From the NCBI RefSeq assembly GCF_022045235.1, contig NW_027266267.1, positions 9,796,001 to 9,860,000 on the forward strand: a stretch of 64,000 nucleotides of DNA, read 5' to 3'. The first letter of the stretch is position 1; each line of letters starts with the position of its first letter. The notes below the pieces were generated by a model. It searched no databases. It was not told the DNA's origin and saw nothing but the letters and a program-made list of their open reading frames with translations. Of the stretch, positions 1-64,000 are shown one piece after another. Origin of the DNA: Haliotis cracherodii. Lineage: Eukaryota. A program made the position numbers and the translations under genes.

Positions 1-1562
1 AGGCTGAGTAGGTGGTTCATCTGAGTTATATGCCTTCATCCATTAGTCTTGATAAATACCAATGCCAACATGAGTGTACACACAATGGAACAAAAGGTAA
101 CAATAAACAAATAATGATTTCGTGGATCGTTCTGTATTGTTTTCAAACAGGTTGCCTTGTCCAGATTGGATTAGTTAGACTGCAGACCAGTAATACTGAA
201 GACTTGGCTCGCTCTCTGTATATTCTTGACATCGCTGATTCTGTGTGCGTGTCTGTCAGACACTGTGGTCATGCATGGTGACTTGGTTGATTGCGGATTG
301 TCGCTCATAACATTAACCACTGGATTATCTGTAGATATACTAATTGATAAATCTCTATCACGTTGAGCAGTATTGCTATATATTCTGACGATAGCCAGAA
401 TGAACATAAGTGTACAAATATGTGGTATTATACATACCTTGTTGTTCTCCATGCACCACATGTGTGTAAAAATGCATAACTAGTCCGTACCAGAATACTA
501 CATGTGTTTCATATCCCATGGTGTAGTGATAGTGTCAGACAAGTACTGAGACATTTGACCCTAAGGCTGTACGTAGCGAAGTGCATCCTCATCATTGAGT
601 GAGACCCCATCACCCGCATCCTTCCACCAGCGGAACATGCACTAATCAGGCACTTGTGACTTTATGGAATGGCTTACTTCCTTGTGGTGAAACTGTAATC
701 TATTGATTCTGTTCAGGTCCATTCACTATGAAGATGTTCAGCTTATTAATTGTTTAGTGTTTTTCATTTAACGTCGCACTTAGCAATAGTCCAGCAATAT
801 GCAAAAGGTCTGTAAGTGTGTGTACATTCATATTATATCAGTTGTTGTCACTCTACGTACAATTAAGTAGAACATACTCTAACAACCATCACAAACATAC
901 ACACCACACCAAAGACCACAAGACCTTTTCTATACACCAAATTACAATCGTTGAAGCTCAGATATCAATGGGGGAACATCATGAACTGTGAGATTCTAAC
1001 GAAGATCTGGTGGTGCTGGGATGTTAGGTCACACTGACATGTCTCTTTGACATGCACAAGGAACCTGAGATGACACGATAGCCTGCTGAGGACTTTGTGA
1101 GTCGTACAGCTCCTTGGCAGTAGTTGAATGTTGCGATGGCATCAGTATGTTTACTGATTAAACCAAAGTATGTTTAGTATGACATAGTCATCGCACATTA
1201 CAATCCTCAATCTGGTGTAATGAACACATCATAATACGCATGATACACAGTATATACATTTAAATTGTGTTCCTTATAGAAGACTTTTATTCACCAGCGA
1301 GCTAAATATGACCATTAATGTAGTGGCGCATTATTATCAGGGCGCATATAAGAAACAATGACGTACATGACAATGCACCCAGTAAACAATACAAATGAGG
1401 GAAGGATTTCACGTCTCACACAACAATAAAATGTCAAGTGCCGTCAGTTCCCTTACACAAGTTGATCAAGCAGCTCTGACAGTCGCCAACCGTGTATGGC
1501 CGCATCTATTATTTGGGAGTACTGCAAGAAGATGACACTGCCTGTAGTTGTCAACCCTTTAC

Positions 1563-1700
1563 AGGGTGCTGGGGTAGCCTAGTGGTTAAAGCGTTCGCTC
1601 GTCACGTCGAAGACCAGGGTTCGATTCCCGACATGGGTACAATGTCTGGTGTCCCTCGCCGTGATTTTGCTGGAACATTGTTAAAGCAGCGTTAAACCAT
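1563..1700 (+). mobile_element. tRNA-derived SINE
   Basis: Pol III A box (TAGCCTAGTGG) and B box (GGGTTCGATTCCC), followed by the 3' tail GCTGGAACATTGTTAAAGCAGCGTTAAAC shared with other SINE copies in the window. Confidence 0.8.
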
Positions 1701-2616
1701 ACCCATATGCATTATGCTCACACCCAATTCTGCTGTTAGTGAAAGACTTTCCTCAGTTACCGACTGCAATCGTGGCTTAGTCACACGTTAGTCAACTGTG
1801 ACATGAATCGAGGAAGTGAGAGAAATATGAAACAAGGATTTCACATCAGTAAGGATAATATCGTTGATAATATGTCTATGTGTGCTTAGGGTGGGGCCTT
1901 TATGATCACGTTATGATCAGCATTTACTCTTCACCAGTGCGGAAGATGAAAACGAAAAACCCAATTGACTGAACAGCAGGCGACATATTTATAACACCTG
2001 AATGTTAACAATCAAGTTAGAATGCCTTTGGAGGTGGATTATAGAATGATAAGTGAAATAAGTGGAATATTTTATCAAGAGTGTAATTAACATCTTATTA
2101 GTTATCATATAAAGGGTAGCGCTGTAGATGCGATAATCCGATCCGATGAACTTGGAACCGCGAGTTAATAGATAGATGTAAGCTGCTCGGCGAATACACT
2201 AATTCTAAGTTACTGCACTGAGAGTTATTACGTTTTTAACATTAGATTTTTTAAATGGCATTACATGTATATAAACAATACACAACTACCCTCGTGTACT
2301 TCCGTAATGTAAAGACCATACCTGTGCTTGTTGGTTTCAGCGACAAAACCATTTACATTTTCATATGAAACTTCTAACAGCAGTGTCCAGTATAAGGACA
2401 GTGTCAGAGCAAGGGTTGAATGTTTCAAAGTTGAAGTCATCCCTTTTGTCATACAGTCTTGTGAGTTTTTTTGTCATACTGAAACTTCAACATATTAAAT
2501 AGATGAGACGTTTTCACTGATATTATTTATTTGGTTACACATCCCCTGTTTAAATTTGCCATTTTGAGTGTAAATGCAGACTCTGAAATTAAGACATTAT
2601 CACTTTAGGGTTTTCG

Positions 2617-3235
2617 CCGTGATATAACTGTAATACTGTTCAAAGCGACGGGAAACCCAACTCACTCACTCACTCCTCCCACATCAAGCTGACACACCGT
2701 GATATAACTGCAATACTGTTCACGGCAGCGTTAAACCCAACTCACTCACTCACTCCTCCCACATCAAGCTGACACACCGTGATATAACTGAAATACTGTT
2801 CAAAGCAGCGTTAAACCCAACTCACTCACTCACTCCTCCCACATCAAACTGACACACCATGATATAACTGAAATACTGTTCAAAGCAGCGTTAAACCCAA
2901 CTCACTCACTCACTCCTCCCACATCAAACTGACACACCGTGATATAACTGAAATACTGTTCAAAGCAGCGTTAAACCCAACTCACTCACTCACTCCTCCC
3001 ACATCAAACTGACACACCGTGATATAACTGAAATACTGTTCAAAGCGGCGTTAAACCCAACTCACTCACACACTTCTCCCACATCAAGCTGACACACCAT
3101 GATATAACTGAAATACTGTTCAAAGCAGCGTTAAACCCAACCCACTCACTCACTCACTCCTCCCACATCAAGCTGACACGCTTTTATATAACTCAAATAT
3201 TGTTCAAAGCCGAGTTAACCCTAACTAACAAACTC
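2617..3235. repeat. 80-bp tandem repeat (~7.7 units) made of a SINE 3' tail plus flank
   Basis: GATATAACTG recurs at 2621, 2701, 2781, 2861, 2941, 3021 and 3101. The unit is the SINE tail (...AAAGCAGCGTTAAACCCAACTCACTCACTC) plus CTCCCACATCAAGCTGACACAC. Confidence 0.95.
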
Positions 3236-3534
3236 ATTGTTCCAGGCATTTGAAATTGATAATCTTTGACGGCAGTTACCTTTCTGGAGGTATTTCATTC
3301 ATTTGTTGTTTTCCTTCTACAGGAATGCCAAAGAAATTAAATTGGTGGGCTGCGAGTCTTTTCCTTATTCCATATCAGAAACATTTAGAATAGTATGATC
3401 TCATCTGTTCATTAATTCCATGCAGCAGTATGCATGTTCTGAAATACTGCCATAACCCAAGTTGCCGGAGTTTGCCATATAGCAACCTGTTTGGCGCATT
3501 GGGAAATGGACACATCCTGACTTCAAATCCGTTA

Positions 3535-3806
3535 GGTCCAGTCGTATAAGGCGCCGCGATTCGCTGTGCAGAGTTGCGTTCCTTGGGCACGCCAGAAACC
3601 TAGGATTGTGGATTCGAATTCCGGTTCGCCCCGATTATGTTTCTAGGTTTGTCAGCACCATACCCGTGCTCGTGGGTTTCACCGAAGTGGTAAACGTCTG
3701 AGACCTGCATCCCTTCGGGCTTTCCTCCCACATTAAGATGACACGCCGAGGTATAGCTGGAATACTGTTAAAAGTGGCGTTAAACCCAACTCACTCACTC
3801 ACTCAC
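3535..3806 (+). mobile_element. SINE with tRNA-Leu-like head, V-domain-like core and (ACTC)n tail; slightly 5'-truncated
   Basis: Flanked by direct repeat TCAAATCCGTTA (3523-3534 / 3807-3818). Highly similar to the inverted copy at 36306-36585. Core GTGGGTTTCACCG...CTTCGGGCTTTCCTCCCACA. Confidence 0.88.
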
Positions 3807-4179
3807 TCAAATCCGTTAATATTCATCTTGGTAAGGGTATATAAAGCTAGCTGGGTTACTTGTCAGTAGCCCCCGTGCCAGTATTGACCCCACCACCCGT
3901 ATTTGTTATGTCAACTCTACCCATATGCACCCATTTTGTCAAGTAGCTTCATTAAATGTTAGGGCAAAATAGATAAATACTTAAAGAGACGTATTTGGTG
4001 AGTACTGTATATGATAAACCTTTTGTTACTGGTGTCAGCGTCCTTGTTTCGGTTTGTATATATTTCCCTCACGAAAGCTATTGTTGTTGGTTTATTACTA
4101 TGTTTGTTTAAGTTTCATTTTACTCAAACTTTCCTCATACACATTCATGATTAACATAACAAGCGAGCTGGTTTTTACG

Positions 4180-4392
4180 TGTTACGGAAGTGTTACGTGT
4201 AGTCAGGAGGTTGAACACATGGTATAGAAGATATATGCAGCTTGGTGAATCATCGAATATCATTTTTATGAATCTGCACACGATATTAACAGGCGAAGTT
4301 AAAGAGGAAACTTTGTTTTCGGGTTTCATTTGCCGGGTAAACGTGCTGCGTAGTGAAGTCATCCACGTGCCTCTTGTCAGACAAAATGGCGG
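4180..4392 (+). promoter_or_regulatory. Putative promoter / first exon region of the Ig-domain receptor gene
   Basis: ETS-like CGGAAGTG (~4183), E-box CACGTG (~4364), and CAAAATGGCGGC (Kozak context overlapping a YY1-type motif) at ATG 4386, followed by donor GTAAGT at 4401. Motif matches only. Confidence 0.35.
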
Positions 4393-7300
4393 CTGATACT
4401 GTAAGTAAATACACAATGTTCATAACAGTGAGTGAGTGAGTGAGTGAGTGAGTGAGGTCTGACATGTTCGGACTTGTTTCAGAAGTTGTATAGCTCAGAA
4501 CATTACATGTATCTAACGCAATGGATGGTCATGCACCGTCACAGTGACCGTAGCAGAGAGAACATTACACGTATGTAACGCAGTGGATGGTCAAGCACCG
4601 TCACAGTGACCGTAGCAGAGAGAACATTACATGTATATAACGCAGTGGATGGTCAAGCACCGTCACAGTGACAGTAGCAGAGAGAACATTACATGTATCT
4701 AACGCAGTGGATGGTCAAGCACTGTCACAGTGACAGTAGCAGAGAGAACATTACATGTATGTAACGCAGTGGATGGTCAAGCACCGTCATAGTGACCGTA
4801 GCCGAGAGAACATTACACGTATATAACGCAGTGGATAGTCAAGCACTGTCACAGTGACCGTAGCAGAGAGAACATTTAACATATGTAACGCAGTGGATGG
4901 TCATGCACCGTCACAGTGACCGTAGCCGAGAGAACATTACATGTATGTAACGCAGTGGATGGTCATGCACCGTCACAGTGACCGTAGCCGAGAGAACATT
5001 ACATGTATGTAACGCAGTGGATGGTCATGCACCGTCACAGTGACAGTAGCCGAGAGAACATCACACGTATGTAACGCAGTGGATGGTCATGCACAGTCAC
5101 AGTGACAGTAGCCGAGAGAACATTACAGGTATGTAACGCAGTGGATGGTCAAGCACCGTCACAGTGACCGTAGCAGAGAGAACATTACATCTATGTAACT
5201 CAATGGATGGTCAAGCACCGTCACAGTGACCGTAGCAGAGAGAACATTACATCTATGTAACTCAATGGATGGTCAAGCACCGTCACAGCGACCGTAGCCG
5301 AGAGAACATTACTTGTATTTAACGCAGTGGATGGTCAAGCACTGTCACAGTGACAGTAGCCGAGAGAACATCACACGTATGTAACGCAGTGGATGGTCAA
5401 GCACCGCCACTGTGACCGTAGCAGAGAGAACATTACATGTATGTAACGCAATGGATGGTCAAGCACTGTCACAGTGACAGTAGCAGAGAGAACATTACAG
5501 GTATGTAACGCAGTGGATAGTCAAGCACCGTCACAGTGACCGTAGCCGAGAGAACAGTACATGTATGTAACGCAGTGGATGGTCAAGCACCGTCACAGTG
5601 ACCGTAGCAAAAAGAACATTACACGTATGTAACGCAGTAGATGGTCATGCACCGTCACAGTGACCGTAGCAGAGAGAACATTTAACGTATGTAACGCAGT
5701 GGATGGTCAAGCACAGTCACAGTGACAGTAGCAGAGAGAACATTACATGTATGTAACGAAATGGATCGTCAAGCACCGTCACAGTGACAGTAGGAGAGAG
5801 AACATTACATGTATGTAACGCAATGGATGGTCAAGCACCGTCACAGTTACCGTAGCAGAGAGAACATTACATCTATGTAACTCAATGGATGGTCATGCAC
5901 CGTCACAGCGACAGTAGCCGAGAGAACATTACAGGTATGTAACTCAATGGATGGTCAAGCACCGTCACAGTGACCGTAGCCGGGAGAACATTACATGTAT
6001 GTAACGCAGTGGATGGTCAAGCACCGTCACAGTGACAGTAGCAGAGAGAACATTACACGTATGTAACGCAATGGCTGGTCAAGCACCGTCACAGTGACAG
6101 TAGCCGAGAGAACATCACACGTATGTAACGCAGTGGATGGTCAAGCACCGTCACAGTGAACAGTAGCCGAGAGAACATTACATGTATTTAAAGCAGTGGA
6201 TGGTCAAACACCGTCACAGTGACAGTAGCCGAGAGAACATTACAGGTGTGTAACTCAATGGATGGTCAAGCACCGTCACAGTGACAGTAGCCGAGAGAAC
6301 ATTACATGTATGTAACTCAATGGATGTTCATGCACCGTCACAGTGACCGTAGCAGAGAGAACATTACATGTATGTAACTCAATGGATGGTCAAGCACCGT
6401 CACAGTGACAGAAGCAGAGAGAACATTACAGGTATGTAACTCAATGGATGGTCAAGCACCGTCACACTGACAGTAGCCGAGAGAACATTACAGGTATGTA
6501 ACTCAATGGATGGTCAAGCACCGTCACAGTGACAGTAGCCGAGAGAACATTACATGTATGTAACTCAATGGATGGTCAAGCACCGTCACAGTGACCGTAG
6601 CCGAGAGAACATTACAGGTATGTAACTCAATGGATGGTCAAGCACCGTCACAGTGACAGTAGCCGAGAGAACATTACAGGTATGTAACTCAATGGATGGT
6701 CAAGCACCGTCACAGTGACCGTAGCCGAGAGAACATTACAGGTATGTAACGCAGTGGATGGTCAAGCACCGTCACAGTGACCGTAGCAGAGAGAACATTA
6801 CATCTATGTAACTCAATGGATGGTCAAGCACCGTCACAGTGACCGTAGCAGAGAGAACATTACATCTATGTAACTCAATGGATGGTCAAGCACCGTCACA
6901 GCGACCGTAGCCGAGAGAACATTACTTGTATTTAACGCAGTGGATGGTCAAGCACTGTCACAGTGACAGTAGCCGAGAGAACATCACACGTATGTAACGC
7001 AGTGGATGGTCAAGCACCGCCACTGTGACCGTAGCAGAGAGAACATTACATGTATGTAACGCAATGGATGGTCAAGCACTGTCACAGTGACAGTAGCAGA
7101 GAGAACATTACAGGTATGTAACGCAGTGGATAGTCAAGCACCGTCACAGTGACCGTAGCCGAGAGAACAGTACATGTATGTAACGCAGTGGATGGTCAAG
7201 CACCGTCACAGTGACCGTAGCAAAAAGAACATTACACGTATGTAACGCAGTAGATGGTCATGCACCGTCACAGTGACCGTAGCAGAGAGAACATTTAACG

Positions 7301-10300
7301 TATGTAACGCAGTGGATGGTCAAGCACAGTCACAGTGACAGTAGCAGAGAGAACATTACATGTATGTAACGAAATGGATCGTCAAGCACCGTCACAGTGA
7401 CAGTAGGAGAGAGAACATTACATGTATGTAACGCAATGGATGGTCAAGCACCGTCACAGTTACCGTAGCAGAGAGAACATTACATCTATGTAACTCAATG
7501 GATGGTCATGCACCGTCACAGCGACAGTAGCCGAGAGAACATTACAGGTATGTAACTCAATGGATGGTCAAGCACCGTCACAGTGACCGTAGCCGGGAGA
7601 ACATTACATGTATGTAACGCAGTGGATGGTCAAGCACCGTCACAGTGACAGTAGCAGAGAGAACATTACACGTATGTAACGCAATGGCTGGTCAAGCACC
7701 GTCACAGTGACAGTAGCCGAGAGAACATCACACGTATGTAACGCAGTGGATGGTCAAGCACCGTCACAGTGAACAGTAGCCGAGAGAACATTACATGTAT
7801 TTAAAGCAGTGGATGGTCAAACACCGTCACAGTGACAGTAGCCGAGAGAACATTACAGGTGTGTAACTCAATGGATGGTCAAGCACCGTCACAGTGACAG
7901 TAGCCGAGAGAACATTACATGTATGTAACTCAATGGATGTTCATGCACCGTCACAGTGACCGTAGCAGAGAGAACATTACATGTATGTAACTCAATGGAT
8001 GGTCAAGCACCGTCACAGTGACAGAAGCAGAGAGAACATTACAGGTATGTAACTCAATGGATGGTCAAGCACCGTCACACTGACAGTAGCCGAGAGAACA
8101 TTACAGGTATGTAACTCAATGGATGGTCAAGCACCGTCACAGTGACAGTAGCCGAGAGAACATTACAGGTATGTAACTCAATGGATGGTCAAGCACCGTC
8201 ACAGTGACCGTAGCCGAGAGAACATTACAGGTATGTAACTCAATGGATGGTCAAGTACCGTCACAGTGACAGTAGCCGAGAGAACATTACAGGTATGTAA
8301 CTCAATGGATGGTCAAGCACCGTCACAGTGACAGTAGCCGAGAGAACATTACAGGTATGTAACTCAATGGATGGTCAAGCACCGTCACAGTGACCGTAGC
8401 CGAGAGAACATTACAGGTATGTAACTCAATGGATGGTCAAGCACCGTCACAGTGACAGTAGCCGAGAGAACATTACAGGTATGTAACTCAATGGATGGTC
8501 AAGCACCGTCACAGTGACCGTAGCCGAGAGAACATTACAGGTATGTAACTCAATGGATGGTCAAGCACCGTCACAGTGACAGTAGCCGAGAGAACATCAC
8601 ACGTATGTAACGCAGTGGATGGTCAAGCACCGTCACAGTGAACAGTAGCCGAGAGAACATTACATGTATTTAAAGCAGTGGTTGGTCAAACACCGTCACA
8701 GTGACAGTAGCCGAGAGAACATTACAGGTGTGTAACTCAATGGATGGTCAAGCACCGTCACAGTGACAGTAGCCGAGAGAACATTACATGTATGTAACTC
8801 AATGGATGTTCATGCACCGTCACAGTGACCGTAGCAGAGAGAACATTACATGTATGTAACTCAATGGATGGTCAAGCACCGTCACAGTGACAGAAGCAGA
8901 GAGAACATTACAGGTATGTAACTCAATGGATGGTCAAGCACCGTCACACTGACAGTAGCCGAGAGAACATTACAGGTATGTAACTCAATGGATGGTCAAG
9001 CACCGTCACAGTGACCGTAGCCGAGAACGTTGAAATCGAGAAGTTGAGAAGCACAGGCAGAAATTAGGTGTACGTTTACAATAGATAAAAGACTCCTGTA
9101 ATTGTTCAAATGGTTTAATTTGCCATACTGACTGACATACTGAGAAAATGCATGATTTCATAAATAACATGAACATGCCAAAATGTCAATTTACAAATTA
9201 ATAGCTTGTGTGTCCATCTCTGGTTGCGATGCAAGCAACACATCTTTGTCTCATGGAATGGACCAAGCTTCGCACAAAGTCCTGTGGGATATCTGTCCAT
9301 CTCTGCTGGAGCATGTTTCGAAGTTCCTGAGGTGTCTTTGGAACACATGGTTGACGTCGAAGGCGCCGTTCCATCTCATCCCACATGTGCTCGATTGGTG
9401 AGAGATCAGGGGAGCGAGCCGGCCAGGGGATGACAATCACGTTGTTTTGTTGATGAGATTCCTGAACAAGTCGAGCAATATGAGGCCGGGCATTGTCATG
9501 TTGAAGGGTATTGCCTGGGCCATGGCGACGCAAAAACGGTAGAACAACAGGACCGATGATCTCGTCGCGGTAGCGCTATCCATTCAGAATTCCCTCAATC
9601 TACCACTACCAAACGGGTCGTCTGTCTTGCTGTAATCCCACCCGTACCATAACGCTGCCGCCCCCGAACCGATCCTTGACACAATGATTGACGTAACGGT
9701 CACCTCGACGTCGGTACACTCGAATCCGCCCATCACTGTTGCTGAGGTGAAAACGAGACTCTTCAGTGAATAGAACTTGTCCCCACTGCATGACCGTCCA
9801 GCGTAGGCGCTGTCTGCACCACTGTAGACGTGCTTGACGGTGGTTTCCTGTCAAAATGGGACGTCTTGCCGGTCTTCTGGCGTCAATCCCTGCACATCTA
9901 AGGCGGCGACGTACTGTTTGTGAAGATATTCGTCGAAGGCCAGGGATGCTTCTTGCAGTCACTGTTGCTGGCTGGAATCGATTTTGTAGGTGTGTTGTTC
10001 GAATCCAGTTGTCTTGTCGATTATTGGTTACGCATGGCTTGCCACGCTGAGGATGGTCTCTGACTGCATTCGTCTGTTGCCATCGTTGCCATAAACACCA
10101 AATGGTGTTTCTGTGGACGTTAAATTGTCTTGCATCATCACGTTGACTCTATCCTACTTCAAGCATACCAAATGCTCGCAGACGCTCGTTTTAGGACAGG
10201 CGTGGCATTTCGTAATGTTGAAGAATTGCGTAATTTTGTTGTTTTTCTGAGTGGTTGTTGTCAGCACGATGCTAAACAATGCATATGAGATCCCGTTAAC

Positions 10301-13300
10301 GCATATATTTTTATACTCATTCTTGGGTAGTAAAATGCATTGGGCTTGCATAAAAGTGAATGTTTGCATGAAATGCAAGCTTTTCTGTAGCAGTTGCGTT
10401 TTTGTGACTTGATTCCATACATGCACTACACTATTGAAAACCAAACTTTACTTGTTTGAAAAATATACTCAAATATTGGTGTCACAGGAACTTTTGTTGT
10501 TGAGTATATGTAAAACATGTGTATGTGTGCAACTTTGGAAACACATTCATTCGTAATTGTTGACTATGTATCTGTCATATATTAGGGGAATGCAAAGCTG
10601 CTGTCTCCTTTGAAGCTGTACGCTGCAGTAGTGTTGATCTGTGGAGTGCTTGGACTACAAAATGTAGGTAGGTATTTGCTATGTAGATGTTCGCCTTATT
10701 GTCGTAGTTTCTCTAATTCCATAGAGTAACATATTTTCAAAGAGACTGTGTGACAAAAGGGGAGACATCAACTGTCCCTTTATGTCGAGCAATATTCCAG
10801 CAGCTCCAACCCTTGGTGGCTACATGTCACACCCTTCTAAAGTACGATCGAACATACTCTTTCCACTAAGATTTCAAACTGGCTTAAGCCTTAGTACGAT
10901 GTTCAAAATATGTGATGGAGGATATTTGCAAATTTGACCTATCAATAACCAACACGCTGTCCGATGCACTTCCCCATTTGGACTTGTACCATTATACTAC
11001 CACATGCTTCCGTGAACACTTGACTTGCTTTGCGTGTGTTTGTGACGGGTACTACCGGCGAGGCAGAGCACGCTCCCTTTTCCACGAACATCTTGCATCA
11101 TCATCATTTGTAGTGTTTAGACCTTCTGCTTATGGCATAGTCTGAACACATTGTACTCTACCTTCAGTAGAAATGTTTCATGATTATGGACATTGATGCT
11201 TTTCATTTGAATCCATGTTTCGCTCTGGTGATGATGAATGAACAAACCCAACATGTTTATTCCAACACCTTTCACGCAAAATACTCACTCATTTTTTGCT
11301 TACAAAATAAAATTGAAAATGAAACTAAATATAAATAATATGGCTGTCAATCATATCGGAAAGACAATCAAATATATGTCAGCAACTCGCCTCAATATAA
11401 CAACAGCATATACGTCAGCTATTAATGTCATCATTATTGATCTTGTTTGAATAATTGATCATGGTTATAAAAACACAACTATGTATTGAAAATACATACA
11501 AATGAACAACAAACAAAAATCTTTGAAAGTCATGTGAAAGATTTTCTTGCCAGGTCTTCGTCTGACTTCTGACCCAATGTTTGCCAAGGACGGAACGTCT
11601 GTTACTATATCGTGCAGATATGCTGGGGGCAATAATATCACAAAAGCACAGTGGTACAGAAACAATGTGATCATCTTCCAAACAAGTCACCTCCAGCCAA
11701 ACCAGGCGCTTGATGAAAACAGGAACACATCTGTATATGGGCGAATTACTGTGGACGCAACTATAAGACGACATGACATCATTCTCCCGTTCAATACCAC
11801 TCTTGACGAACGATCTGTGTGGGAGTGTAGAGACGGCAATAAATCAAGTTACAAGATGACACTTTGTTCAAAGCATATTGGTAAGGAGACAATGTAGAAG
11901 TGGGATAGTGACACAAAGAAATTTGATTAAAATAACAAAGAAATAAAACATATCTACAATAAGGAGATTCACATTTGATGGCACCAACCCCCTATCAACT
12001 CAATTTGGAAGGCCCATTACACATTATCTGACAATGATGAAAGATTAAAGTCAGTTTCTTAACTTTACATTTTGTACGCAGATTCGGCGTAGTTAACGCA
12101 TGCCACGTTGTATTGCTGTAACATGATTTGAATGTTACAGATGAATGTATACGGCCGAATCTCACATCAGAACCAAAGGAAGCACTAGATGGCACCAATG
12201 TCTCTCTTTCCTGTAGACACGGAGCAGGCCGCAATATTACAACAGTGCTGTGGTATCGGAACTATGTTTATATATTCCAAACGTCCAACCACAAACCGGA
12301 AATCGTACAAGACAAGCAGTCGGACAAAGAAGACTACAAGGCTGTGGATGGGCGTATTTTAGTTAACGCCAACTTTGCCGTTCACAACGTGATATTCCGA
12401 ATGAACTCTGTGCTTGATGCGGAATCTGTGTGGACTTGTGATAATAATCAGAAGTTCAGTGATGACTTGGTGATCGAGACAAAAAGAGGTAAGAGGGAGA
12501 TAACTCCGTTAATGTGTACATGCATCGACAGCGCGATATATCTATATATTTCATATGACGATGTTGATATGCCTCATCAGTTTATATAAAGATGTGCTCT
12601 TGAAGTGGTTTGTAACTTACATACTTATCTGCTGTGGCTGATTTCACATCATGATAAACATCATCCTCTTTTTATTACAGCTGGCAGTTCTGAATCAACC
12701 GCCTTTCCTCTGTCATCGACACCAACAACTTACGGGAACGGTAATATGTGAAATAACAGAGATATATTATACATTCATCCTTGAAAGGTACATTCTAAAA
12801 CCACAAAAGCAATAAGTGATAAAGGGCATAATTTCACAGTCGGTATTTCTGCTCGTATCAGCAAATTCAAAACAGGGAAATTTGGTCAAGATGTTTAATT
12901 TAATAAGCTTCAGGTATATCGGAGATCCGATAATGGTCAAATAGCCAATTCCTTTTCTCTGATTGACCCATCTGAGCAAGAAATAAATAAGACTAGTGAA
13001 ACGCCTCATCCGTTTCATATGTAGCTCTATGCGTTCAGATTCAGAGTGACAAAAACTCTCTACATGTCTGTATGAAACGAGGGATGACTTCAACTTTCAT
13101 GCATATGACTCTAACTATAACGTTGTTTGACCAGTGTTACAACATTCCAGGTATTTGTTTGTGTTTGTGTGTTTAACACCGCAATCAACAATATTCCAGC
13201 TATAGGGAGGCGGTCTGTAAATGCTCGAATCTGGACCAAACAATCCAGTGATTGACCTCTTGAGCAGCTATCTACGCAGTTGGGATTCGATGATATTCAT

Positions 13301-16300
13301 CAACCAAGTCTATGAGCCTGAACGCCTGATCCCATTCGTCGTCTCTTACGACTAGCAAGAAGATGATGGGTTGTTCTAACCCGGACCTTCATAGATCATA
13401 CACGCACGAGCACTGATATGGTGTTCATAAAATAATCGACTCTGGAACAAGATTCTGGAACTCCTAGCGGACGCAGCTCCAGACAAGGAATTTTGGCACC
13501 CTAACACTGAAAACTCTTCGTGTTCTTAATAACAGTTGAATTCCATACCATACTACAAGAGCACAACGTAAGCAAACTTATATTTGTGTTGTAATCAAAT
13601 TGCTTGAAGCGGCGACAAATGGATTATATTTGGACAATAATTTGCAAGTGGCAGGTGTTTCTTATCGTGTTTCAGTTGAGAGTAAGAAAACCACAACCAC
13701 CCTGGGAATAACTAAACCAACAACTGAAGAATATGGTAAGTGCTCTCATCGTAAGTATGCCATGGGAACACTCAAGTAATATCTGGGTAGGCAACGTGAG
13801 CCACTGGTACGTTTCCGTCAATTCATTTCACCTGTGGTCTGGAGTCTTTCAATCCGGCCCGTTTTCATGTCAATAATCTGCTCTTTTCAGCAACAACTTC
13901 ACAACCAAGCACACGTTCTGTGACAACACAAACATCCAAGGATGACTGTAAGTTTTGTACCTCAGGAACATTTAGTCTGAAAGTAGAAAGTAATAAACAA
14001 CACAGTGATACGATAAAACACATCGCCATGCTTATTCAAATAATGAGTTCTCTCAAAATTGTGAATAATACACATGAGTCTGTCGGTAGTTTACATATTT
14101 TTCTTCGATAAAAGAAATGTTTGTGACTGTAGTATTTACGCTCTCAGAGGATGGTTATTACATTATTTTCACTATCAGCTATTTCAAGAGCACCTACATA
14201 AGCAAACATGGTGGCGGAGTCTTGAACTTTGCCGTTGATTCAGCTTTTGAGATTAGGAGATTTCCAGAACAGTAAAGTTATCAAAATGATTGTAATCTTC
14301 AATTCGTGCGAAGTCATCTTTGCTTGGACGTGTTTCTCAATTCTTCAACAGTTACTCATAGAAACTCCATGTGCCGATTCCAGTTCACATTAGATCCCAA
14401 TTACTGTCATCGTATCCCGACAATATGGGTCGTTGTTCATGCTATCAACTACTAGTTTGCCAGATTCGGTATACTAGGACCATGGCTGACTGTGGAATAA
14501 AACAACAAACTCATAATAACAGTTAATAAGATGCAAAGGTCATGTTGATGCCAATCGATATGTTTGAAAATCCATAACTCTCTATTTTCAGCAAGCAGTG
14601 ACAAAGGGACCTCAAGTGCCTCAACACTGATAACATCCCAGTTCAAAAGCAAGTATCAAAGATGCTTATTCAGTAAATATTAAAGACGTTATAGTCCATG
14701 TCCCATGTCTACTGAAAGTGTGTCTTTGCTGTTCAAGAGGGAAAATGGAATCACCGTTTTGTATCTTTGGACATTGAAAGTTCGTTGACCTCATGACTCA
14801 ATGTTACTTAATGATCCCAATGGAATACTTCTGAATCAAAGTCAGGTGGGATTATGTTGGTCGTGGTCTTTAGTTTTAGAGATTTTAGCCCAGTAAGGAT
14901 CTCGGGTTAGCAGTTGTTGAATTTGTCTTCGGAGGTAACAATAGATCGGGTAGATCATGGTTCGGTAATTGGGTTGTTCGAACCACGTGGTTGCTGGACT
15001 CAATTATATAAAGGCAGCCTATCAACAGCTGCCATATTGCTGAGTGAGGCGTAATTTAACAATAAAAAACATGTTAACCTTACACATTTAACTGAATTAC
15101 ACAATCCTCCGTGTTGCAGGCGTCGCGCCAGTCAAGTGATGACACCAATAGAGATGAATTACACGTGCATATTGCAGTTGCAGATTTGTATATGTTTATT
15201 TCACAGGCAGCAGAAAACCCACTTCTCATCAACCAACTGTACATGTGACGACACTTTCTCAGCCCGTGTCAAGTTCTGCAGAAAACAAGAACGGTAAAAC
15301 ATGCTCACGATATCAATATCAGTACACAAACCACAGCATGGTATTTTATGGTTGTGTTAAATGGACTTGAAATTAATTCTAGGCTTTGATTTGTATTCCC
15401 TTGGCAACATTATGAAGCGTTTCATTGTCTAGTTCCGTGTGTGGACACTGAATGTTTGGTTCAGAAGCAAAACCTCATATATTATTACATGATTCAATGT
15501 TTCGATTTCCAGTTTGTGTTAACATGCGGGAAAAACACATTCACATAAACAACAATTGACATGGATGTTTCAGAATCATGCATGATGATCTCCTGTTATA
15601 CACTTTTTCCTTATTACCCCCTGATGACCCTAAAGGTGCAAGTGCATTGTCCTCATTGCAAGCATACATGGGGGAAAGAAATTCCCCACACATTACAGTA
15701 CACATAAGACCGGTTTAATTGTAAATATATTGCTGAGTGCAGCGTTAAACAACAAACAAAACAAATAAGCAGCCGTAAATATGACACCAATCAGAGTTCA
15801 ATGCCCTAACTACCTCTGAAAGCTTTGAATAAAGACTCTACAAGCGTATGCATGCTTTATACCGCTGACTGAATTAAGAAACGAGGAATACTCTCTATTT
15901 TCAGCAAGCAGTGACAAAGGTACCTCAAGTGCCTCAACACTGACAACATCCCAGTTCAAAAGCAAGTATCAAAGATGCTTATTCAGTAAATATTAAAGAC
16001 GTTATAGTCCATGTCCCATGTCTACTGAAAGTGTGTCTTTGCTGTTCAAGAGGGAAAATGGAATCACCGTTTTGTATCTTTGGACATTGAAAGTTCGTTG
16101 ACCTCATGACTCAATGTTACTTAATGATCCCAATGGAATACTTCTGAATCAAAGTCAGGTGGGATTATGTTGGTCGTGGTCCTTAGTTTTAGAGATTTTA
16201 GCCCAGTAAGGATCTCAGGTTAGCAGTTGTTGAATTTGTCTTCGGAGGTAACAATAGATCGGGTAGATCATGGTTCGGTAATTGGGTTGTTCGAACCACG

Positions 16301-19300
16301 TGGTTGCTGGACTCAATTATATAAAGGCAGCCTATCAACAGCTGCCATATTGCTGAGTGAGGCGTAATTTAACAATAAATAACATGTTAACCTTACACAT
16401 TTAACTGAATTACACAATCCTCCGTGTTGCAGGCGTCGCGCCAGTCAAGTGATGACACCAATAGAGATGAATTACACGTGCATGTTGCAGTTGCAGATTT
16501 GTATATGTTTATTTCACAGGCAGCAGAAAACCCACTTCTCATCAACCAACTGTGCATGTGACGACACTTTCTCAGCCCGTGTCAAGTTCTGCAGAAAACA
16601 AGAACGGTAAAACATGCTCATGATATCAATATCAGTACACAAACCACAGCATGGTATTTTATGGTTGTGTTAAATGGACTTGAAATTAATTCTAGGCTTT
16701 GATTTGTATTCCCTTGGCAACATTATGAAGCGTTTCATTGTCTAGTTCCATGTGTGGACACTGAATGTTTGGTTCAGAAGCAAAACCTCATATATTATTA
16801 CATAATTCAATGTTTCGATTTCCAATTTGTGTTAACATGCGGGAAAAACACATTCACATAAACAACAATTGACATGGATGTTTCAGAATCATGCATGATG
16901 ATCTCCTGTTATACACTTTTTCCTTATTACCCCCTGATGACCCTAAAGGTGCAAGTGCATTGTCCTCATTGCAAGCATACATGGGGGAAAGAAATTCCCC
17001 ACACATTACAGTACACATAAGACCGGTTTAATTGTAAATATATTGCTGAGTGCAGCGTTAAACAACAAACAAAACAAATAAGCAGCCGTAAATATGACAC
17101 CAATCAGAGTTCAATGCCCTAACTACGTCTGAAAGCTTTGAATAAAGACTCTACAAGCGTATGTATGATTTATACCGCTGACTGAATTAAGAAACGAGGA
17201 ATACTTCATGTTTAACATTACATCACTAATTTAGCAAATAATTATACGTATGAATACGTCTAAAATTGGTGAATCCTTGTTCTTTACAGATATTATCCTG
17301 TATGCTGTAATTGGATCAGCGATTGCTGTTGTAGTGATTACAACTGTGGCTGTGACTGTGTGTCTTGTCTGTGTCAAGAAAATGATAGGTAAATACTACA
17401 GCAGTGTTATAGTATATGCGTATATAAAGGAAAGAACATTATATTCTGTTCAATAAGCCATTTATCAAAAGCATTCCAAGCTATACGGCTTTAAAAACAA
17501 TATAATAGATGGCAGGCGGTTAGTATCACAGAGACACTACATTAAAACTGAATTTGCAAGATAATAACTATTATGCTAATATTGTTGACTTTGAGCTTTA
17601 AGCATTCGAAGACAAGGAACATATGCATGTACTCTTTACTTATTAGTTTAAAGATGGTTATATTTAAAAATAATATGTTATGTAATTCAATGTTACGTGA
17701 TGCACTTTGCCTTCTATGAATGTTTGCCATTGATGTTTAACTTCATCGTTTCAGGTCGTAAGGACACTGACAAACATAAGTATGTACAACACATGAATAA
17801 CTTACATTATACCGTCCGTATCTTCATTAATTAGGACGATAGTGTGATTTAGTGTAGTAGGCATACAGTCCTGGATATCGGCATGCAATTAATGACGGAT
17901 ACGCTTGTATGTACTCCGGATGTAAGCCCAACAAAAATAATAAGTTATCAAAGATAGTGTTTTACCATAAGGTGCAATCCGTGTCAAAGATATTTGTTAC
18001 AGTCTAATGTGTTGGAGCATGTGTCTCAGTCCATTCATCTCGAACATCTCTGAAGTGTAAAATGTGTTCGGCCAAAGTGACCGACATTGCTCTCATTACT
18101 AGAAAGTGTTAACTTCTGTGCTCCGTACTTCTGTAAATGATCTACGTCTAGCTTTTAGTCCATGGTTCCATAATGTGTCTGAACATTCATTTTCAGAAAT
18201 GATAAGGGCACACCGGAAGGTAACAATGGAGATGTAAACATGGATGGTTTGTATTCTCATTTCAATATACTTCGTGTACCTTTCTATTTACTTCCTGTAC
18301 ATTTCTATATACTTTGTGTACATGCCTATATATGCTGTGTAAATTTCTATATATGTCGTGTACATTTCTATATTCTTCGTGTACATATCTATATACTTCA
18401 CGTACATTTGTATATACTTTGTGTACATTTTTATATATGTTGTGTACATTTCTATATACTTCGTGTACATTTCTATATACTTTGTTTACATTTCTATATA
18501 CTTTGTGTACATTTCTATATACTTCGTGTACATTTCTATATACTTCGTGTACGTTTCTATATACTTTGTTTACATTTCTATATACTTTGTGTACATTTCT
18601 ATATACTTCGTGTACATTTATATATACTTTGTGTACATTTCTATATACTTCGTGTAAGTTTCTATATACTTCGTGTACATTTCTATATACTTTGTGTACA
18701 TTTCTATATACTTCGTGTACATTTATATATACTTCGTGTACATTTCTATATACTTTGTGTACATTTCTATATACTTCGTGTACATTTCTATATACTTCGT
18801 GTACGTTTCTATATACTTCGTGTACATTTCTATACACACCGTGTACATTTCTATATACTTTGTGTACATTTCTATATACATTGTGTACATTTCTATAGCT
18901 TCGTGTACATTTCTATATACTTCACGTACATTTCTATATACTTCGTGTACATTTCTATATATGTCGTGTACATTTCTATATACGTCATGTACATATCAAT
19001 ATACTTTGTGTACATTTCTATATACTTCTTGTACATTTCTATATACTTCGTGTACATTTCTATATATGCCGTGTACATTTTTATATACTTTGTGTACATT
19101 TCTATATATTTTGTGTACATTTCTATATACTTCGTGTACCTTTCTACATACATTGTGGAATTTTCTATATACTTCACGTATATTTGTATATACTTCGTGT
19201 ACATTTATATATATGTTCTGTACATTTCTATTTACTTCGTGTACATTACTATATACTTCACGTACATGTGTATATACTTCGTGTACATTTCTATATACTT

Positions 19301-20993
19301 CACGTACATGTGTATATACTTAGTGTACATTTCTATATACTTTGTGTACATTTCTATATACTTTGTGTACATTTCTATATATGTTGTGTACATTTCTATA
19401 TACTTCATGTACATTGGTATATACTTTGTGTACATGTCTATTTTTGTTGTGTACAATTCTATATATGTCATGTACATTTCTATATACTTTGTGTACATGT
19501 CTATATATGTCGTGTACATTTGTATATACTTTGTGTACATTTCTATACATGTGTACATTTCTATATACTTCGTGTACATTTCTATATATGTTGTGTACAT
19601 TTCTATATACTTCGTATACATTTCTATACACACCGTGTACATTTCTATATACTTCGTGTACATTTCTATATACTTTGTGTACATTTTTAAATATTTCGTG
19701 TCCATTTCTATATAAGTCATGTACATTCTAATAAACGTTTCGTTGCAGTGATGGTCGACAATGAAGCTTATGTTCAATATGCCTACATTGAAGATACAAA
19801 CAGTTGTGATGTGCAGTATGAAAGAGAAACTGCAGGTAGTAGTGCACATTTAACAACAGAATTAACGAGTCATGATGGAATCTTGTTTAGGTATTTCATT
19901 CCGATTTTACCATAACATGGGAATCTTTCATATTACCAAATTATCAAGATGCAATTGTACTTTTGATATTGCTAACAGTTAAAGAGCACAATAGTTCTAG
20001 TAGTTTTATAGTATTTAATGTCCTTTTCAAAACCAGATTGATTAGTGTAGAATATTAGTGGTGGGCGGTAATGAGTGTCTGTGGTCTGAGCGTCAAAATA
20101 AAATCGCACACTAATGATGAAACTAATTTTATTTTATTAACATTAAGTTAAAGCTTGATACGTCGAGTATTGTCTTAGCTCAACACGAGAACAACCATAT
20201 AATCTATCATTCAACTCTTATTCCAAATATATTGCAATGTGAACGTGTTTAGCGCTTGACTAACGTAAAATAAGTCTGGTTCATTTGTCACGTGGAACAC
20301 CCATGCTCCTGAACATCACAATATCAATATATGACTTAAACATAATTCCTATATAGTACACAATGTGAAGACAAGCCATGTCAAGAGAAACTATGGGGTA
20401 GATGCAATCACGTGTGAGAGCGATTTTGTAGAGGTTAACTGTGTACTGGTGTGTCATTGTGTCGCCTTATTGTCCCCGGGGCAACGGTTGTCCAGTCATC
20501 TGAGAAGCCGCAATTCATTGTACAGAGTTGTGTCCCCCCATTTTTATAACTCACTCACTTCAATTGTTTCAGAAATGGTCGACAACGTCTGTTATCATGG
20601 GTATTCGGACAGCGACGTCTCGGACACCTCGTACTGGGAGGTAGGCGGATGGAACTTATAGTCTCCCCCCTCCATACATGTCTTTGTTACAAATTCAAGT
20701 TGCCGACACTGAAATAGGAATGAAGCATATATATTGTATGCCAAACTATCTAAATTTGTGCAAGTAACGTGTTTATTTATTATTTTCCTTTAACTTCTCA
20801 AAGTTAAACTATTTATTTGTTGATAGCAGTTAATGTTATAACAATTAATAATCCATCACGTTGTCATATAATCTAGGTGTTAAACAACAAATGTAAACTG
20901 TATTATCCATCTCTCAGTCACGTCCTACATTCTTTATGTTGACAGTACAACGGCCCCGCTGATGAGCGTGCTGGATCTGACAGCAAGGACTAG
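4386..20993 (+). CDS. Type I membrane IgSF receptor: signal peptide, 2 V-like Ig domains, mucin-like S/T stalk, TM helix, Tyr-rich tail (~537 aa, ~17 exons)
   Basis: Phase-compatible exons: 4386-4400 (MAADT), 10586-10667 (signal peptide LYAAVVLICGVLG), 11554-11880 (Ig1), 12141-12488 (Ig2), stalk 12681-12740, 13676-13735, 13891-13947, 14592-14648, 15207-15293, 15905-15961, 16520-16606, TM 17290-17388 (IILYAVIGSAIAVVVITTVAVTVCLVCV-KK), tail 17755-17779, 18197-18246 (alternative donor after 18219), 19749-19835, 20573-20640, 20946-20993 (TAG). Ig domains show the SC...WYR...GR...D-x-x-SVW-x-C pattern with 70 and 74 aa between cysteines. First and last exons are the least certain. Confidence 0.8.
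4428..4456. repeat. (GAGT)n microsatellite
   Basis: GTGAGTGAGTGAG... run. Confidence 0.9.
4497..9028. repeat. 62-bp satellite array (~73 units) with a 1613-bp (26-unit) higher-order repeat, in intron 1 of the Ig gene
   Basis: Consensus AGAACATTACATGTATGTAACGCAGTGGATGGTCAAGCACCGTCACAGTGACCGTAGCAGAG with period 62 (AACATT at 4561, 4623, 4685...). Rare variants recur 1613 bp apart. Confidence 0.97.
9075..10508 (-). mobile_element. Tc1/mariner (DD34E) transposon, frameshifted, 3' TIR lost
   Basis: ORF fragments WGQVLFTEESRF (9606-9962) and QHDNARPH...SPDLSPIEHMW...GHTSY (9198-9533). TIR TACTCAACAACAAAAGTTCCTGTGACA at ~10480-10507. Same family as 41980-43051. Confidence 0.92.
13154..13397 (-). 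mobile_element. SINE-like retroposon, CGTAAGAGGCGACTAA family
   Basis: Aligns with copies at 45955, 49355, 53775 and 61394 (CAATATTCCAGCTAT...TCTGGACC...CAATCCAGTGAT...). Confidence 0.85.
14577..17202 (+). repeat. Tandem duplication, 2 x 1313 bp (14577-15889 / 15890-17202), carrying two stalk exons per copy
   Basis: Near-identical copies at offset 1313 with only scattered substitutions; 3-bp ACT microhomology at the junctions. Confidence 0.95.
18265..19730. repeat. 21-bp minisatellite (~70 units), intronic
   Basis: Consensus GTGTACATTTCTATATACTTC. It accounts for all the low-complexity ORFs in 18240-19849. Confidence 0.97.
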
Positions 20994-22994
20994 TGAGTAT
21001 ATGGACGGATCATAATCATTACCATAAGACTGGAATATGTGTGTATCATTTGAGCAATATGTACTGATAGCCGCTATCCCCTACTATTCGGAGCCTTCTC
21101 ATCAGACATGCCAAAACACTGAATGCTGCCATTATACTGACACTGGTTGACCTAATATATAAGCACGAAAGTGCGTATTTGGGCGTTGATATTTTGATCC
21201 AATGGAATTTTCTCTTCTGCGGATTTCAAGGGAAAAACGTGGATCTCTGCTATCCTTCACCTGTCGTAAGTGTGAGTGAGTTGGGTTTAACGCCTCTGTT
21301 AACAGTATTCCAGTTATATCACGGCGGTTGTCGTTCACCCTTTTAGTCAGTCGTTCCATATGTCCAGACACCACTATTACAGGCTCCCGAGACATACGAG
21401 GACATATTGAAGACTGCCGCGACGACACACATTCACGGTCGATAATGTTAACGTTGTAGATGTACGTTGTATGTTGTTATTCCAGATAATGCATTCAGCA
21501 TGGTGGCTGTCAAGATTACCTGAATGAACAACAAAACCTGGACAGACAACAACTCGTGTCAGAACAAACTGCAAAACATACGGACACACTTTGGAAAGGA
21601 ATTTTGTCCACGAAAATGAAACTAAATTGTTCTTGGTCGTCGTACGTGTTCAAATCTCATTCGATGTGTATCGAGATGTACTGCCAATATTGTTTTATTG
21701 TAATTATTTTTTAGTTTAAGTGGATTATATGTTATATGCGTGTGTCAGTATAATACATCCATGGAATGTTCAGTGCATTATTTTATCATTGGAAAGCATT
21801 GAACTGATAGGTTTTCGTTGATGCGGATACGGATATACTAATCTCTTATGTAAATGCTTGGTATTATGTGTATGACAGTTGCTTTTATATTTTCCCTCTG
21901 CGTGGGTGTACGTGTATAAAGAAAAATTAAGTGATATGATTCATGTCATCTGTACGTGTATATATATTCAAATTGATATTAATATCATTACATACAGATT
22001 TGCCATTCAACTTGATATTATCATTAGTACATGTGGTATTAATATAATTATTGTGTTTCAATTTGTTATATCAAATCAATATCGTAGTTCATGATTATTG
22101 TATTAAACTTGATCACATGTTATGCATGTTGTATGCTAAGAATACCACAGTTTTGCCTCTATTGATGCTGTGGTAATACAGAAGCTCTCTTTATGCTGTG
22201 TGGGGTCATGAAGTGTATTTGAGTTATTGGATGCTTATTTGTTATCAATAAAAACAACGTGACAGTATCACGTATAAAACGATATGAAGCAAAGGGAGGT
22301 AAATAAGACGAACCAAGTAAGCTAAGTAGATCTGAATGATACATACGACTATATGTTCACATTCAGTAGCTTTCCCACACAACCAATTAACGAATCACTT
22401 ACACCTTGTGTTCCAACTGGAAGTTGAATATATGCAGGTCAATTAGAAAACTATGGATTAGAAAAGCTTAAACAATTTGAATATTTGTAAAATGTTCATG
22501 CTCGCGATCTCATTTGTTGTTTGACATTCTACCATGAATTTGGAATTTACTCGAATCTGATTGGTCAATCAGAGGCTATTAAATCACAATAAACCCCCTC
22601 TGATTGAAACAACTGGTTTGACGGCCGCATCACCGCGGAAGCTAATATTCATAGAATAGTACTATTTTCAATCATTGTCGGTAGGCATATTCAAATAACT
22701 ATATCTACAATTACAGGTTACAAAATGCACAGATGCGGTTACTACAATATTCAAAGGATGTGTGGCAATACATTTCGTGCAGAAAAACATGACAGAAATC
22801 AACAAAGGGAATGTATTTACGTTTTGGAGACAACAGAGAGCTTGGAATTTTGGCGCTTTTCTATATACGACTGTTCGGTGATTATGTAATTCAGATCGAT
22901 AACCGACCCAAAACTCTGAACTCAACCCATGCCGCTTCACTCAGTATATTTGCTAACACCAAAGAGTTCGCATTTTATTTAGTCATGGTAGAAT

Positions 22995-23162
22995 GGAGAT
23001 AAACATACTGTGTTTTCAATGTAGAGCTAGGTTATCTGTAGATTTAACCGCGCTAATTTAACATTTGAAACCTCACGCTGCGCGTTCGGTTCCAAATTTA
23101 ATTTAGAGGTTAAATCTACAGGTAACCTAGCTCTACATTGAACACACAGTATGTTTATCTCC
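22995..23162. repeat. Long hairpin/palindrome (~55-bp arms), probably the end of a non-autonomous DNA element
   Basis: GGAGATAAACATACTGTGTTTTCAATGTAGAGCTAGGTTATCTGTAGATTTAACC is the near-perfect reverse complement of GGTTAAATCTACAGGTAACCTAGCTCTACATTGAACACACAGTATGTTTATCTCC. Confidence 0.85.
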
Positions 23163-24424
23163 TAATTGATATATGTGTCCGTTCTTCTTTGAGCTAAGTG
23201 TCAGTTGTTGTATGTTTTGATGTGTTAGTTGTTTTACGCCGCAGTCAACAACGTTATCATGGCGGCCTGTACCCAGTGGGTGATAGCATGAGCACGTTCA
23301 CGGCGACGGTGCACAATGACGCAATCAGACAAGTTCCGCAGCCAGACCATCCGATCCGAATTTTAGTTGGCTCTCACTACAAAATATTATTATTGTGTCT
23401 GCGCAGCGTTCACTCAATATTCTAACGGTACATGTTTCAGTCAGTCAATCATTTACAGGTGTACTCGAGATGGAGGGAATACTGCCTCATAAATAATATT
23501 GTAACTCCACAGTGTTCACTCAATATCCCAATGCTGGCGATCGTCCCTTACTTTATACATTTTACTGTTGAAATGCATGTATGTACTCACATGTATGAGA
23601 TAAAACATTCACAGAACATTGTCTACTCTTGTCTTATCTTCCAAAACGAACGTTCAGTCTCTCTAACTCACTCCTTCAATTGACTACAACTTGGTAGGGG
23701 CAATGTTCATCCATTCAGACCTGTAGTATGTAACTGGCCACAAATCACAATATTTCAATCGGTTTTATGCCTGGAGCCAAAACATCTTAACAAAGAAAGA
23801 AGATCGAAAGCTATCACAAGATTTGATATCCAGGGCGACGAGTTATTTCTTTTAATTATTCTTGATTTTCAATTTTGAGGGACACCTGTATTGATTCAAG
23901 GCTTGTGCACAAATGACTTGATAATCACAAACCCTGAGCAGTTTCTGCACATTTGTTGACTGATTTTACATGGCACGGTTTGTAATGTCTGTAAATGAAT
24001 CCCTACTTGTTTTACAATCAAAACAAATCAACACCCAAGTCCCTCAAGTTCAACCTCAATGTATGTCATTCTCATCCAGCATACGGCTATTATCGTAGCC
24101 GGCAAGTGTTTGTTTGGTAGATACAAGCTTGTGGTTCGCTAACGATAATTTGCAGACCGCTTCATTCAGTATTGAATCGTTTGAACCCGGGGTCTATATG
24201 CACAGTCACTGGCTTGTGATCCAGGTTTACCTCGCACTGCAGTACCAAACGTACCTGCTAAACTGCAGCTGACGTTTTTCACTGGCACACGTCAGCAAGA
24301 TCGTTGTCCAGTAAGGAAGTTTCAAATTGATCGGTCCACATCTGCCAAGGTATCTTCGGCTTTCCAGAGTTGTAAAGCTACAATTATTACTCTTAAAGTG
24401 AATACAACCCAGGACGAGATGTAA

Positions 24425-24740
24425 AGGGGTTCGATCCCCGGCATATCGAAACGTTAAGAGATGGTACTTGTTGTTACCCTGTCTGGTGTTCGGCATTAAG
24501 GGACAACCACATGGACTACTCAGTATACTGTATCTGAGTGGGGATTTCATGTTAAAGAGTGGAGTATTCATCTTAAACTGCGGCATGGTTTCTCAGTGGG
24601 CTAGCATTGTACATCGGCATCAGTCCGGACTAGTGCAAGTAGCCACCCACACGCACACACAAACACACATATAAACACACTCACGCACACACGTGCATGC
24701 ACGTGGCTATATAAGTGCAATAATCTTGGACGCGACATTA
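24425..24740 (+). mobile_element. Degenerate tRNA-SINE (related to 60965-61185)
   Basis: B box GGTTCGATCCCC. Shares AGATGGTACTTGTT..., AGTGGAGTATTCA...TTAAACTGCGGCATGG and GCTATATAAGTGCA..TCTTGGACGC with the 61-kb copy. Confidence 0.65.
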
Positions 24741-25454
24741 TCAGCAAATAGATAATTCCCTTCCAATGATTGACTAGTGTTTTGGTAGTGACCTAGAAGT
24801 GACAGTATGGAGTTATGATGAGAATCAAAACGCCTATCAACAATATTTGTGCAATTCCATGTTTAAGCGTTCCAGATTGGTGTGACATAACGTTCACGAG
24901 ATTTGGCTGTCAACACATCAACACTTTACTCTGTTTGAATTGACTCAGTCCTCCGTACGTGTGCTGTGACTGTGAGCAGAGGGATTCCTGTCTGCAAGTA
25001 CAGTTCATGCTATCCCTTCGTTAGTTGTAGCATCATGGGAAGTAACCTTGCACATAACCACCAAGCACTGTATGTCACATAGATATACCCAGAGAGGCGG
25101 CCCAACACAGATGCCCAACACACAGGCAGGCGATTCTCCTCCGCCTGATATTGATTTTTACAATCCTGGTTTATAGAACCTCAATTTGAAATGGATTCCT
25201 TTCCCTTCCTGACACTGAAGTGTAATGTAAATATACCACATTTATCATATTGACATTATCTTTCTTGTTGATATAATTGTAGGAAGGTTAGTGTAAAAAT
25301 ACATATTTCTCATCAATTAACGAAGTCCATATTTTTGGAATATTGACGGTAATGATATTCCGTTCCATTTCATGTCCGATTGTGTTTGTAGTTGCATTTC
25401 TCAAACACTAACAACAGAAGCTATAAATACGTAAGCCCTTGTATGTTACTCCAT

Positions 25455-27040
25455 AAGCTTTACGATCACAGACACGTTTCCTCATGTGAGTCTGCCTCGT
25501 GTGAGATAATGATTTAGATTTGCACATTTAGAAGGTGTAGCCGAACGGTGTATGAGAGTCTCCGTCTTCTTTTTAATTGGCTTTATTTTCTGTCTCAGGG
25601 GTCGAGTTTTTGTTGTTATGAGGTTGCTTAGTAATGGGTTTGTGCAATGTTGTAGTTTAGTGTAATGTGTTTGCTTTCAAAATGGGAGGGCTATTTCCCT
25701 AATCAACTTTCAGGGAGATTTGAATGCAGTGCCTGATATTGTACCTAGTGACATTGAAAGCGCTTTGTATTGTATTGAATCTAATTGTTTTTTGTGAGAG
25801 TGCGTCCTATGCGGATGCGGCGTATTCTATAATGGGTCGGATGAACGTTTTGTAGATGGTACATTTGTAAGTAGCGTGTGTAGGTCTGCTCCCAAGCTTG
25901 TACCCCGTGCTGCGCTTTAGGTTGAGATCACGGCTGCATTTTGTGATGATGTGTTTAAATGGGGTGTGTATGTTAAGTGGTCTAGTATTCGTCCTAGGAA
26001 TTTTGTTTGTGTGCTTTAGTGTGTTTGGAGTTATTTAGTGTTAAGGATGGGGAGTTGTTTTGCATGTAAGGTGTTTTGAAACGTATGACCAATGTTTTGT
26101 CAGTATTGGTTTTGAAACCCCATGGTATTTGCCCATGTGTCAATATCATTGAGTGCGTGTGGTGAATTGTATGTTCTTTAATAGTATAGATTCTTGAATA
26201 GCTATCATTTGTGGGTTGAGCTTATTCAGTTTTATTTGTGACTTTATTCATTGGATTTAGGTATGATGCCATTGCATCCCACTGGATTATATGCATGACG
26301 AGTAGTCGTATGAGAATGTGTATTCCGGTGTGTGGTGTCCCATCATAGTTCGGTGGATATCATGTTGTGTTAAAATGTGCGAACGGGAGGGTACATAGTG
26401 AGGTTTAGAGAAGATACAGGTGAATTGTGTCTATTGTGTCATGTGACGATGTGTACGACGTGGCCGGGGTGTCAAATTCCCTGTCGTACCAGTTGTAGAT
26501 TTTGGAGTTTAGATTTCTTGCGGGGGCAGGGAGGTCAGATGCCATCAAGTGTTTATGTAAAAGTACGTTCGGTTTTGTCGGACAGGAGTTTGAAAAGGTG
26601 GTATGATTATACTGATCACAGTTTATACAGTAGAGTTGTAGATTGCACTCAGAGGTATTATGTCTCGGAGCTGCATTTGGAACATTTGTCCCGATGTTTA
26701 CAATTTGATTGTGCATGTCCACAAATGAGGCAGATAGTGCATTGGGCTGTATTGCTGCTGGTTTCTGCACTTTTAAAAAGATTAATAAATAAAAAGAGAT
26801 TGATATTTAAAAAAAAATGATAGTTGAGGTGTTCATTAGGGGACCTTGTGATTTTTTCGTGGTGACCTTATAAGGAATTCTTCAGTCTTTTTTGAGGGGC
26901 ATTTGTCTTTCTGTTTATCAAGGGATATGGTTGAGATTGATGCCTCTGGTGTGCACGGTGAGTGGTTATAAGGTGTTAGTGTTGATCGCGAGGACGGACT
27001 GCTCTAGCTTGAATTCAGCTGCGACCGCCGAGTGACATCG
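25455..27040 (-). mobile_element. Internally deleted I/Jockey-group LINE remnant (ORF1 zinc knuckles plus RT C-terminus)
   Basis: Minus-strand translation gives three CCHC knuckles (QCTICLICGHAQSNC; CSKC..HNTSEC across a frameshift; CINCDQYNH..SCP) at ~26550-26750, and RT C-terminal motifs (TKFLGRILD, GADLHTLL, QLDSIQYKAL) at ~25720-26160. Confidence 0.75.
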
Positions 27041-27558
27041 AATCCCGGTAATGGTCTGTGTTGTTGAAAGAGTTAAGTAAATACTTCTGTCACATGCTAG
27101 TTTGATACTTCCGGTGGAAAAGGGAAGGTTGTGTTTGAAACGCACAATTATTCAGGTCTGTTGCTTGTAGAATATCTGAAAAATATATACTTCTGATGCA
27201 TCTGCATGAAATATATTATGCTGTTAATGTTGAAACGGAAATCAATCTGTCTATGTATTTATCTTTCCATTGGGAGTGTGAAAAATGTCGATAATGTTGT
27301 GTGTGCAGAGAAAATGCTGACATAGAAGTTTCGTAATTAGGATTTGTATTAAAAGGATCCTTTTCAAATGTTGTTTGTCCCAAGTGTAGAACAAACTGAG
27401 GGCCTAACATCTTCATTATGACGTGTACAAATCACTTCAAATGAGATCTCATCATCATTCTAGGTGTCATGAAGCAGTTGTGCTTGTGCATTCAAACAAA
27501 AGGTTCTACATGTGAAGTCAGAGCTATCCGACTGTTCTGGAAGAGTTAGACGTTTACC

Positions 27559-30500
27559 ATGGCAATGCCTGACATCTTAGGAACTACTCTTCTGTTTATA
27601 CAAGGTGGGTTAATGCCTTTGTAAGTAGTACCTTTTTCTGACACCTTAGTTTTTACAGTAATGACTATTTGGTGCTTTTAACTGCCTGAAGTCTTCCCAT
27701 AGTCTCTTGTAAAGTAATAGTGTTTAATAGCAAGTATCAGTTTTATGTTCTCGTGTTACAATTAATGCTTCAAAGAAATATTGAATTAGTATTGTTTTAT
27801 TTTAGTGTATAAGTGATGCCATGGGTCTGTGGCTAAAATATATTGGTATTACTTTACCTCTTCAAAATAGCATGGCGCAGTTGTGAACGAAATACAAATA
27901 ATTTTGGTGAGTTACCATTGGCCTCTGTGCCTCGGGTACATGGATTTGATTCTGCTCTGTCTCTTTACAAAATAAGGAACACGATGGCCAAGGTAATTGG
28001 ATTGTTAACATATCATGATGAACATTTGCAGAAAATATACAAACAGTTTTTTTGTGAGTTGCTACTGGATTTGCCAGGAGACCCTGATCATGATGGATAT
28101 ACAGTTTATAATCGAAATGGTGGTGGTAGTTGGTTGGGTTTACATTACAAGTCCTTCGGGCCCCGCCCATACACCTCATTATAATATCATACATGGTCCT
28201 CCTCAAATGGTTATTCATGCAAATCAAAGTATATGTGAGTTGTGGGTTGAAACTCTACATCACTTAAAATATACAAACTCAATGAAAGTAGGGTATCATA
28301 AAATATAAATGTCAATACCCAGTATTACATCAAAGATATGTGGGGACAAACAAAATTCTGTGCAAGAACGTTTATGTCTGTAAAATGTAAAAACGACACA
28401 CATCATAATGTTTGCACGTTTCTCAGGCACCTGTAACATACATACGTAGGATGTTTTTTTCTGATTTGGACACTTTGAAGAAACTTCAATTAATCACTGT
28501 GGACCATTAATTCTGTCAATCTGATTCATTCGGTCAGGATAATATTAATGAACACTGAATTGACATATTCTCATTGTCAGGATAAATTACCAGAACACTA
28601 TCGTCGCTTTTGGCAATATCATATAACAATAGCCTTGCGTCATTCACGTGCTTTATGTCATCTTGGTTGTTTTCTATCAGTTTGTTTTAATGAGTCAATT
28701 TATCCTGCTCTCACAGAATAAATCCAAATACAGTAAGAATAGTAGAGTCAGTAGTATTAAATAGGATTAACATGGGACACAGACATGATTGAAATTAGAA
28801 ACGTCTGGTTTCACGTCTTGTCTGGGGTTCAATTGTCGCCCCACATAGCATATCACATATAATAACATACCCAGCAATTAGATGGTTATGGAGTCACACA
28901 TCAAATCACAACTTGCAACTATTTCTCGGAGGTCCACGCCCGACTCAAGCCCATCGATATTCTAATAATTTACGTCAGGGTAAGCGTTAACATTGGCCAT
29001 CCTATTAAATGTGTGATGAGAAACAGTAATAGAGAACACCTATTTCCTATGGCTTGAGACAAATAGTTAATATTGAACGAGATTTGCAATTGCAGAGAAC
29101 GTTCTTAACTCCCTGGTACAACCAGATAAAGTTAACCAACTTGAGTTCGATGAATAAGGTATAACAAAATAATACAAAATGAATTCTTGTTCCGTAAAAT
29201 ATATTAATGTTTCTATACTTTCAGCATATTGGTATCTTGGGTTCACGCAAGCCGTCTCTGGTACAGGGAACCGCACCAGTTTCTCCTTTGAAATGGACAA
29301 GTCACCGACGGCAATCATTGTCGGGCACACACCAGGTTAACATTTAATAGCTTTGATACTATTTATAAGAATATCCTTTATACTTGTGCCACATAGCTGA
29401 GCCATTCTACCTCAGTCCTGATTTTTTTACCCAATTATGTCGCCAGATTATTAGGTATTCTTTGGTAGTTACTTGAATTGGTGCTTACCGACCGTCATGT
29501 AACCAGATATTTTCATATACTGAGAGAAATTGCGTGACATATATTTCGTAGAGAAAACCTAAGCAGAAAAACGTGTTTGCAGTTGTACTGTATTAAAGTT
29601 GATAATACCCTAAATATATCAGTTACCATTGAAAGGCTTCATTGACGCCAGAATTAACATTGCTCAGATTCACAACAGTCTCATAACATTGTTATATTGT
29701 TTAAATTCATGATTACATCTTCCCATTACCCTCAGAATATTTATTTTAAGATTCGCAAATAGACAACATCATCCGAACAATTTCACGGCGGAGGAAAGTC
29801 ATAATTGTGGATGTCGATGCCTTTCCCAGCACCATATCGTCCCACATGTCAACAGTCATGTTGTATGAAAATCTGGAATCTATCAAAAGAAATCTCAAGT
29901 TTCTCGTTATAGCTGACGTTGACACTATTCGTCCTTTACTACAAAAGGTATTTCGATATATGCAAGGCGTGATGTTGATTTGTGATTGAACACATCATGA
30001 TAGTAATCATAAATACATTTGTAAGGCTGACCACGCTATTTCTGCATAACATTCAAACACATGAATACATGCAACATTGAGAGCACAATATCAAGGAGGA
30101 CATGAAGCATGACCCAGTCAATTACATATATTATCATTTAGATAGTACATTGTAAGTAATTAATGTCACACTGATCTTATACCTCTCCAGGTGATTTTAA
30201 ACCTGTGCGACCACTACAGTATGATAACATTACATCTTTACAGACTTTAATGTCAGCAATGATGGGGAGTGATGTTGAATGCTATTTTTAAATGGAGATC
30301 TGAAGCATGGTGTTAATTCGAATTTATACCTCCCTGATGCATGCCTTGAATCAGGTATCACATTGAGCCATTAAAGGAATTCAATGCTATAAGCTTCAAC
30401 TCCAAACTGAACACCATAAAGTAAGGCAAATAGTCCAGTTTTAATGCAACTACCGTTTTTTCTCTTTAATATATTCTCACACATTTCCTCCAACCACAGC

Positions 30501-33500
30501 TTGACATCATATAAATTGCATGGCATATTATTCGCTTTAAGAGATTTAGAAAGGTGATTTCGTTTTGTCAGAGGAATGCAAAGGCAAGTTGAAATCTCTG
30601 AAAAGAACATTTTTTGTTTCTCAATATCAAGGTGGAAAGAAATATGACGCAGTTCAAACTATGAGAATAACTCAAGTTGGTAACGAAAAGCAAATATGAC
30701 GTTTCAACAAATACATCTAGCTTATTCCAACAGTCCGCCCATCTGTCCTGAACAGGCTCAGCAGCTTGATAGCGACATTGGAGCAGGCTTTCTTCTTCGA
30801 CACTTCTCCAGATGGCTGGTAGTGTTGACAACGGGAGCGGTAGATGCATTGATCATCGACGACATTGTGTTGGACAACGTTGCTGTAACAACGATTGACA
30901 ACATCAGTGGCAGCATATGCAGGGTATGTTTGGCATGCCTTCATACTCGTCATTACCCTCACAACAGGTTATTAAACATAACAGTATTTGTGTATTACTG
31001 GAATATACTCCAAAGAAAAGATGCACCAGGGTAAAAGACACACACATTTGTCAAAGCAGCATTTCAATGAATTGAACTGATCATAACTATGCAATCAGTG
31101 AAAATATGATTTGACAAATGGTTAAGATGTTCCACATTATTTTCAGTAACTTCAAACATTCACTGTTACCTTTGCCTTTAATTCATAAACTTGCTTTAAG
31201 TTTGTGTTACTTCAGAGTGTACGTTTTAAGTTGGCTTTAGTCTCTTGTACTCAAATGTAGGCATTATATGCTCCAGGCAACTGGGTTGAGCTGACTGTAT
31301 GTCTGTGCTTAGTGGATCGACTGACTGACTGACTGACTAATAGTTTCATTAAATGAATCTATCGTTTGCGACACCAGACAAGTAAATTAATTTAAAGGGA
31401 TATTCGACAGCACGATAATATGTCCTATATATGTTATTTATGTAAGAAAAAAATGTGTTCTCAGAACATCTCCTTGCTACAAACTGTGATGTGGAAGAAC
31501 GCGTCACGACAACTGCAGCTGGTTTCACAAGAACCTACAAAAGATCCTTCGTCTCGTGTTTTTCCGAACACTGAAACTGGTTTGAATGGGAGGGTCCTGA
31601 AGGCAGCAGTATTACCGGTTGGTCTGTTGCTTACAGGAATGTCACACCCTGATAATAAAAAGCAAATATAAATGCACACGGGATGAGTGAGCAAGTGAGT
31701 GGTGTTTAACGCCGCTTTGAAAAGTATGTTTGTTATATCAAGGCCTGGTGTCATTATTTGAGATGCAAGTAACTATGCACAAGGTGCAAGGTCTTCGTCC
31801 GCTATTTCTTTCAACCTTGACCATATTCATTAAACTGCTCTCTCAAATGTCCTTTGGGGAAGAAAAATGTGTACCACAGTCGACTCTTAGTACTTTTCCA
31901 TCAATATCTTAATGCTTCACTGTTTTCCTTAATGCTTCATTTTGAATGATGGTTTTAACTAATAAAAACAAAGCTCATCAATTTGTCTCATGTTTTGTTT
32001 CAGTGGTTTTCATGCAGGCTAAATAATGAAACCAAAACCTTCTCTGGACCCTGCAAGAAAATCATCTTTCATCTGTCAAGGGTGTTAAACTTCAGGTAAC
32101 GTTTTTCGAAACTTTGACACAGGAACACGAAAAAGTTCTTTGCATATTATACCATGCATATTTCATTGTCTTGAAAATGGAAAAGGAAAGTTGACTCTCG
32201 TAAAGTTGAAGCCAGCTTTCTTATCTTACAGTATTGTGGAAGGTATTTTGGTACACTGAATCTTTATCCTTAGATGTAAATATGAATAAACAGTCACACT
32301 GGTATCCTTTATTTCAGTGGGTAAATCAGTGGAAGGGAATTGGCTATTTGATAGTTATTTATTGACAACAGGTATCCGATATACCTCGACTTTCAGTAAA
32401 CAATTACCTTGTTTTGACTTTTGCAGACCGAGCAGAAATTCCGATTTATATGCACAAAAAGCAGGAAACTAAGATAAGCAAGGAGAGAAGCATCATTGGT
32501 TCCCATAGGGATGCCTACTTCTTACCTACCAAATTTTACATAGGTGTTATCAGTGAGGAAGTAGAATATTTCACACATTGTTTTCACAGTAGACGTTAGA
32601 TTGCAAATAAATTTCACAGCGCTTTGTGCGATTCCAACGATATCAGGTGCACGTGTTTATGAATCACAATCAAATTATGGTGATACCACGTGTTGTCGAA
32701 AAGATGAATCTTGAAAGCCATGTGCCAATATGTTCTTTCTCTTCTTGGCAACAAATATGGGGTAATGTTGATGTATATATTCAGGGAAGTGATTTACATC
32801 AGTCGGGATATCACACTTTTAGATTTACAAATATATGCAGAAATAATGAACAGTTCATATATTTTATGGAACATTCAGTTCTATTTATGTTCTTTCCAGC
32901 TATACATACATTGAGCCCGAAGATCAGTCATGGGGAAAATATGACAACGGCACATGGGATGGAATCATGGGACTGTTGGTAAACAAGGTATGGTGTGAAA
33001 AAAAAAATCGTGTCAATTCAATTCAGTTCTTTTTGTATGAAAGGCCACAGTCTCATATTCAACGGATTTCCATAACATAATTTTAGAAGATTCACTTCAT
33101 AACAAAAACGCATGATGTGTTTTTATGTTGTTTTAGAGTAACTAAGCAGGATAGTAATGAAGACAATCTTATTGTAAACAAGGTAAATGTAATGTATAAA
33201 AAATAGATATTGGTGTCCAATTGATTTGGCACCCGACGTCACAAGACATTCGTTGATTCGGTTGTTCCAATGAAGTTGTTTCAAGACGACATGCAGTTGC
33301 GGTATTGGATCTTTGGAATATCATCACAATAAGCAATACTAACATATAACACTACATTTCATCACAACTAATGATGCTCGTGCATGCTATTAGCAATCAT
33401 ACAACCTACTGTGGTATATCGTAGATAAGAAAATGTTATCGATCGGTAAACCAATCCCACAAACCAGTAATTATCTAAAACGTGTGAAAATGAGGGCACT

Positions 33501-36500
33501 TACCAGAACTAATGTCATACATTAGTGATAAAGGATTTATGTACTGCTTATCTTTGTCGTTGCTAATATGTGATATTTACGTATTATGTCATACATGTAC
33601 ATATAATCAGCAATAAACATAAACTTCAAGAGCATACACGGTTGTAACTTTCCATTTCCTACAACCAGTTTGGTATATGGAACGTAACAATGTACGCAAA
33701 CACTGGAAAAACGTTTGGGTTATCTCGTTTTACTTTTTAATATTCATGAAAATATTGTTTGTCACTTCTGAAACCACATAATACAAAGAAGTCTTGAAAC
33801 TATAATATTTTGGCAAGTTATATGTCATTGTGAAAGTGAAATATTTATGCACAGTTAACCCGTTTAGTATATAATTATATAAGAAAGAGTTTCATGAAGT
33901 TGAGAAAAGTGATATTTTCATTGCAGTGAACATAACACCTGATATTTCACGGGTCCCCCTCAAATTGTGTCACTTTATCCTATGTGTTACGTCAGTTCCA
34001 CACTGACAAGGCAAAGATCGACAGATGGTCATTTATGTAGTTAATATTGCCCCTTGCCGCTTGTTATTCTCTCGAAAATGTGTCTGATTCCCAGTCAAAC
34101 TAAATTGTGAGGGCTTCAATGATCATGCTTGTGTTTCTGAAATGAATGGATACAATGGTAAGCTCAGAAGGTCGTGCAGTCTTGGAAAACAGAAACAGTT
34201 GATGGAATTTACTGAAATGATGGTTGCAGAAGTAGGTTTCGTTAGACTTACATAGGCTGTTGATTTAAAGAGAACACAAGCCATTCTTAATATATGCATG
34301 TACATGCAACAACAAAGTCTTGTTTGATGCAGTTGAATTGCCATAAACTTTCAGGAATAAAAATAACCACACAGAGATCATTATTCGTTTGCGATACGAG
34401 CCACTGACGTATCCGATGTTTCTCATTTTAATCGTTTCAGACAGTTGACATATCGGCAGTGCCTTATGTTGCGAGTCATCTGAGATCACACTTCGTGACA
34501 TTTCTGTATCCAATCAGATACACCTATAAAGACATCCTCTACAAAAAACCTGACTCCCGCGTCAACTGGACAGTACTGCTATCCTGTTTCAAGTGGCAGG
34601 TCTATGTATGTGTTTTGGTGACACTTGTTGGGGTGATTACTTCCTTTCTCATGTGCAAGAGATTTCCTGTCCATCAACATGGGCGCAGCAATCAGGATGG
34701 CCATCAGACCCTAGAGGCAATAATGTCGACCATCGGAGTTACATGCAATCAAGGTAAAGGTACAACGCTACTGTTTTGTTATATAAGATCAGAGATTACA
34801 TGTATACTGGAGTGAAAGCTATAATACCATTTCAAATATAATAGGAACCCTCATTCATAGTGTATCTTCACCAAACGGCTGTGCCCACTGTTTCCTCGGG
34901 CGCCTGTGTGCCACAGTCAGATGAATTCCCCTGAAATGCTGTTCGATTTAAGACACGAAGTTATCAATCTTATTCGTGTCGTTGACATTGAATGTCGGAT
35001 TACTGAAGCAGCCCTAGATATGTCCCACAGTTCTGGTGCAGAAATGAATGTTTTCCCTCAACACAATGGTGGGTAGATATCGTTCCCGCCCTGGTAGTTG
35101 TCTTTTTAGGTCTTCCCCCGCCAAACCCTTATCTTAGCCCCAACCATTTGCCACTTTTAGATTTATCAAAGTGCCTGTCAATTGCATTCTGTGATTGGCC
35201 AGTTTCAATCATGCCTCGATTTTTTTTATTTTCTGTCATGTACACGTTTGGGGGCCTTTACCGTTGCTGTACCCGATCAATGAACCGTATAGTTGTAACG
35301 TTTATTGGCATATGCATGTAACAAAGATGTGTCACCATGGAATACATGTTTGACGTGTGCAGTGTCAACGTTGAGCGAGTGTTCTATCCGCGTTCAGCAA
35401 CTGTGTCTCTTGCAACAAAACTAGTCGTTCAATTCTTATTGCTGACATGACTGGGGTTTCCTTTAATGGTATTCCATGTATACTGGTAACCATGCATATT
35501 CAATGCAAAATGATATTTCCTTGCTAGACGAAATTGTTACACCATTATCCTAACATAGAAGTTATATACGTCAAGGGATATGATTGCCAATTACCTATTG
35601 CTGATTAGTTTATATAAAACATGCCGATATTCTCGTGCTGTGATAATTTGCTTGTTAAATCTATTGTAAGGGAAAACATCTGCAAACTTTTCGGCAATTA
35701 GATTACCAAAAGAGAATATGCACATTAACGATTACAGGGTCGTCTACACTGCCACACTCAGTGTCCAATCGGACCCTCCTCGCATTTTGGTGGCTGTGTT
35801 GTATTCCCATCACGGCAGTGTATTCTGGGAACCTGGTTGCCTTCCTAACTGTGACCAAGGACAATGTCCCATTCACGGGTCTAGATGATCTGCTCGACAG
35901 TGGCTATGATATTGGAATTGAAACCGGATCATACGTCGCAGAGATCTTCAGTGTAAGTGCTGTATTCTCCATCAAATCTTTTTTTCTACCACAATACAGG
36001 TCTGTGCCACAAAACTTCCTTGGAAATTCTCGTCATATCATATAAAGAATGCACTGATTCTTAACCATCTCGATGCATATGTAACACGTTGCCTTTGTTA
36101 TATGAATCCTATTTTAATTGACACCTTTGAATACGTATTGCAGATGTACATCATTGATTCACCAGTTACCTTGTTTTCCAAATAAACACTGCTAATTGAC
36201 TTGCAATGTAAACACAAATGTTGTTCACATTTTAATCCATTTTCAAATGTTTATTGACAGTATTGTTACAGTAATCTTCTCGAGCTGGTAATCATCTTGT
36301 AAGGAGTGAATGAGTGAGTTGAGTTTAACGCCGCTTTTAACATTATTCCAGTTATATCACGTCCTGTCAGCATAGTGTGGGAGGAAAGCCCGAAGTGACG
36401 CAGGTCTAAGACGTTTACCACTTCGGTGAAACCCACGAGCACGGGTATGGTGCTGACAAACCTAGAAACATCATTGGGGCGAACCGGGATTCGAACCCAC

Positions 36501-37932
36501 AATCCTTGGTTTCTGGCGTGCCCAAGGGACGCAACTCTGCACAGCGAATCGCGGCGCCTTAGACGAATGGGTCACCCGTGCCCCCCATCTTGTAAGGAAA
36601 ATCATGCCAGTATAGAGAGAGGAATTTGGAGATTAGGACTGATATACAGAATAGACATGGTCACGGATAGAAGCACTCAGAGTTTAAATAATGTAGTATT
36701 AAGCAAGCATAGCTTGCTTGTGAAATAAAAGGCAGTTGATACAGAGTTACGGCGTACGCAGGTGCTCAGAGTCCCATGCCCTTTGTATTGATGTTGCTGT
36801 TATGGAGCTCTGTATGCAATTCTTGACGACTTATTCAAACAAATGATACTTACACATTCGTGATTGCCATTTGATTGTAGGGGTCGAACGACTCTGTCAA
36901 GAAACAAATCTGGAAAAAGAACAGGGAGCACCAACCTGACAACCTCACTAGTGAGGAGGACATAATGTACCACAGGACCAGACTAGCTGAAGGGCGGTAT
37001 GCTTTCATAACGGACATCGACGTTATCAACAACTACATGGTTGAAACATGTGAAATGGCTCACACAATGGAACATATATTTCATACAATGTCTTCACTGA
37101 TTGTACCAAAAGACTCTCCTCTTGCCTTGTTAATTGATCCAGAGTGAGTTTACATATGAAAGTAAAACTAACAAAACACTTTATGAAGCCATATGCAATC
37201 TACCTTCATATTGTTTTATATTTTTGCAAACACCTGGTATCAGCACTATTTGATAATGATTCAAAAACACATAAATCTGACCATATTATAACTATGTGAA
37301 GAATTGTGTACCCAAGCCATTGATAATTTGAATTCTAGCAAGCTGATATCACTGGTGGATGATGGGATTATTGATAAGTGTGTATAAAATCCAATCATGT
37401 CCAAGACCAAACGCCCTTAAAGTGATTGAAATGATGATTTTGTACATGTACTCAGTCTGCCCAAAGAGTTCACTGCCACCACAGGGTAGAATCTTACAGT
37501 GTATCCCACATGTGTAGACTTGTTTCACGTTAACAAACGATTTAACTTGACATACTGACTCTCACCTTCTTGATGTTAATATGTTTAAAACGGTAAGGTG
37601 TTTGTGTGTTTCGCATAGGTAAGTTCAAAACCGCAATGCCAAAGAAGCAGTTTTCTGCATTCCTCAATCATTTTTATTTTCATCCTAACAGACTGATGGT
37701 CCTGGTGGAGCGTGGGGTTATTGACAAGTGGTACGAGCTCCCCAACCTAGACGAGAAGGTGTGTTCATCAAAGGAGGGAGAAAATAATGGCCTGAAACTG
37801 AGGGATTTGTTCACAGTTTTATTTGTTGCTGGATGTGGCGTGGGGCTAGCTGCTTTTGTTTTAGTGTTTGAGATATGTAAATATAAAGTACTATCTCACA
37901 TGAAATGGACTCCGGAGGGAAAAGGACTGTGA
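27559..37932 (+). CDS. Ionotropic receptor (IR / variant iGluR), paralog A, 628 aa, 11 coding exons
   Basis: Exons 27559-27604, 29225-29335, 29751-29947, 30756-30923, 31465-31617, 32004-32095, 32900-32987, 34441-34753, 35738-35952, 36881-37143, 37692-37932 total 1887 nt, all GT-AG, with no internal stop. Motifs: FPN..GLNGRVLK, LNFSY, WG..NGTWDGIMG (S1), M1, pore TCNQG, M3 YSGNLVAFLT, S2 YAFITD, M4 ..VFEI. The short N-terminus (~200 aa) is IR-like. Confidence 0.92.
28077..28310 (+). mobile_element. Possible LINE endonuclease fragment in IR-A intron 1
   Basis: DGYTVYNRNGGG and ELWVE resemble APE-endonuclease motifs. Intron similarity to paralog B stops at ~28076. Confidence 0.35.
36306..36585 (-). 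mobile_element. Full-length SINE (tRNA-Leu-like head, V-like core) in IR-A intron 9
   Basis: 13-bp target-site duplication CATCTTGTAAGGA (36293-36305 / 36586-36598). Inverted copy of 3535-3806; absent from the equivalent intron of paralog B. Confidence 0.9.
37339..37650 (+). pseudogene. Decayed duplicate of the IR terminal exon (pseudo-exon) in paralog A
   Basis: Reads KLISLVDDGIIDKCV* (functional exon: LMVLVERGVIDKWYE) and later LDILTLTFLMLIC..VCVFRIGKFK (functional M4 end: VLVFEICKYK). Confidence 0.65.
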
Positions 37933-37992
37933 TCCTAAATATCATTATTTTCCAGAGAGCAAAACATATCCAGACGCATATTGCGAGCTACA

Positions 37993-38009
37993 ACACACAC
38001 ACACACACA

Positions 38010-38049
<40 letters not shown>

Positions 38050-38058
38050 CACACACAC
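37993..38058. repeat. Compound (CA)n(CGCA)n microsatellite in IR-A 3' region
   Basis: Direct reading of the sequence. Confidence 0.95.
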
Positions 38059-38448
38059 GTGCATGCACATTGCTACATTAGTGTAAAAATATTAAGCGAC
38101 TTCTCATACTGGCTCAGATGTCCCATGCCACACGGGAGAACTTCACTGTGTAGAATGCCTACGGGATCGTCGATCAAACTTTATATGTATCAGAATAGCA
38201 TTTACCTTGGAATTGTGGCTGCATAGGACTATCACTATGCCAACACGTGGTGAGAACGTGGTCAACTGTTTAAATCTTAAATATAAGAGCGACCTTCAGT
38301 TTTACCTTGTGTGGAGGAGACATGGGACTTGTTCTTACTTTGTCCAGTCGATCTCTTGCTTGTACTTTCCATAACCAACACCAGAACAAAGTAGTCGTGA
38401 GCCCGATGTACTTGATGTATATTATTTGATTCACAACCAAAATATTAT

Positions 38449-39017
38449 TGTAGTGTCAACGCACATGTGTTGACGGGGAACTAACTCTTGGGGGAATAAA
38501 GGACAAAATCGACATCACTGTCCCGGAACGCTTTATGCACAACATGTAAACAATAAACAACAATTGCACAATGAGCGGAATACCTGCTCTGACAACACAA
38601 ACACAGCGATGAGCGGACTTTCCAGCTCAGACGTACAAGAGGTGAGCGGAGCTCCAGCTCACCTCAGGGCGTTTCCTACGAGCAGCATATCCTGCTCAAG
38701 GTCGTCCCTATGCCAGCACTCGGAATACCAAGCCTGACTAACACCCTAGTAACTGTGTAATGGCAGCACATATATAGTAATTAACAACAATGGACAGACA
38801 AAGAGACAATGACATTGCTTTGGACATTGGACATATGGACGTGATTAACCAACACAGTTCATGGAATGATCAATTAGGGCAATAAATGCCATACTATAAA
38901 AAAAACATTAGTTAAAGGGAAGTGATATGGTAGTCCAGGCTGACTGACAGTTAATATACAATGAAATGTTGGTGAGGATTAACGTAATGACAATTAAGTT
39001 ATGGAGACATGGCTACA
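38449..39017. mobile_element. Candidate solo LTR
   Basis: 569 bp bounded by TGTAG...CTACA inverted termini, with internal repeated GAGC..GCTC hairpins. No target-site duplication seen. Confidence 0.35.
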
Positions 39018-40714
39018 GGGTAATTTGCCCTTGGAGTCAAATGTACTGCAGACAACGGTAGTCATAAATCAGTCGCTATGACAGAAGTATAAAATCTGTT
39101 CCTGGTCAAAACATGTTTTCATTTTTGTAGGGCTACTGTTGAGGTAAACAAGAAATACACAGAAGCAGCGAAGAAGCAGCAACGTGTTACAAAAATTACA
39201 AAATAACTTAATATGACCAACGAACTCATGATTAATTGTACGTATTTAGGTGATACCACACTCATTTTTGTTAGAATCCTCAATGAACCGAAGAAAGTCA
39301 ATGCTTATAATTAAATTCGACAACATGTTTTATCTACAATAGTTTAGCCAAAAACAGTTGAATATATCAAAGCAGACAAAAATGACCAGATTGATAAACA
39401 TTCTAGGTGTATGAATACATACTGTGGCGTGACATGAATCAGGTGATCGTTTAATTTATGCACATAACTTGACACGCCTACACAGTCAGTAGCTATTCAA
39501 CGGAGAATAGGATCAAAACAGTGTTCATATGACCTGTCAATTAAGGCAAGAGGCGAGAAGAACTGCAACAGTCAGACTGTGTGTAACGAACCGGAAGAAA
39601 TATGTCCGGGAGAAGGCGGCCGTTTCAAATGACATGGTCAGTTACCGCCAGATTCAAACATTACTTCCCTGAAAACGGGAAAACAAAGTTGTAAAATTGC
39701 TAGTTAGAATTGAAACCTGAAGACATGAAAGTTGAACTGAGGGGAAAAAAGGGCGAGCGGGCCTGCACGTTTGCTGCTTCATTCACTCAAAGGGTAGTTT
39801 GGACAATGAATATGCATGAATGTCGCTAAATGTCACGTGCATGATGTTATAAGGTTAAAAATGCATCTCAAAAACATTAGAAAATGGTAACAAATAAAAC
39901 CATTATAACTGCAATGAGGAGTTGCATTAGATATAGTTTGTGACATAACTTTTATTTTGAAAGGAATCAATAGATAAAAGACATTTCACATTTATCAAAA
40001 GTGTATTCTGGACATTTCATAATTATCATTGGATTGGTTCCTGGCTATCGTCCATTAGTTGATGAAACAAATAGAGTTTCAAGGTATATTTCATTTGGAG
40101 CTTCCGATTCGAGTCACACAATCAACAGAGAGATGAGCAATCTGGCACGTAGGCTTCTGTATTTTGCCGATTACGACACTTCTGAGTTCATGGTCAGATG
40201 ACAAAGACAGGCCAGGCCCGAACACTATAAAATGATACCTTCACCATTAGGAGTCGAATCCCGATCGTTCTAAGTTTTCCCCAGTTGGTGAGGAGTCTGG
40301 CCGTTCTGATCCTGTCCTGTATTGACAGATGGGCTGAGAGTAAGTAAAACTATGTGAGTATAAAGCTGGTGTTGCGTTTCTTTATTATGCGTGTGTGAAT
40401 GGTGATAGAGACAATTTGGAGTAAGTGTCGTTAGACCAATCACTCCTTGACGGAGCCGAGCCGCGGCGGACAAGGCGAGTGGCAATGTCTTGGCGTAATT
40501 TACCATGATGACCAGGAACGGCAATACATTTAGTAACTGTAATAGGGTCGCACTGGACGCCCAAAAGCAGTTACGACAATGACGATACACGTGAGCAGAA
40601 AGGGAATTCCGTCGACTGTTGGGATTCCCCGACATTCCGCTGTGATAAAAGTAGTGCGCCTCGGTGGGTGTGGCTTATTTTGTTACATTTATTGGGAAAT
40701 GAATGCAATAACAC

Positions 40715-41180
40715 GTGACCAATTCAGCTTATCAGATTGCAGGATTTTCAATGAACACAAGAATGAATATTATTGGAATATGTATATATGATGTTAGTTT
40801 ACAAATGCTGATACTTGCTGATGATACTACAGTTATCAGTTACAGCCCTAAAGTTCTACAAACAGCTTCAGATACAGTTGTTGATTACGCATCCAAGTGA
40901 CGATTAACAATGCATCGAAAAGTGACACTGTTGTGTTTCATGAAAAAAGCAATTACTGTGTATGCATGCTTATCACAACAGACATGAAATGCCTTTGTTT
41001 GATAATGTAAACTGTTGTTGGTATTGTTCTACAATGTAATCTTCCTTTCAAATTATGTCCAGAAGAGAGCTGTACAAAAGCAAGGCGCACTATTAATTCT
41101 CTCCTCTTTGTAGCTCTAAATAGTAGTGACTTACATCAATATGCAAGTATCAATATATGGAAAAGAATGTTTTTAACAAG
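40715..41180 (+). mobile_element. Degenerate LINE reverse transcriptase C-terminal fragment
   Basis: LQMLILADDTTVISYSPKVLQ...DYASK resembles the YADD motif and the following helix. Confidence 0.6.
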
Positions 41181-41613
41181 CTTTTATTCATTTTACTACT
41201 ACAGTATTAAAATCAATTATTCCCAACAATGTGTGGTAATAATACCAATATTTCTTACTGTTTACAGCCTGTATATATGCGGGACATTGGTATATATATA
41301 TATTTGTTTGATTATATTGTTATCTAAATTTTGAATTACATAATTTTGATGTTTTGAGAATCTTCGGATTTTTCAGGAGGACATTTATGCATTTATTCAT
41401 TTATTCGTTCGTTCATTCATCGATCTTTTAACAACTGTCACAAAAATCATTCGATACTGACACAGCAAGACACAGTTATTTGCACACCAATCAGACAACT
41501 CTTACCGACAGGGTGTGGTGGTGTTTCAAAGTGAAACGAATGACATTGTCTATTGCCTAATATATGCAGAGCAGCGTCTTTGATCTTGTCTCAAAACCAT
41601 GTCATAGACGTTA

Positions 41614-41759
41614 ACATTCGACAATATGGCGTAGAAATAAAGACATTCGACAATATGGCGTAGAAATAAACACATTCGACAATATGGCGTAAAAATAAAC
41701 ACATTCGACAATATGGCGTAGAAATAAACACATTCGACAATATGGCGTAGAAATAAACA
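41614..41759. repeat. 29-bp tandem repeat x5
   Basis: ACATTCGACAATATGGCGTAGAAATAAAC at 41614, 41643, 41672, 41701, 41730. Confidence 0.95.
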
Positions 41760-41979
41760 CGATGCTCGCTGTATATGAAAGCAACAATTCATCTGTCATG
41801 ATTTGTGAATGTTTTTGACACCCAGTGTATCCACAATTAACTAATACGTTTCAAATACACAAAAATATATACAAGTTAGGTATTTGCCCACAGCAAATAT
41901 TTATTTGCTAAATTGCGTCAGTGCGGTTGATCAACACATGTTTAACGCTTATTCACGCTTGGCGTTGTAGATTATGATA

Positions 41980-43051
41980 AACTCAACAACAAAAAGTCCT
42001 GTGACGCCAATATTTTAGTGTATTTTTCAAACAAATAAAGTTTGATTTTCAATATTGTAGTACATGTATGGAAACAAGTCATAAAAAAACTGCTACATAA
42101 AAGCATGCGTTCCATGCAAAAGTTCACTTTTATGCAAGCCAAATGCATTTCACTACCCACGAATGGGTATACAAATATGTTGCGTTAACGTGATTCCATA
42201 TGCATTGTTTACCATCGTGCTGACAACAACCACTCAGAAAAACAACTAAATTAGGCAATTATTCAACATTACGAAATGCCAAGCCTGTCCGAAAATGAGC
42301 GTCTGCGAGCCATTGGTATGCTTGAAGCAGGGTCGAGTGAACGTGATGCTGCAAGACAATTTAACGTCCACAGAAACACCGTTTGGTGTTTATGGCAACG
42401 TTGGCAACAGACGAATGCAGTCAGAGACCATCCTCAGAGTGGCAGGCCACGCGTAACCAATAATCGACAAGACAAGACAACAGTGACTGCAAGAAGCATC
42501 CCTGGCCTTCGACGAATATCTTCACAAACCGACGTCAAGTTGAACATTAGGTCAATCATTGTGTCATGGAAGAAGATCGGTTCGGGGGCGGCAGCGTTAT
42601 GGTATGGGTGGAAATACAGCAGGACAGAGGACCCGTTTCATAGTGGTACAGGGAAATCTCAATGGACAGCCCTACCGCGACGAGATCATCGGTCCTGTTA
42701 TTCTACCACTTTTGCGTCGTCGTGGCCCAGGCATTTCCTTTCAACATGACAACGCCCGGCCTCATATTGCTCGACTTAAGGAATCTCTTCAACAAAACAA
42801 CATGAATGTCATCCCCTGGCCGGCTCGCTCCCTTGATCTCTCACTAATCGAGCACATGTGGGATGAGATGGATCGGCGCCTTCGACGTCAACCATGTGTT
42901 CCACAGACACTCCAGGAACTTCGAAACATGCTGGTATTAAACCATTTGAGTTTTTTATATGTTGCAAACCGAAAGTGTTTCAGATTTGGTAAAAAACATA
43001 ACTTTGCATTAAATCTTTTTCAATGTCACAGGAACTTGTGTTGTTCAGTAT
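41980..43051 (+). mobile_element. Tc1/mariner transposon, internally deleted, both TIRs present
   Basis: ORF MPSLSENERLRAIGML...SGRPR (HTH) and QHDNARPH...DLSLIEHMW. Left TIR ACTCAACAACAAAAAGTCCTGTGAC; right TIR TGTCACAGGAACTTGTGTTGTTCAGTA followed by TA. Confidence 0.9.
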
Positions 43052-43350
43052 ATGTATACAATCAGGCTGTGTTGACATTGTCATGTAATTCATTGACCCA
43101 CATTGTCATTGTTTACATTGATATATATACAACCAGGTTGTGTTGACATGATCATGTAATTCAGTGACACGCATTGTCATTGTTTGAATTTATATGTATA
43201 TACAACCAGGCTGTGTTAACATGGTCATGTAATTCAGTGACACACAGTGTCATTGTTTGAATTTATAGGTATACAATCAGGTTGTGTTGACATGGTCATG
43301 TAAATCAGTGACACACATTGTCAACGTCAACATGTATATGTTTACAACCT
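43052..43350. repeat. ~72-bp tandem repeat (~4 units) abutting the Tc1 right TIR
   Basis: TACAA(T/C)CAGG recurs at ~43057, 43128, 43201 and 43272, with a diverged TACAACCTGG at 43343. Confidence 0.85.
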
Positions 43351-43699
43351 GGTGTAACTCACATGTACCATAGGTATATAACATATTTTTTCTATATATC
43401 ACTGGTTGTATCAATCAACATGACTCAAGGTAGTGAAGATTGGGAGGTCAAGTCTAAACCTCCATCTGACAGTGTTGAGTCTAGGATGTAAGCTTACTTG
43501 AAGAGCACTGGTAAATATGACATTCATCAAGTTACAGCCCAACCAAAACAGAACCATCAGTTCACTTCCAACCCAAGCCAGGAGCACATGGTCACACCAA
43601 CCACACCAGGTTATTCTCCTTTATCTCCCAGTCGAGCAGTAAGTACAAACCCTTGCATTTACCCACAACCCTTTTCGACTTGACTTTGGCCTGTACACC

Positions 43700-44400
43700 A
43701 GCAACCACTGAGAATATCTATCATTTCAGGGAAAGGGTGATACATCCTATGAGATTTGGAATTTCGAGATCTGGTGCCTCATTAGAGATGACACTTATCC
43801 TACTGCCACTCTGACACAGACAGTTAGGAAGTCACTTAAAGGTGATGATGATGCTTGTATTCTTCTTTTCTTGGATGAAGACGCAACAGTGACAGATATT
43901 ATAAACTGTTTTGAGGGTCTGTATTGTACAGTTGTCACAAAATCCTTTTTAAGAATTCGGAATACACATTTGAAGGATGCAACAAGACATGTCTTGTTTC
44001 AACATGTACTTCTGCACACATATGCAAACTGTTAGCATTATTGAGCAGGAGCTCACCTCCTATTCTCAAGTCAAGCCCAAGTTCACTCGTACACAACACC
44101 AGCCACAGAACATGGATTTATCCACCATCTCTCCAGCAAGGTATTTGAGCAGCTATCGGAAGTCCAGAGTAGACTTGAGGAACTAGAGACAGCTCTGAGG
44201 AAACCATCGACTGATAACTAAGATACTTCAGCAGACCTTGGACAGAATAACGGCGTTGGAATTTCACAAGGAACACCCACCTCTAGAGTATAGCATGGGA
44301 CCCACCAGGTCTAGAAGTAGAGGAAGAAGCAGGGGGTCATCGTGGATAATCGTTATACTAATTCAGCCTACCGCTGTGCGCAGGTGGAGGCACTCCCCTT
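43700..44400 (+). mobile_element. Gypsy-type (PNMA-like) gag remnant
   Basis: Frame from ~43737 reads GDTSYEIWNFEIWCLIRDD...TVRKSLKG...ILLFLDEDATVTDIINCFEGLY, a capsid-like pattern. An RG-rich stretch lies downstream; stops and frameshifts are present. Confidence 0.65.
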
Positions 44401-45954
44401 ATATATGCCCTCTAAATCTATATCTAACGTCTAGTATATCAATTATATCGAATACAGTTGTTAATAACCAATCAAGTAGTGTAAATTGAAGTTAGTAAAG
44501 AATCGATCGCGTATAATATAAACATCGCGCTAATCGCCATTACTAACTTCATCACTGCACTAGTAAGGCAGTGTGTGAAAGGAACAATACTATATGTTTA
44601 CATGTTTCATTTTTAATACCATATTATACCAAAAACACTATTTTATGGATCACTTACAGTCAGTATATTATCTTATTATAAACGCACTAGCATGGATAGC
44701 CAATAAGTGCTATTTTTGTGATATATAAGTGATATATTTTTGCCTATTTTACATTCTATCATTATTACATATATCACTTATAATGCAAACAGTCAATCGT
44801 CACCTGTCAGCCTGGTAGGACGACAGTAATCAACACCTTTCTGATGTTGACGCGTCTTGTTACAGGCAAATAAATACATTTCATAAAACTCCGTCTTTGA
44901 ATACCAGTCTGTGATAACTAGAGTGAGTGAGTGAGTTAATATTTTACGTTACATCGGCAGCATTGCAGCCATATCGTGACGAGATAAAATTTAACCCCAA
45001 CAATACATATGTTAACTGTATAAAATTCTGTCGACGAAGGTGTGACAACTAGAAGCCTGACCTTGCGACATAAGCATGCGGCATGGGACAAGGTTGACAT
45101 CGTCTTGCCGTATTTCTTTCAACTATTCGACAAGTTTATAGAAACTATTTTACCGAAAATTGATGTGGATGCGACAGCTTGCTCGACGGTAATGAAAGAA
45201 CGATGTTACCAAGGAAACGTTTGATCACGAGGAAGTAATTTGAACAGCGACATGACGTCAGTCCATCATGACACAGCTCAAAAAGTGTACTTGATCGCAG
45301 CATATTAGAATGTATAATAAAGGTGTTTACAGTGTCAAATGTGCTTTTCAAGAACAAGAGCAAACATATTGGGTTAGTGTTTTCTTTGTGTTTAAACTGG
45401 AACGGATTTCTCGAAGACACCAAATTACAACCAAAATCAGCACCATTTATATTAATTTTCTTATTTTGCTAATTTTGCACACTTTTTCGGTACCATATAC
45501 AACGACACGAAAGTAGCATCATGATATCATTCAAATAGATTGTTTTATGGTGTTGTTTCTGTTTGAGAAGTGATGACACGATGCTGTTTCATTTCTTTAC
45601 ATTCCATTACTTTGTCGTTGCACGTTTCAAATAAATCTACCAACAAACAGATCAGTAAATAATTCTGATGAGGCTAGAGCCTTGCTGGTTTACCTTCCGG
45701 TGTCTGGGGATTCATGGCACCGTGGCCGGCGTATTGACCTGTTGTGTTGAAAGAGTTAAGTAAATACTTCTATTACATGCCTGTCTGATATTCCGGTGGG
45801 ATAGAGAACTTTGTTTTCAGCCCACTGTTAATCAGAACAAGTGCTTTTAAAATGAATCTGAAAAAAAATCTTGTAATGCTTCTGCATGAAAGTCATAATG
45901 CCATAAATGAAACAAACGTAAATCAATAGTCTTTGTAATTATTTCCTAGGGAAA

Positions 45955-46147
45955 TGTGTTTGTTTGTTGATAACGTCGCACTCAGCAATGTTCAATGGAG
46001 CTGTATGACGGGGGCCTGTAAATAATCGAGTCTTGACCAGACAATCCAGTCATTGACATCATGGACATCGATCCACGCAATTGGGATCCATGAAATGCAT
46101 CTACCAAGTCAGCGAGCCTGACCACCATCCCGTAAGTCGCCTCAAGG
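45955..46147 (-). mobile_element. SINE-like retroposon, CGTAAGAGGCGACTAA family, 5'-truncated
   Basis: Aligns with 61394-61663; inserted upstream of IR-B exon 1. Confidence 0.85.
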
Positions 46148-46511
46148 GACATGTGATTAACGTCGATAATGTGATGTTGGCAGAAAGAAGTGATGTATTT
46201 ACCATTCCATTTCCCTAAATACTGTAGTTGCTGTATCATTACAATATGGCCTTGTTAAATGATGGCAATCACGTTTTATTTTACAAGGATTCATTTAACA
46301 TATTTTAAGTCGACAGTGAAGAGCAAATAGAAGGCGTAATATCTTCATTAACATGTTTACAAACCACTTCAAGAGTTGTCACGAAGCCGAATTTCGTCCA
46401 CATAAATCATTCAAAGTGTTATGAACCGATTGTACATGTGCATTCAAATATAAGGATAAACGTGTAAAGTCACAGCTCTCGGACTGTGTTGGAAGCGTTC
46501 GACGTCTGAAC

Positions 46512-49500
46512 ATGGCAATTCCTGACATTTTAGGAACTTCTCTTCTGTTCATACAAGGTGGGTTCTTGTCACTTTAAGCATTCACTATAACTTTCAACAA
46601 CAAAATGTTGGTTTTATATTTGCCAAACAGTTAATGCTTCAACAAAACATTTAATTGTATTTCTAATATCAGCGGCTCGGATGTAGGGGATTGATTTGGC
46701 ATATCCAAAATAGCTACAATAATGGACGAGATAACTGTACCGTAAACACTTCAGGGGAGCAATAGCGACAGAAATACAAATCACTTTGATGTGTTGTCAT
46801 GGGCCTCTGTACCTCGGGTATATAGGTTTGAGTTTGTTCGCTTTGCCTATTCCAAATGTTTAGCATAATGGATAAGGTAATTGTACTGTTATACTTCATG
46901 ATGATCAATTGCAGAATAAATACGAATCGTCTTGATTACTACTGTATTTGCCAAAGTGTAAAGTGCAAAGTTTCATATTAAACAGTTTCCGAAAACACAA
47001 AGCGTATTTGAGTCTAAACCTTGTTTGTTGTCAAGAAAACATATGTTAAGTGATACTAAAACATAAAGAATGACTTATTTAGCATGTGTTTGAAACATAC
47101 AAAGTTTCATAATAAAGTCTTAAACGGTTTCCGAGTTATGCTCCGGAAACGGAACGTGACGAACATACAAACGGGCTTTGTAGCCATGGAAATGTCTTGG
47201 CTATTGGGATACTATCTATTTACAATCAATTAACTTATATATTCTAATTGTCAGGATAATGTACCTTTGAGTTTGTGTTAACAGTGACCGTCCTAAACTA
47301 ATGTCCAAATAAACGATACAAACTGTTATGATTGCTTTATTATATATAAAAAAACATACTTAAACATATCCCACTAACCAAGCCAAATGTCATTGGTGGG
47401 AAAAAGCGGGAAATTTTTACAATTCGTGTAAAAAAGTGCACTTGCACAAAATGCACGTGCAGATCTACTGTATAAAACTTGTGCCTCGACACGTTAGGAA
47501 CACAACACCAAAAAAGCACACCAACAATTCACGTTTAACTGCGACAGAGAGGGAGAGAGCCGTTGGAATGGCCCAACAGGTAGCGACGCACGCCATCATT
47601 GCCAGGACGGTTGGATGCGCCCGTATCACCATTACCAGGTTGATGCAACGGTTACATCAGACAGGTCCGACAACAGACACGCCGAGAAGCGGAAGACCAC
47701 GCACGACCACGCCCATTCAAGACATCTGCACACGGACAATTCACATCTGAAACCGCTTCGTCACGGCAACATTAACGGCACTGCGACACACGATCAGTCG
47801 TCATACCGCGTACATGAGAAAAGGAGCCCATGGTATCAGAGCACATCGACCCTACCTACGTTTAACGTCATCGTGCTTTAATGCTGCAGGTGGACATATC
47901 TGATATTAACGTGACATTATGATGAGTATTCTGACATTTTACACACTTGCCTCGTCATGTGTTAGGACTGGGACTTTCACCGTTGAACCCACTCCACTTT
48001 ATGGGCCTGTTCTGATTGCAATGCATGTTTGTACACATAATGTTAAAAGATTGCTCTTATGAGATATACCACTATGTTCTAGATATGTTTTTGATTTTCT
48101 TCCATAACCTTTCAAACACTTGGTATCGTTTCTTTTGTACATTGGTTTTACTTATGAATTATGAAACAGTAATAGAGAGCACCTTTTACCTTAGGTTAAA
48201 AGAAAATGGCTTACATTTGAATCGGATTTGCACATTTCAAAGAAGGTACAATCAGGGAGTCTTTATAAAAAAACACCTTTTACAACTAGAAAAAGTTCAA
48301 ACAAATGTTAAATGAATTAGGAATAATCAAGGATGGACAATAAAAGGATTGTGTACATGTAACTAAAATATTTCTTTGTATGAACAAATGGAGATTGGGT
48401 AGCTCAGAACCACCCACCAACAGCATTTAGAAATTACGAGACCAATCCCCTTAAAGGTATGGTGTAAGGTTTAAATAGGTAAATACATAGATGGATGGAT
48501 GGATGGAAAGAGATAGATACCCCAACGACTATGTTGGGTGTGTTGCAATCATGTTTCCCTAAATGTTTCTTTATTTTCAGCATGTGGGTTCCTTGGGTAC
48601 TCGCAAGCTGTCTCTGATACAGGGAACATCAGCAGTTTCTTCTGTGAGATGGACATGTTACCGACGGCTATCATTATTGGACCAAAAACAGGTTAACACT
48701 TTAAATGGTTTGTTCCAGTATGTAGGCTAAAGCTTTGTATGCTTGTGCCACATTACTAGGCGATGCTATCTCAATACTTAGTACTTTTTATCAATCTGTC
48801 TCTACATACTATAATTATATTATGCTTTCAGCCAATTTCATAATTGAATTGGTGCTGCCCATCCGTCAGGTTATTAGACATGTTGATTCCCTGACAGAAA
48901 CTAGAGGATATGCTTATCGTTAAGAATACGTCAGCATAACATGTTTGTATTTGTACTGCATTTGTGTAAGAGTATTTATGCTGATAATACTACATACATG
49001 CCACTTAGTAGTGTAAGGCTTAATTGACCCAAGAATAAAAATTGTTCATTCTCTGTGTAATAGGGTTTAAATGGAAGGTTATATTTACTTATTAAATCTT
49101 ATGTTTTTAAGATTCGCTAATAGACGACATCACCAGAACAATTTCACGACAGGGGAAAACCGTCATTTTGGATCTCGATGCCTTTACCAGCACCATATCG
49201 TCGCATATGTCTACAGTCATGTTGCATGAAAATCTGGCGTCTGTCACAAGAAACCTCAAGTTTCTCGTTCTCTCTGACATTGAAACAATTCGTCCTCTGC
49301 TACAAAAGGTATTTCTGTGTATGCCATGCGTTATTCTGTTTTACGATACTACAGTTTGCCTGTTGAAAGAGGCGACTAACGTGATCGGGTGGTCAGGTTC
49401 GCTGACCTGGTTGATGCATGTCATCTTATCCCAGTTGCGTGGATCGATGCTCATGATGTCAATCACTGGATAATCTGGTCCAGCCTCGATTATTTACAGA

Positions 49501-52500
49501 CAGTCGTCTGTAGCTGGAATACTGCAGAGTGGGGCGTTAAACACCAAACACACAAAAAAGAAACAAAAAAGACAGTTATGTCATAGGTGTTATCATAAGT
49601 TTACCTGTATGATCGACCACGTGAGTTTTGCACAACACGCAAACATGATTACATGGAAGAGCAAATAGTGTCTGGTGAGAAAACAATATCAAGGGAAACA
49701 TTAACCATCACTTTATGACAGCTTTCTCTGTGCCACTGAAACTTATGAAACCCTGAGTTTTTATCGACCCGTTTGTTCTTCTGTTCACAATATATTCCCA
49801 CACATCGCTTTCATGCAATCACAGCTTGACATCGTATTTTTCGTTCTTTAACTTCCAACAAAAAGAGATTTTAAGAAGTGCTTACATTTTCTCCGGGGTA
49901 TGTTAGTCGATTTGAAAACCTGATTACCTGAATTGGTTATATCTGTTCACAATATATTCCCACACATCGCTTTCATGCAATCACAGCTTGACATCGTACT
50001 ACCTATACGGAATATTTTTCGTTCTTTAACTTCCAACAAAAAGAGATTTTAAGAAGTGCTTACATTTTCTCCGGGGTATGTTAGTCGATTTGAAAACCTG
50101 ATTACCTGAATTGGTTATATCAAGGTAGAATAGAATATGGTGCAACTCAAACTATGAATATTATTCAAAGAGAATGCATGTAAACTGCCAACTCAAGTAG
50201 GTAGCGAGGAGAAATGTCTGATGTTCTTGCCAATTTATCCAGCTTATATACACTGTCCTGTCATCTGTTATGAACAGGCTCAGCAGCTTGATAGCGACAT
50301 TGGAGCAGGCCTACTTCTTCGACACTTCTCCAGGTGGCTGGTAGTGTTGACAACGGGAACGGTAGATGCACTGATCATTGACGACATTGTGTTGGACAAC
50401 GTTGCTGTAACGACGATAAACAACATAAGTGGCAGCATATGCAGGGTATGTTTGGCATAGCTTCAAATTCGTCATTACCCTCCCACCAGATTGTTGAAAT
50501 AACAATATTTGTGTATTACTGAATGAATTAAATGAATTAAAATCATGATTACAACTATGCAAAGAGCAAAAATATAACTTTGAAAAGTTGTTAAGATCAA
50601 CAAATGTCTCCTCATTTCCTTCAAATACCCGCCTTTAACGAAGAAAGGTAAACCTTTTCTTATATTTCATAAACTAGTTTCAAGTTCGTGTTACATCGAT
50701 TCGGAGTGTACATGTCTTCAGTTTGTCATAGTGCCTTATACTCTAATGTAGACTTAGTTATCTCTAGTTATGAATGCGACTGGGTTGTACTGATTGTACA
50801 TGTATGTCTGTGCATAGTGGGTCAACTTACTGTGTAACAGTTTCATTCAATGCATGTTTCGTTTGTGACAGCAAATCAGCTTCATATATGTGATATTAAT
50901 GTAACATTGTGTTGTCAGAACATCTCCTTGCTGCAGACTATGATGTGGAAGAACGCTTCAAGAAAACTGCAGCCAGTTTCACAAGTACCTACAAAGGACC
51001 TTTCTTCTCGTATTTTTCCCAACACCAAGACCGGTTTGAATGGAAGGCTTCTGAAGGCAGCAGCATTACAGGTCAGTCTGTTAATTACAGGAGTGTAACA
51101 CCTACTTAAGTATCTGAGGTCAACTTACAGTATTTCTGAAATATCAAGGCCTGTCGGCATACTTTGAGATGAAAGTCCGAACAGATTGGTACGTGTCGAA
51201 ACAATATGTTAACCCAGAAATCAAAAGAATTTAGTGTGAGACCAAGAAACAACCAACAAATGTACAATAAACAATGGCAGTATCAAATATATAAACAGTG
51301 GTCAAGCTTCCAGGATAGGCCTTGGCTGAGTGTCCAGGGTGAATCTTCACACAAAAGCTGGTCTTGAGGACATAAAGTGAGACATAATGTGAGATGAGAT
51401 AGGTTTGCCCTTGTCCACTGATGTGGTCTAACTTGCTTTCAGAATTGTTCATAACAGGCTTGGTCCAGAATCGTAATATAGTAACTTCCACAGCACTGTA
51501 TACATTATATAGTACTAATTTCTTGAAAACTAATTATGATCAAATACGATGCTGTGACCTTCTACTGAATTCAACAGAAACAAAGTAATACTATTTCAAC
51601 ATTGCTTAATAATACATTACACTGCCGTATAGCATGATGCATTTGTAGAACTCATGCGTTAGGTGAATACCGAGAACGCAGAAACAAAGAGACTCTCGAC
51701 GGATCGCCACCTTCTACTGTACCCTGTAAAACTATATTACAACAACGCTAGGTAAACTAAGGTGCGATTTAGAATAGACAAACTGTGGACTATATAACTA
51801 TAATATTCACTTTAGACATCGCAAGTTGAAACATGTATTCAAACAATATTAAGATTAAAATTAAATATCGGCAAACCACAACCAATACCCCATACAAAAT
51901 ACATTTCTGTCAGGCTCAAGCAAATACTTGAATTTATCACAAATTTTCAGTTCTTCCTCCGCTGTTTCTTTCTACCTTTTCAATATTCAAAATGTTGCTT
52001 TCTCAATTTGCCGCAAGGGAAACGTTGTTTATCTTAGCAATGACGGGTTTGACCAGGTACAATGAATGCTGATTAATTTGTCACACATTCTGTTTCAGTG
52101 GTTTTCATGCAAGCTGAATAATAAAACCAAAACCATCTCCGGGCCATGCAGCAGACTCATATCCCATCTATCAGGGGTATTTAATTTCAGGTAATTTTTT
52201 CAAAAACTTTGACACAGGAACCAAAAGAAAGGTTCATAAATTAGACCCTGTGATTTCATAATCTTTAAAATAAAACGGACACATATTTTTCATTGCAACT
52301 CCTTTCCATGTTAATTTCTGCTACATCGATTGTACGATGCTTACTATGCCTACACAATAGGGAATTGTATTGGACATTTATTTTGTCTCTGATGCCTACT
52401 TCGGATGTATATTTTATGGAAAAGACATTTACGAAAATATGCAGAAATAATGAACACATTATTTATTATATTGTACTCAGCAAATGAGATAGCTTTGTAT

Positions 52501-55500
52501 ATTTTAAACACAATTGTGGAATATTCGATTTCCTTAATGCTCTTTCCAGCTACACTTACGTTGAGCCCGAGGATCAGTCATGGGGAAAGTATGACAATGG
52601 AACATGGGATGGAATCATGGGACTGTTGCTAAACAAGGTAGGGTGTGAGAAATACACTTATGTCCAACAGAAACGATACCTAGTGTTTGAGAGGTTATGG
52701 AAGAAAACCAAAACCAAAAGCATATTGGTATCTGTCATCAAAGCAATCTCTTAACATCATGTGTACACAAATACATTGCAATCAAACTTTAACCTTTAGA
52801 CGGACAGGCCCAGAAAGACGCGTGGAGGTCAACAATGAAAGTCACAGTCATTACACGTGACGAGGCAAGTGCGTATGATGTCAAAATATTCATCATATTG
52901 TCACGTTAATATCGGGTATGGCCACCTTGAGAATAAATCACGCTAGAACAGGCTCAGCATGAGTGAGGATTTGTCACAATGCTGTTGGCTTTAAAGAAGT
53001 TAAACACGTGTTTATGGATAGATGGTGTCAATCACTTGCTTGTCTAGTCCAGACTAGCAGAAATATTGCCGAGTGCAAACGTTAAACAACAAACAATCAA
53101 ATAAAACAAACAACTAATGATGTTATTAACGCAGCAATCAATAAACATGCTTTGTGCAAAGCATAAGACCCTGTGGTCTTATTCATAACAAAGAATGAAC
53201 AACACGTTCTACCCAAAAGTGTAACAATAATAGTTGAATGTGCAAAATAATCCAAAATAAACTTAATCATGCAATTTGGTGTAACACCGGGTAAAAATAT
53301 CAATGAATATAATTTGTTTTACAGTTTCAAACGTACGATAAAGAGATACAATACATGTAGTAAATTTTACAGAAACACATTCGGTTTTGCAAATGTATCC
53401 CCTAGATCTTGCCTGATGCCTAACCAGACTGTCAAATGCACGGGTATCAATGGCATTCTTTGTGTTTTTCAGATACCTGGATATTCCTTTAATTTAGCTT
53501 ACCTAACATTAAATTCACCTTCATGAGCAAAAATAAAATGACACCAGGAACACATGTATCTAGTCATCACACACTGTCCACAGCGAATAGTAAGCATGTC
53601 TGAATGACAAGACAGAACTGAACACGTGACAGTTATATTTTAGTAAAACGGTAAAAACAAGTTTATGTAGCTTTATGAATGAATGTCAGTTATTAGGAAC
53701 TAGAATACCTTGCATAAATGACAACATAACCTAGCCTATCATTCCTAGATAAGGCATCTGAAAGCGCTAGTATTATTTTTTGTGTGTTGATAAACAATGC
53801 ACTCAGCAATATTCCAGCTCCACGACGGCGGTCTGTTTATAATCGAATCTGGACCCGACAATCCAGTGATTGACATCATGCGCACCGATCCCTTGGGATA
53901 CGATGACATGCATCAACCAAGTCAGCGAGCCTGACCACCCGATCACGTTATTCGCCTCTTACGACAACCATGGGTTGAGGAATACCATGTCTATCCCTGA
54001 TCTTCACGGGTGCTAGAATTCTTGGTCACGTATTGGTAAGCTAGCTCAGGCAGTCATGCATCTTTTAAGCAGAATTAGTTATTTAATGTGGCATGAAATC
54101 CGGGAAGTAGCCTTCAACGTGTCTTACAAAGGCTATGCCTTTGAAGCAGATTCATGTCCATCTACAGGTATAAGTGCCATAACAAAACCATTTTTTCATG
54201 TAGTCGATGTACTATGCAAAAGGTCACGCTAAATCAACTCACATAGCATCAATTTATCGTTTACGATAGCTAGTTGCTCATTTTAATCATTTCAGACAGT
54301 GGACATATCGGCAGTGCCCTATGCAGTTTCCCTTCGCAGATCAAACTACGTGACATTTCTGTATCCAATCAGATACACCTACAAAGACATCCTCTACAAA
54401 AAGCCAGACTCCCGCGTCGACTGGGCCGTACTGCTCTCATGTTTCAAATGGCAAGTCAATGTATGTGTACTGGTGACAATTGTTGCAGTGACCACTTCCT
54501 TCCTCGTGTGCAAGAGATGTTCTGCCCATCAACACGGGCGCAGCAAACAGGTTGACCATCAGATGCTAGAGACAATAATGTCGACTATCGGAGTTACGTG
54601 CAAGCAAGGTACCATGCTACTGTTTTGTTATATAAAATCAGTCTTTATTTTGGAGTTCAAACGATAAGACCATTTCAAATAATAATACCCATGATGATAT
54701 TTGTGTGCCGGGTGTTTTTCGGTTGTCAGCAAAGTATGATTTAGAACAGAGAGGCATCTATGTGAAGGTTTATCACAATAAGTGATTGCTGGACAACCTG
54801 ATTCCGATTAGCTGATAATATGAAATACCAAAATGTTTGGCAGTGAAAACATCTGCAAACCATTCAAACAATTGAATTACCAGCACAGATATGTACATTA
54901 ACGATTACAGGGCCGTCTACACCGCCAAACACAGAGTCTAATCGGATCCTCCTCGCATTTTGGTGGCTGTGTTGTATTCCCATCACGGCAGTGTATTCTG
55001 GGAACCTGGTTGCCTTCCTAACTGTGACCAAGGACAATGTACCATTCACGGGTCTAAATGATCTGCTCGACAGTGGCTATGGTATTGGAATTGAAACCGG
55101 ATCATACGTCGCAGAGATCTTCAGTGTAGGTGTTGTATTCTACATTCGATCATATGTATGCGTTGGAGTCTTGCCTAAGTCTTGAATGGTAAAAATGCCT
55201 GTTTACACAGAGGTTCAGACTACTACGTTCTCGTCAATTTGAATTGCTTGGTCCGGAAATACATGCCAGTTTAGAAAGAATACCGGAGTACTCAGATTCT
55301 CAGAATCCACTATACATTACGTTGTGTTGATATTGTTGCTACAGGGCTCATAATGCATATTAATACATGATACTGACACATTAGACGTCATTGACATTTC
55401 ATTGCAGGGGTCGAATGACTCTGTCAACAAACAAATCTGGGAAAAGAACAGGGAGCACCAACCTGACAACCTCACTAATGAAGAGGACATTGTTTACCAC

Positions 55501-56556
55501 AGGATCAGACTAGCTGAAGGGCGGTATGCTTTCATAACGGACAGTGACATTATCAACAGCTACATGGCTGATAAGTGTGACATGGCTCACACAATGGAAC
55601 AAAGGTTTCCTGCCATGTCCTCACTAATTGTGCCAAAACATTCTCCTCTTGCTTTGCTGATGGATCCAGAGTGAGTATACATATGACAATATATGAGACA
55701 AAACCATTTCTGAAGCTATGTTATATCTTTGTCCAGTGTACCATTTCGACCAAATGAGTTTATGAATCACTTTCAAATAGTTATGATACACGAGCATAAT
55801 CAGTCTCGATAGAAGACGTTACACATGGGCATGTGGCTACATGTCAGGATACCAATATCATTCTCGTAAATATATTCGTCCTTAATGAATCGGTTCTTTC
55901 TCAACAAATTTCCTTGAAGTCCCGTGTACCTGAACCATTTAATCAAGCAATTATGACAGGCTGATGACATTAGTGGCGAAAGGAATTATTGACAAGTACT
56001 TTTAAAATCCAACCAGTTCAAAGAACAAAGACCCTTTGAGTACATGGCATGATACTCTTTTGAATATATTCAGTCTGGCCAAGGTGTTCAGTGCCATAAC
56101 ACAGTAGAACCGCGCTGTGTGTTCCGCACGTCCGGACTAGCTTAACTTTACAAACGAGTGAGCTTGACATCATGACACTCACCGTCATGATGCTAGTAGG
56201 GGGAAACGATTAAGTGTCTTTGTGCTTCCAATATGTAAGTTCACAACCTCAACACAAAAGAATAATTTCCTCGAAGTTCATTTCAAAGTGCAGCATTTAA
56301 TATTCATTGTTGCAGGCTGATGTTCCTTGTGGAGCGTGGGATTATTGATAAGTGGTATGAACAGTCCAACCTAGACGAGAAGGTGTGTTCATCAAAGGAG
56401 GAAGAAGATAATGGCCTAAAACTGAGGAATTTGTTCACAGTTTTATTAGTTGCTGGTTGTGGTGTGGGGCTAGCTGCTGTTGTTTTAGTGTTTGAGATAT
56501 GTAAATATAAAAAGGTATCTCACAGGAAACGGGCTCAGGAGGGAAAAGGTCTATGA
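46512..56556 (+). CDS. Ionotropic receptor (IR / variant iGluR), paralog B, 628 aa, 11 coding exons
   Basis: Exons 46512-46557, 48581-48691, 49112-49308, 50278-50445, 50919-51071, 52099-52190, 52550-52637, 54296-54608, 54911-55125, 55408-55670, 56316-56556. Every exon has the same length and phase as in paralog A, with no internal stop. Pore TCKQG, M3 YSGNLVAFLT. Confidence 0.92.
47294..48150 (+). mobile_element. Second Tc1 family, internally deleted, in IR-B intron 1
   Basis: HTH region RLTATERERAVGM...TPRSGRPRTTT and C-terminal GGHI*Y*. Imperfect TIRs TAAACTAATGTCCAAATAAACGATAC / GTATCGTTTCTTTTGTACATTGGTTTTA. Confidence 0.8.
49355..49555 (+). mobile_element. SINE-like retroposon, CGTAAGAGGCGACTAA family
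   Basis: AAGAGGCGACTAACGTGATCGGGTGGTCAGG...GGCGTTAAACACCAAAC. Confidence 0.85.
49780..50121. repeat. Local tandem duplication (~162 bp + ~179 bp) in IR-B intron 3
   Basis: TCTGTTCACAATATATTCCC...GAATTGGTTATATC occurs twice; the first copy lacks ~16 bp. Confidence 0.9.
52654..52930 (-). mobile_element. 3' fragment of the second Tc1 family in IR-B intron 7
   Basis: Reverse-complement similarity to 47887-48150, including the TIR. Confidence 0.75.
53775..54011 (-). mobile_element. SINE-like retroposon, CGTAAGAGGCGACTAA family, full length
   Basis: Flanked by GCTAGTATT / GCTAGAATT (probable target-site duplication); 5' end reads ACCCGTGAAGATC. Confidence 0.88.
55960..56265 (+). pseudogene. Decayed duplicate of the IR terminal exon (pseudo-exon) in paralog B
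   Basis: Acceptor CAG in the correct phase, then LMTLVAKGIIDKYF*. Downstream reads LDIMTLTVMMLV../LSVFVLPICKF, resembling M4. Confidence 0.65.
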
Positions 56557-57539
56557 TCTTAAAGATCATTATTATCCTGGGAGCAAAACAGTAGAACCTG
56601 ACTGTGTGTCCAGCATGTGTAGACTACTTTCCCAACTACAACGAGTCAACGTGTTAAACGATTCAATGTCTTTTCTTTTCCGATATGTAAGTTCCAAAAC
56701 GCCTAGGAATAATCAGTCTCGATTATCTGCCAAAACATTTCCAGTAAGTAAATTACATGAATGGATCACTGAAAAAGGGACCACACAGCAGGTAAGCTAT
56801 GTTTTCTGGATGCACGCGGCACTCACAATTTACTTACATACACTCAAATCCATTGAACACGCACTTGTGAAACGAATAATTGCCAAAAACTTTTTTTAAA
56901 CATGACGATAAACCTTGGAGGGACATGTGCCCCCTTGTGACAGTTCGAGTTCGAACATCAGACCATCTTGAAGCGACGAGCCTAAAAGTGACGACCGCAA
57001 CTGTCAACAGTGCACAGAAACACAACCTCTACTTATCTTCACATGCTGCACGCGAACACGAACTTGCAAAAGGAATACATAGTGAGCCTCTACATGATTT
57101 CCTGGTATGTTGGCATCTTATCATAAACTTATAAATCTTATCTTATTGTATGTGTACCCCTTGCAACTATTATGATTGTTATTCCCATGTGGGTTGATAC
57201 GAATGCATGTAACAGCCCTAAAGAGTTAGGACGCCTAGTTTTCAGGTGGGCTGCATGTAGAAATTCAGAAACCTGTGAATGTACGAAATTATCTGTTGAT
57301 GAGAAGAGCAGATGTGAATATTTTGCGGGGTACAATTAATTAAATGAAGATGATCTCATTTTGGTTTATTTTTTAAACCTATCACATCAAGGTACCGTTG
57401 AACTGTGCTTGTCCTATAGTCCCAATTAGTCGAGATATTACCCTTTTTGATTTGTCAAACATTCGCTTTGGTTTACAATTAAATCTGTGCATAAAGATTC
57501 AGAGTGACAAAAATCTCATATTCATGTCACAAAAAAAAA

Positions 57540-57625
57540 CCGCTTTTACGCCGCTTTCTAGCGATATTCGTGCAACTTCGTGGTGGGGGACAGCAGAAAA
57601 TGGCTTCACACATTGTGACCATGTG
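57540..57625 (-). mobile_element. SINE 3' fragment (family of 1563-1700)
   Basis: TTTTACGCCGCTTTCTAGCGATATTC...GGGGACAGCAGA...CACATTGT is the reverse complement of the SINE body and tail. Confidence 0.6.
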
Positions 57626-58320
57626 ACCAAGTGCGAATGGAAGGCATTTCTACGACATGACTTACGAATTACGTATACCAAGCTGCTTTGTGCGGACAGA
57701 ATTCGGATCGCTTCCTCATTCAAGACATTCAACTGTGACACATTCGGTGTCGGTGACTTCGATGAGTGCAGTGCCTTGTTTTAAAGGGGCCTATCATTTT
57801 TGCTGCTGTCACATAATTCATCCATATTTATGCAAACCTAACCCTGTATATTTGAATACAATGTGTCGATTATACACATCTTGTGTGGTAATTTTGGCAG
57901 ATTTTGCAAGTTAGTTCTGTTTAATTGTTAACCTTTCCGTTTTTTAGGAATCACCACGTACAAAACAGACCTCGAATTAACTTAAAAATGGCAGTATTGA
58001 AGTGCAGATACATTACTGCGAACTATGCACGAAAATATGTGTGTATGTCTAAACAAATGATAACCTGCAACCTGGGGGTATCACGGTACTTGTTATGTAC
58101 GCTAAACGGAACCAAATGCACTCACTAACCTTTAGTTACTACTGGATACTCATTCACCGCGGGTAAGACATAGGCTTACTTTGAACAAAGATGGTGTTGG
58201 TGTTATGTAAACATCCCAACTCCTTGCAATAATTGACGTCAGCTTTACTTTCATCTGTTAAAGGTTTGTGCACAACATATATTTTTGCATGAAAAATGAT
58301 CATACATGCTAGAAGATAAC

Positions 58321-58830
58321 CAATCTCATCAACATCAGATCTAAGTTCTTGCTACCGCTAAACAAAGATCGGAGGACATCCCATTACGGGTCATGTCAGA
58401 CCGACCTTTCGCGAACTTTGACGGACCAATTGAATGACTGACAAGAAGTCGACATTAGCCAACCAGAAGGCAGCTTTCTCGTGCTTACGGCACTAATGTC
58501 AAATTGGTGACAACGCTTCGAAACATATTGTTACAAATTCTCAATTAAAAATTTGAAACCTGAACAAAAGAACATTCTCGAATGGCTAGTAGATGGTCTA
58601 GATTGCATGGATACAGTCGTTAAGCACGTAACTATCGTTCAGAATACCCCGTGTTAAAGTTTTTGGGGTTGCATGATTAGGAATCACATACCGACACTCA
58701 CTTTCATGATCTGGTAAGCAACTCTCTGATTGGTCGTGTGAAAGGTCGTTCTGACGTGACCCCTAATGGGATGTCCTCAGATCTTTGTTTAGTGGAGGCG
58801 AGAACTAAGATCTCTGATTCAATGAGATTA
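58321..58830 (+). mobile_element. Non-autonomous TIR element (~95-bp TIRs) with a RecQ-helicase-like fragment; Academ-like
   Basis: 58321-58415 is the imperfect reverse complement of 58735-58830. An internal frame reads KFSIKNLKPEQKNILEWLVDGLDCM. Confidence 0.7.
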
Positions 58831-59049
58831 GAAAATAACAGAACGCGACACTTAACTGAAATGCACACTTTATACTGCTCTCAAGTTACTCATTCAAATG
58901 GGGTTATATATGTCATATATTTGCTCGGAATCAATACATGAGTACACAGTTTTGATTGTTAACACGATTAGGAAGATAATATTTTATTAATGACACTGAC
59001 TGCGCCACCCTGACTTACTACTTGTTATATTCCATGTGGCAGGCTGGCT

Positions 59050-59340
59050 ATGTTACATTGTGTGGCGCCACTGTGGATCATCAAGTCTTTAGTATTGTTG
59101 ATAATTAAATCCACAGTAACACGTAAGCTCTCCCTTCTCGCCTAAAGTACTTTTTATCAGTTATGGAATGCATCGAGGACAGCATTATAATGGTTGGATG
59201 GCTATTGGCAACTGGGTAGCCCATATGTCCAATGTGTCGCATTGTTTGATTTACAGACTTTGGAAAAGGCTTCTGCAGATGCGGAAAATTAATGACGAGC
59301 CTCGCATAGGTAGAATGAGGTGAACAGCACAAGTCAAAGA
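59050..59340 (-). mobile_element. Highly degenerate LINE RT fragment
   Basis: Minus-strand STYARLVINF and STVAP weakly resemble RT motifs (YVRxLFIDFS, STGAPQG). Confidence 0.3.
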
Positions 59341-60643
59341 CTTTTAAAAGTATTTATAAGTAATACGCATGAGGAAAGGACTGATTAATTAGAAACTAAT
59401 ATTTATCAAATCGAGCCAATCAAATCGTTAGTTCAAGTTACTGAACAGATGATTAGAAATCGTCTGCATGCAACGTATCTGGATGTTCGGCGACCACATG
59501 CTGGACCTCCGTTACCAAATCGACACATTCCAGCCAGACGTCGATGGTGATAAGAGCCTAGGAATGGGGAAATGGCCGATGGCAGTATGTTTATCATATT
59601 ACATTGATGGCTCAACTTGCATACAATCGCCAGCAGCTGAAGAGATGGTGTAAATCCTGCTCAGATATCAGAAGTATTGTATGACCCTACGTTGCCTCGT
59701 TTGGTGGCCTCACTTTGGTTGTAAGCGATCTATAGCCCGCTGTTATATTGTGTTATTAAATACTTATTTGTTTTTTAAACTAGTTTTAAAATCGAAGCTG
59801 TGATAAACTAGTTGTCATACTGTCAATCGATGAGAGTATTTTAGTCAATCTTAATATATTTATTTTAAATGTAAAAGTTCTCGTCACAAAGGGTTTAAAT
59901 ATTGCCAATGTGACGTTAAATTTAACTCACTCACACACTCAATCTGATAAAGATATCAACAGCGACAGACTAAGAGGCATTAGTTAGGTTTTCGAGTTGC
60001 CCTACCCCGGTATTTCCGTTTAGCAAACGGGGCGTAAGCAACGCGAACGTACATTGACGACTGATCAAATAAATCTATGGAATATTGTTTGTGTCATTAG
60101 GTTAAACAGATGTTAAGTTTACCCTGATACCAAACTTCTATATGCATCTAATTTTATTACTGTTTCTTCACGCGTAATATATCGCCTGGGTTTTACATTG
60201 TGTTGTTGTATAATAATCTCATTGTTTATTGACAGGAACATTAAATATATATCAGTGATATGGTTACCTGTTATTTTACTGTCATATGATGACAGGATTT
60301 TAGAAAATTTAAACGCATTGCTTCTTCTGGAAAGAGTTCCTCTGAAATATTGTCATCGTGGAAGCACACACCCACTTGATATGTTTGTAATAGCATGCTT
60401 TAATACTGAAGGCTTTTAATAAATGTATTCAGGTGTATCAAAGTCGTGTGTATTCGTAATTGAAATAACTTCTCACAAGTTCTTGTGCTTATTTTGTTTT
60501 TCACAGTGCGTCATACAAGTACGTCCTTCTTGACGTTCACAAGAAAACGTAATGAATAAGTAATATCAAAGAGGTGGAAAATCTATACAATCTCTTATCT
60601 GAAATAGTGTTTCGATTTTGTATTTCTGAATTTTGTATTTCAT

Positions 60644-60646
<3 letters not shown>

Positions 60647-60717
<71 letters not shown>
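60647..60717. repeat. (TA)n microsatellite
   Basis: ~35 TA units. Confidence 0.98.
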
Positions 60718-60719
<2 letters not shown>

Positions 60720-60964
60720 AAGCAACAGAGTAAACGACTTTTTTATGGAGCATCTCGTGTAAAACTATATTATCTGTCATCTTGAAATAGTAAACGGCAG
60801 TAGAAGTCGTAGAGATTCCCATAGGGTCAGCATTGCCGTGTGACAAGGACGATGGCTCTTGTAGGTGCCGTTTCAGTGATGAAGAGTCAAACCTTTGCCT
60901 TTATTGTGGTAGCAACAATTCATCACGGTAGGTAGTGCGACCACACTGTTTCACTTTCGTTGTA

Positions 60965-61185
60965 GGGAGAGTCCCGGCCGCGTCATACCAAACGATGTTA
61001 AAAGATGGTACTTGTTACCCTGTACTGGTCGCCTCCGAGTCAGTACACTGTCTCTTAGTGGAGTATTCACGTTAAACTGCGGCATGGTATTTCGGTGGCC
61101 GAGCACTCACACAGGTGTATGCACGTCGCTATATAAGTGCATCTTGGACGCTATTTTGAACCCCATTTCACCTCACCTCACCTGC
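60965..61185 (+). mobile_element. Degenerate SINE (related to 24425-24740)
   Basis: Shared core blocks with the 24-kb copy and a (CCTCA)n-like tail. Confidence 0.65.
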
Positions 61186-61393
61186 ATTCGTTGTATTATG
61201 TAGATTTGAACATTGATATAAAGGGGGACGCTACATCTTTATAAAGGAGGACGTTATATCTTAAAATATCCAGGAGTATCTAGAAGGTCAAAAGAATCAA
61301 ACTGGGACTTTCTTCTAGACACGTGTGACCTCAAACGATATTCTGTCGATGTAATAATTATAGAAAGTGATTAATTTATGTTCGTTATTGTAT

Positions 61394-61663
61394 GTTTGTT
61401 TGTTTATTTGTTGTTTTACGCTACACTCAGCAATATTCCAGCTATATGAAGGCGGTCTGTAAATAATCGAGTCTGGACCTGACAATCCAGTGATTGACAT
61501 CAAGAGCATCGGTCCACGCAATTAGGATACGATGACATGCATTAACCGAGTCAGCGAGGCTGGCCACCCGATCCCGTAAGTGGCCTCTTACGGAAAGCAT
61601 AGTCGCCTTTTACGGTAAGCATGGGTTGCTGAAGACCTGTTCTAACCCGGATCTTCACGGGTC
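61394..61663 (-). mobile_element. SINE-like retroposon, CGTAAGAGGCGACTAA family, full length
   Basis: Target-site duplication CGTTATTGTAT (61383-61393) / CGTTATTGAAT (61664-61674). 5' end GACCCGTGAAGATCCGGGTTAG; (AAAC)n tail. Confidence 0.9.
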
Positions 61664-61899
61664 CGTTATTGAATATACACGTCATGATTGGTCGTTGTAG
61701 TAGTGTGATGGACAAAGGAGACTTTACATGTATTGGTAATATGGAAGATAGTGTTATTGATTATATTCTAGGTACTGTAGATATGTTTCATATTTGTTAA
61801 CACTTCAACACAGAGTCTCGTCATGAGTCAAAACAGAGAGATGCTGGAACGAAACATGTCCTCCTCATTCTGGGGAATATTGGGAAAAATGAACTTTAT

Positions 61900-62371
61900 G
61901 AACGTAGGAAGTAATCGTACAGAAAGACACGATTGGCTTGAATACTTACAGAATATTTCAGAGGTACAGATTCTACAGATGTTTCCAATGATATGAAGTG
62001 GGATATGGGATTTGATAGTGAATGTTATTTGGCCACTGATATTTTAGATCTACCTATAAGTAGTGACGAAATTATTGCTGCTGTTTAACGTTGGAAAAAC
62101 AATAGAAGCCCTGATATGTATGGGTTAATATCGGAATTTTTATACTATTCTCTAAAGAGACACTATTTCCCAAAGACTGGATACTCGGTGTTATTGTTTC
62201 TCTTCATAAGATAAAAATCTATTAATGTGGTGAATAATTGCAGAGGTAATACACTGTCAAGTATATTTAGCAATTATCATATTTCTATTATTAATAATAT
62301 TTTGATATTTTGCTCCGATTCTTTGATTTAGAATAAGGCACTCAACTATTGATAATATGTTTATACTTCAG
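61900..62371 (+). mobile_element. Degenerate CR1/L2-type LINE ORF2 fragment (RT N-terminal region)
   Basis: Reads SDEIIAAV..WKNNRSPDMYGLISEF, FPKDWILGVIVSLHK, NNCRGNTLSS and TIDNMFIL, with stops. Confidence 0.75.
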
Positions 62372-64000
62372 CAGAGCTCCAGATTACTTTTTGAGCAATT
62401 GAGCTTTTTACTCTAGGGTTTCTATTTTAATTGGCTTATTACAATTTTCATTGGGTATCCAATATTTTTCACTCATCTATTCTTGACTCTATTGTGGGTT
62501 TTTTTCCCCAAATGAGTCAATATTTTAAGATTTAAAAAAATGAAATAATGCTTGTGTTTTAGAAAAAGGTTAATTTCCACTGTATTTCAGTATACCAAGC
62601 AGACCAGTACCCTGTGCACTAGCAGCATAATTGTTCTGTATTTATGTGGTATTTATATTGCATTGAAAGTTGTAGGTGCTGAGAAGCAATTGGGGGAAAA
62701 TGTTCTGTCTAGCAACTCCAACCACGCCAAATGCATTATTTTAATCAGAAGGTGATTCATCTTATTACCGACTGCTATTGTAGTATATGCTAAAACAAAA
62801 TAAAAACGAAACAAAAGTCCTTGCTTCGTACATTTTCTTCTCAACAATTTGTACACAACAAAAAACTATGCATTCCTCCTCGACATTGCTCTCTGTTCAG
62901 GAGAGGCTCAACAATCCTCACATTCTCCCCGAAGCCAGTTCCCATGTCCCCTTCCACCACACTTTCTTCTCACTCCCGTACATCTCGCCCACATGAGCAA
63001 GGGCATCATCAAATTCAGCATTAGATGTAGCATTTACCGTGAAGGGCTCCAAAACCTTACCAAAGTCACTGAGAATTTCACGGCCGTCTTTCTGAATCTA
63101 ACTTTGATATTTTTGCATAGATTCTTCAAATAGTCTCTCCTCAATCTCTCAATTTTCATCCATTGTGCATCGATAAGACAAGTTTCTCTTCACAATAGTG
63201 GACACTGACTCCATCGTGCTCTTCTCTGGTGATTTTGGATTTGACCTTTGTCAGGGCCTGCCCATCTGTACTCGTGAAATACTCGAGTTTCGGCAATGTG
63301 GCATCAATCAGGGGTTGAAGCTCACTGATCAACAGATTCCTCTTCTGTAACTCACAGTTCAAAACAGCAAGTTCTGAATAAACATCTAACATAAATGCTA
63401 CTGTTAAAAAATCTTATTAGTCACTGAAATACTTTAACAATCATATAGCAGAGGCACACTTTTCTTCAGCAGATTTCGACAATGTTGACAGTACGGATGC
63501 ATAGCATTCATACACTACTATGGAACTGCCGACTTTAAACCTAGCCACCTGATTGAGTGGGCTTCTTTGACAGATAGTTCAGGTTCATCTAAAAATTTAT
63601 GTAGCTGTTTCAGTGTGATTGTTCTGTTGCTAGAATCGTTTATGAAAAAATACAAACAATTCAATTTATCTCTGAATTTGAGCAGGTAGTCAATCTTCTT
63701 GATGGCATCAACACATGCCAAGTTGAGTCTGTGAATAACACAACGAGTTTGAATACAAAAGGGGGAACATTGTGCTTGCATCTGTTTTCCAACACCTGTT
63801 TTTTCCCAATCATCACTGCAGCACCATCTGTTGCAAGTGAAGTACGTTTGGACAAGTTAAGTCCTAACTTTGCCAACTCTGACACAAAACCATTTGTCAC
63901 TGTATGTGCACAACCATTATTAAGGTGTGTATTGAATAAAAAAGTTGTAACGGTTTCCCCTTGTTTCACGTATCTGACACAAACTGACAGCCTTTTGTCC
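62372..64000 (-). mobile_element. hAT transposon (ZNF862-like transposase pseudogene), runs off the window end
   Basis: Minus-strand fragments SLATDGAAVMIG, CVIHRLNLAC, SIRWLG and LDVYSELAVLNCELQK, with frameshifts. Likely terminus CAGAGCTCCAGAT at 62372. Confidence 0.85.

What the first reader, a model, noticed from the sequence alone, without database searches (positions are those of the whole stretch)
4386..20993. Unannotated-type invertebrate V-V-mucin-TM receptor with a tyrosine-signalling tail
Seen: two mutually similar V-like Ig exons, a long S/T stalk of symmetric phase-1 mini-exons, a TM helix and a tail with eight tyrosines. Both Ig domains have W-x-C instead of the canonical Y-x-C before the second cysteine. 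An extra Cys pair straddles the Ig1/Ig2 exon junction (LCSKHI-DECIRP). Established: IgV + mucin + Tyr tail is the layout of TIM/CD300-type receptors, and cnidarian Alr allorecognition proteins are Ig-like receptors with tyrosine motifs. Inference: a lineage-specific immune, allorecognition or adhesion receptor.
Basis: partly seen in the sequence, partly recalled or inferred. Interest (0 to 1): 0.7.

Follow-up and report, generated by a model that had tools for sequence, protein, structure and literature searches.

The report
Abalone's hidden variable Ig receptor family
This is a real, spliced abalone gene for a cell-surface protein with two predicted antibody-like tips, a mucus-like stalk and a tyrosine-rich tail; it is one member of a clustered family with at least 80 such tip exons, part of which shows positive selection, so the family likely serves as a repertoire of immune-type recognition receptors.

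Summary
Observation confirmed. The exons splice into an open 537-aa V-V-mucin-TM-tail protein; RNA-like contigs from three studies join Ig and tail exons; a red-abalone orthologue is 90% identical with all eight tail tyrosines kept. Ig1 is predicted to fold as a V domain (pLDDT 91). Corrections: the stop is split by an intron before a UTR exon at 21486; two stalk introns are GC-AG; two stalk exons are a recent 1.3-kb duplicate absent from two RNA contigs.

All named relatives are Haliotis. One subfamily shows positive selection (LRT 53.6) on CDR-like loops; tails are enriched in NxxY and D-x-Y-A-x-V-type motifs, not ITIMs. It fails TIM and Alr tests. This gene itself is an old, near single-copy member with no Ig excess over its tail against red abalone. 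Likely an immune-type receptor family; ligand and tissue untested. The scan's notes held no earlier report of it.

The parts
4386..4400 (+). Exon 1 (ATG, 5 codons)
10586..10667 (+). Signal-peptide exon
   Evidence: hydropathy peak; joined to Ig1 in X1 and X6 contigs
11554..11880 (+). Ig1, V-type domain with W-x-C; extra Cys near its end
   Evidence: AlphaFold2 pLDDT 90.9 with A1; V-domain matches; RNA-like contigs
12141..12488 (+). Ig2, V-type domain with W-x-C; extra Cys at its start
   Evidence: 43% identical to Ig1; joined to Ig1 in X1, X4, X6; not folded on its own
12681..12740 (+). Stalk mini-exon 1 (phase 1-1)
   Evidence: joint 12474-12679 in X6
13676..13735 (+). Stalk mini-exon 2
   Evidence: joint 13733-13890 in X4
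13891..13947 (+). Stalk mini-exon 3
14592..14648 (+). Stalk mini-exon 4, GC donor
   Evidence: only the GC donor keeps the frame; spacing in the X6 contig fits 60+60+57+57
15207..15293 (+). Stalk mini-exon 5
   Evidence: exact piece 15207-15293 in X4 and X6 contigs
14577..17205 (.). Two tandem copies of a 1313-bp unit; copy 2 carries stalk exons 15905-15961 and 16520-16606
   Evidence: 14 mismatches in 1316; X4, X6 contigs and P0001 have one copy
17290..17388 (+). Transmembrane exon, no charged residue
17755..17779 (+). Tail exon 1
   Evidence: same spacing argument; matches P0001
18197..18246 (+). Tail exon 2 (long form)
   Evidence: loose ends before 19748 in 4 of 4 runs
19749..19835 (+). 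Tail exon 3: MVDNxxY (19751-19771), VxYxxI ITIM-pattern (19772-19789), 4 Tyr
   Evidence: covered in 4 of 4 runs, GT-AG joint to next exon in 3 of 4
20573..20640 (+). Tail exon 4: second MVDNxxY (20575-20595), 3 Tyr
   Evidence: GT-AG joint to next exon in 4 of 4 runs
20946..20992 (+). Tail exon 5, 1 Tyr, first two bases of the stop
21486..21600 (+). Start of 3' UTR exon (end not determined)
   Evidence: loose ends behind 20989 in X2, X4, X5 match it

Best explanation
The gene encodes a single-pass receptor with two predicted V-type Ig domains on a likely O-glycosylated stalk, and is one old member of a clustered abalone family that likely works as a germline repertoire of immune-type recognition receptors. 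Shown: spliced gene, V-set signature residues except Tyr->Trp at the tyrosine corner, family of at least 80 Ig exons in tandem clusters with intact, broken and identical copies, positive selection on loop and C'/C'' sites in one subfamily, recurrent tyrosine modules in tails. Inferred: the CDR-like face binds a non-self or altered-self ligand; clustering lets a Src-type kinase phosphorylate the tail; the two hydrophobic-x-N-x-x-Y modules (one per exon, likely an old exon duplicate) dock PTB adaptors of the Dok/Shc/CED-6 type, as the NPLY motif of CD200R does, and the VxYxxI site may recruit SHP/SHIP. The uncharged TM argues for signalling by the tail, not through a DAP12/FcRgamma-type partner. 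This member, conserved one-to-one across Haliotis species, more likely tunes or damps cell responses than belongs to the fast-evolving detector clade.
For: Model and splicing. V fold. Family size and clusters: 80 distinct places from three searches, 72 on C4. C, W, D, W-x-C invariant, G 93%, R 95% in 61 domains. M2a vs M1a in 18 domains of the 12.4-13.0 Mb clade: LRT 53.6, 19% of sites at omega 3.5; 10 sites in BC, C', C'C'', C''D, FG; halves on their own trees 33.6 and 11.9; 30 null simulations gave at most 6.6. Second clade (8 domains) LRT 8.8. Tail census of 56 tails: NxxY-type 23 (shuffles 0.3), D-[VLIM]-Y-[ATS]-x-[VP] 15 (0.1), YxN 31 (18). All 8 Tyr kept in H. rufescens. 8 of 9 H. asinina members lie on a record with the length of its Chr_1, likely the chromosome that PMC12627906 reports as Ig-enriched, non-syntenic and copy-number variable.
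Against: No ligand, tissue or phosphorylation data; runs are unlabelled and only guessed to be RNA. For this gene, Ig (203/225) is no more diverged than tail (84/92) against H. rufescens; only one contig shows an Ig excess (39/663 vs 4/203 nt, p 0.026). Pooled paralogue dN/dS is 0.82 over 21 independent pairs, dN>dS in 56 of 162 close pairs. Recombination is present (PHI-like p 0.003) and the codon models are my own code with fixed branch proportions. ITIMs are not enriched (11 of 56 vs 7.5), ITAM pattern in 3 of 56 and not in this gene; NxxY lacks the Pro of canonical NPxY (1 of 56). Motif patterns were written after seeing the tails and the rows include isoforms and orthologues.
Confidence: 0.55

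Rival explanations
1. Adhesion or cell-identity code (Beat/Side-, Dpr/DIP- or nectin-like): paralogues give cells distinct binding labels in nervous tissue or epithelia, and tails couple to the cytoskeleton.
For: V-V-stalk-TM layout is common in adhesion proteins (own knowledge); this gene is conserved one-to-one with no Ig excess; LYAKP-type YxxP motifs in other tails fit Crk/Abl docking (recalled); weak sequence hits to SYG-2 and Beat-Vb, E 0.013 and 0.067.
Against: Species-level copy turnover, broken copies and omega>1 on the CDR-like face are less usual for wiring codes; no orthologue outside Haliotis found.
Confidence: 0.2
2. Host surface proteins used by pathogens as entry receptors: selection reflects escape, and tailless or soluble members are decoys, as for CEACAMs.
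For: Positive selection on one face; 10 short-tailed and 12 TM-less records among 78; TIM-like layout.
Against: Several TM-less records look like fragments or partial models; does not explain the varied tyrosine modules.
Confidence: 0.1
3. Gamete-recognition proteins, in line with the fast evolution of abalone lysin and VERL (recalled).
For: Rapid, Haliotis-restricted evolution.
Against: Dozens of paralogues with signalling tails; this gene is 90% identical between two species with no Ig excess. No tissue data either way.
Confidence: 0.08
4. Alr-like allorecognition determinants that bind identical alleles in trans.
For: Clustered V-domain receptors with diverse tyrosine tails, one domain per exon, as in PMC9546547.
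Against: Opposite sequence profile (C-W-C pin invariant here, absent in Alr); no Fn3-like domain; abalone are solitary; allelic polymorphism not measured.
Confidence: 0.05

Closest known systems
TIM family (HAVCR1/TIM-1, TIM-3)
   Same: IgV + S/T mucin stalk + TM + tyrosine tail; one H. asinina member is auto-named HAVCR1 homolog
   Different: No six-Cys IgV, no MILIBS-like FG loop; TIM-1 IgV matches only at E 0.3; 1-3 (up to 9) V domains; dozens of genes
CD200R1 and clustered paired receptors (CD300, SIRP, fish NITR/NILT)
   Same: Two Ig domains and an NxxY tail motif as in CD200R (PMC5413580, passages); tandem clusters, birth and death, long- and short-tailed forms
   Different: NxxY without Pro; charged TM in only 2 of 66; ITIM not enriched; W-x-C; no sequence homology shown
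Hydractinia Alr family (PMC9546547, passages and section 10)
   Same: Invertebrate cluster of V-domain single-pass proteins that Pfam mostly misses, with diverse tyrosine tails
   Different: [quoted passage not shown]
Biomphalaria PTC1/GRC and PTC2 transmembrane clusters (PMC7494358, passages)
   Same: Gastropod clusters of divergent single-pass receptors; those are tied to parasite resistance
   Different: Not described as V-Ig-mucin proteins in the passages read; no phenotype link exists for the abalone family
Oyster CgIgR, CgIgIT2, NCAM1 (PMC11999971 passages; PMC6994640 and PMC11841013 search listing only)
   Same: Mollusc Ig receptors with tyrosine tails that act in haemocytes
   Different: Single genes with ITAM/ITIM and multi-Ig or Fn3 ectodomains; homology not tested
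Ig-enriched non-syntenic abalone chromosome (H. gigantea Chr4; PMC12627906, parts 3-4 and table rows S22-S30)
   Same: PF13895/PF13927/PF07686 enrichment; the family likely sits on the orthologous chromosome
   Different: The text read names only NCAM-like genes; this family scores below Pfam cut-offs for the window's Ig1 and is not described there

Membership tests
V-set Ig domain | V-frame fold with C' and C'' strands | tested here: met
   Ig1 model pLDDT 90.9, strands at 38-44 and 47-52; best matches TCR/antibody V and CD8a, Z 12.7, rmsd 2.4, 101 aligned
V-set Ig domain | C-W-C pin, R/D salt bridge, A'B Gly | tested here: met
   C, W, C, D 100%, R 95%, G 93% of 61 domains; list of residues from PMC9546547
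V-set Ig domain | Tyrosine corner (Tyr102, Y-x-C) | tested here: not met
   Trp in 61 of 61 (the extraction pattern required W-x-C, but all 27 rows of A1, cut by exon, also have it)
TIM | IgV with six cysteines (three disulfides) | tested here: not met
   Each domain of this gene has the two core Cys plus one at the junction; TIM-3 six Cys in PMC5413580
TIM | MILIBS phosphatidylserine site in the FG loop | tested here: not met
   FG loops are short and lack the hydrophobic-N-D motif
TIM | Mucin stalk, TM, tyrosine tail | tested here: met
   44% S/T, 8 Tyr
CD300 | Single IgV with a second disulfide in the C-C' region (recalled) | tested here: not met
   Two domains, no Cys between the core pair in this gene; other clades have an extra pair further on, around C''-D
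Paired immune receptors | Activating members with charged TM; inhibitory members with ITIMs | tested here: inconclusive
   Charged TM 2 of 66; ITIM 11 of 56, not above shuffles; ITAM 3 of 56
Hydractinia Alr | [quoted passage not shown] | tested here: not met
   Pin invariant; mucin stalk in place of Fn3
Hydractinia Alr | High allelic polymorphism and allele-specific homophilic binding | not testable with these tools
   No population data or binding assay
Immune receptor (function) | Haemocyte expression, ligand binding, tail phosphorylation | not testable with these tools
   Runs carry no tissue label

The most novel reading that the evidence does not exclude
Abalones carry an undescribed leukocyte-receptor-complex analogue: dozens of V-domain receptors on a copy-number-variable chromosome, diversifying at CDR-like loops, with heads and signalling tails (PTB-type, YxN/YxxM-type, DxYAxV-type, tailless, soluble) shuffled by exon duplication, which sets individual resistance to bacterial and viral disease and signals mainly without ITAMs or ITIMs.
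Probability: 0.25. Interest if true: 0.8.

Novelty: new variant of a known kind. Interest (0 to 1): 0.58.

Why it matters
Molluscs have few described families of variable cell-surface receptors. An abalone family with a sharp sequence signature (V domain with W-x-C), CDR-like positive selection and modular tyrosine tails gives concrete, countable candidates for the heritable disease resistance reported in abalone, and these genes are now hidden under names such as 'uncharacterized', 'mucin-like' or 'chitinase 3-like'. The single gene in the window is, by itself, an ordinary-looking conserved member.

Tried and rejected
Inversion coincidence: PMC11518883 puts a chr4 inversion breakpoint at 9.85 Mb over a tetraspanin gene, and the window is C4:9.80-9.86 Mb. 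No tetraspanin match lies near there on C4; matches at 9.81 and 9.85 Mb are on C34, so the likeness of numbers is taken as chance and no link is claimed. Balancing-selection genes of PMC13229213 (Dataset S1 read whole) could not be mapped to the family: the H. cracherodii records carry no LOC numbers here. A 32-nt candidate exon at 13536-13567 breaks the frame and is skipped by contig spacing; a candidate exon near 20357 is skipped by joints. Single-sequence AlphaFold of full-length P0001 failed (pLDDT 37), so the junction disulfide is untested. First codon-model run was poorly optimised and is replaced. Search with full-length alignment A2 returned only 4 proteins, crowded out, no evidence on range. 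No listed run is on record as RNA. No complex prediction was obtained. Literature searches found no description of this family; subscription journals are mostly not covered. The scan's notes near this place or like this sequence were empty.
Full report
Gene model. Splicing the exons by coordinates gives one open frame: ATG exon, signal exon, two Ig exons, seven phase-1 stalk exons, TM exon and five tail exons. With the long tail exon 2 it is 537 aa, or 489 aa with one copy of the duplicated stalk pair. All introns are GT-AG except two GC-AG. The stalk is 44% Ser/Thr, seven N-glycosylation sequons lie in the Ig domains, and the tail has eight Tyr.

Transcript support. No listed run is on record as RNA, but 14 holders are guessed RNA. 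In four runs from three studies, contigs cover exons and stop at their ends: SP-Ig1 (X1, X6), Ig1-Ig2 (X1, X4, X6), and one 1939-nt contig of X6 spans the signal exon to the last coding exon. Tail joints 19835-20573 and 20640-20946 are GT-AG in 3 of 4 and 4 of 4 runs; loose ends give tail exon 2 in its long form and a UTR exon at 21486, which splits the stop codon. I laid 10500-15880 and 19730-21250 only; the TM exon and tail exon 1 are inferred from a 174-nt gap (99+25+50) in X4 and X6 and from the orthologue. The same gap shows that these two contigs have one stalk pair. The runs hold at most a fifth of the query's words, so they are likely related species.

Organism and orthologue. The best hit is H. 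rufescens LOC124118994, 529 aa, about 90% identical in every region, with all eight Tyr and the junction Cys pair kept. 17 of 18 named H. cracherodii family proteins contain a G000 exon core letter for letter, against 0 of 13 H. rufescens proteins, so the window is likely black abalone. The nearest paralogue, 310 kb away, has an insertion and gaps in Ig2 and no TM or tail exon within the 20 kb fetched downstream: likely a broken copy.

Fold. Pfam scores both domains under its cut-offs; 16, 13 and 10 of 27 family exons match Ig_2, Ig_3 and V-set at E<=0.01. AlphaFold2 with the 27-row alignment gives pLDDT 90.9 and a V topology. Foldseek and VIA-align rank TCR, antibody and CD8 V domains first (Z 12.7, rmsd 2.4, 101 residues). 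Of the canonical V-set residues listed in PMC9546547 (section 10 read), the pin, salt bridge and Gly are kept, while the tyrosine corner is Trp throughout. That paper reports Tyr in 97% of its V-set seed and Phe in most Alr, so an invariant Trp is a usable family mark.

Family. Three protein searches of G000 gave 64, 60 and 73 matches, 80 distinct places after merging: 72 on C4, 6 on C18, 1 each on C34 and C7; the largest clusters hold 23 and 20 exons. These are lower bounds and exon counts, not gene counts; four carry stops and three are partial. I held DNA for 62 usable places, 61 without a stop. The tree groups exons largely by cluster; both window domains fall in a well-supported 11-row clade with the 7.2, 26.1 and 31.9 Mb copies. 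Outside G000: 38 of 38 hits are Haliotis (four species). Of the best 150 of 1044 representatives I took 41 that cover most of the profile, one of them a canonical Y-x-C multi-Ig protein, and looked up 20: 19 Haliotis, 1 unnamed. Weaker relatives below rank 150 were not seen, and the ESM Atlas lists unnamed mollusc clusters at 0.95, so 'Haliotis-restricted' holds only for close members.

Chromosome. 8 of 9 H. asinina members lie on a 105,963,769-bp record, the length of Chr_1 in PMC11393055 (passages). PMC12627906 (parts 3-4 of 7 and supplement rows) reports that H. gigantea Chr4, orthologous to the first half of NC_090280, is non-syntenic between haplotypes, copy-number variable and holds 145 of 158 PF13895 domains. 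That NC_090280 is Chr_1 is my inference from accession order.

Selection. Among 21 independent close paralogue pairs pooled dN/dS is 0.82; pN is 0.12-0.16 in BC, C', C''D and FG segments against 0.04-0.06 in the framework. Site models on 18 domains of the 12.4-13.0 Mb clade favour M2a over M1a (LRT 53.6; 19% of sites, omega 3.5), with 10 sites at posterior >0.95 in BC (3), C' (1), C'C''-C''D (5) and FG (1), none on the ABED sheet; an 8-domain clade gives LRT 8.8. Recombination is detected (p 0.003), but each half on its own tree stays significant, and 15 null simulations on one tree and 15 on two trees gave at most 2.6 and 6.6. The window gene was not in these tests. For it, dN/dS with the broken paralogue is 0.98, Ig and tail diverge equally from H. 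rufescens, and of the differences shown for Ig and stalk (a subset of those found) 15 of 19 codons are non-synonymous, about the neutral share.

Tails. Among 78 family proteins (isoforms and orthologues included), 66 have a TM, 56 have tails of 40 aa or more (median 6 Tyr), 10 are short-tailed; GxxxG in 47 of 66, a central charge in 2. A hydrophobic-x-[DE]-N-x-x-Y module occurs in 23 of 56 and a D-[VLIM]-Y-[ATS]-x-[VP] module in 15, far above shuffles; YxN in 31; ITIM pattern in 11 (not enriched); ITAM in 3. In the window gene two consecutive exons each open with MVDNxxY, which suggests an old duplication of a signalling exon. That NxxY docks PTB domains, YxN Grb2 and YxxM PI3K is recalled knowledge; the CD200R NPLY parallel is from PMC5413580 (passages).

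Verdict. It works like a TIM/CD200R/paired-receptor-type protein, but is not a member of TIM, CD300 or Alr by the features tested. The interest lies in the family: a large, clustered, partly positively selected set of V-domain receptors that my four literature searches did not find described. Function remains inferred. The SI PDF of PMC13229213 and the figure supplements of PMC12627906 were not read and may bear on the location of the clusters.

Noticed in passing
window 30400-37950 and 49100-56560 (+): Two tandem, similar ionotropic-receptor-like genes; exon 35659-36042 hits Pfam Lig_chan at E 1.7e-12.
   Followed up: partly
window 4497-9026: 62-bp tandem array, 73 copies, in intron 1.
   Followed up: no
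window 9198-10148 (-), 42255-43146, 47364-47881: Tc1/mariner-like transposase remnants; DDE_3 hit E 6e-8 for 9201-9575.
   Followed up: partly
window 18258-19727: 21-bp tandem array, 70 copies, between tail exons 2 and 3; it produces long spurious ORFs.
   Followed up: no
P0028 and P0029 (H. rufescens LOC124121873 X1, X2): Two annotated isoforms put one Ig head on two different stalk-TM-tail types; the X2 back half closely resembles that of P0013. Either head-tail swapping by splicing across neighbours or an annotation chimera.
   Followed up: no
L010 (G000:C4:26.07 Mb), 887-1300 and 1456-1842: A more divergent W-x-C Ig exon precedes the matched one; P0049 and P0089 have the same head, so further family exons escape my searches.
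   Followed up: no
G000:C4:12.78/12.81 Mb and 12.85/12.94 Mb: Two pairs of Ig exons identical at DNA level: very recent duplicates, gene conversion or assembly redundancy.
   Followed up: no
P0039 (H. asinina): 1612-aa member with nine near-identical V domains on another chromosome.
   Followed up: no
window 13536-13567: 32-nt exon-like stretch with AG/GT ends, also present in the broken paralogue (83% identical), but frame-breaking and skipped in contigs.
   Followed up: partly
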